DNA of 64,000 bases, taken from Vermamoeba vermiformis. Its lineage: Eukaryota. This document shows, in pieces, positions 1 through 64,000 of the stretch; the first letter of the stretch is position 1; each line of letters starts with the position of its first letter. Under the pieces are notes generated by a model, which searched no databases, was not told the origin of the DNA, and was given only the letters and a program-made list of their open reading frames with translations. The translations under genes and the position numbers were made by a program. The DNA lies in contig JBEWZL010000260.1 of assembly GCA_045837725.1 (NCBI GenBank), positions 62,001 to 126,000 of the forward strand, written 5' to 3'.

Positions 1-395
1 ACACTTTTTGGCCTAAGTTATATCGCCTCGTATTTATACCGCGTTTCCACCGCTTGCAAACTGTGCGGAGAGTTGACCCTTGGCGCGGAAAGCCAAAAAG
101 CGCTGCCGTAACGAACTTTTTTTGTGCACCTCAACCCGCAACAATAACACAGTGATGTTATTATTATTATTGTAACATATTGTATATAAGCAAAAGGTAA
201 TGCCAATATGCTCCTTTACGTAGATTTAGAATCTATAAGAGAATTTTATCGATCAATTTTTAATTTCGTTTCTAATCCATAAGAATTATCGATAATAGTT
301 TCTCGTTGAACGTTTTATAGATGCACATATTTATTATATTTTTACAATTTCTTATGCGAATTTTTACAGAAACGAGATTGGTGAGCACATCTAAC

Positions 396-3300
396 ATGGC
401 AGCGCTAACAATGCAACCACCACAAATTATACATGATCCTACTATCAAGGAATATGTAGAAGAGGCTACTGCTGCGAAGAAAATTGGGCTGATCAAGTTC
501 GGCTTGATGTCAGGTGTTGACGTTATGAAGCTATCACACATACAGATTGTGAACAATATTTTATATCAACATCCCACACGAAATCCCATGCCTTACGGTA
601 AGCTATTTTCCATTGTCATACCGAGATCGCGATCGAACTAAACGGTCGTCATTAGGTCCTCTCGACACACGGCTTGGCACTTCCTCGAAGAAAATGGACT
701 GCACGACTTGCGGTGAAAAATTAGATCTCTGCGCGGGTCACTATGGATTTATTAACCTCGAGTTACCTTGCTTTCACGTTGGCTACATGCGGTTCATAAT
801 GAACACCTTGTCAACGGTCTGTAAAACTTGCAGTCGCATTCTGTTCGATGAAGACGAACGCGCCAAGTGGCTTAAACAAGTACGCAACCCTCGCTTGGAC
901 AATATTCAACGCGGCGAGCTGGGGAAAAGAATTTTGAAAGCTGCGAAGAAAAAAACAATTTGCGATTACTGCGGTGCCTTTAACGGTGATATCAAGAAAG
1001 TCTCCGCGTTGAAGTTGATTCACAAGAAATTCAAGACGAAGGCATCAGCGGGAGAAAAAGAAGCGTGGGAACAAGAGTTCAGCGAGGCTATTCAATATAA
1101 CCCAGAAATTGCCACTTACTTGAGCAAAACCAGCGAAGACTTGAGTCCTATCCGCGTTATGAAGGTACCTTTAGAGAGTTTTAGTGCCTGCAAATGACTA
1201 ATTTATCCCGCGTAGATCTTCGAACGAATTTCTGCCGAAGACTGTGAACTGCTGTGCATGGATGCGCATGTGGCAAGACCTGAATGGTTGCTTATTCAAC
1301 AATTGCTCGTGCCCCCTGCGTGCATTCGTCCTTCCGTGCACATGGATGCAATCGGCGGTAGCAACGAAGACGACTTGACAATGAAGCTGCAAGAAATTGT
1401 GACGATGAATAACAGTATTAAGAAAGACATGGAAAAGGGAACTACGATTAATCAGCTCATGGAGAAGTGGGACTACGTGCAGAACTTGGTAGCGGCCTAC
1501 ATCAACTCCGAGTATCCTGGTCAACCGCCTCAAATGGCAAACAAGAAATCAATCCGTGGTCTCGCACAGAGATTGAAAGGCAAACAAGGTCGTTTCCGTG
1601 GTCATTTGTCTGGCAAGCGTGTCGACTTCTCAGCGCGTACCGTCATTTCTCCCGACCCCAACTTGCGTATTAATCAGGTACGTGGAGTCAATAATAAGAT
1701 AGCGGTGCAAGTACTAATTGTACCTTAGGTTGGTATGCCTCAACACGTCGCTAAGATTATGACCTATCCCGAGCGTGTGTTTAAGCATAACATTGATAAG
1801 CTGCGCAAACTTGTGCTGAACGGCCACGATGAATACCCTGGCGCTCGTTTTGTGGAAGGCAAGGACGGCACAAAGAAGTTCTTGAAGTTCGTCCCTGACC
1901 GCAAGAAACTCGCCGCTGATCTGCAAGAAGGTGACGTTGTCGAGCGACATATTATGGACGGCGACGTTGTGTTATTCAACCGACAGCCTTCATTGCACAG
2001 AAACTCTATTATGGCGCACATCGTCAAGGTATTGCCGTGGAAGACTTTCAGATTCAACGAATGTGCCTGCACACCTTACAACGCTGACTTTGACGGTGAT
2101 GAAATGAACATGCACGTGCCTCAAACAGAAGAAGCTAAGGCCGAAGCTAGAATGCTCATGAACGTCGCATACAATTTGTGCGTGCCTAAGAGTGGAGAAT
2201 TGATTATCGGCGCTACGCAAGACTTTTTGACGTCCGGCTATTTGATCACTAAGAAGGACTGTTTCTACGACAAGGCCGCGTTCTGCCAAGCTGTCAGTCA
2301 CTTCACTGACGGTGGTGCTGTCGAACTGCCTCCTCCTTCAATTCTCAAGCCCATTCAGTTGTGGACCGGCAAACAAGTGATCAGTGTATTGCTCAACCCC
2401 ACTCCTTCTAAAGAACCTGTCAGACCCAACTTTGAGCTCAAGACCAAGCTGATTTACAACGCTAAGAAAGATGCCGGCATTATGTGCCCGAGCGATGGTT
2501 ATATCGTCGTGCGCAACGGAGAACTCATGTGTGGTCAACTCGACAAAGCAGCCTTGGGTGGTGGTCGTGGAAACTTGTTCCACGTGTTGCTTAAGGACTA
2601 CTCACCTGAAATCACTGTCGATCGCATGACCAAATTGGCACGTCTGTCTGCCCGATGGATTACTAACCACGGCTTCTCTATTGGTATCTCCGACGTGACA
2701 CCTTCAACAGTGGTGACGCAGAAGAAGACAGCACTGATCAGCAAGGGCTACCAAGAGTGCGATGTCGTCATTCAACAAGCCAAGGACGGCACTTTGAAGC
2801 CTCAACCTGGTTGCAACACTGATCAGACTTTGGAGGCCAAAGTTCTGTCCGTGCTCTCAGAAATTCGTGACGAGGCAGGAAAGATTTGTATCGAAGAGTT
2901 ACACCCGTCTAACAGTCCTCTGATCATGACTCTCTGCGGTTCTAAAGGTTCGAAGATTAACATCTCTCAAATGGTTGCTTGTGTCGGTCAACAAGCCGGT
3001 AAGTTTATTCCAAATTACATGTTGAGCGAATCGCTAATTGTTCTTCAGTGAGCGGTAACAGAGCTCCCAACGGATTCATTGATCGTACCTTGCCGCACTT
3101 CGAGCTTCAAGCCAAAGATCCTGCCGCAAAGGGTTTCGTGTCCAACAGTTTCTTTACTGGTTTGAGTCCCAGCGAGTTCTTCTTCCACACCATGGGTGGT
3201 CGTGAAGGTCTCGTCGATACAGCAGTCAAGACGGCCGAAACAGGTTACATGCAACGTCGTCTCATGAAGGCCCTTGAAGACTTGTCAGTCCAGTACGACA

Positions 3301-4957
3301 ACACTGTTCGTCAATCAACTATGGGCATTGTACAGTTCGCTTATGGCGATGACGGTATTGACCCACACAAGGTCGAGGCCGAAGATAGTCCCGTTGACTA
3401 TGATCGTGTATTGTTGAACTCCCTTGGTGAACAAGGTGCGCCCATGGAACCCTACGAGATTATGGAATACGTTGACAAGACATTGGCCGAGAATCCGATC
3501 TTCATCAACATGCCTGATTTCCATCGTGCCAACTTGCGCATCTTCTTTTTGAACCACGAGAACAAGCGCGACAGCAAAGACAAGATCATAGAAGGAGCTC
3601 TCGACAAGGTCATCAAACTTCGCAAGTCTCTTGGCTTGCCTGACGGCTTAGTAAAAGACGATCACAAAGGTAAGTGCTCGTAACGCAACCCTTTCGGCCC
3701 CTAACTTTTTTATTTGTAGATACAAAACTCGAGCAAGAGAAGAAGCAATTAGTGTACATTGTGTATCCCATCAACCTCGCTGTACTCGCCAAGTTCTTCC
3801 AAATCGTCGAACAAAAATTCCGTCGCATTCTCGTCGAGCCTGGTGATGCTGTTGGTGCCGTAGCCGCACAGTCTATTGGTGAGCCTTGCACACAAATGAC
3901 GTTGAAGACTTTCCACTTTGCTGGTGTCGCGTCCATGAACATTACACTTGGTGTCCCGCGTATTCGAGAAATCATCAACGCCTCCAAGAACATTAGCACA
4001 CCCATTATTACGGCACAATTGACTCGGCCAAACGACAAGGAGTTCGCCAAACAAGTACGAGGTCGCATTGAGAAGACCACACTTGGAAACATTGCCGCGT
4101 ACATCGCTGAAGTCTACGACAAGAACACACCGCACTTAGAGATCAAGATTGACTTCGACGCTATTCATGACTTGAAGTTGAAGATCTCAATGAACACCAT
4201 CAAGAAGTCCATTACCGAACACAAGAAGATCAAGTTGAAGGACAAGGACATTGAAGTCGGTGGTATTGCGCGCGATAAAATCATCATCGTGCCACCCGAG
4301 AACGCGAAGCAGAACGTGTTCTTCACAATGCAACACATCAAGAGCATTCTTCCTAAAGTCATCGTTGCCGGTCTGCACGGAGTTAATCGTTGCGTCATTG
4401 GTGAGAAGAAGGAGAAAGACGAACACGGCAACCACTTGCTGGAGCTGTTAGTCGAAGGCAATGACATGCTTGGTGTGATGGGCACGCCTGGTGTAGATGG
4501 CAGTCAAACTAAGTCTAATCACACTCTCGATGTGCAACGCGACCTTGGCATTGAAGCTGCACGACGAGCTATCGTGGAAGAAATTCGTTACACGATGAAC
4601 CAGCACGGTGTTGCAGTCGATGCACGTCACTTGTTCCTGTTGGCTGATGTTATGACCTTCAAGGGCAATGTGTTGGGTATCACTCGTCACGGTATCTCGC
4701 GCATGAAGGACAGTGTGCTGATGTTAGCATCATTCGAAAAGACAACCGATTATCTGTTCGACGCTGCAGCTCACTCGATGGACGAGCAAGTGAGGGGTGT
4801 GTCGGAGTGCATTATCTTAGGCACACCTATTCCCTTGGGTACTGGTCTCTTCAAGGTGCTCAAGAAGTCGTCCAAGCCCAAATTAACCAAGAAGCCTCTG
4901 TTGTTGCAATCAAATGACTTCAGGTTATCGCTAAGCGACTTTATCACTCCTGCTTAA
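396..4957 (+). CDS. RPC1: DNA-directed RNA polymerase III largest subunit (multi-exon)
   Basis: Zn motif [40 protein letters not shown], catalytic [42 protein letters not shown], Pol III-type [24 protein letters not shown], no heptad CTD. ORF pieces are joined by short GT-AG introns. Confidence 0.95.
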
Positions 4958-4993
4958 TAAAGTTGTTCTTGTAATTAATTATGCACATTTATT

Positions 4994-6561
4994 TCAAAAC
5001 CAGACGTTGTAGTCGTACTCTTCTGCGATCCTACGTTTTGACAGCCAAACGCGCTTGGGTACATTAGGATTTTCGCTCAACCATTGCCTCAGCGTCAAAT
5101 AGTCAATGCCACGGGGAATATCTTTGCGTTGAATAGGCACGAAGGGATGCACTGTGTAGCCTGCAATGTGGTTAGTATAGCAATTGTCGTGCACCGTCAA
5201 TCTTACCATTGAGCCACAAGAAAATGTTTTTACAGAACTCTTGAGAGAAATACATCATCACCAAATTAGGAAAAGATCGTATGACGTTTGATAAGAGACC
5301 TTGTTGATGTTAGACGATACTACTAAAAGAGTAAAAGCGACTCACCAGCCCACAAACCAGGGACCCCATTTCTATCGATAATCTGAGTAAAACATTCTTT
5401 CAAGCTGCTGCTGTGAGCGATCGGCACCGTCATATTCGCAGGCAAGTTATTTGCGGATGATTGCGCCATCATTTGCTTGCGTGCCGTGTCGAACGGGAAT
5501 GATGCGAACTGTAGGTGCGACCGATTAACCACTCATCGGCGATATAGGCATCCAATTATTATACGTACTTGAGCTACTACAGTGATGATTGTGGCGTTTA
5601 GAATTCCTTCTAAAAGGCCTGGTGGCTCATCGCGACGACTGAAAAACGGCGAGAAAAATTCAACAGCGAGAGAGTTCGGCAATGGACCTAAATTATAATT
5701 AGTACTAACTAGACCATAATTAATTCAGCACAAGCGGCGTACCAATTATGGTAGGCAACCAGCCTTTAAATAAAGCACCCCAGCCTTCTTCCTGAACAAT
5801 TGAAGTAAATGCGTCGTATATGCTCGTATATTTGGGGCTGGAAAGTCGTTGTTGCGTCAATCGCGTTTTAACTACTTCTTGGGGCAAAGTTACAGCTGCT
5901 GCGGCGATATTGGCTGGCAAATCCGGTTAGGTTAGAAAGCTCATTACTTTGATGTACGCTACGTTATACAGCTAATTTTCTAACGCTTACAAAAAATCCC
6001 GGCAACTAAGTTGGCAAAAGGAGGGACGGATTTGGTTTCAGGATCGCGCAGTAATGAGACTACTAGGTTAGCAGCCCAATTTTGGGCTACATTAAATGGC
6101 AATGTTTTGAATATGTTAACTAGGTTGCCTTTAAAAAATCCTAGCGCTCCTTCTGTCTTATACAAATTTGTTGATGATGTCACCAAGCCGTGCAAGTCTC
6201 CACCGACCTGATCTGATCCAATTTGTTGCAAGGTCTTGATTGTTTCTACGCAAAGTAAATTTTAGATTAATAATTTGGTATATTCGCGTTAGAGGTTCAG
6301 TTCATTGCGATGAATGTTGTATTAGAATTTTGTAAAAAATAGAAATGCGTCCAAAAAATATATATGCCAATAATAATACGTTTGTAATTAATTGCTACAA
6401 ACTAAAATATATAAACAAATAATTTAACAAGAAAATTTGACACTTTTGTTCCAGATCTGCTTACCAAATGGCGCTAATGCAGTACGCGTGATGCCTCCTG
6501 CAATGAACCCGCAAATGAGTCCTTGACTAAAGGACAACTGAGGCACGCGTGCTCCTTTCAT
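4994..6561 (-). CDS. Mitochondrial carrier family (SLC25) protein
   Basis: Three Px[DE]xx[KR] signatures after splicing (PFETIKT, PQEVVKTR, PFDTARK), plus EGALGFFKGNL and EEGWGALFKGW. Start MKGARVPQLSF at 6561. Confidence 0.9.
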
Positions 6562-6652
6562 TTGTCAATTTGAAAAAAGCAGCCAGAAAAATTGAACTTT
6601 TGTGGGCACAACAAACTCGCGCATAATTTCATAAAGCAATAATCGATATTTA

Positions 6653-7972
6653 CTAATTAATATTAACAAGCTTCTCGCTGACTTCCCACAATTTGGCTGC
6701 CTCCTCATCCGTCACCAACTTGTTCGGCTTTTTGACAGCGCAATCAGAGTAATAAGCACCTCCTTCAATATGTGGGGCCAAAGCGCAATGCAACGAAGTT
6801 TGAGCTCCTTCGAACGCGGTCTTGTAAAACAAGCGGTGCATAAAGAATATTATTACTTTGGCAATGCCAGGGAAGTTTCTGTCGAGCTCTGTTCGCACTG
6901 TAATGAACGGGTTATTAACGTGATTGTCGAACTATATGATACGGTTAAACTACCTGCTCCAGGGTGCAGCGACACAGCAGTAATGTTTTTGCCCTGAGCT
7001 TGCATTCTCTTGTTCAATTCTCGTGCGAACAACACATTGGCAAGCTTGCTCTGGAAATAAGCAGGCCAGCGACGATAGTTCTTGGTCCAGTTCAAATCAT
7101 CGTAGTTGATTTTTCCGCTGTAATGGCCCATTGATGAGACAACAACTACCCGACCTCCATTTTCGTTAATTAAATTGTATTTGAGCAATAAATTGGTCAT
7201 CAAGAAGTGGGCCAAATGATTCACGCCAAATTGAAGTTCAAATCCATCTCCAGTCAAGATGTAAGGCGGGACCTAAAACAAGTTAATTAAGTTATGCATC
7301 ATTTGTAATCATCATACCATAACGCCGGCGTTTTCAATCAGAACATCAATCTTTTTGTTGACACGTGACTTGTACTCCTCGACAAATTGTCTGACTGATT
7401 TCAAACTCGATAGCTCGCACTTCAAATAAGACACCTTGTCGTTCTTGTGGCCTTTTTTAATCTCGTTGACAGCTGCTGTTCCTTTGACATCGTCTCGAAC
7501 GGCTGAAAGTATCGGGTGAACACGAGCATCAAAAAATACGAAATGCACCATCTACGTACTAATATAGACCTCGGCATTGAGTGCAGCAAGGAATTTAGCT
7601 GTTTCAAGACCAATGCCCGTATTAGCGCCAGTGACAACAACCACCTGCGATCGGGACAAAATTAAATACGGATCGAGGTGTCAATAACGGTCACTTCTTC
7701 TCAAAAAATTATAATAATGCAAAAAATAATCGTTGTAATTTATTCCTAAAAATATTGCTTGCCTTTCCGGTAAGATCTGGCTTGTGTTTATTTACGCCAC
7801 CGGCAATCCACTGGTAGACATTATTAGCTCAAAACTTGTTTATATTTTGACTTACCTTTCTCCACAACCAAAATGAGCTGACTGCCAGAACGGCTCCAGT
7901 CGCAATCTGCTGAGTTTGACTCAATCCGCTCCACGTCTGCGAAAAGTTCTGCACTGGGGATAAAAATGACAT
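6653..7972 (-). CDS. Short-chain dehydrogenase/reductase, retinol dehydrogenase-like
   Basis: VVVVTGANTGIG, ENAGVM, DGFELQFGVNHLAHF, catalytic YFQSK, SLHPG, GAQTSLHCA. N-terminal hydrophobic anchor. Includes a GC-AG intron at 7645-7762. Confidence 0.92.
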
Positions 7973-8279
7973 ATTGTGCCGTTGTTGTTGAGCGAGTTAA
8001 AGTGATTTAGCTCCATTTCATTTTCTTTCGTTCGTCCGGAATAACGGAGCCATCCCGTTCTTCCGTTCTTCCACAATTAAATTGAATTTTAGTACTTATC
8101 ACTGGTCGAAAGAATGTACATAGTGCACGGCAAGGAGCCTTGACGATTTGACACGACCGAAGCTCTTCTATTTTTGGATAAAGGTGTTACGCCATTGGTC
8201 AGCATATTTTAAATAGAATTTTCAATGTGCGCAAGTATCTTCTACCACATTGCTAGTGTACGGCACCATAACTCTAGTC

Positions 8280-11200
8280 ATGAATTTCCAAGAACCTGTA
8301 AGGTGGGCACAATTACCCGATGAGGTGCTCGTCAATCTGTTTCTGTTGATGGATGCTGAAGTGACAGTGTTAGGTAATTGATCAATAAACAATAATATAT
8401 TTCTTAACTGCAACAATTATATTTTTAATAATTTTAGAGCATTACCGCGAAGTTTGTAAAAGATGGGCCGCGCTAATCCGCCAACCAGAGCTCTGGAAAC
8501 GTCTCTGCCACTTACGCTGGCAAAATAATCCCTCGAATTTATCTATGAAGGATAACTTGCTTATTCCTCGGTTGAACCCAAGTAAGCAGCCACTTCCTTC
8601 CAGAACGAAGGCTAACGAGTTCAGATCAAAGCGAAGTAGCGTGGAGAGAGGTCTATTTAATTAGGTAATTAATAACCATTCAAAAGTTATTTATAACATG
8701 AGCCCTGATTTTGTGCGACAGAGATCTTTCTGAAAAAATGACAGATGCGCTTTTCGATTTTGTTGCCGTCAACAAGGAAGATGATACCGTTGAAATAGCC
8801 TCAAAAGAAGATTTTTTTGCTTTGGGCTGGATTTCCATTGATGGAGCACGAGCCTTGAGGGACAAAATTATCTCAGAACTAGATAAGGTCGCCTGGCGAC
8901 AAGCGCTCGAACATTTGACGATAATTATTGAGTTCATTTGCCGCTTGGAGCTAACTATGGCAGAAAATACTGGCACGTATTTCCTTACTGAAGTCCAATT
9001 GCTGGAGACTTTCTGCACCGAACAGAAACCTCTGATCGAATCCATTCGCCCGAACGACGCACTTCTCCTTCGGTACTTTACAACCACAATACTATTCCTA
9101 TATATAACTAACTCTGCTACAGAATTGCTAAGTGCGTTAAACGGCTCGTAACAAAGTTGTTCGAGGCAGCAGCACCAGTCGAAGACGTTAACCCGTTATT
9201 GGAGAGCAGCACTCGCATTAAAGCTAAATTTGTGACTGAAGACTTGCTGCGAATTAATTTCGAAACTCTCGCATATTGCATCGACTACGCACATTCCAAA
9301 ATGAACCTGGAAGATGTAAGTCACTACAAAATCACTAAGATAAGCAACTCGCATATGATATCTGTGTTAAGTAAAGTAAATTTCTTTAATATTTTACTAA
9401 GCTAATCCAATAACGAGTTGAATAAAATTTAATTAATTTATTTTTTTTTCTGTTAGTGGGCCACCTTCGAGCCATGGCAGCTGCCTGTAAATGAGTTAAT
9501 ATGGACTTTTGACGGCCTCCGCCCCAGTAAACAGCTTGCCAAAGATGACTTGGCAATGCAGGTGCTCAAAGAGATTATTGACAAACTCGACCTAACTACA
9601 CGCCACGGTCAATGGACTGCAATGAGCCTTTGTGCTAAGTAAGTCCTATCACTTCATTACGACTAGCTTATTGGGTGGCAGGTCTACGTTTGCTTATTTC
9701 AAAGTCACCAATGACCCGTACATTGCTGCGCCCATGCTGTGGTACTACAAAAGCACATTTTTTGACAAGTATGCGCAGATTTGGCTCGACCATACCAGTG
9801 CCATATTGAAGGTACTCTCGGAGTTACTCACTATGCCACACACATTGTAAGTGCGCTCTGCGATATTGAACTTATTCTAATAATTATATTTAGCGTTCAA
9901 TTCTACTGCTGCACTTTTCTGCAGCACATGTTCGATCTCAATCGAATGTTGAAAAAAAAGCCCGAACTTTTAGCCCCCCATTACGAAGCTTTAGTCGATA
10001 ACATTGCCCCAATGATCAACAATGTGGACTCGACACTTCGTCAGACAGCGATGATTGCAATTAATGGTCTCGTCACCGCAGTGCCGGAGTTGTTCTCAAA
10101 GGTAATTCAAGCCACATTAACAAATCCAACCATTAATCTTTAATAGAAAAAAGACGCGATAATCAGGTGCCATTCAACTTTGGAAATGTCAACTGTGCCC
10201 GATGAAGTCACAGTGGCACAGGAGTCAATTTTGACTATCGGAGCCAAAGTCGCCGACAATGACTGTTTTGTGTCCAAAGCCTATTCCTTATTCACAACCA
10301 AGCTAGAGACATATTTGAGCGTCACAACGACTGATAATGCAGCGGCGCTGATAAGTGTAACTCCGCGATGCATCACCATCATGCCGAGAGAATTGCTCGA
10401 AAAACACTTCCAGCAGATCTTTCCCGTCATAATTTTCGCTGCATGGACTCCATTTGAAGGTAAGTTACTAGGCTGTATATTAAAAGATTTATTAACAGCC
10501 TGTGCAGCGGATGAAGGTGACGACGACGAGTTTGGCGAGGTAAATTACTACGGAACTGATTGTCGCTTGCAGACATTGATAATAATTTATTACCAGGCTA
10601 ATTTAAAGGTCGTAGATATGAGAAAATATGCTCTCAAATCGATATCGGCACTACTAAAGAAGTTTGACCGTGAATATCTGACAAGTTGCTTTCAACAAAT
10701 CAAGCAAACTCTGGCCATCAATTTTGAGACGCATTTTGGACGTAAATATCGCCACTACAATTCTGCACTATAAGCATCCACTAACTACGGTAATTTTAGT
10801 TATTCAGGTTACAGCAGCGAAGGCGCTCGCACAATTAATCCAAACATTCTTCGTACCTAACATGGAAAGCAATTGGAGCAAACAAATCCCTGATCTGATC
10901 ACAGAAGCATGTGAGCTCGTTAACACAGCTCTGGCAAAAAATTCCTTTAAGAATATTCAGGAAAAAGTAGTGCGCTCTTTTAACACGATCATCGCTCATC
11001 TGGCACGTGTCAGTCCTGCTTCCTTCTCAGCGAAGCATGGCACTACGGTGATGGGAAGAACTGTTCTAGATCTCATAGAACATGTGCGGCCATCATGCAA
11101 TCCCGAGCGCGTTGCCTTCGGAGAAGAAGTAATTACGCCTTATAGTGCCCGAAATAATTCTAACACATTTTTTAGGTAATAAGAACACTCGAATTTGTCC

Positions 11201-11515
11201 TTGAGCACTGTTCGGTTTTGGTAAAAGACCTTGTGTACATGTTTGAACAAATTGCAAGCGACTTTGAACATTATGATCGAAACAAACTGTATCTACAATT
11301 ACGCATGGCACAATTGGCTATCATTCGCTTTGGCAATGAAATGGAGACTACTGAAGCTTCGGTAACATTTCCTTTTTGTAGTCACCCCTCGTCGTATTAA
11401 TCTTACCCATACCTAATAGAAGCTAGTGTCAGCTTACGTCCGTAGCTACTCAGAACACACTCGAGAGGTTGGAGCCGCATCAATGGTTATGGAGCAAGAA
11501 CAGAAACTTCCATAG
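8280..11515 (+). CDS. F-box protein with HEAT/ARM (importin-beta/transportin-like) helical repeats
   Basis: Spliced N-terminus WAQLPDEVLVNLFLLMDAEVTVLEHYREVCKRWAALIRQPELWKRLC is an F-box. Downstream exons are amphipathic helical repeats with an acidic loop DEGDDDEFGE followed by MRKYALKSISALL. Confidence 0.7.
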
Positions 11516-11552
11516 ATAATGATTGATTTATTATTATTAATAAAATATTAAT

Positions 11553-14500
11553 CTACAATACGCTGCCTTTTTTCAATGCGTCCAAAATACTGTGCAAAGG
11601 TTCGTTCAAATCATTAATTGCTGCAAACTTGTCGTGATTTTTAACGTTGTTGTTCAAATGCGCTTCGATGTTCTCGAGGTGATTTTGAGCGTCAATAATC
11701 GCAAGTTTAATGGCGTGTTTGGCACGGCCCATTTGATCTGCGGGAGGTGGAGTTTGATCCAACGGCGCGGTTGGTGGCGGGAAGTTTCCGATAATCTTGG
11801 CCAATTCCTAATCAGGCAATGTAAGTTACGAGCTCGATTCTGTAACGTAATTAATAGCATACCAATTTAATGACACGAACAGTGCCACCAATCTGCAAGA
11901 CTTGACCGCTCGAAGTGATGGCTGGGATGATATTGTTCTTGATGTTTTCAAGCTGTTTTATCGCGAGTGAAACATTGGCCACGTGACCTGCAAGCGCCGT
12001 GAAGTGAGCCTGCAGGAAAATGTTCATTATTTCTCTGTAACAAAGCCACACAACAATACGACTTACCTGCTCTTCGGGACTGAGATTCGACTCTTGTTGA
12101 GCTGTTTGTGTCACAGGTGTCGGACTGGTGTTCACGGAAACTTGTTGCGTCGGCTGGGGAGGAGCTGATTGGACTGTAGTTGCGGGGATCTTCGCTGGAC
12201 CAGGCATGAAAAAAGCAGCTTTCTTAGGCTCAGCCGTGTTAGAAGCAACAGCTGCTTGTTGTGACGGTTGTGCCACGCTTGGTGAGGCCATGCGCACGAC
12301 AGGTGTCACTTGCTGTGTTGGCTGTGGTGCTGCAGAGGTAGTGCGCGGCGCTCTGTTTTGAGACAAGAAGCTCTGACGGGGAGCTTGCTGTGGCTGTTGG
12401 GCCTGTTGAGGCTGCTGCTCGAAGTGCTGGACTGCAGTAGTGGACGGCTGTTGAGTGGCGGTTGAAGTTGGTTGTGACTGCGCCACTACTGAAGGTTGTT
12501 GTGCTGCCGTAACAGGGGTCACATTTGCCGTGGGTTGGTTGACATGTGATGAAGTCGGCTGAGTGACAGATGTCACATTAGTGTTGACTTCTTTTGACGG
12601 CGCGCACTCTTCAATCTTCTCAACAGTGTTGCTGCTGTACAGGCGCAGCACGAACTTGGTATTGACGCCTGCATCCCACGTGCACGGCACAATGACGTAA
12701 CGGCCTGCCTCGAGAGTGGTCTCTAACGAAGCTAATCGAAAATGTCAGCTCACTGTCCACGCGGAAAAAAATGCGCGTGAGACTTACTCTCAAAATCAAC
12801 GAACGGGCTGACGGCCACTTGATCTTTTTGCGTGTCACCTATTGTCATATTAGAACCTATCCATGTACAATGACTCGCAACACTTACTGTCGCGTTTGAA
12901 CAAGTAAAATCCCATGTGCGATCGGCCAGTCAATTGCGGCTCTGCGTTTGTAAGTGTAATGGTCACGTGACCCTTGCTTGGCATTTGGAAGACGTATTGA
13001 GGGTTGGCGTTGAATGATGCGAGTCCTCCTGCTGATTCGCCAGCCCATTGTCCCTGCGTCACATTTGACATGAGTTACTGAAAGCAGATCTAGATCTCGC
13101 AACTCGTGTCACTTACATTAACTGCGATGGTATTCCAGTTCTTGCACTTTGTAATCTTGAATTCGGCACTGCTCTCAATGTGCAGCGAGTACGAGGAGTG
13201 CAATTTGGGCTGAATGGTCATCGGAATAATCGAGTAATTGCCCGGAGGTAACTCGAAGTCAGTTGTCACTGAAGTCAATATTAGCGATACTAATCAGCCA
13301 CTAACATTATAATAGAGACATACCTTTACTCGAGCAGTAGAATTCTCCGCCATAAATGACGTCTTCTTTGAGCAATGAAAGATTTTTCAAGCCCTCATCT
13401 GCACCACAAGTCAACGCTTGTCAACGACTCGTATATGATTACAATGTTACGTACATTTCGTTCTCACCAAGTAGAATCCAATGGCAGGCAAGGGATTCTT
13501 CTCGCCGTGCGGCGTGTAAAATCGTTGAGGCTGCGAAAGTGATACTGTCAAATAACCAGGCTGCGTTGTCGAGACAGCAAAATGAGGTCCTGATCGCCAG
13601 CCAAGGTCTTCTTTCCATTCACCCTAAGTGCAGCTCGTTAAGTTACTAGTACTAAGTCGGAAATATGATGGGTTCTTACAGAAATGACCGCGGAGAACCA
13701 ATCGATTGGGTGCAACTTGCAAATGTAAAATTGATTGAAGTACTTCAAGAAATCTTCAATAGACATCCACAACACTTTCTCCTCGCCGGGCACAGCTCCT
13801 ACTTCCTTCTGCGGTCATAATAAACTCATTAATACCGCGACAATATTCACGAAACCAAGGGCACTCACCATGATTTCTTGAGTCCACTTGGGCGACTTAG
13901 CACTAAAATCCCCAGTCCAATGGCCTATTTATGGTTAGATAAGTACTACTATATTAATATATGCGCCGTACTTTTGTTCAAGTTATCGCGAAGTTTGACG
14001 AGCAGCTGATTTTGAGACGTTTGTTTGATGTCTTGAACAATGTACAAATGCTCCTACAAATAGAATTCGATTAGCATTGTCTATATTCATACAACGTCTT
14101 ATGGTAGTCTTACTTTAATCAAGCCTACATTTGATACGTCACTTTGAACGGCACTAACTTCGCAGCAAATAATATTTTTGTGCTGCACGTGATCCATCAA
14201 CAAATTCAATAACATTTGCAAATCAACTGAAGAGTCGACAATACTACTCATATATATTATTAGATATTGAAGGAATAAGCCTTGCTTTTCACATACATTT
14301 TGTCAGTGGATGCGCCGGTCAAACCGCTTAGAACAAATTCAGGCGAGCAATATCTAATAGCACCATATGAGCCCAATGACTTGGCATAGGCCTAATTAGT
14401 TATGTAATCGTTAGTGCTCGATTCACGAGTGATTTTCTCCGAACATTTCCCGTACCTTTTCGAGGATCATTGGCCAAGTCTCTCCTTCTAATAAACGCAA

Positions 14501-16594
14501 TAAGATTAATATCCATATAAATAACCTATTTTACACTAATATAGTATCTTTACGTACCACTAGCTGATGAAGTAAATAAGGGTCGTCCATTGTCATCGCA
14601 CGGCACGTAGTCATCTACAATAATGGTCTCCCAGCCCTTAGCATTGGCATTATAGAACCTGATGGTGTACACGCCTGCCTCAACACTCTCAGCACCGAAC
14701 AATGAAAATAAACTTTCAAGTTGCGATGTGAGCGCAGATAAAATGGACAAAAATCGAACGTCCGTGTGAGGTCCTACAATACAAAGAACAGTTAGTTTAA
14801 CTCTCTAAGCATTCGAAACCATCCATCTCATACCTGCCACGGGCTGTGCGGGGTCATAACCTTCAATGAAAAGCGAAGGTGAGGTATAAAGATCCTTCAC
14901 GCGTCTCCAAGTAGCAGCAATGGAGTTGTTTTCTGGTCACAAAAATTAAGACCGTAGCTCATTAAGAAGAGTCACGCGTACCTGACACAGACGAATTGAT
15001 GTGCTTAAACTGATCATCGACAAAATGCTTGCCACTCTGCTTCAAGTTCTCAGCAAATGCAGGAGGTTGATCCGTTTCATCATTCTGCAACATTTGTTAG
15101 TTGACACGCCATAAGATAGTATTGTGCTATACTTACGTAAAGACTTCGTCTGTTTCTGCGCTTGATTGTGGCATAAACACTATCACGTGCGAGTTTTGCG
15201 GGAGGTGACACAGTGTACGAGAGCTTCGGAAGCTGATTATTGACGGGTGCTGTGACAGGTGCTGTCAATTGTGGGCGTTGAGTAGTAGAAGCACGGCCAG
15301 GTGAACTACGTGGTTGTGCTACCAAATTAGCCGAAGGTTGTTTCGCGTTGGACGGTGTCAATGGTGCGGACTGTTTAGGTTGAGTTGGTGACTGTACAGT
15401 AACAGGTTGAGGTGCCTCACTCGGCTGAACTTGTTGAGGTTGAGTGGTTGGCTGAACTGCCGGCTGTGCTGTTGGTTGAGGTGTCGGTTGCGTGACTTGT
15501 GGTGCGGTTTGTGGTGCTTCAGTGGTAGTTTGAGGTTCCTGTCGGCGACCAATAAAACCACCGTTCTGTGGAGGTCTCGAACCTAAACATAAGTTAGATC
15601 ACGTACATCTTGCCATTGCAAAATAGAAAATGCAACTATGCAAATACTAAAAACTGACCCATTTTTCCGGCGAAGCTAGCGCTCGGAGACCGCGTCAACT
15701 CCGGTCGTTCAGTGTTCTGTGCGCTCGGGGATGTAACGTTCTGCTTGGGTCTGGAAACAGATGCGGACCAACCGCGAGACTGAGGAGCGGTCTCAGCGTG
15801 AGGTTTGGGTGACTCGGGCGCGGGTATAGTATTATCGACTTGAGCACGAGGTGATATAGGCTGCTCCACTTGTGCCTCTATCTTAATAGGAGGAACAATT
15901 GGCGTTGCATTAAGCGTTGTTGTAGGACTTAATGGCGGGCTTTGTGGCTTCGTGACGGGTTCGGGTTGACGTGGTGTTTGAACAGCTTGTGGTTGTGGCT
16001 CTGTCCTTGGTGACAAAGGCGCCTGTTGCACAACGGCAGCAGTATTATTGTTCTGATCCGCTGGTGCTGTGCTATTGTTTGCCTCCTCTTGCGGCGGAAT
16101 ACTCGGGTTGCTGTCGATCAACCTCGCACCTCCCAAGACGTTGATGTTCGGGCGCTGATTAATTTTTGTGGCAACTTCTGACAGTTTCTCCTCGAGCCAG
16201 TATATCTTTTCAACCAAGAAGGCGAAGGTCTTTTGACGAAACAGATTCAGATCCGTTCCTTCTGGTGGTGGTGCTCCAAGAGATGTGTATATCGAAGCAA
16301 TTGATTTATCAATCTCCTGCAGTGGCTCTTTCACGGATTCATAGGTAATTTGTAAGATCTGGAAATTAGAATTGGTCAATCTGTCAAATGTCCAACCTCC
16401 CCAATTACAAACGAAACTAAAATTCCAAATTATCATAATAATAATTGTTCGAATTTTTGGCATAAAATGTCACGAAAGAAATAAATAGCTGGCGTGCAGT
16501 TCTAATTAATAATTAAAATTAGGTTATTCCAATTAGCCGCATTACAAGCCCAAGTTACCTTCTCGAATTTAAGCTTATTCTCATCCGAGGCCAT
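11553..16594 (-). CDS. Calpain-like protein (CysPc + two calpain-III/C2L domains, P/Q/T-rich linkers), probably catalytically inactive
   Basis: GVYTIRFY..GWETIIVDDYVP, WPMILEKAYAK, two C2L copies (GQWAGESAGG..NPQY, GNYSIIPMT, IVPCTWDAG). The catalytic Cys motif reads QPVAGPHTDVRFLS. Confidence 0.85.
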
Positions 16595-17073
16595 GGTGCG
16601 CTCAATAACGTCATAAAATAATTGAAACACCGCGCGCACAAGGACAAGGTATCGCAATGTAAATTTCTTCCTTGACATGCACGTCAAAAAATTACCATTT
16701 TCACCCGCTGACCTACTTTCGCAGGACTTCATTACGACGTCCGCTTAATATACATACTCAAACCATTTTGATACCAACGCCGAAGCTGGAGGCACGCCGA
16801 GAATAGGAAGATCGGCCGATCCGAAAACTGAACCGCTCCTGATCTACTTGCTGAAAATCCTATCCTGTAACTACGAGCGGTTTTATGTGCATAAGTTAGT
16901 GCTTGTCGGTACAATTATTTTCTCTAACGAAGATTGTTTTTTCCATTTTTATCAAGTTTATCCTCCGCAGAAAAATCAGGCCGGCAGATTTTGGGCAGAA
17001 TTTTGTCCCATTAAACCTCGTTCAGCCTGTTTTCTTCTTTCTAGTTACCTGCACTACAACACCCCCAATCAAA

Positions 17074-17779
17074 ATGGCCGAAGAAACTTTCGAAAAGACC
17101 GATGCCGGTTCATCTCTTACTTACCCCATGCAGGCCTCCTCCATCCGTAAGGGTGGCTACGCCATTTTGAAGGGTTTCCCTTGCAAGGTTATGGATATGT
17201 CAACCTCCAAGACCGGCAAGCACGGTCACGCCAAGGTCAACATGACTGGTGTTGATATCTTCACTGGCAAGAAGTACGAAGAACTTTTCGGCTCTACCCA
17301 CAACGTCGAAGTTCCCAACGTCGAGCGTGCTGATTACCAAGTATGTATTATCTATTCGAGCAATATTTTTGCCTATTTTAATGGCTTGATGCGATTTGGT
17401 GGTTGCTGTATTGAAAATTTTTTTAAAATACGTTTTCTGGATTTTTAAATCTTATTTGTGGTAACCGCTTGAATCGCTTAAAATCGCGAAATTAAAATGA
17501 CTTCGTACTTCGCAAGATGATTATTTATTATTTATAACAAAATTGTCACTAACCTCCTTTATTTTTAATTAGTTGATCGATATTACTGATGACGATCCCG
17601 CTTTCGTCTCCCTCTTGGACCAAAACGGTAACACCAAGGACGATTTGAAGCTCCCCGAAGGTGAGCTCGGTCAACAACTCAAGGCTGAATTCTCCTCTGG
17701 CAAGTCTTTGGTTGTTGCCGTCCAATCTGCTATGGGCGTTCAACAAATCATGTCCTTCAAGGAAGACACCAAGGCTTAA
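17074..17779 (+). CDS. EIF5A: Eukaryotic translation factor 5A
   Basis: Hypusine motif [12 protein letters not shown]. Two exons, intron 17341-17572. Strong codon bias typical of highly expressed genes. Confidence 0.97.
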
Positions 17780-18037
17780 GTTCCCTGCCTGTACCGATCC
17801 CTATAAATTATTCTTGTATCAATTTTTTGCCAGGATTTGATCCTAAATCTTTTTAATCCAAAAAACCTAGAGCGGTTAGCGCCGTTGCGAAATAAAAACC
17901 CTATTTTGTAATTCGCGCAGTGCCCAGGTGAGAATCGCAAAGCAGAAGTCTTAGGCGCCTAAGATACTCGCTTATCTTGCATCGGGATGTGGATTCAGAT
18001 CGTTTATTTACAAATGGGGTTCTTATCATCGATTGGC

Positions 18038-19017
18038 TTAAATGAGTTTGTGGAACTGATTGTAGGCGCTGTCCAAATCAAACAACATTTGTCGTTCTTG
18101 CTCTTCATTCAGCTGATCGCTTGCCTTCATCCGGCTCAAAATTCCTAACCTGTACTTAACAAGTTAACGGTCTATTGCTGGGTTAACTCTATGATGACTG
18201 CTTACCAGTATTGTACTTTTGTCTTGCCTTCAAAGTTTGGCGGTAGCGTGGTCACTCGGGTCAGTGCGTCGTTCAGATCCAACAGCAAGGGTTGCAGCTG
18301 ATCCACAGCAACCATCTTTAACTTTAGCGAGTCCATAAGAGTAATAAAGTGTTGTACCTATTGACAAGTAACCGCGTTAGGATAGAAGACAAAGTCGGTC
18401 TTTACACGTCGTGACACGTACCGCTTCTGCGATAGCTTTTGGAATTTCAGGCACGATTGGAACGCTCGGGGCACCAACTTCGACGAGTCTGTAGTATGCC
18501 GCTGGGCAGTTGAGCTATTGAATAAGGAATTAGCTTGTTATGACTTAAGTCCCTTTGATGTTGAACGAGAGACTCTCGTTCACTGCTTTGTAAGCAGATC
18601 TTTAAGTACTAACCCTATATTCTTGTAAGAACTGTCCTACATCAGGCACATCATCCTTAATCAAGCTTTTCAAAGTCTTGTAATGATTACAAAGCTTGGT
18701 GCAAGTGGCACTGTACCTAAACGACACGTGTTGGTCAGGTACTTGTGAGGTGTACAAATAAACTGTAAATTGAACTTACTCTTCGAATGGCATTGCTTCA
18801 CGTAGCTGAGCCTTCTCTAATGCTTCAGTAGTCTTGAATATCGCATATAGCTCCGCCAAATTGTCGTAGAACTCTTTCTCTTTGGCACTGCCGGTAGTGT
18901 ATAGACTTATTTCTTTTGTCGGCCCTTTATATCAAATTAATTATACCTATTTATTCGCCAGATATACAGTATCACGCGCTTACGTGTCACTTCAGTTTGT
19001 TGAAAGTAATTGGGCAT
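18038..19017 (-). CDS. VPS28: ESCRT-I subunit Vps28 (multi-exon; start uncertain)
   Basis: Spliced translation EKEFYDNLAELYAIFKTTEALEKA..YSATCTKLCNHYK..HFITLMDSLKLKMVAVDQLQPLL..QMLFDLDSAYNQFHKLI. Not shown in the ORF track because the exons are short. Confidence 0.88.
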
Positions 19018-19608
19018 TTTTGGTTGTACGTGCTGTGGATTTGTATAGACAGGTGGACTAAACGAAATTTAATTAAATGATGAACAATATTATAATATCC
19101 ATTGTATAAATTTGAGGACATACGAGCATTAATTACACGCTATGTCAATTAGAAAAATAATTTGCGCAAAAAAATAAGAATTTGTTGGCAATTATTCTTA
19201 CCTTGGATTGGTAGCAACGGGACTATTTACAACAGGTTTATTTACATTGGTTTGTGGCTGGAATTATTAATTAATAAATTATTGAATTCAATTTCGGTCG
19301 ATCTTACGGGTGAAGTTTCTTTCTTCGTTGTCCCGAATATACTCGAGAAAAAACTCATCGTAGGCGATGAAAAATATTTTACAGTTGTGCTACGTAATAT
19401 ACAATAATGTTAGAAATCCCTTGTTGCAAAAAACTGACTTCTTGAATTTTGGCCACGTGGTACCGTCCACGAGGTCTGCTTAAAGTAAACAAAATTAGCT
19501 ACATTATATTTAAATCATCGCTTTATTTAAAATTACAATTGTGCTTGTACACGCCTTATTTATTCGGATCTTTGTCCAGAACTTGTATTGTTTATTATTA
19601 GGATTATT

Positions 19609-21101
19609 CTATTTCTTCTTGATGGCATCCAAGTTCAATTTAATTCCACCTTCTTTCTCATCATCGCTGTCAGAGTCGCCCTTCTTCTTGTCTTTCTTCT
19701 TCGAGCCTGAAGTACCGGCGTCCATTGACAGCACGTCCATCGTGCAATCAAATTTAAACATGCAGTCCTTCAAGAAAGTGTCGCTAGATTCTACGCACAT
19801 CGAGTTAGTACGGCACAAAGGTTCGTAATCGACGGAAGAATTTGTCGGTGGCATGCCGATAAAAACTAAAATGCAAGACAGTCGTTATAGTTGTAATGAT
19901 ACATACCAGGAATATCAGAATCGACGCGCACGAACAAAAAGTCGAAGCCACGGTGTTCTTTAGACTCCTTTTCTTCTTTGCCAGTCTCCTTCAAGAACTT
20001 ACTGCCCATAGCGTAGACCAATTCTTTATGATGTTTTTGCGCCTCTTCAGTGGCAGGGTGCAAATCAATGAGTTCAACGCACGTGGTGTTCATGTAATTG
20101 ACTTGTTGTTCTTGGTGGTGCACGAGTTGATCTAATTTCTGGTCCAATCGTTGATGGTGATTGCCAGGACCCTTATCTTCGAAGAAATCTAAGATGGCAA
20201 ACGACACAACATCTGATTTCTTCTCAGAGTTGACTTGGTTGCTCTGTGCAGTCGACTTTTCCCAAACGTAGATCTTGTGTTGGCTTACGAGAGAAGTCAA
20301 ATGGTCTAAATTAAAAAAAAATTAATACGGGTAAATTATGAAGGTCTATAGTTAATGAAACAGGATTATTGCTTTTTTGTGCGATGATCTAAATTATTTT
20401 TAATTTTTGTAAACTGCGGCAAAATTATTCTGACGAACGGGCAAGGTGGAGAATAAAAGAAACTTACCGTTTGTGAATCTAGGGCTTTCGTTGGGCGGGG
20501 TTGACAAGGACTTCAATTCAGGAAGATCTTCCGCCGAGGCTAACCGCATCTTACCAGCACTTTTCTTGAATGGGTTGAAACTGCCTCTCTTTTTCTTCTT
20601 AATCGTTCCTTGAATGTCGTCATGCTCCACAAAATATAGACGATGACTTTTCATGCTTTTGAATTGCTTTTGCTTGAACTCGTTGTGTTGCTTGCGCAGC
20701 TCCTTTGCAAAGCCTCGGGCAAGAACGCTGGGTCCATAAATATCAACTTGAGTATTAAATTGCATGGCATTAGTCTTTAGTAAGCTTGCAACATAGTCCG
20801 CCATCCAGTTAATACAAATCTCCGCTGGAACGTAGTCGTCACTGGTTTTGTCTTCTGTCACGGCGAATGCAATCATTTTGTCCGGGAACACAGCTAATCC
20901 AGCTTTTGTTTTGAGGTGAATTTGAAATACAGCAAACTTAACCTTGGGTTTGCCAAGATTTACATCTCGTAGGGTAATTTGCCAGAAAGGCATATGCGCG
21001 CGAATAATAGTATTTAATTCGGCGATAAATTGTTCGGGTGTTCCGCATGTTCGTAGCTCCATAGCTGAATAATCAACTTTTTTTACTTCTGCTTCGGCCA
21101 T
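19609..21101 (-). CDS. Uncharacterised protein, possible degenerate GNAT-fold
   Basis: Three spliced ORFs. GKMRLASAEDLPEL..IYVWE..VVSFA..FLFVRVD follows the order of GNAT elements. Lys/acidic tail. Confidence 0.55.
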
Positions 21102-21754
21102 CTTGTAGCGGTAAAACGACTTTCTGGATTACGTAAAGCTTACTCGAGTAAATAACTACAAGCAATAATGTGTCAGTTGTGGTCTCGCTTTTGCGAATTG
21201 AAATATTTGGATAGCAACCCAAATTTCACAACGTTTTAATTTTGTACATAAAATCTCCCCGTTCATCTCGCGTTAATTTGTTGTGTTCGCGTGTCAATTC
21301 AACCATTTTCTGTGTTGATTATCATTGAATATACACGCATGTCTGTAATCAAATAATTATCTGAAGCTACAACCTCGCTGCATAAACGGATAGGACAGAA
21401 AAATGCCAATCGCCCGCGGAATCCGTTATTTACCGTCACAAAGGTATTAATCACTTATCTTACGATATATTTTTCGAGCCACAGTCAAGTAATCTGAATT
21501 ATTACTCGAATTCGGTTCATCTCTAACAATCTGTCAGATTTGGCCTCAGCAACCATTAATTAATTTCCTTGCTGTGGGGATTAATATTTTTACCAATAGC
21601 AATTTACGTTGCGACTGAAAAATCTTTATTACGATTTTTATGTGAATACTGACGTCGCCACAAATACGTCAGCTCCAATATTTAGTTGGTGCCCGTCTTC
21701 AATTACTTATTTATCGTCATAGTTATTAACGTAACAAACAATTAATATTACACG

Positions 21755-22140
21755 ATGGATTCTTACTACATTAACGCGAGAACAAAAGACACATCTACTT
21801 TCCTCAATAAGAAAACAAAAATAAAGCTCATTAGATCGTTAATATTCATAATATCAACAGTATCAATACTTCTAATTCTTAGTAGCCTTGTAGTCACTCG
21901 CGGTAAGTTGCAGGCCTTGATCCACTTTAAAAAAATAACCTTTTCTTGTAGGCGCGTCAACGACATTATTTTTTTCAGGCAGAAGTCTTTTAAGTAGTTC
22001 AAATACCATGTACAATAGATGCGACTACGAAGATTGTATTTCGTGGCACAGGAATTCGGCGGATTTGGTAAGACAACCAATTTTCTTTTTTCGAAACTAA
22101 CACTTTTTATTCTTAGGCATTCGATAAATTCTTTAAATAA
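21755..22140 (+). CDS. Small (about 95 aa) single-pass membrane protein, 3 exons
   Basis: MDSYY..KIKLIRSLIFIISTVSILLILSSLVVTR. Two canonical gtaag..ag introns keep the frame open to ..NSADLAFDKFFK-stop. Confidence 0.5.
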
Positions 22141-22176
22141 TGTAACGTTGAGAATAAAAACAAGTTTTGAACAACG

Positions 22177-23693
22177 TTATTCCTCAGTTGGAAAGTTTTG
22201 GTTGAAATCGTCTGGGCGACCCATAGTGCCCATGAGTGGGTCAAGGTCACCATCATCTCTGGGAGTAAAATCCTTACGACTAACAAAGAACTTGAATTGT
22301 TCTTCTTGGCTGAATGCGTGGTTGAACATAAACGACACGTCAAAGTTGATGCCTGTTGCTACAAAGCTGTGACCGTAAGCCTTGACCTTAAACTATAGTA
22401 ATACCGTTATATTAATATACATTAGACTAAATATATGAACAATATAACTCTTAGTGGCTAATGATTTAACTTTTTTTTTGGACTCGAAATAAAAATTAAG
22501 TACTCGTGTGACTTACAGTTTTGAGGGTCTTAACGCCCATCGGCAAGAAGTCGTGGAAGTCAGCAGACAATGCACCGTAGTTGATGCTGCGGGCCATTTC
22601 AGCTTTAGTGCTTTGGATCACTGCTTGGGGAGGTAACAGGTTTTGTCCGATTTCGCCTAACCGATCCGCCACAACGTTCAAGTGCACGTGATCCAACAGC
22701 TGTACCGTCTGGTAAAAGCTTGGCTTAATTCCCAAATCAACGGCTGGATTCAAGGGCAGCATATTGAAGAAAGCTCTATTGCCTTGGAATACCAAGCCAG
22801 CATCGAGGCACAGATTCGATCCATCCAAATCGTCCAATCTAGCCAAGCCAATAGATGTTAGTATATTAATATTAATAATAGTACTTTTTCTTACCCTTGA
22901 GACAGGTGAAGCCACAAATGGAACTCTTCCAGGTTGGACATTAACGGCGCTAAAAATAGGAATTCCGTTAGAAGCTTGTACAACAATTAAAATTTTAATT
23001 AGGCCGGACTTACTGAACATTCTCAATGGCTCGCGGGCATCCGAAGACAAGTCAAGGGTCATTCTACCACCTGCTTTGCCATCCACTTGAAGTGGTTCGA
23101 AAACGGCGTGAGTTTGACGATTATTGATAAAATTTTGAGCCACTTTTCGCATGTTCTCTTCAGCATTAATTACGTCGCGTGATTCGTCCCAAATAAATTC
23201 AAAAACAACGGCTGGATTCGCTGAGTCGTCCGGGTACGTTTCGTGGCGGATGTCGAAGCCATAAGCTGGTTCTTGGTGCTCCATGTTTCCAACTTTAATC
23301 TTCAGGTTAATGTCTAGAATTTTTTTAATTGAATCAAGACCAGATCCGCCATTATTTCGTTGCATTAAATATCGAATTGCGTTGAAAAATGCAGGGATCT
23401 TCAATCTTTCTTTTACATCACGCAGGGGTTTCGTGCGAATATTGTATTCATACGAGTCGTCTTTTCTGAACCAGTTAGTGAACTCTTCCAAAGAGATGGT
23501 TCCATCCCGATCATCGTCAACTTCGCCAAATAATTCATTAATCTCATTGTCGGGCAGGTCTTCACCAGTAGCATAAAATATTCTTCTGAACTGCTGCTGG
23601 TTTATACCGTTTGAGCTCACCAGCAAAGGTTTCAAAGACCTTCTTAGCCAGATTTACTTCCGGATTATTCTCATCACCGTAATAGAAAGACAT
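22177..23693 (-). CDS. EF-hand domain protein (one apparent +1 frameshift near 23618)
   Basis: EF-hand ELFGEVDDDRDGTISLEEFTNWF. The ATG exon MSFYYGDENNPEVNLAKKVFETFAG is out of frame with the main ORF by one base. Confidence 0.75.
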
Positions 23694-24003
23694 ATCTTTT
23701 AGTTGAATTATAATAGAATGGCTTTTGTGTAGTTCGATTATAATTAAAGTGAAAATTAAAATTAACGGTTAAATTTAACCCACTTTTTTCAGCCACTACG
23801 AAAATTTGAGACTTTATCTGAAAAAGGACGTTGAGCCATTGGAAAGTTCCTCAGTACTGTACAGTATTCGATAAATGTGAATACAAACCGGTCGGTTTCG
23901 ATCGTGTCTGTTTGAATCATCTTAAAATTATCTCGTCACCGTACATTGCGGAGGTGACTCGAGCGTATTTTAACGATCATTTATTTACATGTTTTCTTGT
24001 TGT

Positions 24004-27000
24004 TTAAGTGGGGCGCAATATGATCTCTTCTTCGACCATCATTGCAAGTGATTTGAGCGCTAGTACGAGCACGACAAGCACGGCCAATCCAATTGTCATG
24101 CCTGTCGCCACTCTATTTGACTTGGTTGCAGTCTGCGAAATAATTGGCTGTGCATCAGTTGTGTCGGGGTTATATACATCTGTAGTATTGGCGATGAGTT
24201 GTTGGGTCGTATTTACAGTCGCCAATGTGTCCTTCAAGTTGGCTATGGTTCGCTCGAGACTCTCAATTTGCTCGTCACGCGATTTTATCTTCTTCAAGTC
24301 CTGCTCTTGACGGGCATTTGCAGCTTGCTTTTCTTTGGCGATAATTTGTTCTAATTTCTCGATAATAGTATCCTTTTCATCGAGAAGTTCTTTTGCAGCT
24401 TTCATCGCGTTATCATTCTCGTGCAATTCTCGTTCTAATCGTGAATTTTCAACTTTCAAAAGTTGTCGCGATTCATCGATCAATTTTCTGTCTTTGTCAA
24501 TCTGCGCCAATCTTTCTTCCAACAGTTTAATATGATCGCTGTAGTCGCGCTTGTACGAGCTGATCTTGTCTTCGTGTTCTTTAGATTTTGCTGTCATTTC
24601 GTTCTTCAACGAGGCCAATTCATTAGTCAGCTGTTTAATCACGATTTCTGATTTTTCTAACGCGTCGGTGCTGTTCTTAAGTTTCTTTTCTTTGTTGGGC
24701 GGTGAATTTTGTTTCGGCGTGCCTGAACCTTCGGTCTCCAAGTGCTCAATTCTCCTCTTCAAGCTGTCAATGAGCTTTTGACTGCTTCGTGATTCTTTGT
24801 TGCGCTCTGATTGCTCGTCTTCCAATTGCTTCCGTACTTCATCGAGTTCTTGTTGGCAGCGTTTGAGTTCGTTGTGAAGGTACATCTCAATCGCTGGATC
24901 TGACTCGTCTTCCCTGGACTCAAACGATTCATCATCGCTCTTTGGTTCGTCTTCTGTGGCATTTCTATCGTTGATTTGGTTGACACTCGTGCCTGTTTCA
25001 ATTGCCCGAGTAATTTGATCGAGTTCATCGAAGACGTCCATTGGTTGGTGTTTTTCATCAGAGCTAGATTGAGAAGTACCTGATGGCTCTCTGTTATTCT
25101 TTTTGTCTTCTTGCAAGCTCTTCTCTTTACGTCGGAAGATGTTCTTGATCTCTGATATTTCGCGTTGGAGTGCGATAGTGAGTTCAGATTGCGGGAGATT
25201 TTGAACGATCTTCGTCTCGAACTGTCTTGGTGAAGTAGTAGCCTCAGCGGATTTGCTCTTGTTGCTCAGGTCAGTCAGCTCAGTCCTGAGTTGCGTCACT
25301 AGGGCAATTTGTTCTTTCAATAACTCATCTCTTGGCAGCTGAGCTTTGAGCTCTTCGAGTTGTCGTTGAAGTTCTTCAACCTTTTGTGATTCTTGCGTGG
25401 CCTTGCTAGACTTCTCCTTATTGACCATTTCGTTGTTATCTCGATTGAGAGCCTCCTGCAATTGTGCATTCACAGTTTCCAATTGTTGACTCAACTCCTC
25501 GTTCTTGTCGGTTACAACTCGGAGCTGCTCTTTTGCCTGAGCAGCTTCTTGTAGAGATCGATTTAGCTTCGCACGTAGCTCGTCAACGCCTTCGATATTA
25601 GTTTGAGGACTATTGCTTGATTGGTCACTTGGTTGCGAATTTAGTTTCTCAAGCAACTCTTTGTTTTCTTCTTTCAAGCGGTCAAGTTCTTGTCTCAACG
25701 CTAGCGTTTGATCTGCGGGTTGAGTTTCTCCCTCATGGGCAGTTTCAAGCTTACGAGTGGACTGGTCAGTTGTTTCTTTTTCAGCCGTACTCTTTGGTTG
25801 GTTAGCAAGTTCTGATATTCCCGTCACGTTCGTTGAGCCCAATTGCCGACTAGCAGCAAGCTCCTTTTCAAGTCGCTCGTTGTGGGACTTGACGTCGTTC
25901 AGCTCTTGCTTCAGCGCATCAATTTCAGAGAGATCTTGCGGTACTGGCTTCTCTGGGTTGTCTTCTGTCGATTTTGACGCTGGTGAAGCTGATGGTTGTT
26001 GAAGCTTGAGCTGTTCGGTGAGAGACTGGATCTGCTTTTGGAGGCGATCTACTTCGTCTTGAGAGGACGAAACTTGTTCCAAGGTCTCTTCAGTATTGGC
26101 AAGAGGAGAGCTCTGTTGAGCCTTTTCAAGCTGCTCAGTCAAAGATTGAACTTTCTTGTTAAGACGCTCTACTTCGTCGGTAAGATCGGCCACGTCATTC
26201 ATATGAGCTTCAATGACTTTCGTTTGTCGTTCCGATTGTGCGTTCAAAGCAGAAATTTCGTCTTCCTTCTCTTTCAGAACTCTGTCAAATTGTTCCTTCA
26301 ACTGAGTTGGCTCTTCTGGCGTGCTGCTCTTTGAGTCAACGTCGCGCTGAAGAGTTTGGTAGACTTCATTCAATTTGCTGTGCTCTTCTTGTAATGCAGC
26401 TAGCTGCTCTTTAAGGTCTTGTTCGCTGCCTTCGACTTGGTTCAACTTGGATTGCATTTCATCAACCTTGGCTTGCAGAGCAGTAGCGACCGAGTCTTTT
26501 TCTTGCAATTGTTCTTTCGTCGAAGTCAATTCGTTCGTCAACTCTGTAACCTTCGATTGCAGAGTGATGCTCTCGTCTGTTCCTGCAGACTTCACAGTAT
26601 TAACTTGATCTGTCAACTGCTCGATAGTCTTCTGCAGAGCACTCTTATCCTCAGTGCTTGTCTGCAACAGCTCATCGAACTCCTTTTTCTTCGATTCAAA
26701 GTCGTTCTTGAGCTCAGACAGTTCTTGCAGCAAGGTCTCTTTCGCTCGAGAAGTTTCACTGAGTTCTTGCTCTTTACTCTTCAGAGTTGTTTCAAGTTGG
26801 GATACTTGTTGACCGAAGTGATCTGCTTGTTGCCTCGACGACGCTTCTCGTTCTGTGATTTCTTTGAGCTTGGATCGTTCTGTTTCGAGTTCCGCCGTGA
26901 GTTTCGAGATTTCTTCGGACATTGAGCGCTCCTTCTGGTTTTGAGTTGCCTCTGCATCGCTCTTCAGCTTTTCATTATCTACTGTGAGGTTCTTGATATC

Positions 27001-30000
27001 CTCTTGAGCAGACTTCAACTTGACGGTCAGCACTTCGTTTGCGTCTTGCAAAAGGTGAACTTGACCCTTCAAAGTCTCAAGCTCTTCTGTGGCTTGTTGA
27101 CCGTTACTTTGAGCTTGTTTCAGTTCGTTGACGGTAGATTCTAAGTCTCGTTTTAGTTTTTCATAATTAGCAGTGGTTGAATCAAGCGAGGATTTGAGTT
27201 GCTCGTTTGTGGACTTCAACTCTTGGATCGTATTACGAGTGCCTTCCAGCTCACTGTTAAGGTGTGTGACTTGACTCTGATTGGCTTCGAGTTGTTCAGA
27301 CAGCGATTGAACTTGTTGCGTTAAGGTCTCTTGTTTCGCTTGGTACTCGGCGATCTCCTGGGCATGCGTTTCGGTTGCGCTGCTTGCTGAGACTTGCAAG
27401 TCTTTGGTTTGAGCAAGTTCTTCTCGAACAGATTCAAGGTCTTTTTCCAGTGTGGTGATCTTCTCTTGTCCGAGTTGAAGCTCGTGAGAAGTTCGTTCTA
27501 ACTCTCCTTGATGAGTTGCAGTTAGCTCAGCAAGAGATTTCTCGTGGTCTTCTTTCGCCTTCTGCAAGTCTCTTCGAGCATTAGCTATATCCTGCTCGAG
27601 ACTGTCGATAGTCTTTTGCTTGGCATTGAGTTCTTCAACAGAGTTGACAAGCTGTTGTTCCAACTCGCCGGTTCTCTTTGCCGCCTCTTTGGTTGAAGCA
27701 AGCTCGGCCTTGATTTCTTCGAGCTCTTTGCTTAACTTCTCTATATGTGAGTCCTTTTCTGAGCTGTTGGCTTGAGTCATAACGGTCAATTTCTCCACTT
27801 CGCTATTCGCTTGCAAGAGCTCAGCTTCGAAGGCGTTGATTTGTTTCACGTGACTGTGCCAATTGTTCGTCAAGCTCTTTGACCCTCTTGGCTTCGTCAG
27901 AGAGCTTTTCAACTTGCTGTTGTAAAGAGGTAACATCTATCAAAGCAGCAGACTTTTCTTGTTGCAGAGTCTCGATTTGCACGGTCAACTCTTGTCGAGA
28001 TTGTTCAGTTAACTGCTTAGCCTGTGCCAGTTCATTCACAAGGTCTTCGACGCGAGATTGTGTTGCCTTCAAATCTGCTTCGAGTTGTATCTTCTCGTCT
28101 TGCAGTTTAGAAACAGCCTCGCTGCCTTGCATAGCTTCGTCTCGTTGTTTGGTAAGGGTCTCAATCTGAGCAGCAGTATCCTTTTGAAGCTTCAGGTCAA
28201 GCGAGTTACGCGAAGCTTCCAAGTCGTGTTTTAAATTTTCCACTTGCACCGTCATGTCAGCTTCAAGTTGAGATTTTTCATCTCGTCAACTTCTCAACAA
28301 CCGAAGTCTTTTCAGAGCTCAATTCTTCAATCGTTTGATTCAAGGATTCGATTTGGGACTTAAATCGATCTTCGTTGGATTGAAGGGACTCCTTCGTCGA
28401 ATTTAATTCCGTAGTAAGAGCGTCAATTTGTCCGCGTGCCAATTTCAAGTCAGACTCGAGCTGTATCTTGTCATTGGACAGTTTCTCGACGGCAGAGTCA
28501 GTTTCCGATGCTTGCTGCAGACTGTGCTGCAGTTCTTCAAGTTTCTCTTGTAACGAAGCTACTTGTTTGTCTTTCTCTTCCACCGATTGCAAGAGGTCGC
28601 GAGTCTTCTGTTGTTCTTGATCTCTGCTTTCAGTGAGCGAGGAGACTTCAGACTTGACGTTTTCAAGTTCTTTAAGTGATGAAGTGAGTTCCTCAATGGT
28701 CTTGTTCTTGTTTTGCAACTCTTGATCCTTCTCTGCAACTACAGCGGTCAAATTGGTTAACTCCTCGATCTTTTGATTCAATGACTCGATTTGAGACTTG
28801 AATTGATCTTCATTAGATTGAAGAGACTCTTTTGTGGAGTTCAGCTCGACGGTCAAAGCGTCGATTTGATTGCGTGCTGAGGCCAAGTCAGATTCAAGCT
28901 GGGTCTTTTCACTTGTCAGCTTCTCAACCACAGTGTTGGTCTCAGAAGTTTGCTGCAAGTTGTGCTGCATTTCTTCGACTTTCTGATTGAGCGATGCAAC
29001 CTGGGTCGTCAAGCTGGTGTTATCTTGTCGGACTTGCTTCAGCTCCTCTTCAGTGCTGCTCAATAACGCTTGGACAGATTCCAGCTGCTTCTCGACTTCC
29101 TGTTTTTCTTCAAGGACCGCATTTGCTTTGTCCTGAGTAGCTTCATAAATCTTCATCAGCTCATTCTTCTTTGCAAGCTCTTCGCTCAGGTTGGTTTTCT
29201 CCTTCGCCTCGGTTTCATCTTGAGACTTAAGCTCGTTGATACTGTTCTGGAGCTCGTGTTGTTGGGCTTCCATTTCATGAAGCTTCGTGCTGGCTGCGGC
29301 AAGGTCAGTTTGCGTGTTTGATTTCTCCTCTGCTAGCGATTTGGTTTCAGCCTCGTACTTCGCGACTAATGTATTAAGTTCATCATTCTTTACGTCGAGT
29401 TGTTTCTTCACGTTATCGTGATCGCGTTCGAGATTGGCCAAGGACTCTTTTGTCGAAGAGAGTTCGTTAACTACTGAATTCTTTTCTTCTTCAAGCCTGG
29501 CATTGTCGGAAGATTTAGCTGATAAATCTGTTTCGAGAGCAGCGATCTTGTCCGTCAGAGCCGAGTTGTTAGCTCGAACTTCTTCAAGTTCTTTGGTTAG
29601 CGCTATCAACGCGGGTATTTTCGTTGCTCTGATTCTCAGTCAAAGCACGAATTTTCTCGGCAGACTCTTCAGTGACTTGTTGAATCTTCGTCTCTAGCTC
29701 TGAAACAGTTTTTTGACTGACAGAAAGGTCTGATTGCAGCTGTTCAATGGTGGACGCCTTTTCAGCCAGCTCTTCAGTTGCCTTATTCAAGTTCGCTAAG
29801 GTTGAATTATACAAAGTCTCTGAACGCTGTAGTTTGTCTCGTTCAGCCATCAGCACCTTTTGAACGTCCTCGTAGTTTTGTTCAGCAGTCTTCCAAAGGT
29901 TTGTCATTTCCTTTTTGACTTGTTGTTCGCTCTCGTTGAAGTCGCGTAGCTGTTTATTCTCTTTCTCTAAGGCGTCGATTCGCTGTTGGTGTTCGAGTTT

Positions 30001-32448
30001 AAGTTGCTTTTCGCTTTGCTCTTTTTCGTTTTTCAGCGTTTCTAACTGAGCTTTGACGTCGCTCAATTCATTATTAAGTTGTTTGATGGTCTCTTCTTTC
30101 TCAAGGGCTGATTTTTGAGTGTCCGAACTATTGCTCGACAGAGTATTAACTTGAGCAGTCAGCGTTTCAACTTGTTGTTTGGTAGATTGCAGCGCTGCTT
30201 CAAGCTCTGCTTTTTCTTTCAAAGCAGTTTCCAAATCAGACTGTGTCTTTTTCGAACTCGTGCCTTGTGAGCGCATCGAGTCTTCCAAATGAGTGTGCTG
30301 CTGTTTTAACGACAAATATTCGTTTTCAAGTTCTTTGTATTTAGCTTGAAGATCTTCGTTATCTTTTTCTATTTGAGCCCACTTGGCTTTTTCTCTAAAG
30401 TTAACTCGAATGGTTAGTCAACTGATTGTAAGTAATAATAACAATAACAAACCTTTCGAGCTGCAGTTTGACTTGCGTTTGCTTATTCACAATCGTTTGT
30501 AAGCTTTCTGTTTTTGTTAGCAAATCAGTCTTCTCTTCGTTGATCTAAATGCGATATCAGTATCCGTTGTACAGAACAATTGTCGTTCGTTATAACTTAC
30601 TCGTTGAATTTCAGTCAAAAATTTTTGCGACATTCGATTTTCTAACGAATCACGATCGAGAATGGCTTCGTCTTTTTGCTTCAAAAGCTTTTCATATTGT
30701 TCAAGCAAGTCTTGGTACTCTCCTTCGCGAGATTTCAATGTGCTCTCAATTGACTTGTACTTCTCGCTTAAATCTTCTTTTTCTTTTCGAAGATTCAGCA
30801 AATCCTTTTCGTTTTGTTCGGCTTGTAATCTATATTCTTCGGTTTCTTGTCGACTTTCCGAGTCATAGCTCTTCAACTTCTCTTGAAGTGCTTCAAACTC
30901 AGCCTTTTGTTGCTGAAACATATTCTTTGCTGCATCTAATTGACCTTCTAGGATATTTTTAGCGGTCGATAGTGATCGTACTTGATGTTCGAGCTCTTGA
31001 ATTCGTTCGCTATTCAACTCGGTGTTTTGAACGGCTTGTGTTTCAAGTTCGCTTTTCTTAGACAACTGTTGTATTAACAAAAGTATTAGTAACCCGGTGT
31101 TAAACCAACTTATTGTGCGTTCAGTTCAAGTTTGAATATCTTGTCAACTTACCGATGCAAACCTCAACAAGATCGGAGTAAATTCACCGTAGTCGAGTTT
31201 ATCATCAGGAGTCTTGTCATATTCGAGCAAAAGAGCCTCTAAATCTTCGTCTTCAATCCTCATGCCTTGTTCTAGCAAAGTTGCTTTCATGTCATCGTAT
31301 GTAATCAGTCCGTCCTCATCACTGTCGAACATTTTGATCAAAGAGCTGATTTCATCTATCCTCTGTGCCGAAGGGCTCGATGGTTTGTTGCCCAGCGAAT
31401 CACTTCGGTCACGTGATGTGTACAATCGTGCAGTCAATGGAGAGTTTTCTAACACACTCAAATCCATCTTTTGAATCACGTCGATATTGAGTTTTGACTT
31501 AAGAGCGCCGTCCAAGCTCAATCTGTTCCTCAGACGATTGCTTCCACCTTCGGGACTAGAGCTGTAAATAGATTCTCGTTGCTGCTTTAACGCGCTGAAA
31601 TCAGGCTTATAATTGTCTTGATCAGGTGATGTCAATGGTGGCATTCCCGCGTCTCCTTTCATGGGCGTATTGTGTATATTAGAGTTATTCAGTAACCTCG
31701 GCTAAATCACAAATTAGAATTGTACAATACGAACTAGATCCGCTCAAACTTACCGATATAAGCGAGTATAGGGGTGATTCGCTTTGTCTCGGAGGCAAAT
31801 TGAGTGCGAGCGGAGAGCGTGGTGAGAGCGGTGTGGGTGAAGCTGAGACACGTGTCTCTTCTTGCTGGGCATTGATAAATTGGACCATCATATTAACAAA
31901 TTGATCAAACGTAATAAGGCCTAAATGAATAATATTAATCGTAAAGCATAGTTTCTTTACTAAGGCATACCATCATTATCGGGTTGCAGGGCGTTGAAAG
32001 CTTGATCTCGCTGCTCATCGCTTTCAAAAGGGAAAATAGAGCCAAATTGTATATTATTGATTCTTCCTGACTTAGTTTCGTCGATAGCATCGAACTGATC
32101 TCGCAGTTGTTTGACAAGCTCGACTGGGATCTACAGCAGTTATTTAGAATTTTTGTTTAGCTACCAAAGTGTTTTATAATATCATATATATGTGTTAGGA
32201 GCGATTTTGGTTATTTTGATAAACAATACTGATTTTTAAAATATTTGAAAAATTATGTTTTGCCTCATCTTGTCCGTAAGAATTATTTTGTAGCATTTTT
32301 TGTGTCATAGTATACGTGATAATATATTTAAATATTTACTTACAGATGAAGAACCAGCATTGAGATCCCCAAAGGACTTGCTTCGTCCGAGAACTGGTTT
32401 TTCGTTACGCAGCTCCTCGCTTTCGCGAAGGCTATTGGATTCGCTCAT
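24004..32448 (-). CDS. Giant (about 2,600 aa) coiled-coil protein with N-terminal EF-hands, C-terminal transmembrane helix and short tail ending RPT (KASH/interaptin-like)
   Basis: EF-hands FDSDEDGLITYDDM and YDKTPDDKLDYGEF. More than 2,000 aa of heptad E/K/Q/L-rich sequence. TM GMTIGLAVLVVLVLALKSL, then MVEEEIILRPT-stop. Three single-base frame breaks. Confidence 0.8.
28318..28980 (-). repeat. Internal duplicated segment (about 70 aa) within the coiled-coil gene
   Basis: EEMQHNLQQTSETNTVVEKL..NSTKESLQSNEDQFKSQIESLNQKIEEL recurs as EELQHSLQQASETDSAVEKL..NSTKESLQSNEDRFKSQIESLNQTIEEL. Confidence 0.85.
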
Positions 32449-32628
32449 ATTTAAATAAGTAACAGCTTCACGCTAGTATTGCCACATCCATGTAAACTAG
32501 AACAAATGTTTTTGAAAGCGCGCGAAAATCTTTATGCCGATCCTGATCTTTTTTTGGCAAGAATTTGATTCTTACGTAATGCCCAATATAATAAATATTA
32601 AATTGTTATATGTGGCGATTTACAAGTT

Positions 32629-33929
32629 TTACAAGGCAAATAAGCCGAATGTTACGGGGGAGCTGATCTTCGTAACAAAGTTCATATTATTGTTTTGAAG
32701 GTTATTAGAATAGATTATTGATCCTTCCAAGCACAGAGGGTCGGTGCAGCAAGTCACTAAATATACTCCTTGCGTCATGGTTCCACGAGCAGATCCGCAG
32801 TACGCGTAGTTTTTAGCTGTCAGCGGAGTTCCAATATAGGTCGTATTGCGAGTACCGTAGTTGTAGGTAACGAGTTGCGTCCAGCCAGGTGGAGAATTAG
32901 TCAAGACTCCCGTGAGCAGGCCCGAGTTTGAATTGGCCCTTAAAAAGTGGGTTAGCATTCGTCGGGAACAAAGTGTAGCTAGTTATTCATATAATAAGAG
33001 CAGGTATATATTACTATGTTATAGAGTTCCATATAGATTGACTTTATACAGTCTTAAGACTTACGCAATAGCCGCGAGTCCATTGGGTGCCTCGTAGGTA
33101 TTCCACGTGTTAGAAGCAACGCTGTACACGAGGAAGTGGCTGCGAGCATTATCAAGTGAGGTAAATAAGCCGACGTAGGTGTTGGTGTTAGTGAAGAAGC
33201 TTGAGGACACAAAGTAGGTGTTGGATTTGTATGCCAAGACGCTTAATTGTGTCAAAGCACCACTATCCATGCTGACCGAAAATACAAACACCGAACCCGA
33301 CAATGAAGGGCTAAACAGTGATCATTAATGACACGATTTAAAAAGAGATCGATCCAGATTTGGACTTACTTTGAGTCTTGAACAATAGCAAGCAAATCGC
33401 CGTTGTTGTCGACAAAAACATCATTATATTCGAGGGATGACAACGGCAGCTTTTGCAAAGTAAGTGAGCTGTTAGCTCCAGTTAGAAGATCCAACATCAG
33501 AACCTCGTAGTTGGCAGCTAAAACGATAATCGTCATTAGAAGTGCCTAATTATATGATGATTATGCGTACCTTTTATGTCTTTCATGAGAAGATACATGA
33601 GACCAGAATTTTTGTCCACAGCCGAAGCCTTCAGCGATAATGTAGGGAAATTGTATGACGCAAGCAACGACACGGTTCCAAAGTTAAAATTATACTGCAA
33701 AATAAGAATATATCATTACCAATAATAATAAAAATAAAATAATACTAAAAAATTAGGTATAAATGCTTGTTAAATAAAGTGTATATTTTATATAAGGCAT
33801 AATTTTGCTAGTGCGTACCGTATAAATGCTAGTGTCATTAGTGCTGGTTGTTATCCATGATATTCCGTTCGATCGAGCATGGGTAACAAAAACAAAGATA
33901 CAGAAGGCCAAGAGGTAAAATCGAGCCAT
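32629..33929 (-). CDS. Secreted beta-rich (possibly beta-propeller) protein
   Basis: Signal peptide MARFYLLAFCIFVFVTHA at 33929. Ser/Thr/Asn/aromatic-rich strand-like exons joined by short introns. Confidence 0.6.
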
Positions 33930-34078
33930 ACTCTATTTTGGTGCTTATGTTGCCTTCATAACCGTTCAAAAATACAACGCGCAACTGGGCGTAACGGGTC
34001 TGTTGAAAATTTGACTGACTTTTCTGTGTTTTGTTTGAGACCGGCAGAGCGTTCATTCTGCTATTATTACGATTAGAG

Positions 34079-37000
34079 ATGAGCGACAGGAAAGCCCAGC
34101 CACAACAAAACAGCCCGAGCAATAATATTCGCGTTGTTCCTGTGACATCTCCTGTTCAAGGTGCAGCTTTCTATCCTCAACCTGTAATATTACAACCAGG
34201 AGCTCAATATTATCCTGGTCAAGTTATACAAGCACCGTACCAAATCTTGCAGGTAAAATAAAATTAGACGCGATTTAGTAGCAAATTACTTTTTGATCTT
34301 GCAGTTTATTTAAATAAACTAAATAATATTGTTAATCAGGCTCAAATACCTAAAACACATTCATTTAATCTACGGAACTAGATGATACTTTTCTTACGAG
34401 AGCCATAAATATTTTAATTTGAAAGAAGCTTCCGGATCGTCTGACTTTTTTCTATTTATAGCCGCTGCAACCTATCAACCCACAATTTGTTCAACCCTTA
34501 CAGCCCATGATGCAACAGCGAGCAGTTCAGGTGGCACCTGCAACGCAGATGGTGCAACCTTTGCCGACATTAAATGCAGCACACCCCGTTAAAGACGCAC
34601 AAAACATCAAAAAAGAAAATGCAGACGATATATTCTACTTTTATTTGAATGAGAAGAAGATTACGCTCGATTCTGTTGATCCAACAATGACTCTCAACGA
34701 TTTTATCAGAGGACAACGTATGTATTCAATTTGACGTATAGTGTGCATATTGATATTTTATATTTATGTTGATTTGCATAGCGGGCCTTAAAGGAACGAA
34801 AAAGAGTTGCGGTGAAGGTGGATGTGGTGCGTGCACAGTTGGTCTTCAATACTACGATATTACAAAGAAAACTGACGTGTAAGGACTACTAGCGCTCTAT
34901 TATAACAACATATTCTTATAACGTTCATATTACAGCACTGTGTCGGTCAATTCTTGCCTAAAACCTTTGGCCAGCGTCAATGGCAAGCACGTTATTACGA
35001 TTGAGGGCATCGGTGGAAAAAGAAAGGGCTATCACCCTATTCAAGAACGATTGGCTGAATGTGATGGCACTCAATGCGGCTTTTGCTCTCCTGGTACTTG
35101 AATGGTCCAGATCCGGATCTGATCGAATCTAACGCTTTTACTAGGTTTTGTCATGAACATGTACAGCTACCTCGATAACAATTCCAATCCGACGCAAAAA
35201 GAAATTGAACATTTATTCGATGGAAATATTTGCCGTTGCACTGGTTACAGACCTATTTTCGATGCGATGAAAACTGTAAGATCGAGACTTGGATCTAACT
35301 CTGACTAACAAATTTATTACAGTTCGCAAAGGATGGTGCTACTAACACGTGCACCACGTCTATTTGCAACTGGAAGAAGGATATGGAGGATATTGAAGAC
35401 TTGACCAACAAGAAGTTCGAGCCTTATCAACACAAATCCAAGCGTGTTGCTGGACGTTCCTCTGGTGTTATTCAGCCACCAAAGGCCTTGCAATCAGCAG
35501 GTGCTACTTGGTACTCACCTCAGACTCTAAACGAGGCTTTTGCCATCATCGTAAGTCACGTGTCAACAAGGTTAAAAATTTTGCTAACACCCGATTGGTA
35601 GAACAACAACACTTGGACTCAAACGAAACTGGTCGTTGGCAACACTAGCCTTGGTATTTATAAGCACGATGACGAGCAGACTAAAGTCTTTGTGGATCTG
35701 CAGTACGTTCCTGCGCTGAAGGCTGCTTCAATTTCCAGCGACTATGGTCTTATCATTGGTACGTACAGGAGGGTTCCCAAGCATGTGCTTCGTAGTAAAT
35801 TCTAATGGTTGCTGTAGGCGCCTCTGTTACAATCACCGATTTGATTGACATTTTGAAAACTACCATGAACAACCCCAACATTCCAGTAAGTAACACTAGC
35901 ACGTGCTTGAGGACAAGACTAACACGTGAAAATAGAAATACAAGACAGCGACTTTCCCTGTGCTCATCAAGCACTTGTATCGTATTGCAAACACGATGGT
36001 GCGCAACGCTGGCAGTGTTATGGGCAACTTGATGCTCGTGCACAAGCACAACTTTTTGTCCGATTTGTTCACCATTATGATGGGAGCTGTAAGTACCTGA
36101 TCAATACAAATGACTCATTTCCTCGTGGGCTTATCGTGAGTATTTTAGGGTGCTTCAATTACCATCGCCACAAGTCCTGACGCTCAAAGCGCCGTTGATT
36201 TGGGCACCTTCTTGAACACTTCCATGCAAAAGAAGATCGCAGTCTCGTTGAACATTCCATTCGCTACTCAGACGCAAGTGCTCAAGACTTACAAAGTTGC
36301 TATTCGACACGTCAATGCCCACGCTCTTGTCAACGCCGCTATTAGTGTTACATTGAACGGCACGATTATTTCAACAGCAACTGTCGTCTATGGTGGCATC
36401 AGCAATCATGCTACCAGAATGACCGCCACCGAGACTTTCTTAGTTGGCAAAGATATCACGTCATCGAGTGTGTTCCAGTCTGCGCTCAAAGTGCTTCAAA
36501 CTGAGATCCAGCAGAACATTGTCAGCGATGAGCGCACAGCTTACCGTACTTCTGTAGCCATGGCTTTCTTCTACAAGTTTTTCTTGGCTCAACAACCTAA
36601 CTTGCCCTCGTACTTGCAATCAGCCGCTCAAGACTACGAGCGACCTGTCACTGGCGGTGCACGCTCATTCCAGACCTCGCCGTAAGTGGTGTGACTATGG
36701 CGTTATTGTCTTACTTACGTTCTTTAAAGTGGCGAGTATCCTGTCAGTTTGCCCATCACCAAGCTGCAAGCCAAAGAACAGACCTCGGGTGAAGTGCAAT
36801 ATACTGACGATATTCCGCCCATGCAAGGCACGTTGTACGGCGCTTATGTGTTAGCTGAACAAGCCAATGCCGAGATCGTGTCGATTGATGCCTCAGCTGC
36901 TATGGCTCTCTCGGGTGTTGTCGGCATTGTTGATGCGAGTGATATCACTGGCGTCAACTCAGGACTTCAAGCACCTGTTTTTGCTGAGGGCACAACGCTC

Positions 37001-39354
37001 TATCACGGTCAGCCTGTTGCTTTGATTGTTGCTAATGACCAAAGATTGGCCTACAAAGCTGCTAAGCTCGTCAAAGTCAACTACGGTAGCCAAGGACCAA
37101 TTGTTCTCACACTCGAGGTACGTGCATTCCATAAGTTGCTCAGTCGTAGCATACATTAACGAGGTGGTTAGGACGCTGTTAAACAGAAGTCTTTCTATGA
37201 TATTCCTCCCTCGTCTTATGGCTCGCCAATGGCAGCTGGTAACGGAGATGATCCTAACATCTGGAAGGAGTGCGATATCGTTATTGAGGGCTCGGTCAAG
37301 TGTGGCAGTCAGTATCACTTCCACATGGAAAACCAAACGGCTTACGCCGTGCCCCTTGACGACGACAAGATGAAGATCTACGCAGCCAATCAAATGCCTG
37401 CTAATCTTCAGTCGCAAATCGCCGAGGTTCTTGATTGCAGCTCGAATTGTCTCGAAGTTGAAGTCAAGCGCTGCGGCGGTGGCTATGGTGGCAAGTTGGA
37501 GAACTCAATTGTCGTTGCTGCTGCTACTGCTTTGGCAGCACGCAAGTTCAACGCACCAGTGCGCGTTGTGTTGACTTTGAACGACAACATGAAAGCTTTG
37601 GGCAAGCGTCACCCGTCACTTGCTAACTACAAGTTGGGCATTAAGAAGAACGGCAAGCTGGTTGCACTTAAGGCTGATGTCTTTGTCGACGGTGGCGCCA
37701 CATCTTACGCAACTGATGGTGAGGCCGGCACGCTCTTGCAGAACTTTGACAATGCCTACTATTGCCCTAATTACTATGTATCTGCTACTCTGTGCAAGAC
37801 CAACACACCTTCTAACACTTGGACACGTGGCCCTGGTTGGATTCCTGCCGTGTACTTGATGGAGCACATCATGGAGCACGCTGCTGGGCAAGTTGGATTC
37901 GCTGCTGAAGACTTCAAGCGCATGAACTTCTACGTCAAGAACCAAAAGACTCCTCCTGGTCAAAAGCTCGCCTATTGGAACTTGGACACCATTTGGGACC
38001 AATTGGTGCAAACTGCTGATTTGAGCAAACTTAAGCAACAAGTCGCTGACTACAATAAGACCAATTACTGGACCAAGAAGGGAATCTCAGTTGTGCCTGT
38101 CAAATTTGGCGTTGGCTGGGGAGGTCCTCAGCACGGTGCTAAGATTGACATTTACACTGACGGCAGTATCTCTGTGTCGCATACTGGTGTCGAAATCGGC
38201 CAAGGACTCAACACGAAGGTCGCTCAAGTTGTTGCTTATCAATTAGGAGTGCCCATGGACTTGATCAAAATTGAACCTACGACCTCACTTGCGATTCCCA
38301 ACGGCTCAGCTACAGGCGGTTCAGTAACTTCAGCTCTTGTGTCTCGCGTAAGTAACCGACGCTGACCACATATAATTTATATAGTCAATTAATATCGTTT
38401 AATAGGCTGCTATCAAGGCTTGTGAAATGTTGAACTCGCGATTGAACCCGATCCGCTCTTCGATGGAGCAGCCGACTTGGAAAGAGGTAAATCAAAACGG
38501 CCATAGTATAATATGATACTAATGTACAATATCTGTAGTTGATTAATCAAGCGTACAACGGTGGCGTCAATTTATCTGCTCAGTCATTGGCTGACGCACC
38601 TGCTCCTACTCTCGGCCCAAACAACTACAACTCTTATTCTGCTGCTATTTGCTTAGTGCACGTCGACATCTTGACGGGCGAAATTCAAATCGAACGCAGC
38701 GACATCTTGTTCGATTGTGGCGTTAGCATGAACCCTGCCGTGGACATTGGTCAAGTTGAAGGCGCGTACATGATGGGCTTGAGCTATTATTTATCCGAAG
38801 AGATTTCTTATAGACCCGACGGCGCTTTAATTAATGATGGCACCTGGGAGGTACGTACATCGCACTTTTAGGCGAGATCTCGCTTCGCAAATTTGGCGAT
38901 CCGCAAAATTTTTGCAAATCTTGCACGCATTTTTGTTTTAATTCCACGTAATTTACAAGTTTACCTTATTTTATCAGTTTTCTAAAATATTTGTGCAATA
39001 TCTAATGGATATTGATTGGGTTTATTACTTTAACGTTTCAACGCGTTTACGTAAATTAAGTGATTCTTTTTACTATAGTACAAGCCATTTAGCGCTATGG
39101 ACATACCCATTGATCTCAACGTCTGCTTGCTAAAGAACTCGCCAAATCCGGTTGGTGTTCTGAGCTCGAAGGCTGTTGGTGAACCTCCTTTAGCTCTTGG
39201 ATGCGCTGGTTTATTTGCAGCGGAGCAAGCTATTAATAATGCTCGCAAGCAATTGGGTAATGGTAATAATTATCAATTATTGGCTGCTCCTGCAACAGTA
39301 GATGTGATACAGCAGTCCGTTGGATTTACTCCGAGCATGTTTATCCTCAAGTAA
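34079..39354 (+). CDS. Molybdo-flavoenzyme, aldehyde oxidase/xanthine dehydrogenase family
   Basis: 2Fe-2S motifs [39 protein letters not shown] domain [11 protein letters not shown]. Moco motifs [41 protein letters not shown]. Confidence 0.95.
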
Positions 39355-39635
39355 TATATAAATATGCGCACTAATGTGCAGTTAATATAATCGTACTGTC
39401 GATTGATGTGTACATCCGGATAACGGCCGTTGTGCTTGCCGATCTGAATCAAGACTGGAGAGTTGAACTCACGTAAGCGTTGCAATGTTGTAATCGATAT
39501 CAATAATTAATTATTCTATTCGCATGTACTTCAGAGGACACAAAGTCCTGTCAATTTTTGGGGCATTGCTTAATTTAGAATTGGCCGAGTTTCGAACTTA
39601 TTATCTGAGTTTATCCGAACTGAGCACCATACAAC

Positions 39636-41365
39636 ATGCTACTAAGGTCAATATTATATTATATATTAGCTTTACAGCTGTTAATGGTTGCTCAAGCCGG
39701 GATGATTATTGTTTCGTCCTCAGATCCGAGTATTATCGGCGAATATAACGCTGTTCCGAATTTCTTCGAGAACAATCCAACCTCGTGGAATATTTCTGGC
39801 GAATTAATTCCCATTTGGAGAGCAAATGACATGGCAGATCTGACTGGAAAAATCATCTGGGTGCCCAGGCCTCAGCGATGGATTTGGGATGAAATTGCCA
39901 TACCACTACAATCAAAAGGAGCTATTGGTGTTGTTGTCTCCCCTCATCATGTCTTTCGTAAGCTCGGACACTTTTTTACATCCGTTTAGTATACTAATTC
40001 AGCAAATTCAATCTTTATAGCACTTGCCGATAATTAACGATAAAAATAGGTCAGGTTCCTGGCTCTGAAATGTTTTATGATTACAGAGCGACAACTTACA
40101 AATGGCTGTTGCCGCACAACTCGTTATCGGAGTCCGTCTTTTCGACTATTAATGCCTCCTTTGCAAATTTAAATACTACAGCTTACGTTATCGTAGATTC
40201 ATATAGTAAGAACGATATTACGTGCATATAATTTTGCAATAGCTCAGTGGACGTAATAACACAATTGACAGGTATTAATGAATGGAAAGTTGTGAGCGAT
40301 TCCGATTGGCTTATAGCATGGCAGGTCGTCTTAGGATTTATTGGCTTAGCAACGATAATTCTCGGATTTTATCTGCTGATCACGATCTTCAGAGATGCGA
40401 GAAAAATTCACATGACTACTGTACAATTATCTCTCATTTTTATCACCTTCGGAGCGATTTGGAGGACTATATACATCGTAGTTAATCCGTTCATGTATCG
40501 ACGCACGTGGTACACGGATTCGAACGATGTATTTTTGACATCCCACGCAGTTTTTACAATTTCACCGATCTTCCTTATTGCACTGTATCAGTAAGTCTAA
40601 AATTTAATTTTAAGACGATGATATCGACAACATAGTCGAATAAGGAATCAATCTCGAAATAATCTCGGCAAATTTCATTCCCAGTTAATCGTGAATCAAT
40701 CATTTATTAATGTAAATTATCTCGCAGGCACGAGCTCATGAGGAAGAACAATATGACGGCCAATCTATTCTTGAATCGAATGCGCATCCCGTTCTTCGTT
40801 TGTATCGGAGTACTCTTCGCGGCTGAAATTGCCATCAGCGCGATTAGAGCTCAAGGAGCAACTACTGCAGTGACGTACATCAACGTTATCCTATATTTGG
40901 CAGTTGCGTTGGTATTCTCAGTCTTCTTCGTGGTCACGTCCATCCGAATTACTCTCTTCTTGCGTAGAATGCGCAAGTTAAGTACTAAAAAAGCCTCGTT
41001 ACTCAAGGTAAGCCTAATTATATTACAAAAAGTGTATCTAATGAGTTGTTGTTCAGACCACAACGTTGTTAGCATGCTCGACAATTGCCCAAGTTATTTT
41101 CATCGTGTCGCTGGGCATGTTTTTATCGCCGTACTTTACTATGCCATTATACAACAGTATCATATGGTTCTTCCTCATGCTATCACTATATGCTATTAGT
41201 TTGATCCACATAACAACATACTTAGTCAATTTGAAGTCAATTCTCAACTCATCGAAGAGCAGCAAAGTCTCCTCACAGTTATCAAATCCCAGTCACTTGA
41301 ACAACACAAGCAGCAACACCAACAATAATGAATCTTATGACACTAAGAAGGGGGATTCAGTTTGA
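39636..41365 (+). CDS. Signal peptide + PA (protease-associated)-like ectodomain + seven-transmembrane protein
   Basis: Signal peptide MLLRSILYYILALQLLMVAQA. PA-like DLTGKIIWV..LQSKGAIGVVV. Seven hydrophobic segments in later exons. Ser/Asn-rich cytoplasmic tail. Confidence 0.7.
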
Positions 41366-41379
41366 CCAAATCTTGTATA

Positions 41380-43397
41380 ATATTAAATGAGTTTATTTCA
41401 CCTTGGCTTCCAGCATAAGAAATTAATATCTGTGTAAGTAACCTGATGAACACACTGGTATTTTACTATTGTGTGCCAAACCTTTCTTCCAGGAGCTGGG
41501 CAACACCATCTTGGTAGACAATATTAAGAACTTTGAGCCTAGCTGGTGAAGTTGATTCAATATAAGAACGCATTTCTGAGCAGGCAGTGGATGATAATAC
41601 ATGCTGCTCAATTGGTTAGATACAAGAGAAGTGTGTCAAGCATACCCACTGGAAATGCATAACCTTTTGCAAATTGTTTCACTGCCAATACCATAAGTAC
41701 AACAGAGAAGTCTTTCTCCTGAGAAAATGGTTTGATGGAAGTTGGTTTTCAGGAATGATTTTTCTTTCTGCTTTTAGTCTTAACATCTGCATTTCTGTTA
41801 GTTATACTTCATAGGTATTTAACCATACCAAGCTTGCTACATCATTCCCCTCTGGTAGATCAGAGTGCATGAATTGGCCTTGAAGCAATTCTTGCAGCTG
41901 ATGAATTTCATCCAAAAATATTGCCCGAATTCCCACTTTTTGGGCAAACTCCACATGCCTGCTGCAAAATGTATTAAATGTGTCACGTTTGTTGGCCAAA
42001 TGAAGATTCTTTTTGAACACTTTAACCAACAATTGTTGGCCACCATTTGATATGAAGTGCAAATAAGCTTTTTGCTTGTGAGTATCATCTTCAAAGACAC
42101 TGTTCACTAATAAAAAGAAATTAATTTGGAGCTTACTACTACTACTTGCTTATTACCTTGGTTGTAGAACCTCTCTGCAAGATCAAGTGCTGCCAAAGAG
42201 ACTAGCATCATTATTCTTGTGGCATGTTCCAGCAATTTTAATTCTTGATCATAACACCATTTGTTTGGAGGAGTTGTAAGGTGTTTGGCAAGAAGTTCTG
42301 AGATAGCATCATGTGCAGCATCAAATAATTGCTTGTGACCTTCTTCAACATTGTGTAACACTATGCCCCCACAGTTGCGTGCATAGGAATGCATGAAGGG
42401 AGTTTTTCCTGCACCACTCACTGAGAAGTGTCAGCAGCATGCCCAAGGAGCAAAACAACACTTACGTTGCACAATCCAGAACAGTTTGTGCATAAGTTGT
42501 CTCGCCACTGACATTTGTATTGCATCAGTCAAAGCATTAAACAAATTGGGCTGCTGCTGATACAAGTCGTCAAAGTAAAAAGTGTCCCATTTTGAAGTCC
42601 TGGTGGGCTGTGAGCTTGGGCTTGTCCCCAAAGGCAGGGATTTGATTTTCAAGTGGTGAATGTTTTCTTGCCGCCACGTAGAATATTCCTCTAATTGCTG
42701 CAAATAGACCAGGCTTGCTTCAATATCCGCCTTGATCTCATCTTCGGTTGTCACTTGCATGTCAGAAAATTCATAATTAGTTACACCAAGTAATGAGTTT
42801 TTTGTGTAATAAGCCAACCTTGATAATTAATTAAAGTAGCCCTCATCTTATCGCTGCTTATTTTTGGCAGATAGCTTAAAAACGCTTCAGGATCAGCCAC
42901 TAAGAATTTTCCATTCAACTGTGGATTCGTTTGAACTGTTTGGATGGCCTTTTCACTGTAGCCTTTTGTTTGCATCCATTTGGCTAAGTCCGTGTTCGAG
43001 CACTCTTTCACTACAACATCCGCGTAATCAGCAACAGATAGGAAGATCTGATCCAGTTACTTACATGGCTTAGCTTGTACGATATAATTTTCCAGCTTTC
43101 TGTTCGCTACAAAGCCAGTTTAGCAATTATTATTGTTGATGTTGCCTACCTTGGTAAAGAGATTTTGTGGTTAAATAATTTCGCAAATTTGCGCCGTATG
43201 ACCTAACAAAATTAGAACTACGACCAAATTAATTTCGTAGAATACAATTGAATTTGTTGGAGTTTCTTTGCTCCTCGGGCCACATTATTACGATTTTTCT
43301 GGTTAGTAAAAATAAATATTCGCTGACTGGTGATTGCCGAAGCGGATTTGCACTTTGTTCTGTGCTGAACGCATGCTAAAGTTCGTAACAAAAACAT
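41380..43397 (-). pseudogene. Decayed presequence-like leader + SAM-like + P-loop NTPase gene (Crinkler/RHS-like), copy 1
   Basis: Spliced Walker A IVQLSGAGKT and Walker B AIFLDEIH. Collinear homology with the 58.6-61.0 kb gene. 1-bp deletion near 41697, stop at 41466-41468, 3' end lost. CpG-depleted. Confidence 0.75.
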
Positions 43398-43511
43398 GTA
43401 GCATAATTTGCAAGCGTGGTATTGAGGTGCGGACGGGAAGTAAACAGGTTGAAAAGTGAACTGAACTCAGTTTTTCTATTCAGAGTACTAAACAGCAACT
43501 CTTCCTCGTCC

Positions 43512-45748
43512 ATGAATTTTTATATTGGAGTTGACGTTGGTACCACTTCTGCACGAGCAGGATTGTTCAATAAAGAAGGAAGATTGATCTGCTCGACATC
43601 CCACGCTATTGCCGTTTACAAGCCTCAAACAGATTATTATGAGCATTCCTCGAATGATATTTGGCAGGTAAATTGTACTGATAGCTTAAATTCGTTTCAT
43701 TAGTTCAGGTAGCAATTTAAAAAATTAATTTCTAAACAGCGCTCGTTATAAAATAAAAAATAACTTAAAATTATTTCAAAGGCCGTTGTATATTGTATCA
43801 AAAAAATATTAGAGGACTCAAAAGTCGTTCCAGAAACGGTCAAAGGCATTGGATTCGATGCAACTTGCTCCTTGTAGGTATTTATGCACCTCTTTCTCCT
43901 TGTTGCTAATACAATTAATAGAGTAGTGCTTGGCGCTAATGATCAGCCGATCAGCGTCAGCCCAACGAACGATCCCGACCAGAACGTAATTGTGAGTTAA
44001 TGATCACGCAATCTTTTGGGCTAATCATAATAAATTAGGTATGGATGGATCATAGAGCTATCAAACAAGCAGAGTTTATTAATAGCACAAAGCACGAAGG
44101 TACGGGCCTGATCCAGTCGCAAAAACATAGTTACCGACTTAAATTACAGTATTGAAATATATCGGCAATGTAATATCACCCGAAATGGAGACGCCTAAAT
44201 TATTATGGTTGAAGCAACACAAACCTGACGCGTGGACCAACGCCACTAAATTTTTGGATCTTGTTGACTTCCTCACTTACACGGCGACAGGTACGACAAT
44301 AATTAGAATTACTCGTATTTAACAATACTATTAGGTTGTGATACCCGGTCTCTATGTACAGTAGTATGCAAATGGACTTTTCAAGAACATAGACGGCCGA
44401 CAAGTGGAGCTAGATCCGATGACACGTACGGGTGGGACGATTCGTACTTCAAACAAATAGGATTGAACGACTTAGTCGAGGAGAACTATAAAAGAATAGG
44501 CACATCAGTTGGCATGATGGGTCAGGCTATCGGCAACGGACTGACGGCTAAAGCGGCGCAAGAATTTGGTTTGAAAGAAGGCACCGCTGTGTCCGTTGGA
44601 ATTATAGATGCGCATGCGGGAGGCATTGGATTGTTAGGCACTTCAATTAGCGGCGAAAAAGTTGATTTGAAGATGCTCGAGCGACGATTGGCTTTCATTG
44701 CAGGTACGAGATCTACGGTGCAACTTACTACAGATCTCACAATTATTTTTGTTTAGGCACTTCAGCGTGTCATATGGCATGCAGTATTGAACCGAAGTTC
44801 ATTAACGGCATTTGGGGCCCGTATTTGCAAGCGATGATTCCAAACGCATGGCTGACGGAAGGTGGTCAAAGTGCTGTTGGCTCGTTGATTGATCACATTA
44901 TAGACACGTACGTCTGCATTTGTGTAAGGTCTCTTATTAATTAGTGTATAGGCACTCTGAAGGCAAGGCTCTTCGAGACCAAGCTAAGCACGACAATCGT
45001 TCAGTGTTCGATATTTTGAACAGACAACTGGCGCACTTGGCCGAGCAAAAATCAACTTCAGTGCCACTGCTGACGTCACACCTACACGTGTTGCCTTATT
45101 GGCACGGAAATAGAAGCCCGAGGTATAATATTTTATAAGACTATTACTCTAGTTTGGTATTAACGGAGTTCACAGAGCGGATCCAACATTGCAAGGAATG
45201 ATTAGCGGTTTGACCCTAGGCGACACATTAGCCGTTATTTATTTAGCTACATTACAAGCAATTGCATTAGGAACGCGTCATATTATCAGCGAAATGAACA
45301 AGGTACGTGGAATTTTCACGCATAATTCGAGTTAGCTGATCGTAGATCCGTGTTTAGCAAGGATACAATATCGACACGATATTTATGACCGGTGGATTTG
45401 CAAAAAATACATTATTTGTAGAAGAGCTAGCCAGCATTACGAAGTGTCGTGTAATTTTAGCGCAAGAAAGTGATGCGGTATTGCTCGGATCTGCTATCCT
45501 TGGAGCCGTTGCATCAAAAGAATACAATAGTATACTAAGTGCTATGAGCACTATGAACAAAGTCGGAAAGATATTCGAACCGTCAACAGATCCTCAAGTG
45601 CTTTCATTTTACGACGCAAAGTAAGTCAGATCTGCTCTCAAACGATTAATGACGTAAAAAAACTGATTATATTTGTAGATTTCGAGTATTTTTAAAGATG
45701 TACGAACATCAAATGGAGTATCGAGCGTTAATGAATCAATCTCAATAA
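43512..45748 (+). CDS. FGGY-family carbohydrate kinase (ribulokinase-like)
   Basis: [73 protein letters not shown]. Confidence 0.93.
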
Positions 45749-45891
45749 AATAATGTCTGCAGATCAGCTACAGTGCCAGCATAAGCAACGAAACCTAGAA
45801 TCTTCTTCTTCTTTTTTTTTACGTATTCTAAATCAGAGCTCATTGGCAGAATAAGTTAATTCGATTTTATTTACAAAAATACACTTTTCTT

Positions 45892-47522
45892 TCAGTTTCC
45901 ACCGCCACTGGCAGCATATCCTTCATTTTCTTCGTACATTCGATACGTCACGTACGGAAGTCGTAGATGCATGGCAGATTCATGAACGCGAACGAACGGC
46001 ACACTGACGCCGTAGAAGTGTTTGAGCAAGTGCACAATGTTGCCGAGTGTCAGCAGCACTGTCAGCGAGAAGAACACAACTGCGACGAAGAGCGCGAAGA
46101 CGGTGAGTTGCGTGATGGATGTCAACAAGAACAGTGACACGGGGGTCTGACTGATCACGTGCATGCATTCTGATTCAAACACAAGTTCGTTCGGCACAGC
46201 AGAGTAATCAGTAATGTTAGGTGTGAGTCGCTTGACGTTGATTGACAGTGGGACGGCGCTCTCGAAGAGTTCTGTCAAGAGCTCCACTTTGACACGTTGT
46301 GACATCCACGTGTCAATTTGATGAACGAGGCCAGTAGCGTTGACGTTTTCCAACATCAAATCGGCGCTACTTTCTTCGCTTACATGGTTCATTTCCTCTT
46401 GGATTGGCTCGTTCACTGCCGTAGTTACGATTTCATCGTCGGTCTCATATTCTTCGTTAACTTGGTCTTCGATATCTTCAGCAATGTCTTCGCCCTTAAT
46501 GATCGGCATGAACTGTGAGCAGGTGATCTTTGCGTTAAATCTAGTGTAAGGGAACTGCTCTTCGAAGCTTTGCAAGAATTCAGTTCGTTGGTGCATTAGA
46601 GACGTTATGCCATTCTGCACAGCTCGTGAAATTTCTTCAAAATCTACAGAAACATCTGCAATGTCGGGCAGCAGCACAGTAGTGTTGACTGATAGCACGC
46701 ATCGATGTCCATAGCGCACACTTGTCACGAGACCACGTGATGAGTGTTGCGTGACACGAGGGTTGACATGGACATCTCGTGCACTCACTGAGAACAGATC
46801 AAAGTTCAACGCGAAGTTTCGAGTCGTGAGCTCCAATGCCACGTGATTTTCACCAACGGCATCGGGGACTAACTCCGAGACAAATGACCACAGACCTGGC
46901 AATGCTCCAGGATGACTACTGACATCATCAATCCCGAACCACTCGTACAGCTTCGATTCATCAACGACATGCACGTAGAATGATGGTAATGATATGTGTC
47001 CAGGTGGTGGCTGTGGTATTTCTTTCAGCACCGCTTGGAGGCGTAGATCTGGAAGTGTGACACGTTCTGCAAGATCGGCACTAAGAGCGCTTACAGCGTT
47101 CAAATAATCAATCGAATTCTTCGTTGACGCATTGTTTTTGAATATTCTAAGCATAGTTTATGAGTTTCATGCGTGTTAAATGAATAAAAATTCGAACCTA
47201 CATTTTGCGAGTGCCGTTAAAAATATCATTGTTGTGCAGTTGAGCTAACAACGTCATATTCGATAATACTTGAGGTCCTATTATTAAATAAGGATATCAG
47301 TAATTTTTTTATTGGTTTTGGAAGCTTGAAATTTGCGTTTTGTACGGAGGATCTTGATCTGCACGTACCAAAGCTCGGCATTCCCACTGAATATTGAGAC
47401 AAAAGTACTTGTTGACCGACACGCACGTTATCATGATCGTATAAATAAAAGGTTTCGGTTGGCCTCGGATCTTGCTTGCATAATTGAACTGACGGGAAGA
47501 TTATGTCTGAAATTGATGCCAT
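45892..47522 (-). CDS. Putative MACPF/CDC-like domain protein with C-terminal transmembrane helix
   Basis: Three exons (introns about 47146-47201 and 47278-47367). Motifs LVTSVRYGHRCVLSV and ESAVPLSINVKRL. Hydrophobic FALFVAVVFFSLTVLLTLG near the C-terminus. Confidence 0.5.
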
Positions 47523-48050
47523 TAATAAAAATAAATATATACGAAGTTATATTAAATATGTAGATTTATCTATAGGAGCAGTTAATGAAAAGATCCAAAT
47601 TGAACGATCACTTACATTCCGGTTGGCAAAAACAAAATGACAATAGCAAGCAGCACACAACACCATATAATGTGTTGCTCTTCGTCATTTTTGAGCTGCT
47701 GAAAGATTTTCCCACGCAAAATCGGTTTTATGCAAATTGTTCGAAATTTCAAGTCAAAAAAACGTTTTTGCCTTCGAGTGAGTTTTGTAGACCAGCACCT
47801 TTACCTCACCACAATTGTAAATACAAAAAATCGCCTATTGTAAATATTAGGTAAGCGGAAAATTGGTGGGTAGGGAGATGATTAAAAAACTGGACCCGTA
47901 TTGCTTAAATTCATTCAAAGTGTCGAACTTATTACAAAATTATTGATAATTGATGGCACTACTATCCAAAATAGTATAACTAATTTAGGGAATTATTTCA
48001 GAAAATTTTTCATCAAATCCGCTCCGTGGCTAACTTAGCTTGCATTTAGG

Positions 48051-50043
48051 ATGGAAAAGAATAACAAGACGAAAATTATTGTAATTGGTGCTGGTATTGC
48101 AGGTCTTAGCTGCGCTTCAACCTTGATCCAAAATAACAAATTCGATGTCACGGTGCTAGAAGCTAGAAATGTGCGCTCAGCTATTTATTTAAATAGCAAT
48201 TATTAACTAATTATTTATAGCGTTTAGGAGGTCGAATTGATACCAAGCAATTTGGTCCTGTAAGTCTTTCACAACAATTATTTGAAATTCGAATAAATTG
48301 GATCAGAACGAAGCAATCAAGACCTGAATAACACATGCATATTATAGGCTGTTGTAGATTTAGGCGCATCATGGCTGCACGGCATTTCAGATAATTTATT
48401 GTACGACAGAGGCGAAGAAATGGGCTTGAAATACAGAATGACCGCCGAAGAATGTGAAAAACTCTTGCAAGAAACAGATTTTAATAATATTAAATTTTTA
48501 CCGACACCACCGGTGATAGATTATAACGGCAAATCAATGTCGCATGTTTACACGCAGTTTTACCACGAATGGGAAGAAGTAGCGGATGAAGTTGAGGACT
48601 TTTATGAGGACAATAAGGACGAGCACGGATTGGTCAGCGATAAAATTAAAGACATGTCGGTCATGGAAAAGTACGTGCACGATAATGATACTAGATCCGG
48701 AAGTGAAGCAAGATCCGGTGTCGTCATGACGTTCATATGTTGGGTGGTTTAGTTAACTAAGTAATATTTTTGATTCAGGATGATGGAAATTGCCAAGAAA
48801 GCAGGGGTCGATGCAAAACTGAAAAAGAAATTAGGCGAAGAAATGTTTGAGCGATTAGTTCAATTTTCAGCCGCGTTTCAATCAGGTAAAAACAAATATC
48901 ACAGATCATGATGTAATTCTTAATAGCTAATTTTGCATAATCAGGTTACTACGGCGGAGAAATGACGAGTTTATCTGCAAAGTACATGGGATTTTTGCAC
49001 GAGACAGGCGGCGATATGTTGGTGCTGAATGGATATATGACCGCAATTAACTATCTTTCCAAGAATATTGATATTAAGACCAACTGTCAAGTCAGCAAAA
49101 TCATCTATAATAAGAAAGATGCCAAGAATGGAAGTCATTGTGTCACGTTAGAGACGAGTGTTGGTCGCATGACATGTGATCACGTGGTGGTGACAGTGCC
49201 ACTCGGGTGTCTCAAACACAACGCTGTCGAGTTCGAGCCTGCACTTCCTTCACGCAAACAAAAAGCTATTGAACGATTGGGCGCTGGTACGTAACAATCT
49301 TATTCTTGGTTTATAATATAATTAATATCACGATATATGGCACTAATAGTAATGATACAATAGTTATTGGAGTTTGTATTTAAGCTTGTGCAAATTTTTT
49401 AATTGTTGTGACAGGTCTACTTGACAAAGTTGTGCTGCGATTCAAAAAGAGATTTTGGGAGAAAGATTTGCGTTGGCTGCAAGTAGTCCCCGAGGGCATT
49501 GGCTTCACGAGCTTTATGAACTTTTTCAAACAAACTCTGGAGCCAATTTTGGTTGCGTTTGTGTCACCCGAGCACGGCAAAATTATGGAAACAAAACCTG
49601 ACAACGAAGTGATCGAGGAGGCTTTAGGCGTAAGAATGAGTCATGATACCGTGTTAATGTCCTAATATTTGTTATAGATATTGAAAGCCTACTACGGCAA
49701 AAAAGTTGGGGATCTGTTCGAAGAAGGATGCGTGACCAAGTGGTGGACAGATCCGTTCTCGCGAGGGTCTTATAGTTATTTGCCCGTAGGAAGCACACCA
49801 GAAGACTATACTGCAATGTCAGAGCCCGTTTGTGATGATCACGTGCTGTTCGCTGGTGAACACACAACGAGGTCAGGGCAGATCTCGAAACAAAGCAGCA
49901 AGATAATAATATACTAATCGTGTTTTTATAGGAGTCATCCGGCTACTGTAGGTGGCGCGTATTTGAGCGGTCAACGAGAAGCTAAGCGATTATTGGAGAA
50001 GTACAACAGCACGGATGCGAAGAGTGAGAAGGAAAAGAAATAA
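48051..50043 (+). CDS. Flavin-containing amine oxidase (polyamine oxidase-like), tandem copy A
   Basis: IIVIGAGIAGL, LEARNRLGGRI, DLGASWLHG, VVVTVPLGCLK, WWTDPFSRGSYS, FAGEHT..HPATVGGAYLSGQREA. Confidence 0.92.
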
Positions 50044-51336
50044 CTGCCCTGTAAACCGAAAAAAAACTGCCTAATTTATAGCGCAAAAATATGCAATCGT
50101 TGCGAGAGTTCTGGATCTTGCACGAGTACTTGTAAACAAGCATGTAAAATTTCGTTTTTGTTTGTAACGGATTCGAGAAACACTGCACACATGGCAGAAA
50201 TTACGCGCAAAATTAAAGTTGTAATTATTGGCGCCGGCATAGCAGGTTTAGGATGCGCTGAAGCGTTGAACAAACACAAAGATCTGTTTGATATTACTGT
50301 GGTCGAGGCTAGAGACGTAAGGAAAATTAAAGCATATTTTTTAAATTTAATGTGGTAATATTTAGAGGCTTGGAGGCCGCTTAGATACGCGGATGTTCGG
50401 ATCTGTAAGATCTAGTAAAATATTTGTTTAAAAATATCTAATATTAGCAAATAGACTCCAATTGATGTAGGCGCTATGTGGATGCATAGAACGGATGATA
50501 ACGCTTTATTTGACCGTGCAAACGAACTGGGACTGAAATTAGATTTTACATCCGACCAACAAAAGCGTTTTGATGAGGAAACGAACGATCACATTAAAGT
50601 ATTACCTTCTCCTCCTGTTATAGATACGCATGGTAACTGCTATGCAAAGGAAGGGAAGCTTTTCTTTGACGAATGGGACAAGCTCGTGCAAGAAGTCGAA
50701 GATCTGTATCCAAAATTAAAGGACAAAAATGGTTTGGTCGGAGATCAGGTGAAAGATATGCCAGTTATTGAAAAGTAAGCACTTCTATATTTAATTTGGA
50801 TTTTTTAGCTAGTACGACTAGATCGAACTCGAACTCGATCTTCATCTTGTTAAATTTTTTCCGACGGTTCTAAATTTTATTAACTTTAGGTTTCACGAAC
50901 TAGCTAAACAGCGTGGAGTAGATATTAAGCTTAAAAATCAACTCGGCGAATCGTTGTACCACAGACTGGTCAATTCCTCGTCAGCTAGTTTGTCGGGATA
51001 TTACGCCGGAGAATTAGAACGCTTGAGCTCAAAGTACATGGGATTTTTGAACGAAACAGGAGCTGACAAATATGTTATGAGTGGATATAGTACTGCTGTC
51101 AAGTACTTGGCACGAGATCTGGATGTGAAACTCAACACGCAAGTTCGCAAAATCATCGTTAAGAATAATGGTCCTGCGTCTAAAAATAGCAACCAATCAC
51201 ATTGCATCACGTTAGAAACGAGTGCAGGTCGCATGACATGTGATCACGTGGTGGTGACAGTGCCACTCGGGTGTCTCAAACACAACGCTGTCGAGTTCGA
51301 GCCTGCACTTCCTTCACGCAAACAAAAAGCTATTGA
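49163..51336 (+). repeat. 110-bp identical tract shared by the two amine oxidase genes (49163-49272 and 51227-51336)
   Basis: ggtcgcatgacatgtgatcacgtgg..aaaagctattga is base-identical in both copies while the flanks are diverged. Confidence 0.9.
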
Positions 51337-52187
51337 GAGACTCGGTGCTGGTACGTAACAAAAAACTTTATTCTTATTACGTAACAAAATGTTCGTTTGG
51401 ATGTGCTCAAATAATGCACGAACTCTGCAATTTACGGATCTATTTTGATTGGGTCTTTTTTGCAGTGGTTGACTAGAATTTTATTGTAGGAGTAATAGGC
51501 AAGGTGGTATTGAAGTTTCAAAGGAGGTTTTGGAACAAAGAATTCGGGTGGATCAAAGTCGTTCCGGATGCGGATCAGATCAGCTTCACTGGCATTAGAA
51601 GTTTCTACAAACATACCCTGCAGCCTATATTAATCGCATTCGTACCTCCTGCGCTATGCAAAACTCTCGAGTTGCGCGAAGACAAAGACGTAATTCATCA
51701 GGCGTTGCAAGTACGTTTAGATCCATTTAACCAAGTTATTCTTGGTTTTTAACAATAATATATATATATATATTATTAACATTTATAATAGATTCTAAGC
51801 AACTATTATGGTCCCGAAGTGCATCAGTTGTTTGAGCAAGGTTTTGTAACGAGATGGGGAGCCGATCCGTTCTCGCGTGGTGCTTACAGGTATAACTCAA
51901 TATGCATATTATTACTCTATTATTTACACGTGGCTAGTTATATCGAGGTTGGAGGCACGCCTGAGGATTACACCGCCATGGCCGAACCTTTGTTTGGAGA
52001 TCGAGTACTTTTCGCTGGTGAACACACTACGACGTAATACCGCACATTAAGATAATATATATACTTGATGCATAACAATGCATTTTATAGGAGCCATCCT
52101 GCAACTGTTGGAGGAGCGTACGCTAGTGGTGTTCGCGAAGCAGAAAGGTTAATTGAGAAGATCCGACTGTTGCATCCTAAGTTATGA
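50191..52187 (+). CDS. Flavin-containing amine oxidase (polyamine oxidase-like), tandem copy B
   Basis: Same motifs and largely the same introns as copy A. Ends ..LHPKL-stop. Confidence 0.92.
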
Positions 52188-52467
52188 AAACTGCTCCATG
52201 GTAGCAAGTATTTAGGTATTTTAGCGAAGGGCAAGTCAATTTAGTACACTCTTATTCTTAAAATTGACTACAGCGCGCTAAAATTCCGACATATCTGAAA
52301 CAACGTGCGGGAAAAGCATAAAGATCGTCGGAAATCAAAATCACTAGTGTTATATGCGTAACAAGATATCAAACTAGCCAGAAGGTCTTTATTTTGGTCA
52401 GTGAATGCTCCGACAGCTGAGACAAAATCTTGTGAATCATTCTAATTATATTCGTTCATCTGGTAGT

Positions 52468-55400
52468 TTAGATCGTGGTACTCTCAAACAACCAGTTCGA
52501 TATATCTTGCGTGAAGTATCCTCCACCTGTTGCTCCTGACAGACCGACAAAGTAAGGCACTGGATCCAACTTCAAGTACCCGACTGGCGTTGCAAAGGCA
52601 GACGTTCCATTGACTAGTACCTAAAAGTATTATTTTAGCCAACTTCAATCAATAAATTGTTAAGTCTTACTCTCAAGTAGCTAGTGAACGAGAATTCAAA
52701 ATAGTATGACTGCGGACAAGTCAATTTTGGTAACGACGAACGAACGATAAACGAGCACACGTAGCGGAAGTTATCGCTGAGCGGAGCATTCCTATGCAAT
52801 TTACGGTCAATTGTCACGCTGTACTAAACACCAAATCTGCACGTACCAATCACAGATGTAGAACTCGTTGTAAGTAGCACTGTACGCGAACATTGTCACA
52901 TTGGGCACTGAACCAACACCCAACAACCCTCCGCTCGACAAATACACTTCTGATTCTTGCGGTTGACTCTTCGAAAAGAACAACGTGAAGCTGGTTGAAG
53001 AGCTTAGTATTGCACGAACATGAGTCAAAGTTCATCTTACCCATCAGCACCGTTGTTTTCAGCATCGCAGTTCGTTGGAGTCCACGTCAACGTTGAATAG
53101 AATCCCGTGTGAGTGTAGACAGGCAAGGGATAGTACGCCACTCCTGACTCGCTGCCGCCTGTTGTCAAGCGAAGTGAGTTGCCGAGAAGTGAAGCTGTGC
53201 CGAGTGTATTGATGACCGCGTCATTGAAGTTGTAAGTGAACTGTCGCTTTTTGGGTAACAGTGTTATTGTGCTGTAAGACCATCGCGTAAATGTGCCTTC
53301 GACGCCACTGAGACCAAGGTAGTAAAGCGATGGATTAATGATCGTTTTGGCTCTGTCGTTCAGTGTGGCAAAGAGTTGATTCATGAAATATACCTGCGCA
53401 ATCATTAGCTTTCAGTTACCATGTTTAGACTCTCGTACATTAATAATGTTAGTCGAAGTGTATTCTATTTTGATGTCCATCAAGTCCAAGCAATTAGTTG
53501 ACGATAAGTATAGTGGCACAGAATAAACTTTGGCGGCGAACATCGTTGAGCTAAAAATGAGTCATTAGTAAAATTAGGATGCAAGTGCTAAGAATGTCGT
53601 ACTTGAAGTATGCAGCGAACTGACTGCTCGTGTAGTTCACTGTGAACGATGTCAGTCGTGACATCATTGACGTGCCATATCCTGCATCGTCATTGATCGA
53701 ACTGACAGTGACATCTGACGGAGGTGTTGTGGTCAAGAAGAATGTGAAGCCTGAGTCACTCGTGCAGTTGGTTGGTTTCCATTGGAACGAAGTGGTGAAG
53801 CCAAGACGAGCAGGCTGAGGTGTCTTGTACACCGCTAGACCAACACCGTTGTTTGAAATCTGAATCAAGTTGCTAACTACTGCGGCGCCACCAGCGGTAA
53901 TCAGATTGGCAACGGAAATTGCGGAGTTGACAGCAGACGGATAAGTCGTTGTTTTTGACCACTCGCTGATGTATTGTCTGACATTGGAAGTACCAGCTGA
54001 TCCAGCGAAGCCAATTGTGTAGTTATCGCTCTTGGAAAGTACCAACGTCGATGCAAACACAAACTCGTTGTTGGCGTAGACCTTGCAAACATAATTTAGT
54101 TATAAAGTAGTGGCCAGACAAGTACGTACTTCAAAGAGGTCTTGATTGTAAATCACTTCAAAAGATACAGTCTGATTTAAGCCGACAGGTGGAAGCGGAT
54201 TCGGAAAAGTTGGACAAAAGTTCTGAAACGCAGTGCTGATCACGGTAGTCCTGTGCAACGATGTTAACCCATTGCATTGATTTGTAACGAAAATATCTTG
54301 GTGGTACCATTTGCAAAGATAGAACTCGTTGCGAGCACGATTGAAGCCAATGATCGTTGTGCCTGGTCTCGATTGAATGCCAAGACCACTTCCATACGAT
54401 AAGGGCCCAGGAGGTACTTCGAGCTCACTACGAGGACTCGTCAAGAACATCGCGAAACTGTGCACGACATCAACAATAAGCCAGAATATAGTACAATGTG
54501 CTTACCCGTTGTCATCTTGTTGATCTTCGCTTCCGAGCAGTGTCCACTTGAAGTTCAGTCCAAATTGTTGGCTTAACGAGAATACATAGTCGCGAAGTAC
54601 AACGAAACCAGCGCCATTTTGAGCGGTCGTCAGCCAGATCCGTTTAGCCGTCACGTCAACTGAAGCTTGGCCCAAAGCGGAGACCCGAGTGTCGTCTGTC
54701 GTGAACTCAGTAATTTCGCTGACAGAGTCCCATTGCCAGGAGGTAAAAGCGTGGTTAGCAACTACTCCGCTGTCACTGCTAGCGCAAATTCCAACATAGC
54801 GCGCGACAGGTCTCAGCGAGCTAGGCAAGGTGTAGGAGAATCCCAGGCGACCATCAACGTACATCTGCAAACACGAGTGTTAGAACATTAGATGATACGA
54901 GCTGGTCTTACCGAAATCACGTGTTGTCGGATCTGAAGCTGATTGTTAAGTTGTACGCGACATTGCAACCCAAGCTCGTTAACCGATAAGGGAATACTTG
55001 ACAGTTGCTGCGGAAAAATGGCGGAAAGGTTATCAGGGGACTCGTAGGAATTGTTGGAGGCGGTGTGTTCCTGAAATTAAAAATGAGGAATCGAATTTTC
55101 GGAGTTGACGTCTTTCTTACCAATTGCAAACGTAAAACTCGTTCAACGAAACCACGTAACCTATAGCCAACGTATCTGGCAGGTCTTGGAACCCTCCCCG
55201 ATACAATTGAGAGGAAAGACTCGTCTCGGACAAAACGATGCTCACTCTGCCGGTGAAAGAGAGTTAGCTCTAAAAACTAGCATAATTATCAAGTATCTTA
55301 CCCATCAATGTATTTATTGTGCCTGCTATAAACATCGACCGAGGAAGTGCAGTTCGAGGAGGTCCACAGGAATGACGTGTTGAATCCGACGTGCGTAGTT

Positions 55401-55591
55401 ACCGGATCTGAGTAAACGGCCATTCCACCATACCGTATATTTATGCCATTTACAGCGGTAGCAGTCACACCGCCGCCAAAAGGCCGAATTTTGGTGTAGT
55501 TGAAACTCGATCCGCCAACGAAGAACTTCTCTGCATGTATGACGACTACCTGCAGCGACAATAGTATGAATAAGAAATGATATATATTCAT
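52468..55591 (-). CDS. Secreted protein with about four legume (L-type/ConA-like) lectin domains
   Basis: Signal peptide MNIYHFLFILLSLQVVVIHA. Repeated units LGxASL..LRLTT..GxAYY..GFxTxFxW..ADG..YxGxSGxxG..xxW. Confidence 0.8.
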
Positions 55592-56815
55592 CTTCTATTG
55601 TGGTGTTGTATTTGTATTTGAAGGGTGATTTGATGTCAAAACAAAAAGTTGATCACACCAACCTCGAGAACGTAATCACTAAGGCACGAAGTTCAATTGC
55701 ATTCGAATCCACTTATTTAACCTCCCATATTGGCGGAAGAAATCAGGGAGTCAGTCGATGTTGTCGGTGGCTGATCTAGATCAACACCTTTTTCTAGCTT
55801 ACAAATTCAATTAATACGAAATTTTGTTTCGGAATACCTTATTATCGATACGCACCTTCTATATGGCCACCAATTTTGCACCGACAATACGTAGAAACGC
55901 AGTTAAGCACCCGACAACAGATCTGCTGTCAAATCGTCACTCCTGAGCTAAAAATACTTAATATCTGCTCTCTTCTGTAAAAGGGCTCCAAAGAAATGCT
56001 CTCGCTCCTCCGCAACAAGATCTTGTAAAGGGTAGAGTAAAACTGATCCGAAACTGTCGGAAACTACTCTAATTAGTAAACTATCATCGATTATTGAAAT
56101 ACAAACGAATCTTACTTTTAGAAGGGCTAGTCATCTCCCGCAACAGATCCATTGTCAAATCTTGTCAATTTTTATAAATTGCTACGGGCAACTCTCACGT
56201 GCTAAGGATCCGATGTCAAACATATCAGCTTGAATTTGACATCTTGCTAAACTTCACATAAATATCTCGGTCATAACGTAGACAAGGACACATCTTGCGC
56301 GAAGTATCCGGCACTCCGTTAGGAGAATGGATTTAGTCAGGATCTAGCTAACCTGGTAGGCCAATTTTATTATAATATATCAAATGTTTTTACAAAAATG
56401 ACAGTATTAAACAAATTGCCGCTTAAGAATCCTTGCGCTCTAAAGATGTAAAATAAATAATTTATTGAATTAATTCGAAACCAAATATTTAAAATGTATT
56501 TTGTGCTCAATAGAACTGTATAAAAATATGCCCACGATTGCGGACGAGTAAATTTCATTTTACATTACGGACGTGTTATGTCCGATCAGATGACTTACCT
56601 AACGGCGCCAGGGTACGTGTTAGCGCATAATGCGTTCCAACGAGTTCCTCATGAAAAAATTAACAGTTGCACCAATGCGCGCCAGTAATAAACTGTAATT
56701 AATGGTAACAATCGATTTTACTTGAAATATATTGTGCACGTGTAACGGTTAATTTAAAGACGTGCAGAAACTAATTTAATATTATAAGTTTTAAAGCGCA
56801 CATTTGAAGCAATCT

Positions 56816-57215
56816 ATGGCCGATCATGTAAGTAAAAGGTAATTTCTAGAACTACGGTTGCCTAATACTCGAAATCCAGATTACTTTACACCTCCACACC
56901 GGTTTTACAGGAGGACCTCCTCAAAGACAGTTTATTGCAGACAAGCAATTAGAAATTAAGGTAAATATTACTTTGCCTTCGGTTGGTTATGGTCTTTGCG
57001 TTAATATTTAAAATTTATTTAAATTTATTTTTCTTTGCCAGATATCGCCAAACGCTACGTTGCAAGAACTGTACGAATTAATTAGAAATACCGCTCCTTG
57101 GGTTAAATTGCATTCTTGGGCAACATTTCTGAACGAACCCGTGAACAAAACTGTTGCCGAAGCAGGTCTTACGGATGGAGCCGTTGTGCAGTTGGAGAGC
57201 GGAATGAAAGACTAA
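56816..57215 (+). CDS. Small (about 80 aa) ubiquitin/UBX-like protein, 3 exons
   Basis: Spliced MADHITLHLHTGFTGGPPQRQFIADKQLEIKISPNATLQELYELIRNTAPW..NKTVAEAGLTDGAVVQLESGMKD. Canonical introns 56828-56879 and 56961-57041. Confidence 0.65.
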
Positions 57216-57311
57216 GCAACCATCAATTATTTAGTTTAATACTACTTTGTCACTACCTCTCAACATTGAGAGAATTACAAATAAAGTTAGAATAGGCTAA
57301 ATGATTTTATT

Positions 57312-57400
57312 TTAGTATCCTCCAGCGTGGCCCTGACAAACCGACAAAGTACGACACGGGATCCAGCGTGTTGAGAATGCTACGCTGTTCACTCGAGTGA
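57312..57400 (-). pseudogene. Fragment homologous to the last exon of the lectin gene
   Basis: LDPVSYFVGLSG versus LDPVPYFVGLSG at about 52515-52570, followed by a 1-bp deletion. Confidence 0.65.
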
Positions 57401-57443
57401 GTTAGAGAGGTTACAATACATATTTATATATTTAGTAATCACT

Positions 57444-58370
57444 ATACCATAAGCCAAGTTCTGATCGAAAGCGGCAATGAGACCAGCGGCGATGTAAACT
57501 GAAGCTGTTTGTGCAACGACGGAGGCGCTGTTAAGGACACCTAAAACAACGAACAACAATCAGAGCCAGAACTATCATATTTTCGATTGGTTAATAATGT
57601 ACCCATGAAGAGGCCAGCGTCTTCAGAAGCGACGAGATCAGACATCAAAGCGAATTATAGTCAGCACCGCTTGGTGATCGCCCATTGATTTGGCCTCTTT
57701 GGTTTCACCAGCAAGTTTATCAGTGTCAAACCGAGCAGAATGGTCCAAGTGCGATCGTCGTTTAAGCAACAGGGATGCTTCTCTGGTACTCACGAATGTT
57801 CTTCAGGAGGTCAATGGAAATATACGTAAGCTCCTATTCGTGGCTAGCGTAGAAGTGCAAAGGTGGCTTACCGATATCCGGATCTTTGTTCAACGATCCG
57901 CTGCCTTGAATACTTTGTCCTCGCATTTGCGCGGATCTTCGCCGTTGACATTATCACCCAAAAGAGCGCCGAATTTAACACACAGACCAATCAAAGCCAT
58001 ACCAACAGCTATTCAATAAGAAAACACGATTAATATCGCTAAAATCAATATCATTGCGAATTTTAATTACCGCAGAAGATTGTGTCGACAAAATGAACGA
58101 GCGTGGCGACCAGTGTATTTATACTAGCTAAAATATAAAAGTCATATTTAGTATTAGTGTCAATAAACGAAAAATAAGCTCGGGAATCAAACGAACCAAT
58201 TTTTAAAAATAACAAACGGAATTTAATTCACAGTTCTAGAGCTTTCATGATATCTATGATGGTACTCCAGCAGTCCCAAATTATTTGGTAATTTTCTGGA
58301 ATTACTGTTCGTCAAATAGGCACGATCTCGAAGAAGATCGGTATTTTAACTCTCACTAACGACTCTTACC
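57444..58370 (-). pseudogene. Fragmented duplicate of the SLC45/SUT transporter gene
   Basis: 57444-57654 matches 61356-61566, and about 57930-58370 matches about 62972-63402, introns included. The middle of the gene is missing and unrelated DNA is interposed. Confidence 0.9.
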
Positions 58371-58571
58371 TGGAGCAAGCCGTGACACCATCAGGCACCA
58401 ACTGGTAGTACAAAAACGTGCGTTATGTAGTGCTATCAGTCGGAAAGGAGCCTTTGAGAAACACGGCCGTTCCGCCTTTTTTAGGGAACTCCACCAGATT
58501 AAACACAATAACACAACTCGCTACTAAGCACGAATATTTTGAAGCTGCGAAATACCGCTGCTTGCTCACAA

Positions 58572-61024
58572 ATGCTTTTGGCTCGAAGAGTTTTTCGAAA
58601 TCTTGGAAGATCAGTTGTGGCCAAAATAACCTGCAAAAACAGGTATGTTGCCGTATTATTATTAAAAATGGATTAATTAATTTTGCGTAGATCGCTGTAT
58701 TCTTTGGTTTCGAAAGACAAGAAGGGATTCGTCAGCAGAAAATCGTCTGGTCTGACGCACGCCCAAAAATCTCTCTTTTCTAGCGCTATCTCGAAGGAAT
58801 TTCAGAATAATCTAGCTAATTATGTCATCGGGAACAAGAAGCGTAAGTAGCAAATTCAGTTTTATTTTAAGCTGCAAATCCGAACTGACTTTCCGCCGGC
58901 GCACAGTGCGCGAGTGTACAAACCAAGATTTAGCAAACTGGATGGAACGACAAAATGAGTATTCAAAAGCGGCTATTGACCTTGTCCGCAGCACTCCTGA
59001 GTTGAGTGGACGATTCATGTCTGAGGATTTTGACTCGTTTTTGGGTTTCTTGCCTGTGTTAACTCGAAAGAACGTGCACAGTTACTTTCAGGCTGCAGTT
59101 GAACGTAAGCAAGTACTGCTCGAGAGCACTGTTATTAATTCAAACAGGAATGCTGCTGCCATTTAGTCAAACTCTTCCTGTCATCACAGATGAAGAGATT
59201 TCTGCAAAGATTAAGTCATCTCTGCCATACATCCAGGATATGATAACTAAATCAAGTGATCTGGCATGGCAACAGAAGAATATTTGCAGTTACATTGCCA
59301 ATCCACTGCCTGTACATGTGGAACCTCCAAGTACTGAGATCAGATGGAATACATTCTTTTTTGATGACTTGCTCACACAAGATGAGCCATTCAAAAGGCT
59401 AAAGCTTGCTATTGATGATGCTAAATCGTCAAACTCACAAGATATGAAACTAATCCACATCCTGCAAAGTACATAGACAGTTGTTTGAAAAAGTAGAACT
59501 AACAATGTGACATTAGTGAGTGGGGCTGGCAAAACTCATTTTGCAATTTCATATGCCAGAAAGGGGGATGCTGGTGGTATTGTGTTACGTAATCTCGACA
59601 ATTACCACAAATCTCTATTTGATGCTGCAGAAAGGACCATTAGTCAAGCACGAAAAATGTTGACAAACAGCAATATCACTGAAGAAAAGAAGTTTTTGGA
59701 GCGCTCTAAGAGAACAATGATGCTAATTTCATTAACTGCTCTTGAATTAGCTGAAAAATTTTACAATGAAGGTACTACCCTTCATATTCTTCTAAGACTA
59801 ACATTTGAGTAGCCAAAGAAAAGTTTGCAACTAAGAAGGAACTGCATGATGCCCTTGTGCACTTCCTCTTCACTTGGGGCAGAGATCTAGTTACCAAGAT
59901 GTTTGACCGAAACCTGACATATGTTACAAATGATGCAGAATTTGAGAATTTTGCAAAAAAATATGCAAATTTTGCTAAGGACCAACAGCTTGTGATATTT
60001 CTAGATGAAATTCATTTACTTGCTTTCCAGATGGAGGGAGAATTCATTCATGAAATCCCTACTAAAGATGAAAGTATGCCAGCCCATCAAACACCAACAG
60101 CCAGACAGGTCTCCAATGATGAGTTGGTAAGATAACCTTTACATTAGCACACTTCCATTCTAAGAAAAAAAAGGGTTCTCAAGCACCACAGCCCTTAAAT
60201 ACTATCTTTAAGAGATCAACATCACTACTCTATGTTCTTGTCCTTGCTATGGAGAGCTTCTTGAAGTTGCACAGAATAACAGTGAGTAGAATACAGTACC
60301 TTCCTAGTTGACAATTAGCAGCACATAACAACTTCAACTTCATATTCTGCTATGAGATTTTTTACTGAACAGACAAGTGCACGTGGCAGATTTCGCATTC
60401 ACTACTTCTTGCATTATGAAGATGATAAGGACCGTTTAGATCGGTTCAAAGAACTTTTGTTCAAAACTTTTGGAAAGGAGAGAGTTGAGCCTCTGTTTCT
60501 CGAGTATCTCACAGAATTTCGTGCGCTTGCTTCTCGACCAGTGTATCTGTGGAATCTATTCAATATGGTAAGCAACGTTCATAAATAAGCTGTTCTAAGC
60601 TAGCTATCAAGGTCATAGCAAAAGATGTTGATACAGGATCATTTGAAAGCTTTTTCCACTTGTGGGTGGAAAGGGCAGTCAATGATGCTGAATCAAGAGC
60701 AGAATACTACTTCACCAAAGCAAAGACACAAGCATCAAATAATGCAGTAAGAGTAACAAATTCAACCAATTTTGGTGATACTGACTCTTAAAGGTAAACC
60801 GTGTTATTCGGGAAATTGCCCTTGGAGCAAATACTACTGAGTTGGAAATTGAGGATTGTGAGAAATTAATTGAGCTTGGCTTAATTGATATCAAAAATAT
60901 GTCATTTCCTCCCAAAGAGAAAACTGTGGCATTGGCAACAGACTATTACTTGCGCAGGACCATCCAAGAATCATTCCAAGCCCTCATACAGGCATGTGAT
61001 TCTGATAACAGTACGAAGACTTAA
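58572..61024 (+). CDS. Presequence-like leader + SAM-like + P-loop NTPase + winged-helix-like protein (Crinkler/RHS-like), copy 2, apparently intact
   Basis: Nine exons splice in frame: MLLARRVFRNLGRS..LRECTNQDLANWMERQ..LSGRFM..ILQMSGAGKT..VIFLDEIH..LASRP..CEKLIELGLIDIK. Body strongly CpG-depleted. Exact 3' end uncertain. Confidence 0.75.
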
Positions 61025-61166
61025 AATAATTGAACCAGATCACTAGTTGTAACCTATCATATGTAATAGCCTTGATATAAGATTGTTTTTCGATAAATGT
61101 CAGTTTTTTAGACGACTAAGGATTGTGCTTCAAAAGGTAACTTACAGCAGCAATATCAATTTATGC

Positions 61167-63706
61167 TTAGTAGTCAGATGTATTAACTGAACCTTCAGGG
61201 TCCAACAAAGGAGTACCCTCCATAGCATTTTGTTTCTTAGTGTCCAAGAAGAACACGCAAATGCAGGCTACGAACACGTCAGAATAAATCTTGGCGTATG
61301 GATCTAATTCATTCACTTTGACTTACCGGCAATCGAAGGCACAGCACCCCATGAAATACCATAAGCCAAGTTCTGATCGAAAGCGGCGATGAGACCAGCA
61401 GCGATGTAAACTGAAGCTGTTTGCGCAACGACGGAGGCGCTGTTAAGGACACCTAAAACAACGAACAACAATCAGAGCCAGAACTATCATATTAGCGATT
61501 GGCTAATAGCGTACCCATGAAGAGACCAGCGTCTTCAGAAGCGACGAGATCAGACATCAAAGCGAAAGGAATCGAGTTGAACGAGGTGTAGTTGAACGAG
61601 ACCAAAGAGGCCAAAACGATGGCAATCACCAAGCGGTGCTCGGCTGAATAAGATGTCAGTAAAGTTCTTACGTTGTATTTATCACTACAGGTCCTTGTAA
61701 GTTCCCATTTTAATCACGTGGTCAGTCTTAAATGAGAGCCGTGTCTAAGGCCATAGTGGTGTGTTGTACGTACCAGGGAACGAGTCCAAAAAGAACAAGC
61801 TAATGTAGCAACCAGTGGCCACAACTTGAGAGCTCAAGTACGCGACTTTAACACCAACGCCCTTGATAATCAAAGGCAACACGAGCGAGTACAAGAACGA
61901 AGCTGCAGCGAAGCAAGCAGAGGCGTAGAGACCCATCTTGAGACCTTCAGTTTCGTTGTCTTTGTACAAGTTGTTTTGGAAGAAAGTCGTCAAGCTGACC
62001 ATCATAGGGGCATAGGCGGCCCTAAGAACTCAATTAGAACTCTGTCATGTGTTCACTAACATAGCATCATCATCGAATGACACGTGTCAACAAAGGTATT
62101 AGACCCCACTACAGCGGCCCAACAAAGCACCAGTGACACGTGTCAAAAATTCATGTCAGGCGCACGTACCAAGAGAAGAAATACAAGGCAACAATCTTGA
62201 AGATCGGACGGTTCATGCTCTTGAAACCAATAATGATCTTCTTGAACACACCACCAATGCTTTGACGAGGAACTGTTACACGATAGATTAGACTAAATAG
62301 CTAACCTCACGCTATAATAATTGCACGTACCGCCAGCAGGTCTTCTGTATTGTTTCTCGTTCGCTGAGAACATTGTTGGGATCAAACTGAAGATGACGAA
62401 CTCGACACCCAAAACTTCATAACGCCATTAGTACGTCTCACTACTGATAGCTAGTTATACTTACTGAACAAGAAGAAGTACGGATCTTTCACGGTGATGA
62501 ACAACGCACCAATAATATTGGCAATAATGTTGGCCAGACCTAAACGTTCGATTAAGGGCTAGTTCAAATAACACTACTAAATAGGGCCAAAATATCGATA
62601 TCCAAGACGTACCCATGACAGTCGAGACCATGGCGTTACCGAGCTGCAACTTCTCTTCGGGCACAACGTCATTGACGAGCGTACGAGCAGGACCTTGCAT
62701 CACGTTGACCATCAAGTTCATCAGAGCCAAGCCAAGCATCTGTCGTTGAATAATATGAGCTAACACGTAACTAAGATTGCTGCTATTCAATCAATAATTT
62801 CGAAAATCAACCGCTTCAATTTCAAGAGCATTGCAATTTGGAGGTTGGATCCATTGCCGACCCCGCTATTTAATTGGTATGCAATTTTGATACGATCGTT
62901 TGCGCGGTAGTAAGTAATAGCAATAAGGTCAAGCGAACTTACAGCAAGGAGGATGGCCCAAGTGTGATCGTGCGGATCTTCTCCGTTAACATTATCGCCC
63001 AAAATAGCGCCAAATTTGACGCACAGACCAATTAAAGCCATACCAACAGCTATTCAATAAGAAAGCACGATTAATATCGCTAAAATCAATATCATTGCGA
63101 ATTTTAATTACCGCAGAAGATTGTGCCGAACAAAATGAACGGGCGTCTGCGACCTAATCGACCAGTGTAGCTAAAAATAGAAAATCATATTAGCTCCATC
63201 GTAATAACGAAAATAGAAAGAGAAATCAAAACCAATTTTAAAAATAAAAACGGAATTTAATTCGAGTGTCTGAATGCATTCATAGCATAATAACAGTAAT
63301 CAAATGATTCCAAAATATTGGTATATTTTTATCAATAATTACTGTTTGTTAAACACGATCGAAAGAAGATCGGTGAATTTTACCTATCACTAATGACTCC
63401 TACAATTGGCTGAACGATAAAACCTGTACTTCTATAATTAGTGCACTTCTACTTTTCGACTTTCAGACGCCTCTACGAACCGCTGATAGGGCCAGCAGTT
63501 GCCATGACAATGTTCGTCGTGGATTTGGAGAGTTTCAATGTTTTTGTGAACAATGGACCGCCTAATGCGAATTGAATACTATCTAATACAAAAAGTCAGC
63601 AACAGAATATTACGGATCGCTCGATCGGGATCTTACAAACAAACTGCACTCCGGCAAGAGCGAAAGTGACGCAAAACAGCCACAGACTATACAAAAACCC
63701 GTTCAT
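61167..63706 (-). CDS. MFS sugar transporter, SLC45/sucrose-transporter (SUT) family
   Basis: LAGVQFVYSIQFALG, AGPISGFIVQPIVGVISD, GRLGRRRPFI, NVMQGPARTLVNDVVP, NSIPFALMS, AGLFMGVLNSASVVAQ. Confidence 0.92.
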
Positions 63707-64000
63707 TGTTCTTCTCTCGATTCTATTTCGCTAACTAATGAAATGTCTGCAGAAGAGAGATTGTGCCAGTTTTGGTGATATCGCCAAAGAAAAGGAGAGA
63801 CTTGGAAGGAAAACGCTCCTTTACGCGACCTAGTGTATCGATTCGCCAGCAGGACATTGTATAAACGCTATTTACAATTTATTCAAGTATTCTACATTTA
63901 AACGCTTGAAAAGCCGGGTAACGACTTAAAAATAACTTACTTAGTTCTTTTAGAACTACAAATAAATAAACTTCTTGTTTTTTGTTGTCACTATAGTATT

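Follow-up and report, generated by a model that had tools for sequence, protein, structure and literature searches.

Two related genes lie in the window, the 64,000-nucleotide stretch of DNA analysed here (Table 1). The gene of main interest, hereafter copy 2, is a spliced ORF on the plus strand that runs from an ATG at 58572 to a TAA stop and encodes a protein of 676 residues in ten exons. Its nine introns are all GT..AG and 40-64 nt long, and a single open frame is kept across them. The ATG is the first to follow an in-frame stop, and a GTATGT donor stands at 58643, directly after exon 1. Exon 2 requires exon 1 because it contains no Met and an in-frame stop lies just upstream of it. With splicing modelled from the sequence, copy 2 is a real, intact and intron-rich nuclear gene of eukaryotic type. 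The neighbouring gene converges on copy 2, ending near 61492, ~470 nt beyond the copy 2 stop. When the intron between exons 4 and 5 is read through in frame, two stop codons are met.

Table 1. Coordinates and content of copy 2, copy 1 and their exons (positions in the window)
Feature	Coordinates	Strand	Content
Copy 2 exon 1	58572..58642	+	Start codon and first 23 2/3 leader codons, MLLARRVFRNLGRSVVAKITCKN-
Copy 2 exon 2	58691..58842	+	Ser/Lys-rich rest of leader, RSLYSLVSKDKK...NYVIGNKK; no Pfam match
Copy 2 exon 3	58907..59104	+	SAM-like helical unit, residues 75-141; alignable to copy 1
Copy 2 exon 4	59148..59468	+	Linker, conserved W.TF.FDDL motif, pre-P-loop strand KLIHILQ; aligned to copy 1
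Copy 2 exon 5	59517..59771	+	Walker A SGAGKT (59519-59536), Lys253; then helical insert
Copy 2 exon 6	59813..60126	+	Remaining insert; Walker B VIFLDEIH (59992-60015), Asp397, Glu398
Copy 2 exon 7	60174..60281	+	...NTIFKRSTSLLYVLVLAMESF...; start 60165 with alternative acceptor; homologous to copy 1 exon 8
Copy 2 exon 8	60322..60567	+	HITTSTS, ARGRF (60379-60393), SRP; start 60319 with alternative acceptor
Copy 2 exon 9	60612..60746	+	Helical C-terminal region; nothing of note in Pfam
Copy 2 exon 10	60794..61024	+	LIELGLI; stop codon 61022-61024
Copy 1	41466..43397	-	Paralogue of copy 2; ATG at 43397
Copy 1, first three exons	43397-43246, 43202-43150, 43106-43065	-	
Copy 1, next three exons	43010-42819, 42753-42466, 42420-42157	-	
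Copy 1, last three exons	42106-41829, 41718-41650, 41603-41466	-	
Copy 1, ancestral exon 8 frame	41679..41786	-	Copy 2-like to ...TSLLY (Tyr codon 41697-41699)

Copy 1 is a paralogue of copy 2, with 36% identity (167 of 468 aligned residues), and a tblastn search of the window with copy 2 finds these two copies only. Introns are identical in position and phase at alignment columns 87, 264, 354 (phase 1) and 496 (phase 0), and nearly coincide in position at 153/164 and 460/473. Different codons are used at 92 of the 159 residues that are identical between the copies (Met and Trp excluded), and selection has therefore acted on the protein. The initial annotation described two members with shared introns; the paralogy and four exact intron positions bear this out, but copy 1 is not an equal member. 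In copy 1, exon 8 follows a normal intron of 42 nt and reads PSNHFLRRKTSLLYL, where the counterpart in copy 2 is PLNTIFKRSTSLLYV. The ancestral frame then meets a stop at 41679-41681 and homology resumes in another frame, which indicates a frameshift. The first-frame match to copy 2 scores 41, a value reached by one of 2000 shuffles, and the other-frame match scores 27 (reached by 49 of 2000). The GRF motif and ~170 C-terminal residues are also missing from copy 1, which is probably an old duplicate decaying into a pseudogene.

Is copy 2 itself a working gene? The sole transcript-like evidence over it is a contig that matches 60348-60546 exactly, and the joint of this contig at 60546|60786 (CT..AC) corresponds to a GT..AG intron of the opposite strand. 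Together with the frameshift and truncation of copy 1, this could mean that neither copy works, either as a decaying gene pair or because the plus-strand model is wrong and the antisense transcript is the real one. We regard this as very unlikely. Against it stand the open 676-codon frame of copy 2 with its nine canonical introns, its intact catalytic Lys, Asp and Glu, and the protein-level constraint evident from the synonymous differences; the antisense contig can also be a 3′ extension of the convergent gene. Three RNA runs labelled as the same species, mostly at 90-95% likeness, place zero reads on either copy and are uninformative on expression.

Both copies carry the motifs of a P-loop NTPase. 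Walker A reads IVQLSGAGKT in copy 1 and ILQMSGAGKT in copy 2, follows a hydrophobic strand (KLFWIV and KLIHIL, respectively) and has Gln in place of the first Gly. Both copies keep the GK[ST] core, as does P0003, a distant relative described below (SGVGKT). The Walker B motif [AV]IFLDEIH is likewise kept in both, with the hhhhDE pattern and the catalytic Glu beside the Asp that mark ASCE proteins. The Walker A without its first Gly and the hhFLDEIH Walker B of the initial annotation are thus present as described, and the two motifs support placing the predicted domain in the ASCE division of P-loop NTPases. The spacing between them is unusually long at ~145 residues in both copies; in AAA+ proteins this distance is roughly 55-90 residues. 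In Pfam, copy 2 exon 5 gives a weak match to AAA_33 (E 0.067) and the Walker B stretch of exon 6 to AAA and AAA_14 (E 0.12 and 0.17, respectively). The copy 1 Walker B exon weakly matches TnsC (E 0.011) and TniB (E 0.16). Every one of these matches falls below the curated cut-offs and is colinear with the expected exon. No exon has a significant match in Pfam, PADLOC, NCBIfam or PDB sequences. By ESM features, exon 5 falls with P-loop clusters (0.80-0.83) and exon 8, itself devoid of Walker motifs, has nSTAND3, AAA_35, nSTAND1 and NACHT at ranks 3-6 (0.77-0.83), scores that count as leads only, being below 0.9.

The order of motifs in copy 2 resembles that of AAA+/STAND ATPases, and runs from the W.TF.FDDL box, a strand, QMSGAGKT and a second strand (GGIVL) through a helical insert of ~110 residues to VIFLDEIH, HITTSTS and ARGRF. 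The exon 8 motifs HITTSTS, ARGRF and SRP may correspond to a sensor-1-like element, an Arg-finger-like element and a lid, respectively, the first two being fitted by eye. In copy 1 the first of these sites reads HVLSSTA and GRF is absent. Known AAA motifs include the Walker B 'IFIDEID' and the Arg-containing 'RPGRFD', to which hhFLDEIH and ARGRF are comparable. The AAA+ order of box, first strand, P-loop, second strand, hhFLDEIH, polar Ser/Thr strand end and ARGRF is matched by the motifs read in copy 2, and the weak AAA, AAA_14, TniB and TnsC matches all lie on Walker B exons of the family. The two copies differ from AAA+ proteins in the Gln of Walker A, the wide Walker spacing, the absence of any match at a curated cut-off and the loss of the Arg motif from copy 1. 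An SF2-helicase reading of DEIH, 'STS' and 'QTSARGR' was rejected because the ~100 residues from DEIH to the Arg motif would hardly accommodate a second RecA domain.

Likeness to STAND NTPases lies in a small N-terminal adaptor-type domain (here SAM-like) preceding the P-loop, the hhhhDE Walker B with a helical region after it, and the clusters to which the exon 8 ESM features lead. In contrast to STAND proteins, copy 2 has no C-terminal sensor repeats, no significant Pfam match to NACHT, NB-ARC or nSTAND, and no GxP motif; it carries the ~110-residue helical insert between Walker A and B and a presequence-like leader. In place of GxP it has SRP, so that the RP motif reported earlier is present in copy 2 only. 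The LIELGLI string, also confined to copy 2, had been taken as wHTH-like, but the VIA wide search with an AF2 model of exon 10 alone (pLDDT 71; the model may lack the first helix) returned mixed helical matches at Z ≤4.6, among them a BAR domain, Mg chelatase and HPt, with no winged-helix pattern. Within STAND NTPases, SAMD9/9L (PMC5445408) is a SAM-bearing example; copy 2 is far smaller than SAMD9 and is without its AlbA, Sir2 and OB parts. Membership of the AAA+/STAND class is proposed for copy 2 from a motif reading of exons analysed singly.

The unit encoded by exon 3 precedes the NTPase, and both copies carry the pattern L[RK]EC.N.DLA.WM ... L.G.F there. An AF2 model of the copy 2 exon has a pLDDT of 63, and SAM domains predominate among its best matches in the VIA wide structural search (Z 3.4-4.4): among the matches listed, the top four, and 21 of 50, are named as SAM or PNT domains. 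About 60 of 65 residues align with SAM structures at an rmsd of ~2.7 Å. Pfam SAM models match no exon, and Foldseek returns nothing for the exon 3 model at E 0.001 or better. The SAM-like unit of the initial annotation is upheld by the shared motif and the VIA matches but not by Pfam or Foldseek, and with Z scores below 5 the model lends weak support to a SAM-like fold.

Mitochondrial presequences are classically N-terminal, Arg-rich, acid-free and strongly amphipathic. Residues 1 to ~74 of copy 2 look like such a presequence: the net charge is +7 over the first 30 residues, the first acidic residue is at position 33, and the hydrophobic moment reaches 1.03 over 11 residues. Scored with a home-made heuristic on composition and amphipathicity (neither TargetP nor MitoFates), this is a positively charged, acid-free amphipathic helix at the N-terminus. 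The window contains 389 first-ATG ORFs that reach 24 residues; 10 have this composition, and copy 2 itself is the sole one to combine it with the amphipathicity, which none of the other 388 does. The basic, nearly acid-free and presequence-like leader first proposed is supported to this extent, by composition and amphipathicity. Presequences are commonly cleaved at R-2 or R-3 patterns. An RSLYS site had been likened to these; it is present, straddling the exon 1/2 junction as R-SLYS, but the fit to R-2/R-3 is loose. For copy 1, the earlier splice after '...AITSQR' fails, there being no GT donor, and the leader exon is modelled as extending to '...KKLQQIQ', followed by the donor GTATTC at 43245; with either end the leader is acid-free.

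From its leader, the copy 2 protein is probably mitochondrial. A possible but doubtful alternative keeps the SAM-like and NTPase domains and places the protein elsewhere, the leader being a nuclear or nucleolar signal or a disordered region that binds nucleic acid; were the host plastid-bearing, it could also be a transit peptide. Copy 2 is rich in Lys and Ser over residues 30-75, with 10 Lys and 13 Ser+Thr among its first 75 residues, which would also suit nuclear or nucleolar tails, and the copy 1 leader, with 2 Arg and a moment of 0.53 under the thresholds of the heuristic, lacks the strong amphipathic helix. Yet copy 2 unites the classic features within its first 24 residues, right at the N-terminus, in a combination not seen in the other ORFs scored, and an acid-free leader of ~70 residues (73 in copy 1) is kept in both paralogues although their leaders have no sequence similarity and cannot be aligned.

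How widespread is the family? A profile search of 1.84 billion representative proteins yielded only two credible relatives, P0001 and P0003, both of them exon fragments; a further match, P0002, was set aside because its sequence is a low-complexity repeat. P0001 is a near-identical orthologue, from a close relative, of a fragment of copy 1. It differs from the Walker A exon of copy 1 at 3 of 79 residues, with the exon kept open, and at 3 of 16 residues in the read-on into the intron (exon versus read-on, Fisher p 0.058). P0003 is a distant member from another organism, in which the whole Walker A exon aligns at 35% identity; it shares the exon ends, stopping at the same exon end and running on into 'GT...'. 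Word-based searches with exon 5, exon 4 and P0003 retrieved no relatives. When metagenomes were scanned with an alignment of exon 5 and one of exon 4, 595 and 555 pattern matches resulted, respectively, and tblastn confirmed none of them. Since the members found are one intact copy, a second that is probably decayed, and two credible fragments of exons elsewhere, the dispersed, fast-evolving family of the initial annotation was an overstatement.

Two rival readings make the NTPase a mobile or effector module. The best weak family matches of the copy 1 Walker B exon, TnsC and TniB, could point to a transposon ATPase (TniB/TnsC/IstB type) that was domesticated or survives as a relic, without an organellar role. 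Such an origin is most improbable: the matches are non-significant and confined to the Walker B core, no transposase, repeats or additional copies were seen in the window, and nine spliceosomal introns, at least two of them apparently conserved in position in P0003, are what characterises a long-established cellular gene. The same matches recall the transposon origin proposed for Crinkler/RHS-type (CR) modules, and the initial annotation read the pair as a CR effector aimed at the mitochondrion, composed of a header, CR-NTPase and HTH, its nuclease having been lost. According to the review PMC5289972, 'NTPase + HTH + REase' is prevalent among Crinkler C-termini and alpha-helical (non-Ubl) headers are described; the order of NTPase and possible HTH in copy 2 recalls this arrangement, as does its P-loop NTPase following a non-catalytic N-terminal module. 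Nevertheless, the LxLFLAK-like and HVLVxxP motifs are absent from both copies by regex search, and no exon matches a Pfam Crinkler-N header or nuclease. As the first annotation had noted, no nuclease is visible: PD-(D/E)xK and HNH patterns are absent from copy 2, no nuclease or toxin domain was found, and the ORF stops at 61024, too close to the convergent gene for a nuclease to fit in between. The HTH finds no confirmation in the fold search of the last exon, the TnsC/TniB matches are below threshold on a generic Walker B stretch, the leader looks organellar rather than secretory, and a single intact copy contrasts with the usual expansion of CR families. The Crinkler/RHS label has no support from these header, nuclease and fold searches, and a CR effector is judged quite improbable.

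The best reading, to which we assign a probability of about 0.5, is that copy 2 encodes an orphan AAA+/STAND-like ATPase, probably mitochondrial, with a SAM-like domain and belonging to a small lineage-restricted family. The protein would comprise the leader (1 to ~74), the SAM-like domain (75-141), the P-loop NTPase (~200 to ~520) and a helical tail of ~150 residues. After import it would bind and hydrolyse ATP through Lys253 and Asp397/Glu398, and could serve as a nucleotide-dependent oligomeric switch or remodeller in which the SAM-like domain mediates self-association or contact with protein or nucleic acid; ATPase activity and oligomerisation are both predictions from the motifs. It is conceivable, though unlikely, that copy 2 founds an undescribed P-loop family in which a minimal SAM-like adaptor is joined to an AAA+/STAND-type nucleotide switch and carried into mitochondria by a presequence. 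Similarly speculative is the role of such an ATPase, which would lack detectable sequence relatives in known families and might be directed to the organelle for surveillance, cell death or nucleoid remodelling. Should the reading of copy 2 hold, it would add an ATPase family missed by sequence-based annotation, in which a SAM-type domain and an AAA+/STAND-like engine follow an organellar leader. No such combination came up in the literature searched, and it would be relevant to mitochondrial quality control, nucleoid biology or conflict systems of the lineage. As the evidence amounts to a single intact orphan gene plus its decaying duplicate, and function is read from motifs, the immediate value is modest.

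A parallel in organisation is offered by SARM1/TIR-1, which has an N-terminal mitochondrial signal and SAM domains. Like copy 2, it combines a mitochondrial-type leader, a SAM-type oligomerisation domain and an enzyme domain that handles nucleotides, but SARM1 contains ARM and TIR domains and lacks a P-loop, so the likeness is one of organisation only. SAM parts of SARM1/TIR-1 are among the VIA structural matches of the exon 3 model.

The protein encoded by copy 2, the ten-exon gene listed in the table below, is predicted to act much as a small AAA+/STAND-type nucleotide switch would, with a SAM-type adaptor at its N-terminus. The initial annotation had noted that Gln replaces the first Gly of Walker A, and this is confirmed in both copy 2 and its paralogue, copy 1, where Q-x-S-G-A-G-K-T follows a hydrophobic strand. 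A Walker B motif, h-I-F-L-D-E-I-H, lies about 145 residues further on in both copies. Searches of Pfam, PADLOC, NCBIfam and PDB sequences yielded nothing significant for any exon. The sub-threshold family matches all fall on P-loop families, and their profile positions are colinear: AAA_33 for the exon with Walker A (E 0.067), AAA and AAA_14 for the Walker B exon of copy 2 (E 0.12 and 0.17), and TnsC and TniB for that of copy 1 (E 0.011 and 0.16). Language-model features, graded by the tool as leads only, place exon 5 of copy 2 close to P-loop fragments (0.80-0.83) and exon 8, which carries no Walker motif, near nSTAND3, AAA_35, nSTAND1 and NACHT clusters (0.77-0.83). The motifs run in the order W.TF.FDDL box, strand, P-loop, GGIVL strand, helical insert, Walker B, HITTSTS and ARGRF, which by eye would correspond to the AAA+/STAND ATPase series.

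The SAM-like unit resides in exon 3 (65 residues), which was folded together with its copy 1 counterpart to give a model of four to five helices (pLDDT 63). Pfam SAM models did not match exon 3 and Foldseek returned no match to the model. A structural aligner run against 48,161 representative chains ranked SAM domains first to fourth (CNK, DGK-delta, L3MBTL3 and PHC3) and named SAM or PNT domains in 21 of the 50 rows listed, the others including TEL fusion modules and helix-hairpin-helix DNA enzymes. The matches cover about 60 of the 65 residues at an rmsd of about 2.7 A, with Z scores of 3.4-4.4 that are low in absolute terms. A SAM-like fold for exon 3 is probable on the modelled structure, though not proven. 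Unlike this consistent list, that for the last exon, whose LIELGLI motif had been read as wHTH-like, is mixed.

How does this protein compare with known systems? The Crinkler/RHS-type label given to it earlier is not supported by any feature tested: set against the Crinklers described in a review (PMC5289972), the scanned exons contained neither header motifs nor a nuclease, and the family showed no expansion. Proteins joining a SAM domain to a STAND-like NTPase do exist, as SAMD9 shows (PMC5445408); it differs from the copy 2 protein in size and in its other domains. Targeted literature searches turned up no protein with a presequence, SAM-like unit and P-loop in one architecture, which is not proof of absence.

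Copy 2 starts at ATG 58572, the first ATG past an in-frame stop, and its exons join into a 676-codon frame closed by a TAA at 61022-61024. The nine GT..AG introns measure 48, 64, 43, 48, 41, 47, 40, 44 and 47 nt, and the site of two acceptors is uncertain to within a few codons (60165/60174 and 60319/60322). Exon 1 is required, since exon 2 has no Met and an in-frame stop just upstream; an Arg codon split across a junction yields the ...CKN-R-SLYS leader reported previously. The first 30 residues have a net charge of +7 (5 Arg, 2 Lys), and the first acidic residue is at position 33. The main rival reading takes the leader for a basic tail of nuclear or nucleolar type. The leader's composition is found in 10 of the 389 window ORFs that begin at a first ATG and span at least 24 codons; amphipathicity (hydrophobic moment 1.03; 11-residue, 100 degrees) is added in one only, copy 2 itself. 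From these properties we infer that the copy 2 leader may direct the protein to the mitochondrion. The copy 1 leader cannot be aligned to it, is acid-free over 73 residues and is weakly amphipathic. Presequences typically conserve composition without conserving sequence.

A tblastn search of the window with spliced copy 2 found a single further locus, 43011-41547 on the minus strand. The resulting copy 1 model (491 residues) is identical to copy 2 at 167 of 468 aligned residues (36%), and four alignment columns have identical intron positions and phases in the two copies, with a near match at two others. Codons differ at 92 of the 159 identical residues (Met and Trp excluded), so the likeness has been kept at the protein level and does not stem from a recent DNA copy. 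The junction formerly placed after "...SQR" has no GT donor, and a GTATTC donor at 43245 was used instead. Past a normal 42-nt intron, exon 8 of copy 1 reads ...PSNHFLRRKTSLLYL, matching PLNTIFKRSTSLLYV of copy 2 (score 41, reached by 1 of 2000 shuffles), and then meets a stop. Homology resumes in a different frame with LMVLAVKQFAK (score 27, reached by 49 of 2000 shuffles). An open frame is possible only if a 110-nt intron is assumed, at the cost of about 25 conserved residues. Copy 1 has no GRF motif and is about 170 residues short at its C-terminal end; the small membrane protein ORF pair lies so near its 3' end that there is no room for the missing part. Copy 1 is read as a decaying duplicate, unless the apparent frameshift is an assembly error.

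No sequencing run recorded as RNA was found to contain this stretch. Three RNA runs under the same species label show 90-95% likeness on neighbouring genes and nothing on either copy, and are uninformative on expression. X1, a sequence data set with contigs matching the window, behaves like RNA, as introns are removed in neighbouring genes. One X1 contig matches 60348-60546 exactly, joined to 60786-60841; the skipped 60547-60785 has CT..AC ends, which on the minus strand make a canonical GT..AG intron. This contig is antisense to copy 2 exons 8-10 and has no bearing on the sense model. Because the convergent transporter-like gene ends near 61492, the contig may be its 3' extension, or it may be a separate antisense RNA.

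When 1,835,955,588 representative proteins were searched with a profile built from the Walker A exon, three matches reached E <= 0.001. P0001, a 95-aa ORF fragment (E 1e-40), is near-identical to the copy 1 exon, differing at 3 of 79 exon residues versus 3 of 16 in the intron read-on (Fisher p 0.058). P0003 (109 aa, E 7.9e-4) has 35% identity over the whole exon and carries SGVGKT; the similarity ends exactly at our exon end, where its sequence continues "GT...". Both derive from short NCBI contigs. P0002 was set aside as a low-complexity repeat. The family thus exists outside this genome, and its gene structure is old. Public data contain few members; word-based homologue searches and two metagenome scans added no relatives beyond P0001 and P0003.

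The window is eukaryotic nuclear DNA (GC about 40%) with short introns, GTAAGT/GTATGT donors and CTAAC-like branch sites. Besides the genes tabulated, it carries housekeeping genes for eIF5A, a molybdopterin oxidoreductase, a flavin amine oxidase and an EF-hand protein. The long coiled-coil gene accounts for a strong AT skew across 24-30 kb, about -0.3 to -0.36. A Pfam scan of the small membrane protein ORF pair gave no match, and the ORF head-to-head with copy 1 looks like a putative FGGY-type sugar kinase.

Positions of copy 2, copy 1 and other features in the window
Feature	Position	Strand	Description
RNA polymerase largest subunit gene	553-4957	+	Rpb1 domains 2-4, E down to 4.6e-60; interrupted by short introns
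Low-complexity ORFs	11851-16469	-	several long ORFs for Gln/Pro/Thr-rich proteins
Coiled-coil protein gene	24004-31701	-	very long; consecutive ORFs of 1310, 453, 277, 202 and 185 aa; hydrophobic tail at end
Small membrane protein ORF pair	40711-41365	+	ends at most about 100 nt from copy 1 3' end
Copy 1	43397-41466	-	
ORF head-to-head with copy 1	43490-43950	+	about 100 nt from copy 1 start codon
Copy 2	58572-61024	+	ten exons
Polytopic membrane protein gene	61492-63053	-	multi-exon; transporter-like hydrophobic segments; convergent with copy 2

Follow-up and report, generated by a model that had tools for sequence, protein, structure and literature searches.

Methylated CpGs mutate away, and the resulting low CpG observed/expected ratio (o/e) and raised TpG/CpA are used as a proxy for methylation in the accounts given in PMC8857923 and PMC4378018. 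In protists, CpG methylation as surveyed in PMC12344493 is sparse and targeted to a few per cent of genes. For Acanthamoeba castellanii, that survey reports 381 methylated genes (2.4%), which are silent, mostly viral or derived from transposable elements (TEs), and covered across both promoter and body. Here, we describe two CpG-poor islands over two paralogous NTPase genes within a 64-kb window (the whole stretch of DNA analyzed), which probably reflect long-standing heritable methylation of CpGs in just the two gene bodies, followed by deamination under purifying selection.

The islands have the same low CpG o/e and raised TpG/CpA as the CpG-decay footprints of invertebrates and vertebrates, and appear to be a further instance of this known type of methylation-decay footprint. 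While the animal footprints mark a large group of housekeeping genes with broad expression, the islands here are restricted to a single orphan family, and the RPC1, eIF5A and xanthine dehydrogenase (XDH) genes of the window have normal CpG content. Transcription-linked gene-body methylation in animals and plants spares the 5′ end, as is the case for the NTPase genes. In those systems it is widespread across housekeeping genes with broad expression and the 3′ end is also spared, whereas the 3′ end of the NTPase genes is eroded and housekeeping genes are untouched. Repressive methylation in A. castellanii, Cyanophora paradoxa and Naegleria gruberi, as described in PMC12344493, likewise falls on a small targeted minority within an otherwise unmethylated genome and affects lineage-restricted genes, as here; in the first two of these species it lies in CpG context, as in the NTPase islands. 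Unlike the A. castellanii genes of that survey, and judged by CpG content as a proxy, the NTPase genes are spared upstream and over their 5′ 0.3–0.55 kb, and we found no viral or TE link. Fungal RIP and CpG-context hypermutation, in the account of PMC3318451, share with the islands C-to-T transitions in a duplicated family, but here other duplicates and the 5′ exons of the duplicated unit escaped, and copy 2 has kept its reading frame.

An initial annotation of the window had described CpG erosion in NTPase copy 2, with about 19 CpGs in about 1.86 kb against 3–4 per 60 nt in neighboring genes. The count for 59150–61020 is exactly 19, and the neighboring density was roughly right, as we measure about 2.9 per 60 nt (2947 CpGs in 60171 nt, the window minus the islands). 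CpG o/e over 59122–61090 is 0.27 (19 CpGs), compared with 1.10 in the rest of the window. In 1870-nt windows taken from the background (n = 547) it ranges from 0.81 to 1.35, with none below 0.81, and at background o/e 77 CpGs would be expected in 59122–61090, where 19 are observed (Poisson P = 2e-15). The sliding-window ratios that the annotation had proposed as a check place CpG well under background and TG+CA o/e (1.36) higher than in any of these 547 windows (maximum 1.34). Its view that the erosion is specific to copy 2 is wrong, however: the paralogue, copy 1, is eroded more strongly, with 15 CpGs, a CpG o/e of 0.215 and a TG+CA o/e of 1.47 over 41131–42990 (minus strand). In a 500-nt scan, 8 of 128 windows fall below 0.6, all of them over the two NTPase genes, while the other 120 span 0.65–1.69; the 64 kb hold only two CpG-poor islands, one per NTPase paralogue. 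Since both paralogues are eroded, the target would be the NTPase family rather than copy 2.

Table 1 Coordinates of the NTPase genes and CpG-poor islands in the window.
Feature	Position	Strand	Remarks
NTPase copy 2, predicted model	58572..61024	+	10 exons, 676-codon intact frame, start codon assumed
Copy 2 exons 1–3, CpGs kept	58572..59104	+	exon o/e 0.71, 1.45, 1.00
CpG-poor island 2	59122..61255	+	intron 3 interior to stop codon plus 231 nt of 3′ flank of copy 2
NTPase copy 1, exons 3–8 as modelled	41469..43010	-	408 codons
Two consecutive in-frame stops, TAG TAA	41463..41468	-	within exon-8 homology of copy 1
CpG-poor island 1	41131..42990	-	body of NTPase copy 1; o/e 0.215

The 5′ edge of island 2 is sharp, with CpGs at 59104 and 59121 and then none until 59427. 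The annotation's claim that the 5′ part of copy 2 keeps its CpGs up to a sharp boundary is borne out, as o/e is 0.7–1.45 in exons 1–3 and 0.08 in exon 4. The introns follow the same division: introns 1–3 together hold 7 CpGs in 155 nt (o/e 1.35), and introns 4–9 together hold 1 in 267 nt. At the other end, erosion crosses the copy 2 stop codon into the 3′ flank (61025–61255; 2 CpGs, o/e 0.29), and density is back to normal from 61256 (o/e 1.18). In copy 1, o/e declines towards the 3′ end, from 1.21 upstream through 0.67 in exon 3 and 0.49 in exon 4 to 0.08 in exon 5, and past its island, from 41130, CpG o/e is normal again (1.34). The CpG boundary lies inside the homologous unit, since exon 3 is common to both copies and is CpG-normal in copy 2. 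The annotation had also pointed to a gtacat splice donor as a decayed gtacgt. The hexamer is real (59469–59474), but this origin cannot be demonstrated because the homologous copy 1 intron begins GTAAGT; on both strands of the window, GTACGT occurs 37 times and GTAAGT 60 times.

Each copy has lost roughly three quarters of its CpG sites. Loss of CpG and gain of its transition products are reciprocal, with deficits of about 58 (copy 2) and 62 (copy 1) CpGs against TG+CA excesses of 57 and 78. CG is the one dinucleotide of the 16 with a clear depletion (0.27 and 0.21; 1.02 in 15 background ORFs). GT shows a slight decrease, CA and TG are elevated in both islands and GG is higher as well, with no depletion of CC or CT. 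The effect depends on the following base. In exons 4–10 of copy 2, Y-ending codons before G end in C in 2 of 84 cases, compared with 497 of 1054 (47%) in the background (P = 4e-19), while the counts before non-G are 86 of 187 here and 960 of 1844 in the background (P = 0.12). Lys, Glu and Gln codons end in G at a fraction of 0.426 both in these exons and in the background. In copy 1, C-ending codons make up 3 of 54 before G and 74 of 139 before non-G.

The residual CpGs reveal a filter. The 19 CpGs of 59150–61020 comprise 13 in CGN arginine codons, the figure of about 13 given in the annotation, together with three NCG codons (TCG, GCG and ACG), two codon-spanning CTC/G junctions and one site in intron 8. 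Elsewhere in the coding sequence of copy 2 CpGs are scarce, with NCG accounting for 3 of 125 NCN codons (249 of 1353 in the background) and C/G codon junctions for 2 of 88 (497 of 1457), whereas CGN still encodes 14 of 29 arginines (181 of 244), or 65% of the background share. CpGs have been lost from introns, 3′ flank and synonymous sites, with 5–13% of background surviving. At a neutral survival of 0.05–0.13, 13 CGN survivors give P ≤ 2e-7 if there were 21 ancestral CGN codons, and P ≤ 1e-3 if 40 are assumed. These arginine codons would be kept because a transition turns them into Cys, Trp, stop, His or Gln, changes that selection removes. In copy 1, CGN codons hold only 5 of the 15 residual CpGs. 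Four aligned positions have a CGN arginine in one copy opposite a CAN His or Gln in the other, and two differences between the window and a DNA sequencing run (X1), CAA/CGA at 59646 and CGC/CAC at 59703, appear among the 40 variants listed of 104; these CGN/CAN pairs hint at CpG-to-CpA change at replacement sites. By these counts, the signature is CpG-specific, reciprocal, regional, filtered by selection and limited to the NTPase family. The annotation's account of methylation and deamination under selection is accordingly supported in part, the scar being of C-to-T type and what such a process predicts.

A scar of this kind might also arise if CpG were selected against at the RNA or DNA level, for instance to avoid a CpG sensor, or if a CpG-specific mutator other than methylation acted on the family. 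CpG-avoiding viruses are likewise depleted of CpG alone. This is nevertheless a very improbable source of the islands: introns and the 3′ flank past the stop are depleted as much as synonymous sites, exons 1–3, although part of the same transcript, show no depletion, and the arginine codons have undergone no wholesale shift away from CGN (14 of 29 remain).

The two genes are diverged paralogues. The nine introns of copy 2 are GT–AG and 40–64 nt long, and the two copies have intron positions and phases in common. Exon 5 encodes a Walker A motif (SGAGKT) and exon 6, about 120 residues on, a Walker-B-like one (IFLDEIH); SGAGKT and IFLDE are invariant between both copies (exon alignments A1 and A2). 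The copies match in tblastx and share 39% amino acid identity over 396 aligned residues (57% in alignment A1, 29% in A2 and 35% in A4, the last for exon 3), while no nucleotide similarity between them is detectable; at this divergence, synonymous sites are saturated. Their neighbors are unrelated, giving no sign of a gene-plus-neighbor duplication.

This paralogy raises the question of a RIP-like process, in which duplication would have set off C-to-T hypermutation, preferentially at CpG, in the copies while they were still similar. Both members of a duplicated family are affected and nothing else in the 64 kb is, copy 1 has premature stop codons, and PMC3318451 reports that repeats of fungi, including some basidiomycetes, undergo hypermutation in CpG context. 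Other duplicated pairs in the window retain their CpGs, however, namely tandem amine-oxidase paralogues (77% nucleotide identity over 371 nt; CpG o/e 1.14 and 1.19) and a 211-nt duplicate pair that is 96% identical (1.19 and 1.27), so duplication alone is not the trigger. Exons 1–3 also lie within the duplicated unit, yet are untouched in copy 2. Furthermore, copy 2 retains its 676-codon frame with 14 CGN codons, four of them CGA and each one transition from TGA; an intact frame with CGA codons is more in keeping with gradual decay under selection than with a burst. Nor is the organism fungal-looking: the best named matches of RPC1 stand at about 58% and mix Amoebozoa and early fungi, which is a weak placement. 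Overall, we regard a RIP-like origin as improbable.

We then looked for relatives of the family, using single-exon queries for all family, homology and fold searches. Pfam searches with seven exons returned nothing past the cut-off (best 13.9 bits against 27, nothing below E = 0.048), the sub-threshold scores of single exons including AAA_33 (E = 0.067), AAA (E = 0.12) and AAA_14 (E = 0.17). The copies resemble P-loop NTPases of the AAA+ type in having Walker A followed by a Walker-B-like strand, but differ in that their single exons reach no named Pfam family. Searches for longer homologous proteins with exons 5 and 6 found none. A HMMER profile of exon 5 gave three hits among 1.84 billion representatives, none of them named. 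One (P0001) is a 95-residue fragment identical to copy 1 at 89 of 95 positions, with 3 differences in 79 exon residues and 3 in 16 intron read-through residues; another (P0003) is a 109-residue, exon-like fragment with 35% identity. The third (P0002) is a low-complexity repeat. Metagenome scans with profile A3 and P0001 found none, and IMG/VR scans with exon profiles A1 and A2 were likewise empty. The A4 scan of IMG/VR yielded one locus (L001), a 38-residue pattern-seeded stretch in a 633-residue phage-like structural ORF, which we treat as chance. Profile searches of PDB gave nothing below E = 0.0095, and those unrelated molecules, while PADLOC and PHROGs gave nothing below E = 0.0027. In the ESM Atlas, exon 5 falls only in generic P-loop clusters (0.79–0.83) and exon 3 in unnamed ones. 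A SAM-like N-terminal domain was considered for exon 3 and rejected (four helices, pLDDT 63; no Foldseek match to PDB at E ≤ 0.001). On these single-exon searches, the genes appear to form an orphan P-loop (AAA+-like) family, for which no viral, transposon or named relatives were found.

With no TE domains in the 11 + 35 window ORFs scanned, no convincing terminal repeats (inverted or long) flanking either island and no named homologues, the annotation's description of this DNA as transposon-like is unsupported, and we find no support for its label of copy 2 as an effector. The same searches bear on acquisition from a donor poor in CpG, whether virus, transposon or heavily methylated eukaryote, whose genes would not yet have adopted the host composition. 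Having no relatives in cellular databases is what fast-evolving viral or mobile genes would show, and methylated genes are often viral in origin in several of the protists covered by PMC12344493. Against such a donor, codon usage equals that of the host wherever CpG is not involved, and the nine introns are of host type, the six within the island being CpG-eroded and the three outside it not. The compositional boundary falls inside the gene, both copies are eroded though only 39% identical, and viral relatives (IMG/VR, three exon profiles), TE domains and terminal repeats were all absent from our searches. A recent donor of this kind, which the annotation had named as an outcome that would overturn its reading, is contradicted by the host-like codons, the eroded introns and the in-gene boundary, and we consider acquisition quite improbable.

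Whether the genes are under constraint today is a separate matter. The annotation called copy 2 still functional, and its ORF is intact in the window. However, exon 4 lacks one nucleotide (at 59248) in a half-depth contig of DNA run X1, and copy 1 reads EERFGTQ in frame 0, followed by the two stops and then NTSVFIRLLTQ; in our reading, copy 2-like sequence goes on in frame past them. The stops in copy 1 and the exon 4 deletion in X1 therefore make present-day constraint doubtful. Three RNA-seq runs labeled as the same species (X21–X23; about 13 million records per run) placed 16, 23 and 24 fitted reads on 41100–61099, mostly partial and 95–99% alike, with none on the NTPase genes and almost none on the other genes of these 20 kb. 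Because coverage is near-empty for all genes in the 20 kb, these runs are uninformative on this isolate.

The islands could also be fossils, in which the genes, or a single ancestor, were once methylated and the methylation has since been lost by the organism or the loci. Sequence cannot separate past from present methylation, and eukaryotes often lose 5-methylcytosine (5mC) according to PMC12344493. Erosion of free sites is near saturation at 5–13% survival, so recent methylation activity is not required. In contrast, the island edges are still sharp, the eroded introns show no re-accumulation of CpG (1 in 267 nt), and the two CGN/CAN differences between the window and X1, tiny as these numbers are, hint at continuing CpG change. 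We judge a fossil origin unlikely, although less so than the other alternatives.

Long-term methylation of the two gene bodies is thus our preferred reading. In this model, the bodies of two paralogous, intron-bearing NTPase genes would have carried heritable CpG methylation for a long period, and spontaneous deamination of 5-methylcytosine would have converted nearly all selectively free CpGs to TpG or CpA, while CpGs in CGN arginine codons would mostly have been retained through selection against replacement. The first 0.3–0.55 kb of each gene and the upstream sequence would have been unmethylated and so kept a normal CpG density, and the remainder of the 64 kb, including housekeeping and other duplicated genes, would never have been targeted. 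We infer 5mC as the cause, its heritability and its persistence today; the cause is read from the mutational scar alone, and such a scar would long outlast the methylation. No member of the DNMT family was matched by any of the 46 window ORFs scanned (0/46 at E ≤ 1e-3 and 1e-4). The two supposedly targeted genes lack detectable nucleotide similarity, which speaks against a targeting account.

It is possible, but doubtful, that an otherwise unmethylated, deep-branching protist keeps heritable CpG methylation on the body, and not the promoter, of an orphan host NTPase family that is neither transposon nor virus. Within that reading, targeting would have outlasted divergence to 39% identity, so recognition would not operate by nucleotide homology. 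If true, this would point to targeting that is guided by protein or independent of sequence, and to a host gene family that can be switched epigenetically and possibly has a part in conflict or defense.

Should the islands be fossils or the genes mobile, the case would be an ordinary one. If the methylation inference holds, sequence alone flags genes methylated by this little-known eukaryote, and the target would be a small, intron-rich, selection-constrained family with spared 5′ ends, instead of the expected transposon or endogenous virus. The islands raise the questions of whether ordinary host genes, too, come under repressive methylation in protists, how targets may be recognized when sequence similarity is lacking, and whether CpG-poor islands could stand in, at low cost, for genome-wide methylomes of unsampled lineages.

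The stretch from 59150 to 61020 contains 19 CpGs, exactly as first counted. Thirteen of these lie in CGN Arg codons, and codon-position analysis places the rest in three NCG codons, two codon boundaries and one intron. The surrounding island (59122-61090) has a CpG observed/expected ratio (o/e) of 0.27, while none of 547 same-sized background windows falls below 0.81, and the 19 CpGs compare with 77 expected (Poisson probability 2e-15). The remaining window has an o/e of 1.10, or about 2.9 CpGs per 60 nt. The 5′ edge in NTPase copy 2 is as sharp as described, with CpGs at 59104 and 59121 and then none until 59427. The initial annotation took the erosion to be specific to this gene; the diverged paralogue, copy 1, proves to be eroded even more strongly, its island (41131-42990) retaining 15 CpGs at an o/e of 0.215 with a TG+CA o/e of 1.47. 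Eight of 128 windows of 500 nt have an o/e below 0.6, all over the two NTPase genes, and every 300-nt window below 0.45 lies inside the two islands except one at 18501 (0.43). CpG depletion is a property of the NTPase family, not of copy 2, and it is real, statistically overwhelming and cleanly CpG-specific.

Features of the window, with the CpG-depleted NTPase genes
Feature	Coordinates	Strand	Remarks
RNA polymerase III largest subunit (RPC1)	553-4957		
Very long coiled-coil gene	24004-30417	-	ORFs 1310, 453 and 277 aa long; weak similarity of TPR/MLP1 and CENP-F type
NTPase copy 1	~41.4-43.0 kb	-	Exons 3-8 modelled; found by self-comparison, detectable at protein level only
Tandem amine-oxidase (PF01593) paralogues	48000-49800, 50400-52200		Control for duplication-triggered mutation
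Duplicate pair	57444-57654 / 61356-61566		96%, 211 nt
Inverted small piece	57663-57706 / 61640-61598		
Duplicate pair	57931-58093 / 62972-63134		93%
NTPase copy 2	58572-61024	+	Model of 10 exons, nine introns of 40-64 nt, intact 676-codon frame

Both copies carry SGAGKT followed about 120 residues downstream by IFLDEIH, and are therefore predicted to be P-loop, AAA+-like NTPases. They share 39% identity over 396 aligned residues, rising to 57% in the P-loop exon and falling to 29% in the one after it, and by reading several intron positions and phases coincide. An in-frame TAG TAA breaks the exon 8 homology of copy 1, with similar sequence, by reading, resuming in frame beyond, so that copy 1 is truncated or a pseudogene. 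Single-exon queries, which make negatives weaker than the whole spliced protein would, found no significant family match in Pfam, PDB, PADLOC or PHROGs, and exons 5 and 6 gave no hit in word-based homology searches. An exhaustive single-exon profile search of 1.84 billion representatives returned three matches: a near-identical copy 1 fragment from a relative, a distant exon-like fragment and a low-complexity repeat. The label of effector finds no support here. On direct reading, many NTPase introns of 40-65 nt in both copies have a yeast-like ACTAAC/CTAAC branch-site motif 10-20 nt upstream of the acceptor (for example 59469-59516, 59772-59812 and 41719-41828). Among ten donor-like hexamers counted in the window, GTACGT (37) is second to GTAAGT (60).

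The window itself is eukaryotic nuclear DNA, gene-dense, at 42% G+C and with very short GT-AG introns; other recognisable genes encode eIF5A, EF-hand proteins, a xanthine-dehydrogenase-type enzyme, the two amine oxidases and the coiled-coil protein. Over 6 kb the coiled-coil gene has a strong plus-strand AT skew, between about -0.33 and -0.37, and a TA o/e down to 0.17-0.5. No named species (Balamuthia, other Amoebozoa, early fungi) exceeds 58% identity to the RPC1 fragment, which would place the source organism in a poorly sampled protist-grade lineage; one metagenome protein reaches 67%.

The deamination originally invoked has its counterpart in a TpG/CpA excess, the CpG shortfall of about 58 in copy 2 and 62 in copy 1 facing a TpG+CpA surplus of 57 and 78, respectively. 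Among the 16 dinucleotides, CG alone is clearly low, with a slight drop in GT; both islands have elevated CA and TG, GG is higher too, and CC and CT show no depletion. Across exons 4-10 of copy 2, codons with a third-position pyrimidine end in C before G in only 2 of 84 cases, against 497/1054 in 15 background ORFs. Before non-G the count is 86/187 against 960/1844 (P = 0.12), inside the per-ORF spread of 0.27-0.62. Copy 1 behaves alike (3/54 before G versus 74/139 before non-G), and the G-ending share of Lys, Glu and Gln codons is 42.6% in copy 2 exons 4-10 and background alike. By these codon results, the composition of the NTPase genes is native apart from the very positions at which a CpG would form. 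Supply of the genes by a CpG-poor donor is contradicted by this native codon usage, by host-type introns that are eroded too, and by a boundary inside the unit common to both paralogues, exon 3 being homologous (alignment A4) and CpG-normal in copy 2. Introns 4-9 of copy 2 hold one CpG in 267 nt and introns 1-3 seven in 155 nt; along the 3′ flank (231 nt) the o/e is 0.29, normal density resuming from 61256, near the next gene. Selection against CpG in RNA does not explain eroded introns and 3′ flank beside uneroded first exons. Taken together, the reciprocity, context, composition and region tests identify an in-place, regional, CpG-specific transition process.

Other duplicated DNA in the window bears on RIP-like, duplication-triggered mutation. 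The amine-oxidase paralogues (at most 77% nucleotide identity over 371 nt; 95% amino acid identity in one exon) keep their CpGs, with o/e 1.14 and 1.19. Copy 2 is flanked on both sides (57444-58369, 61356-63403) by a direct partial duplication of the minus-strand gene next to it, together with the region upstream of that gene, the upstream duplicate without about 1.4 kb of that gene's interior; beyond the 93% pair, less similar sequence (79% across 451 aligned columns) extends to 58369/63403. CpG is normal in both duplicates, the 211-nt pair having o/e 1.19 and 1.27; four of its nine mismatches are CpG/TpG or CpG/CpA differences. Since, in addition, erosion passes over the 5′ exons, which are duplicated too, and copy 2 has kept its frame along with four CGA codons, a RIP-like process is unlikely. 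A transposon-like nature was likewise not supported, with TE domains in 0 of 46 window ORFs scanned and no terminal repeats. No link to a viral or mobile origin was found: IMG/VR scans with three exon profiles gave nothing for two, and two metagenome scans for NTPase relatives gave no match. The third IMG/VR scan returned a 633-aa ORF (locus L001, 2842-4743) among neighbours resembling phage structural genes. A stretch of 38 residues in it is 42% identical to the domain of exon 3; this match, which grew from the search pattern itself (YSKAAID), was judged to be chance.

Survival relative to background is 5% for CpGs across codon boundaries and 13% for NCG codons. CGN codons make up 14 of 29 Arg codons in copy 2 (one split by intron 3) against 181/244 in background. 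At neutral survival of 0.05-0.13, thirteen CGN survivors have P ≤ 2e-7 or ≤ 1e-3 if the ancestral number, an assumption, was 21 or 40. That CGN Arg codons outlasted synonymous-type CpGs supports purifying selection on the protein while decay ran, as had been proposed. Some replacement changes appear to have occurred, CGN Arg in one copy facing CAN His/Gln in the other at four aligned positions. Of the claim of an intact, still functional protein, intactness holds for the 676-codon frame of copy 2; present-day function is in part doubtful, given the premature stops of copy 1 and a frame-shifting contig in DNA sequencing run X1. This contig, at about half depth (381 versus local 718), lacks one nucleotide at 59248 (exon 4), with the substitutions T>G at 59176 and G>A at 59275 nearby, and represents either a close additional copy or a second haplotype in which exon 4 of copy 2 is frameshifted. 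Among the 40 of 104 X1 variants listed, small numbers, Arg-codon CpG transitions occur at 59646 (CAA/CGA) and 59703 (CGC/CAC). RNA-seq runs X21-X23, of the same species label, match hardly any gene across 20 kb and are thus uninformative on expression. Their few fitting reads pile up at 57601-57682 (95-99% identity) with an opposite-strand joint at 57654/57682 and loose ends resembling the paralogous gene at 61.4-61.6 kb, and probably stem from the counterpart of that gene in a related organism.

CpG o/e is in standard use as a methylation scar (PMC8857923, PMC4378018), and we consider the depletion probably best explained by long-term CpG methylation of two orphan NTPase gene bodies under purifying selection. 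Perhaps a fifth of that confidence belongs to past rather than present methylation, for which the mutational scar would read alike. This is not animal-type gene-body methylation, since housekeeping genes are untouched and NTPase erosion continues through the 3′ end. For protists, PMC12344493 documents CpG methylation that is sparse and targeted, reaching a few per cent of genes. In Acanthamoeba castellanii the methylated genes number 381 (2.4%); they are silent, show enrichment of giant-virus and TE genes and are covered across promoter and body, and expressed Cyanophora genes carry some methylation toward the gene end. The sparse targeting suggested here by the CpG scar would be similar, with three differences: erosion leaves out the 5′ 0.3-0.55 kb, the target showed no link to viruses or TEs, and the mark lies on both of two paralogues that share no nucleotide similarity.
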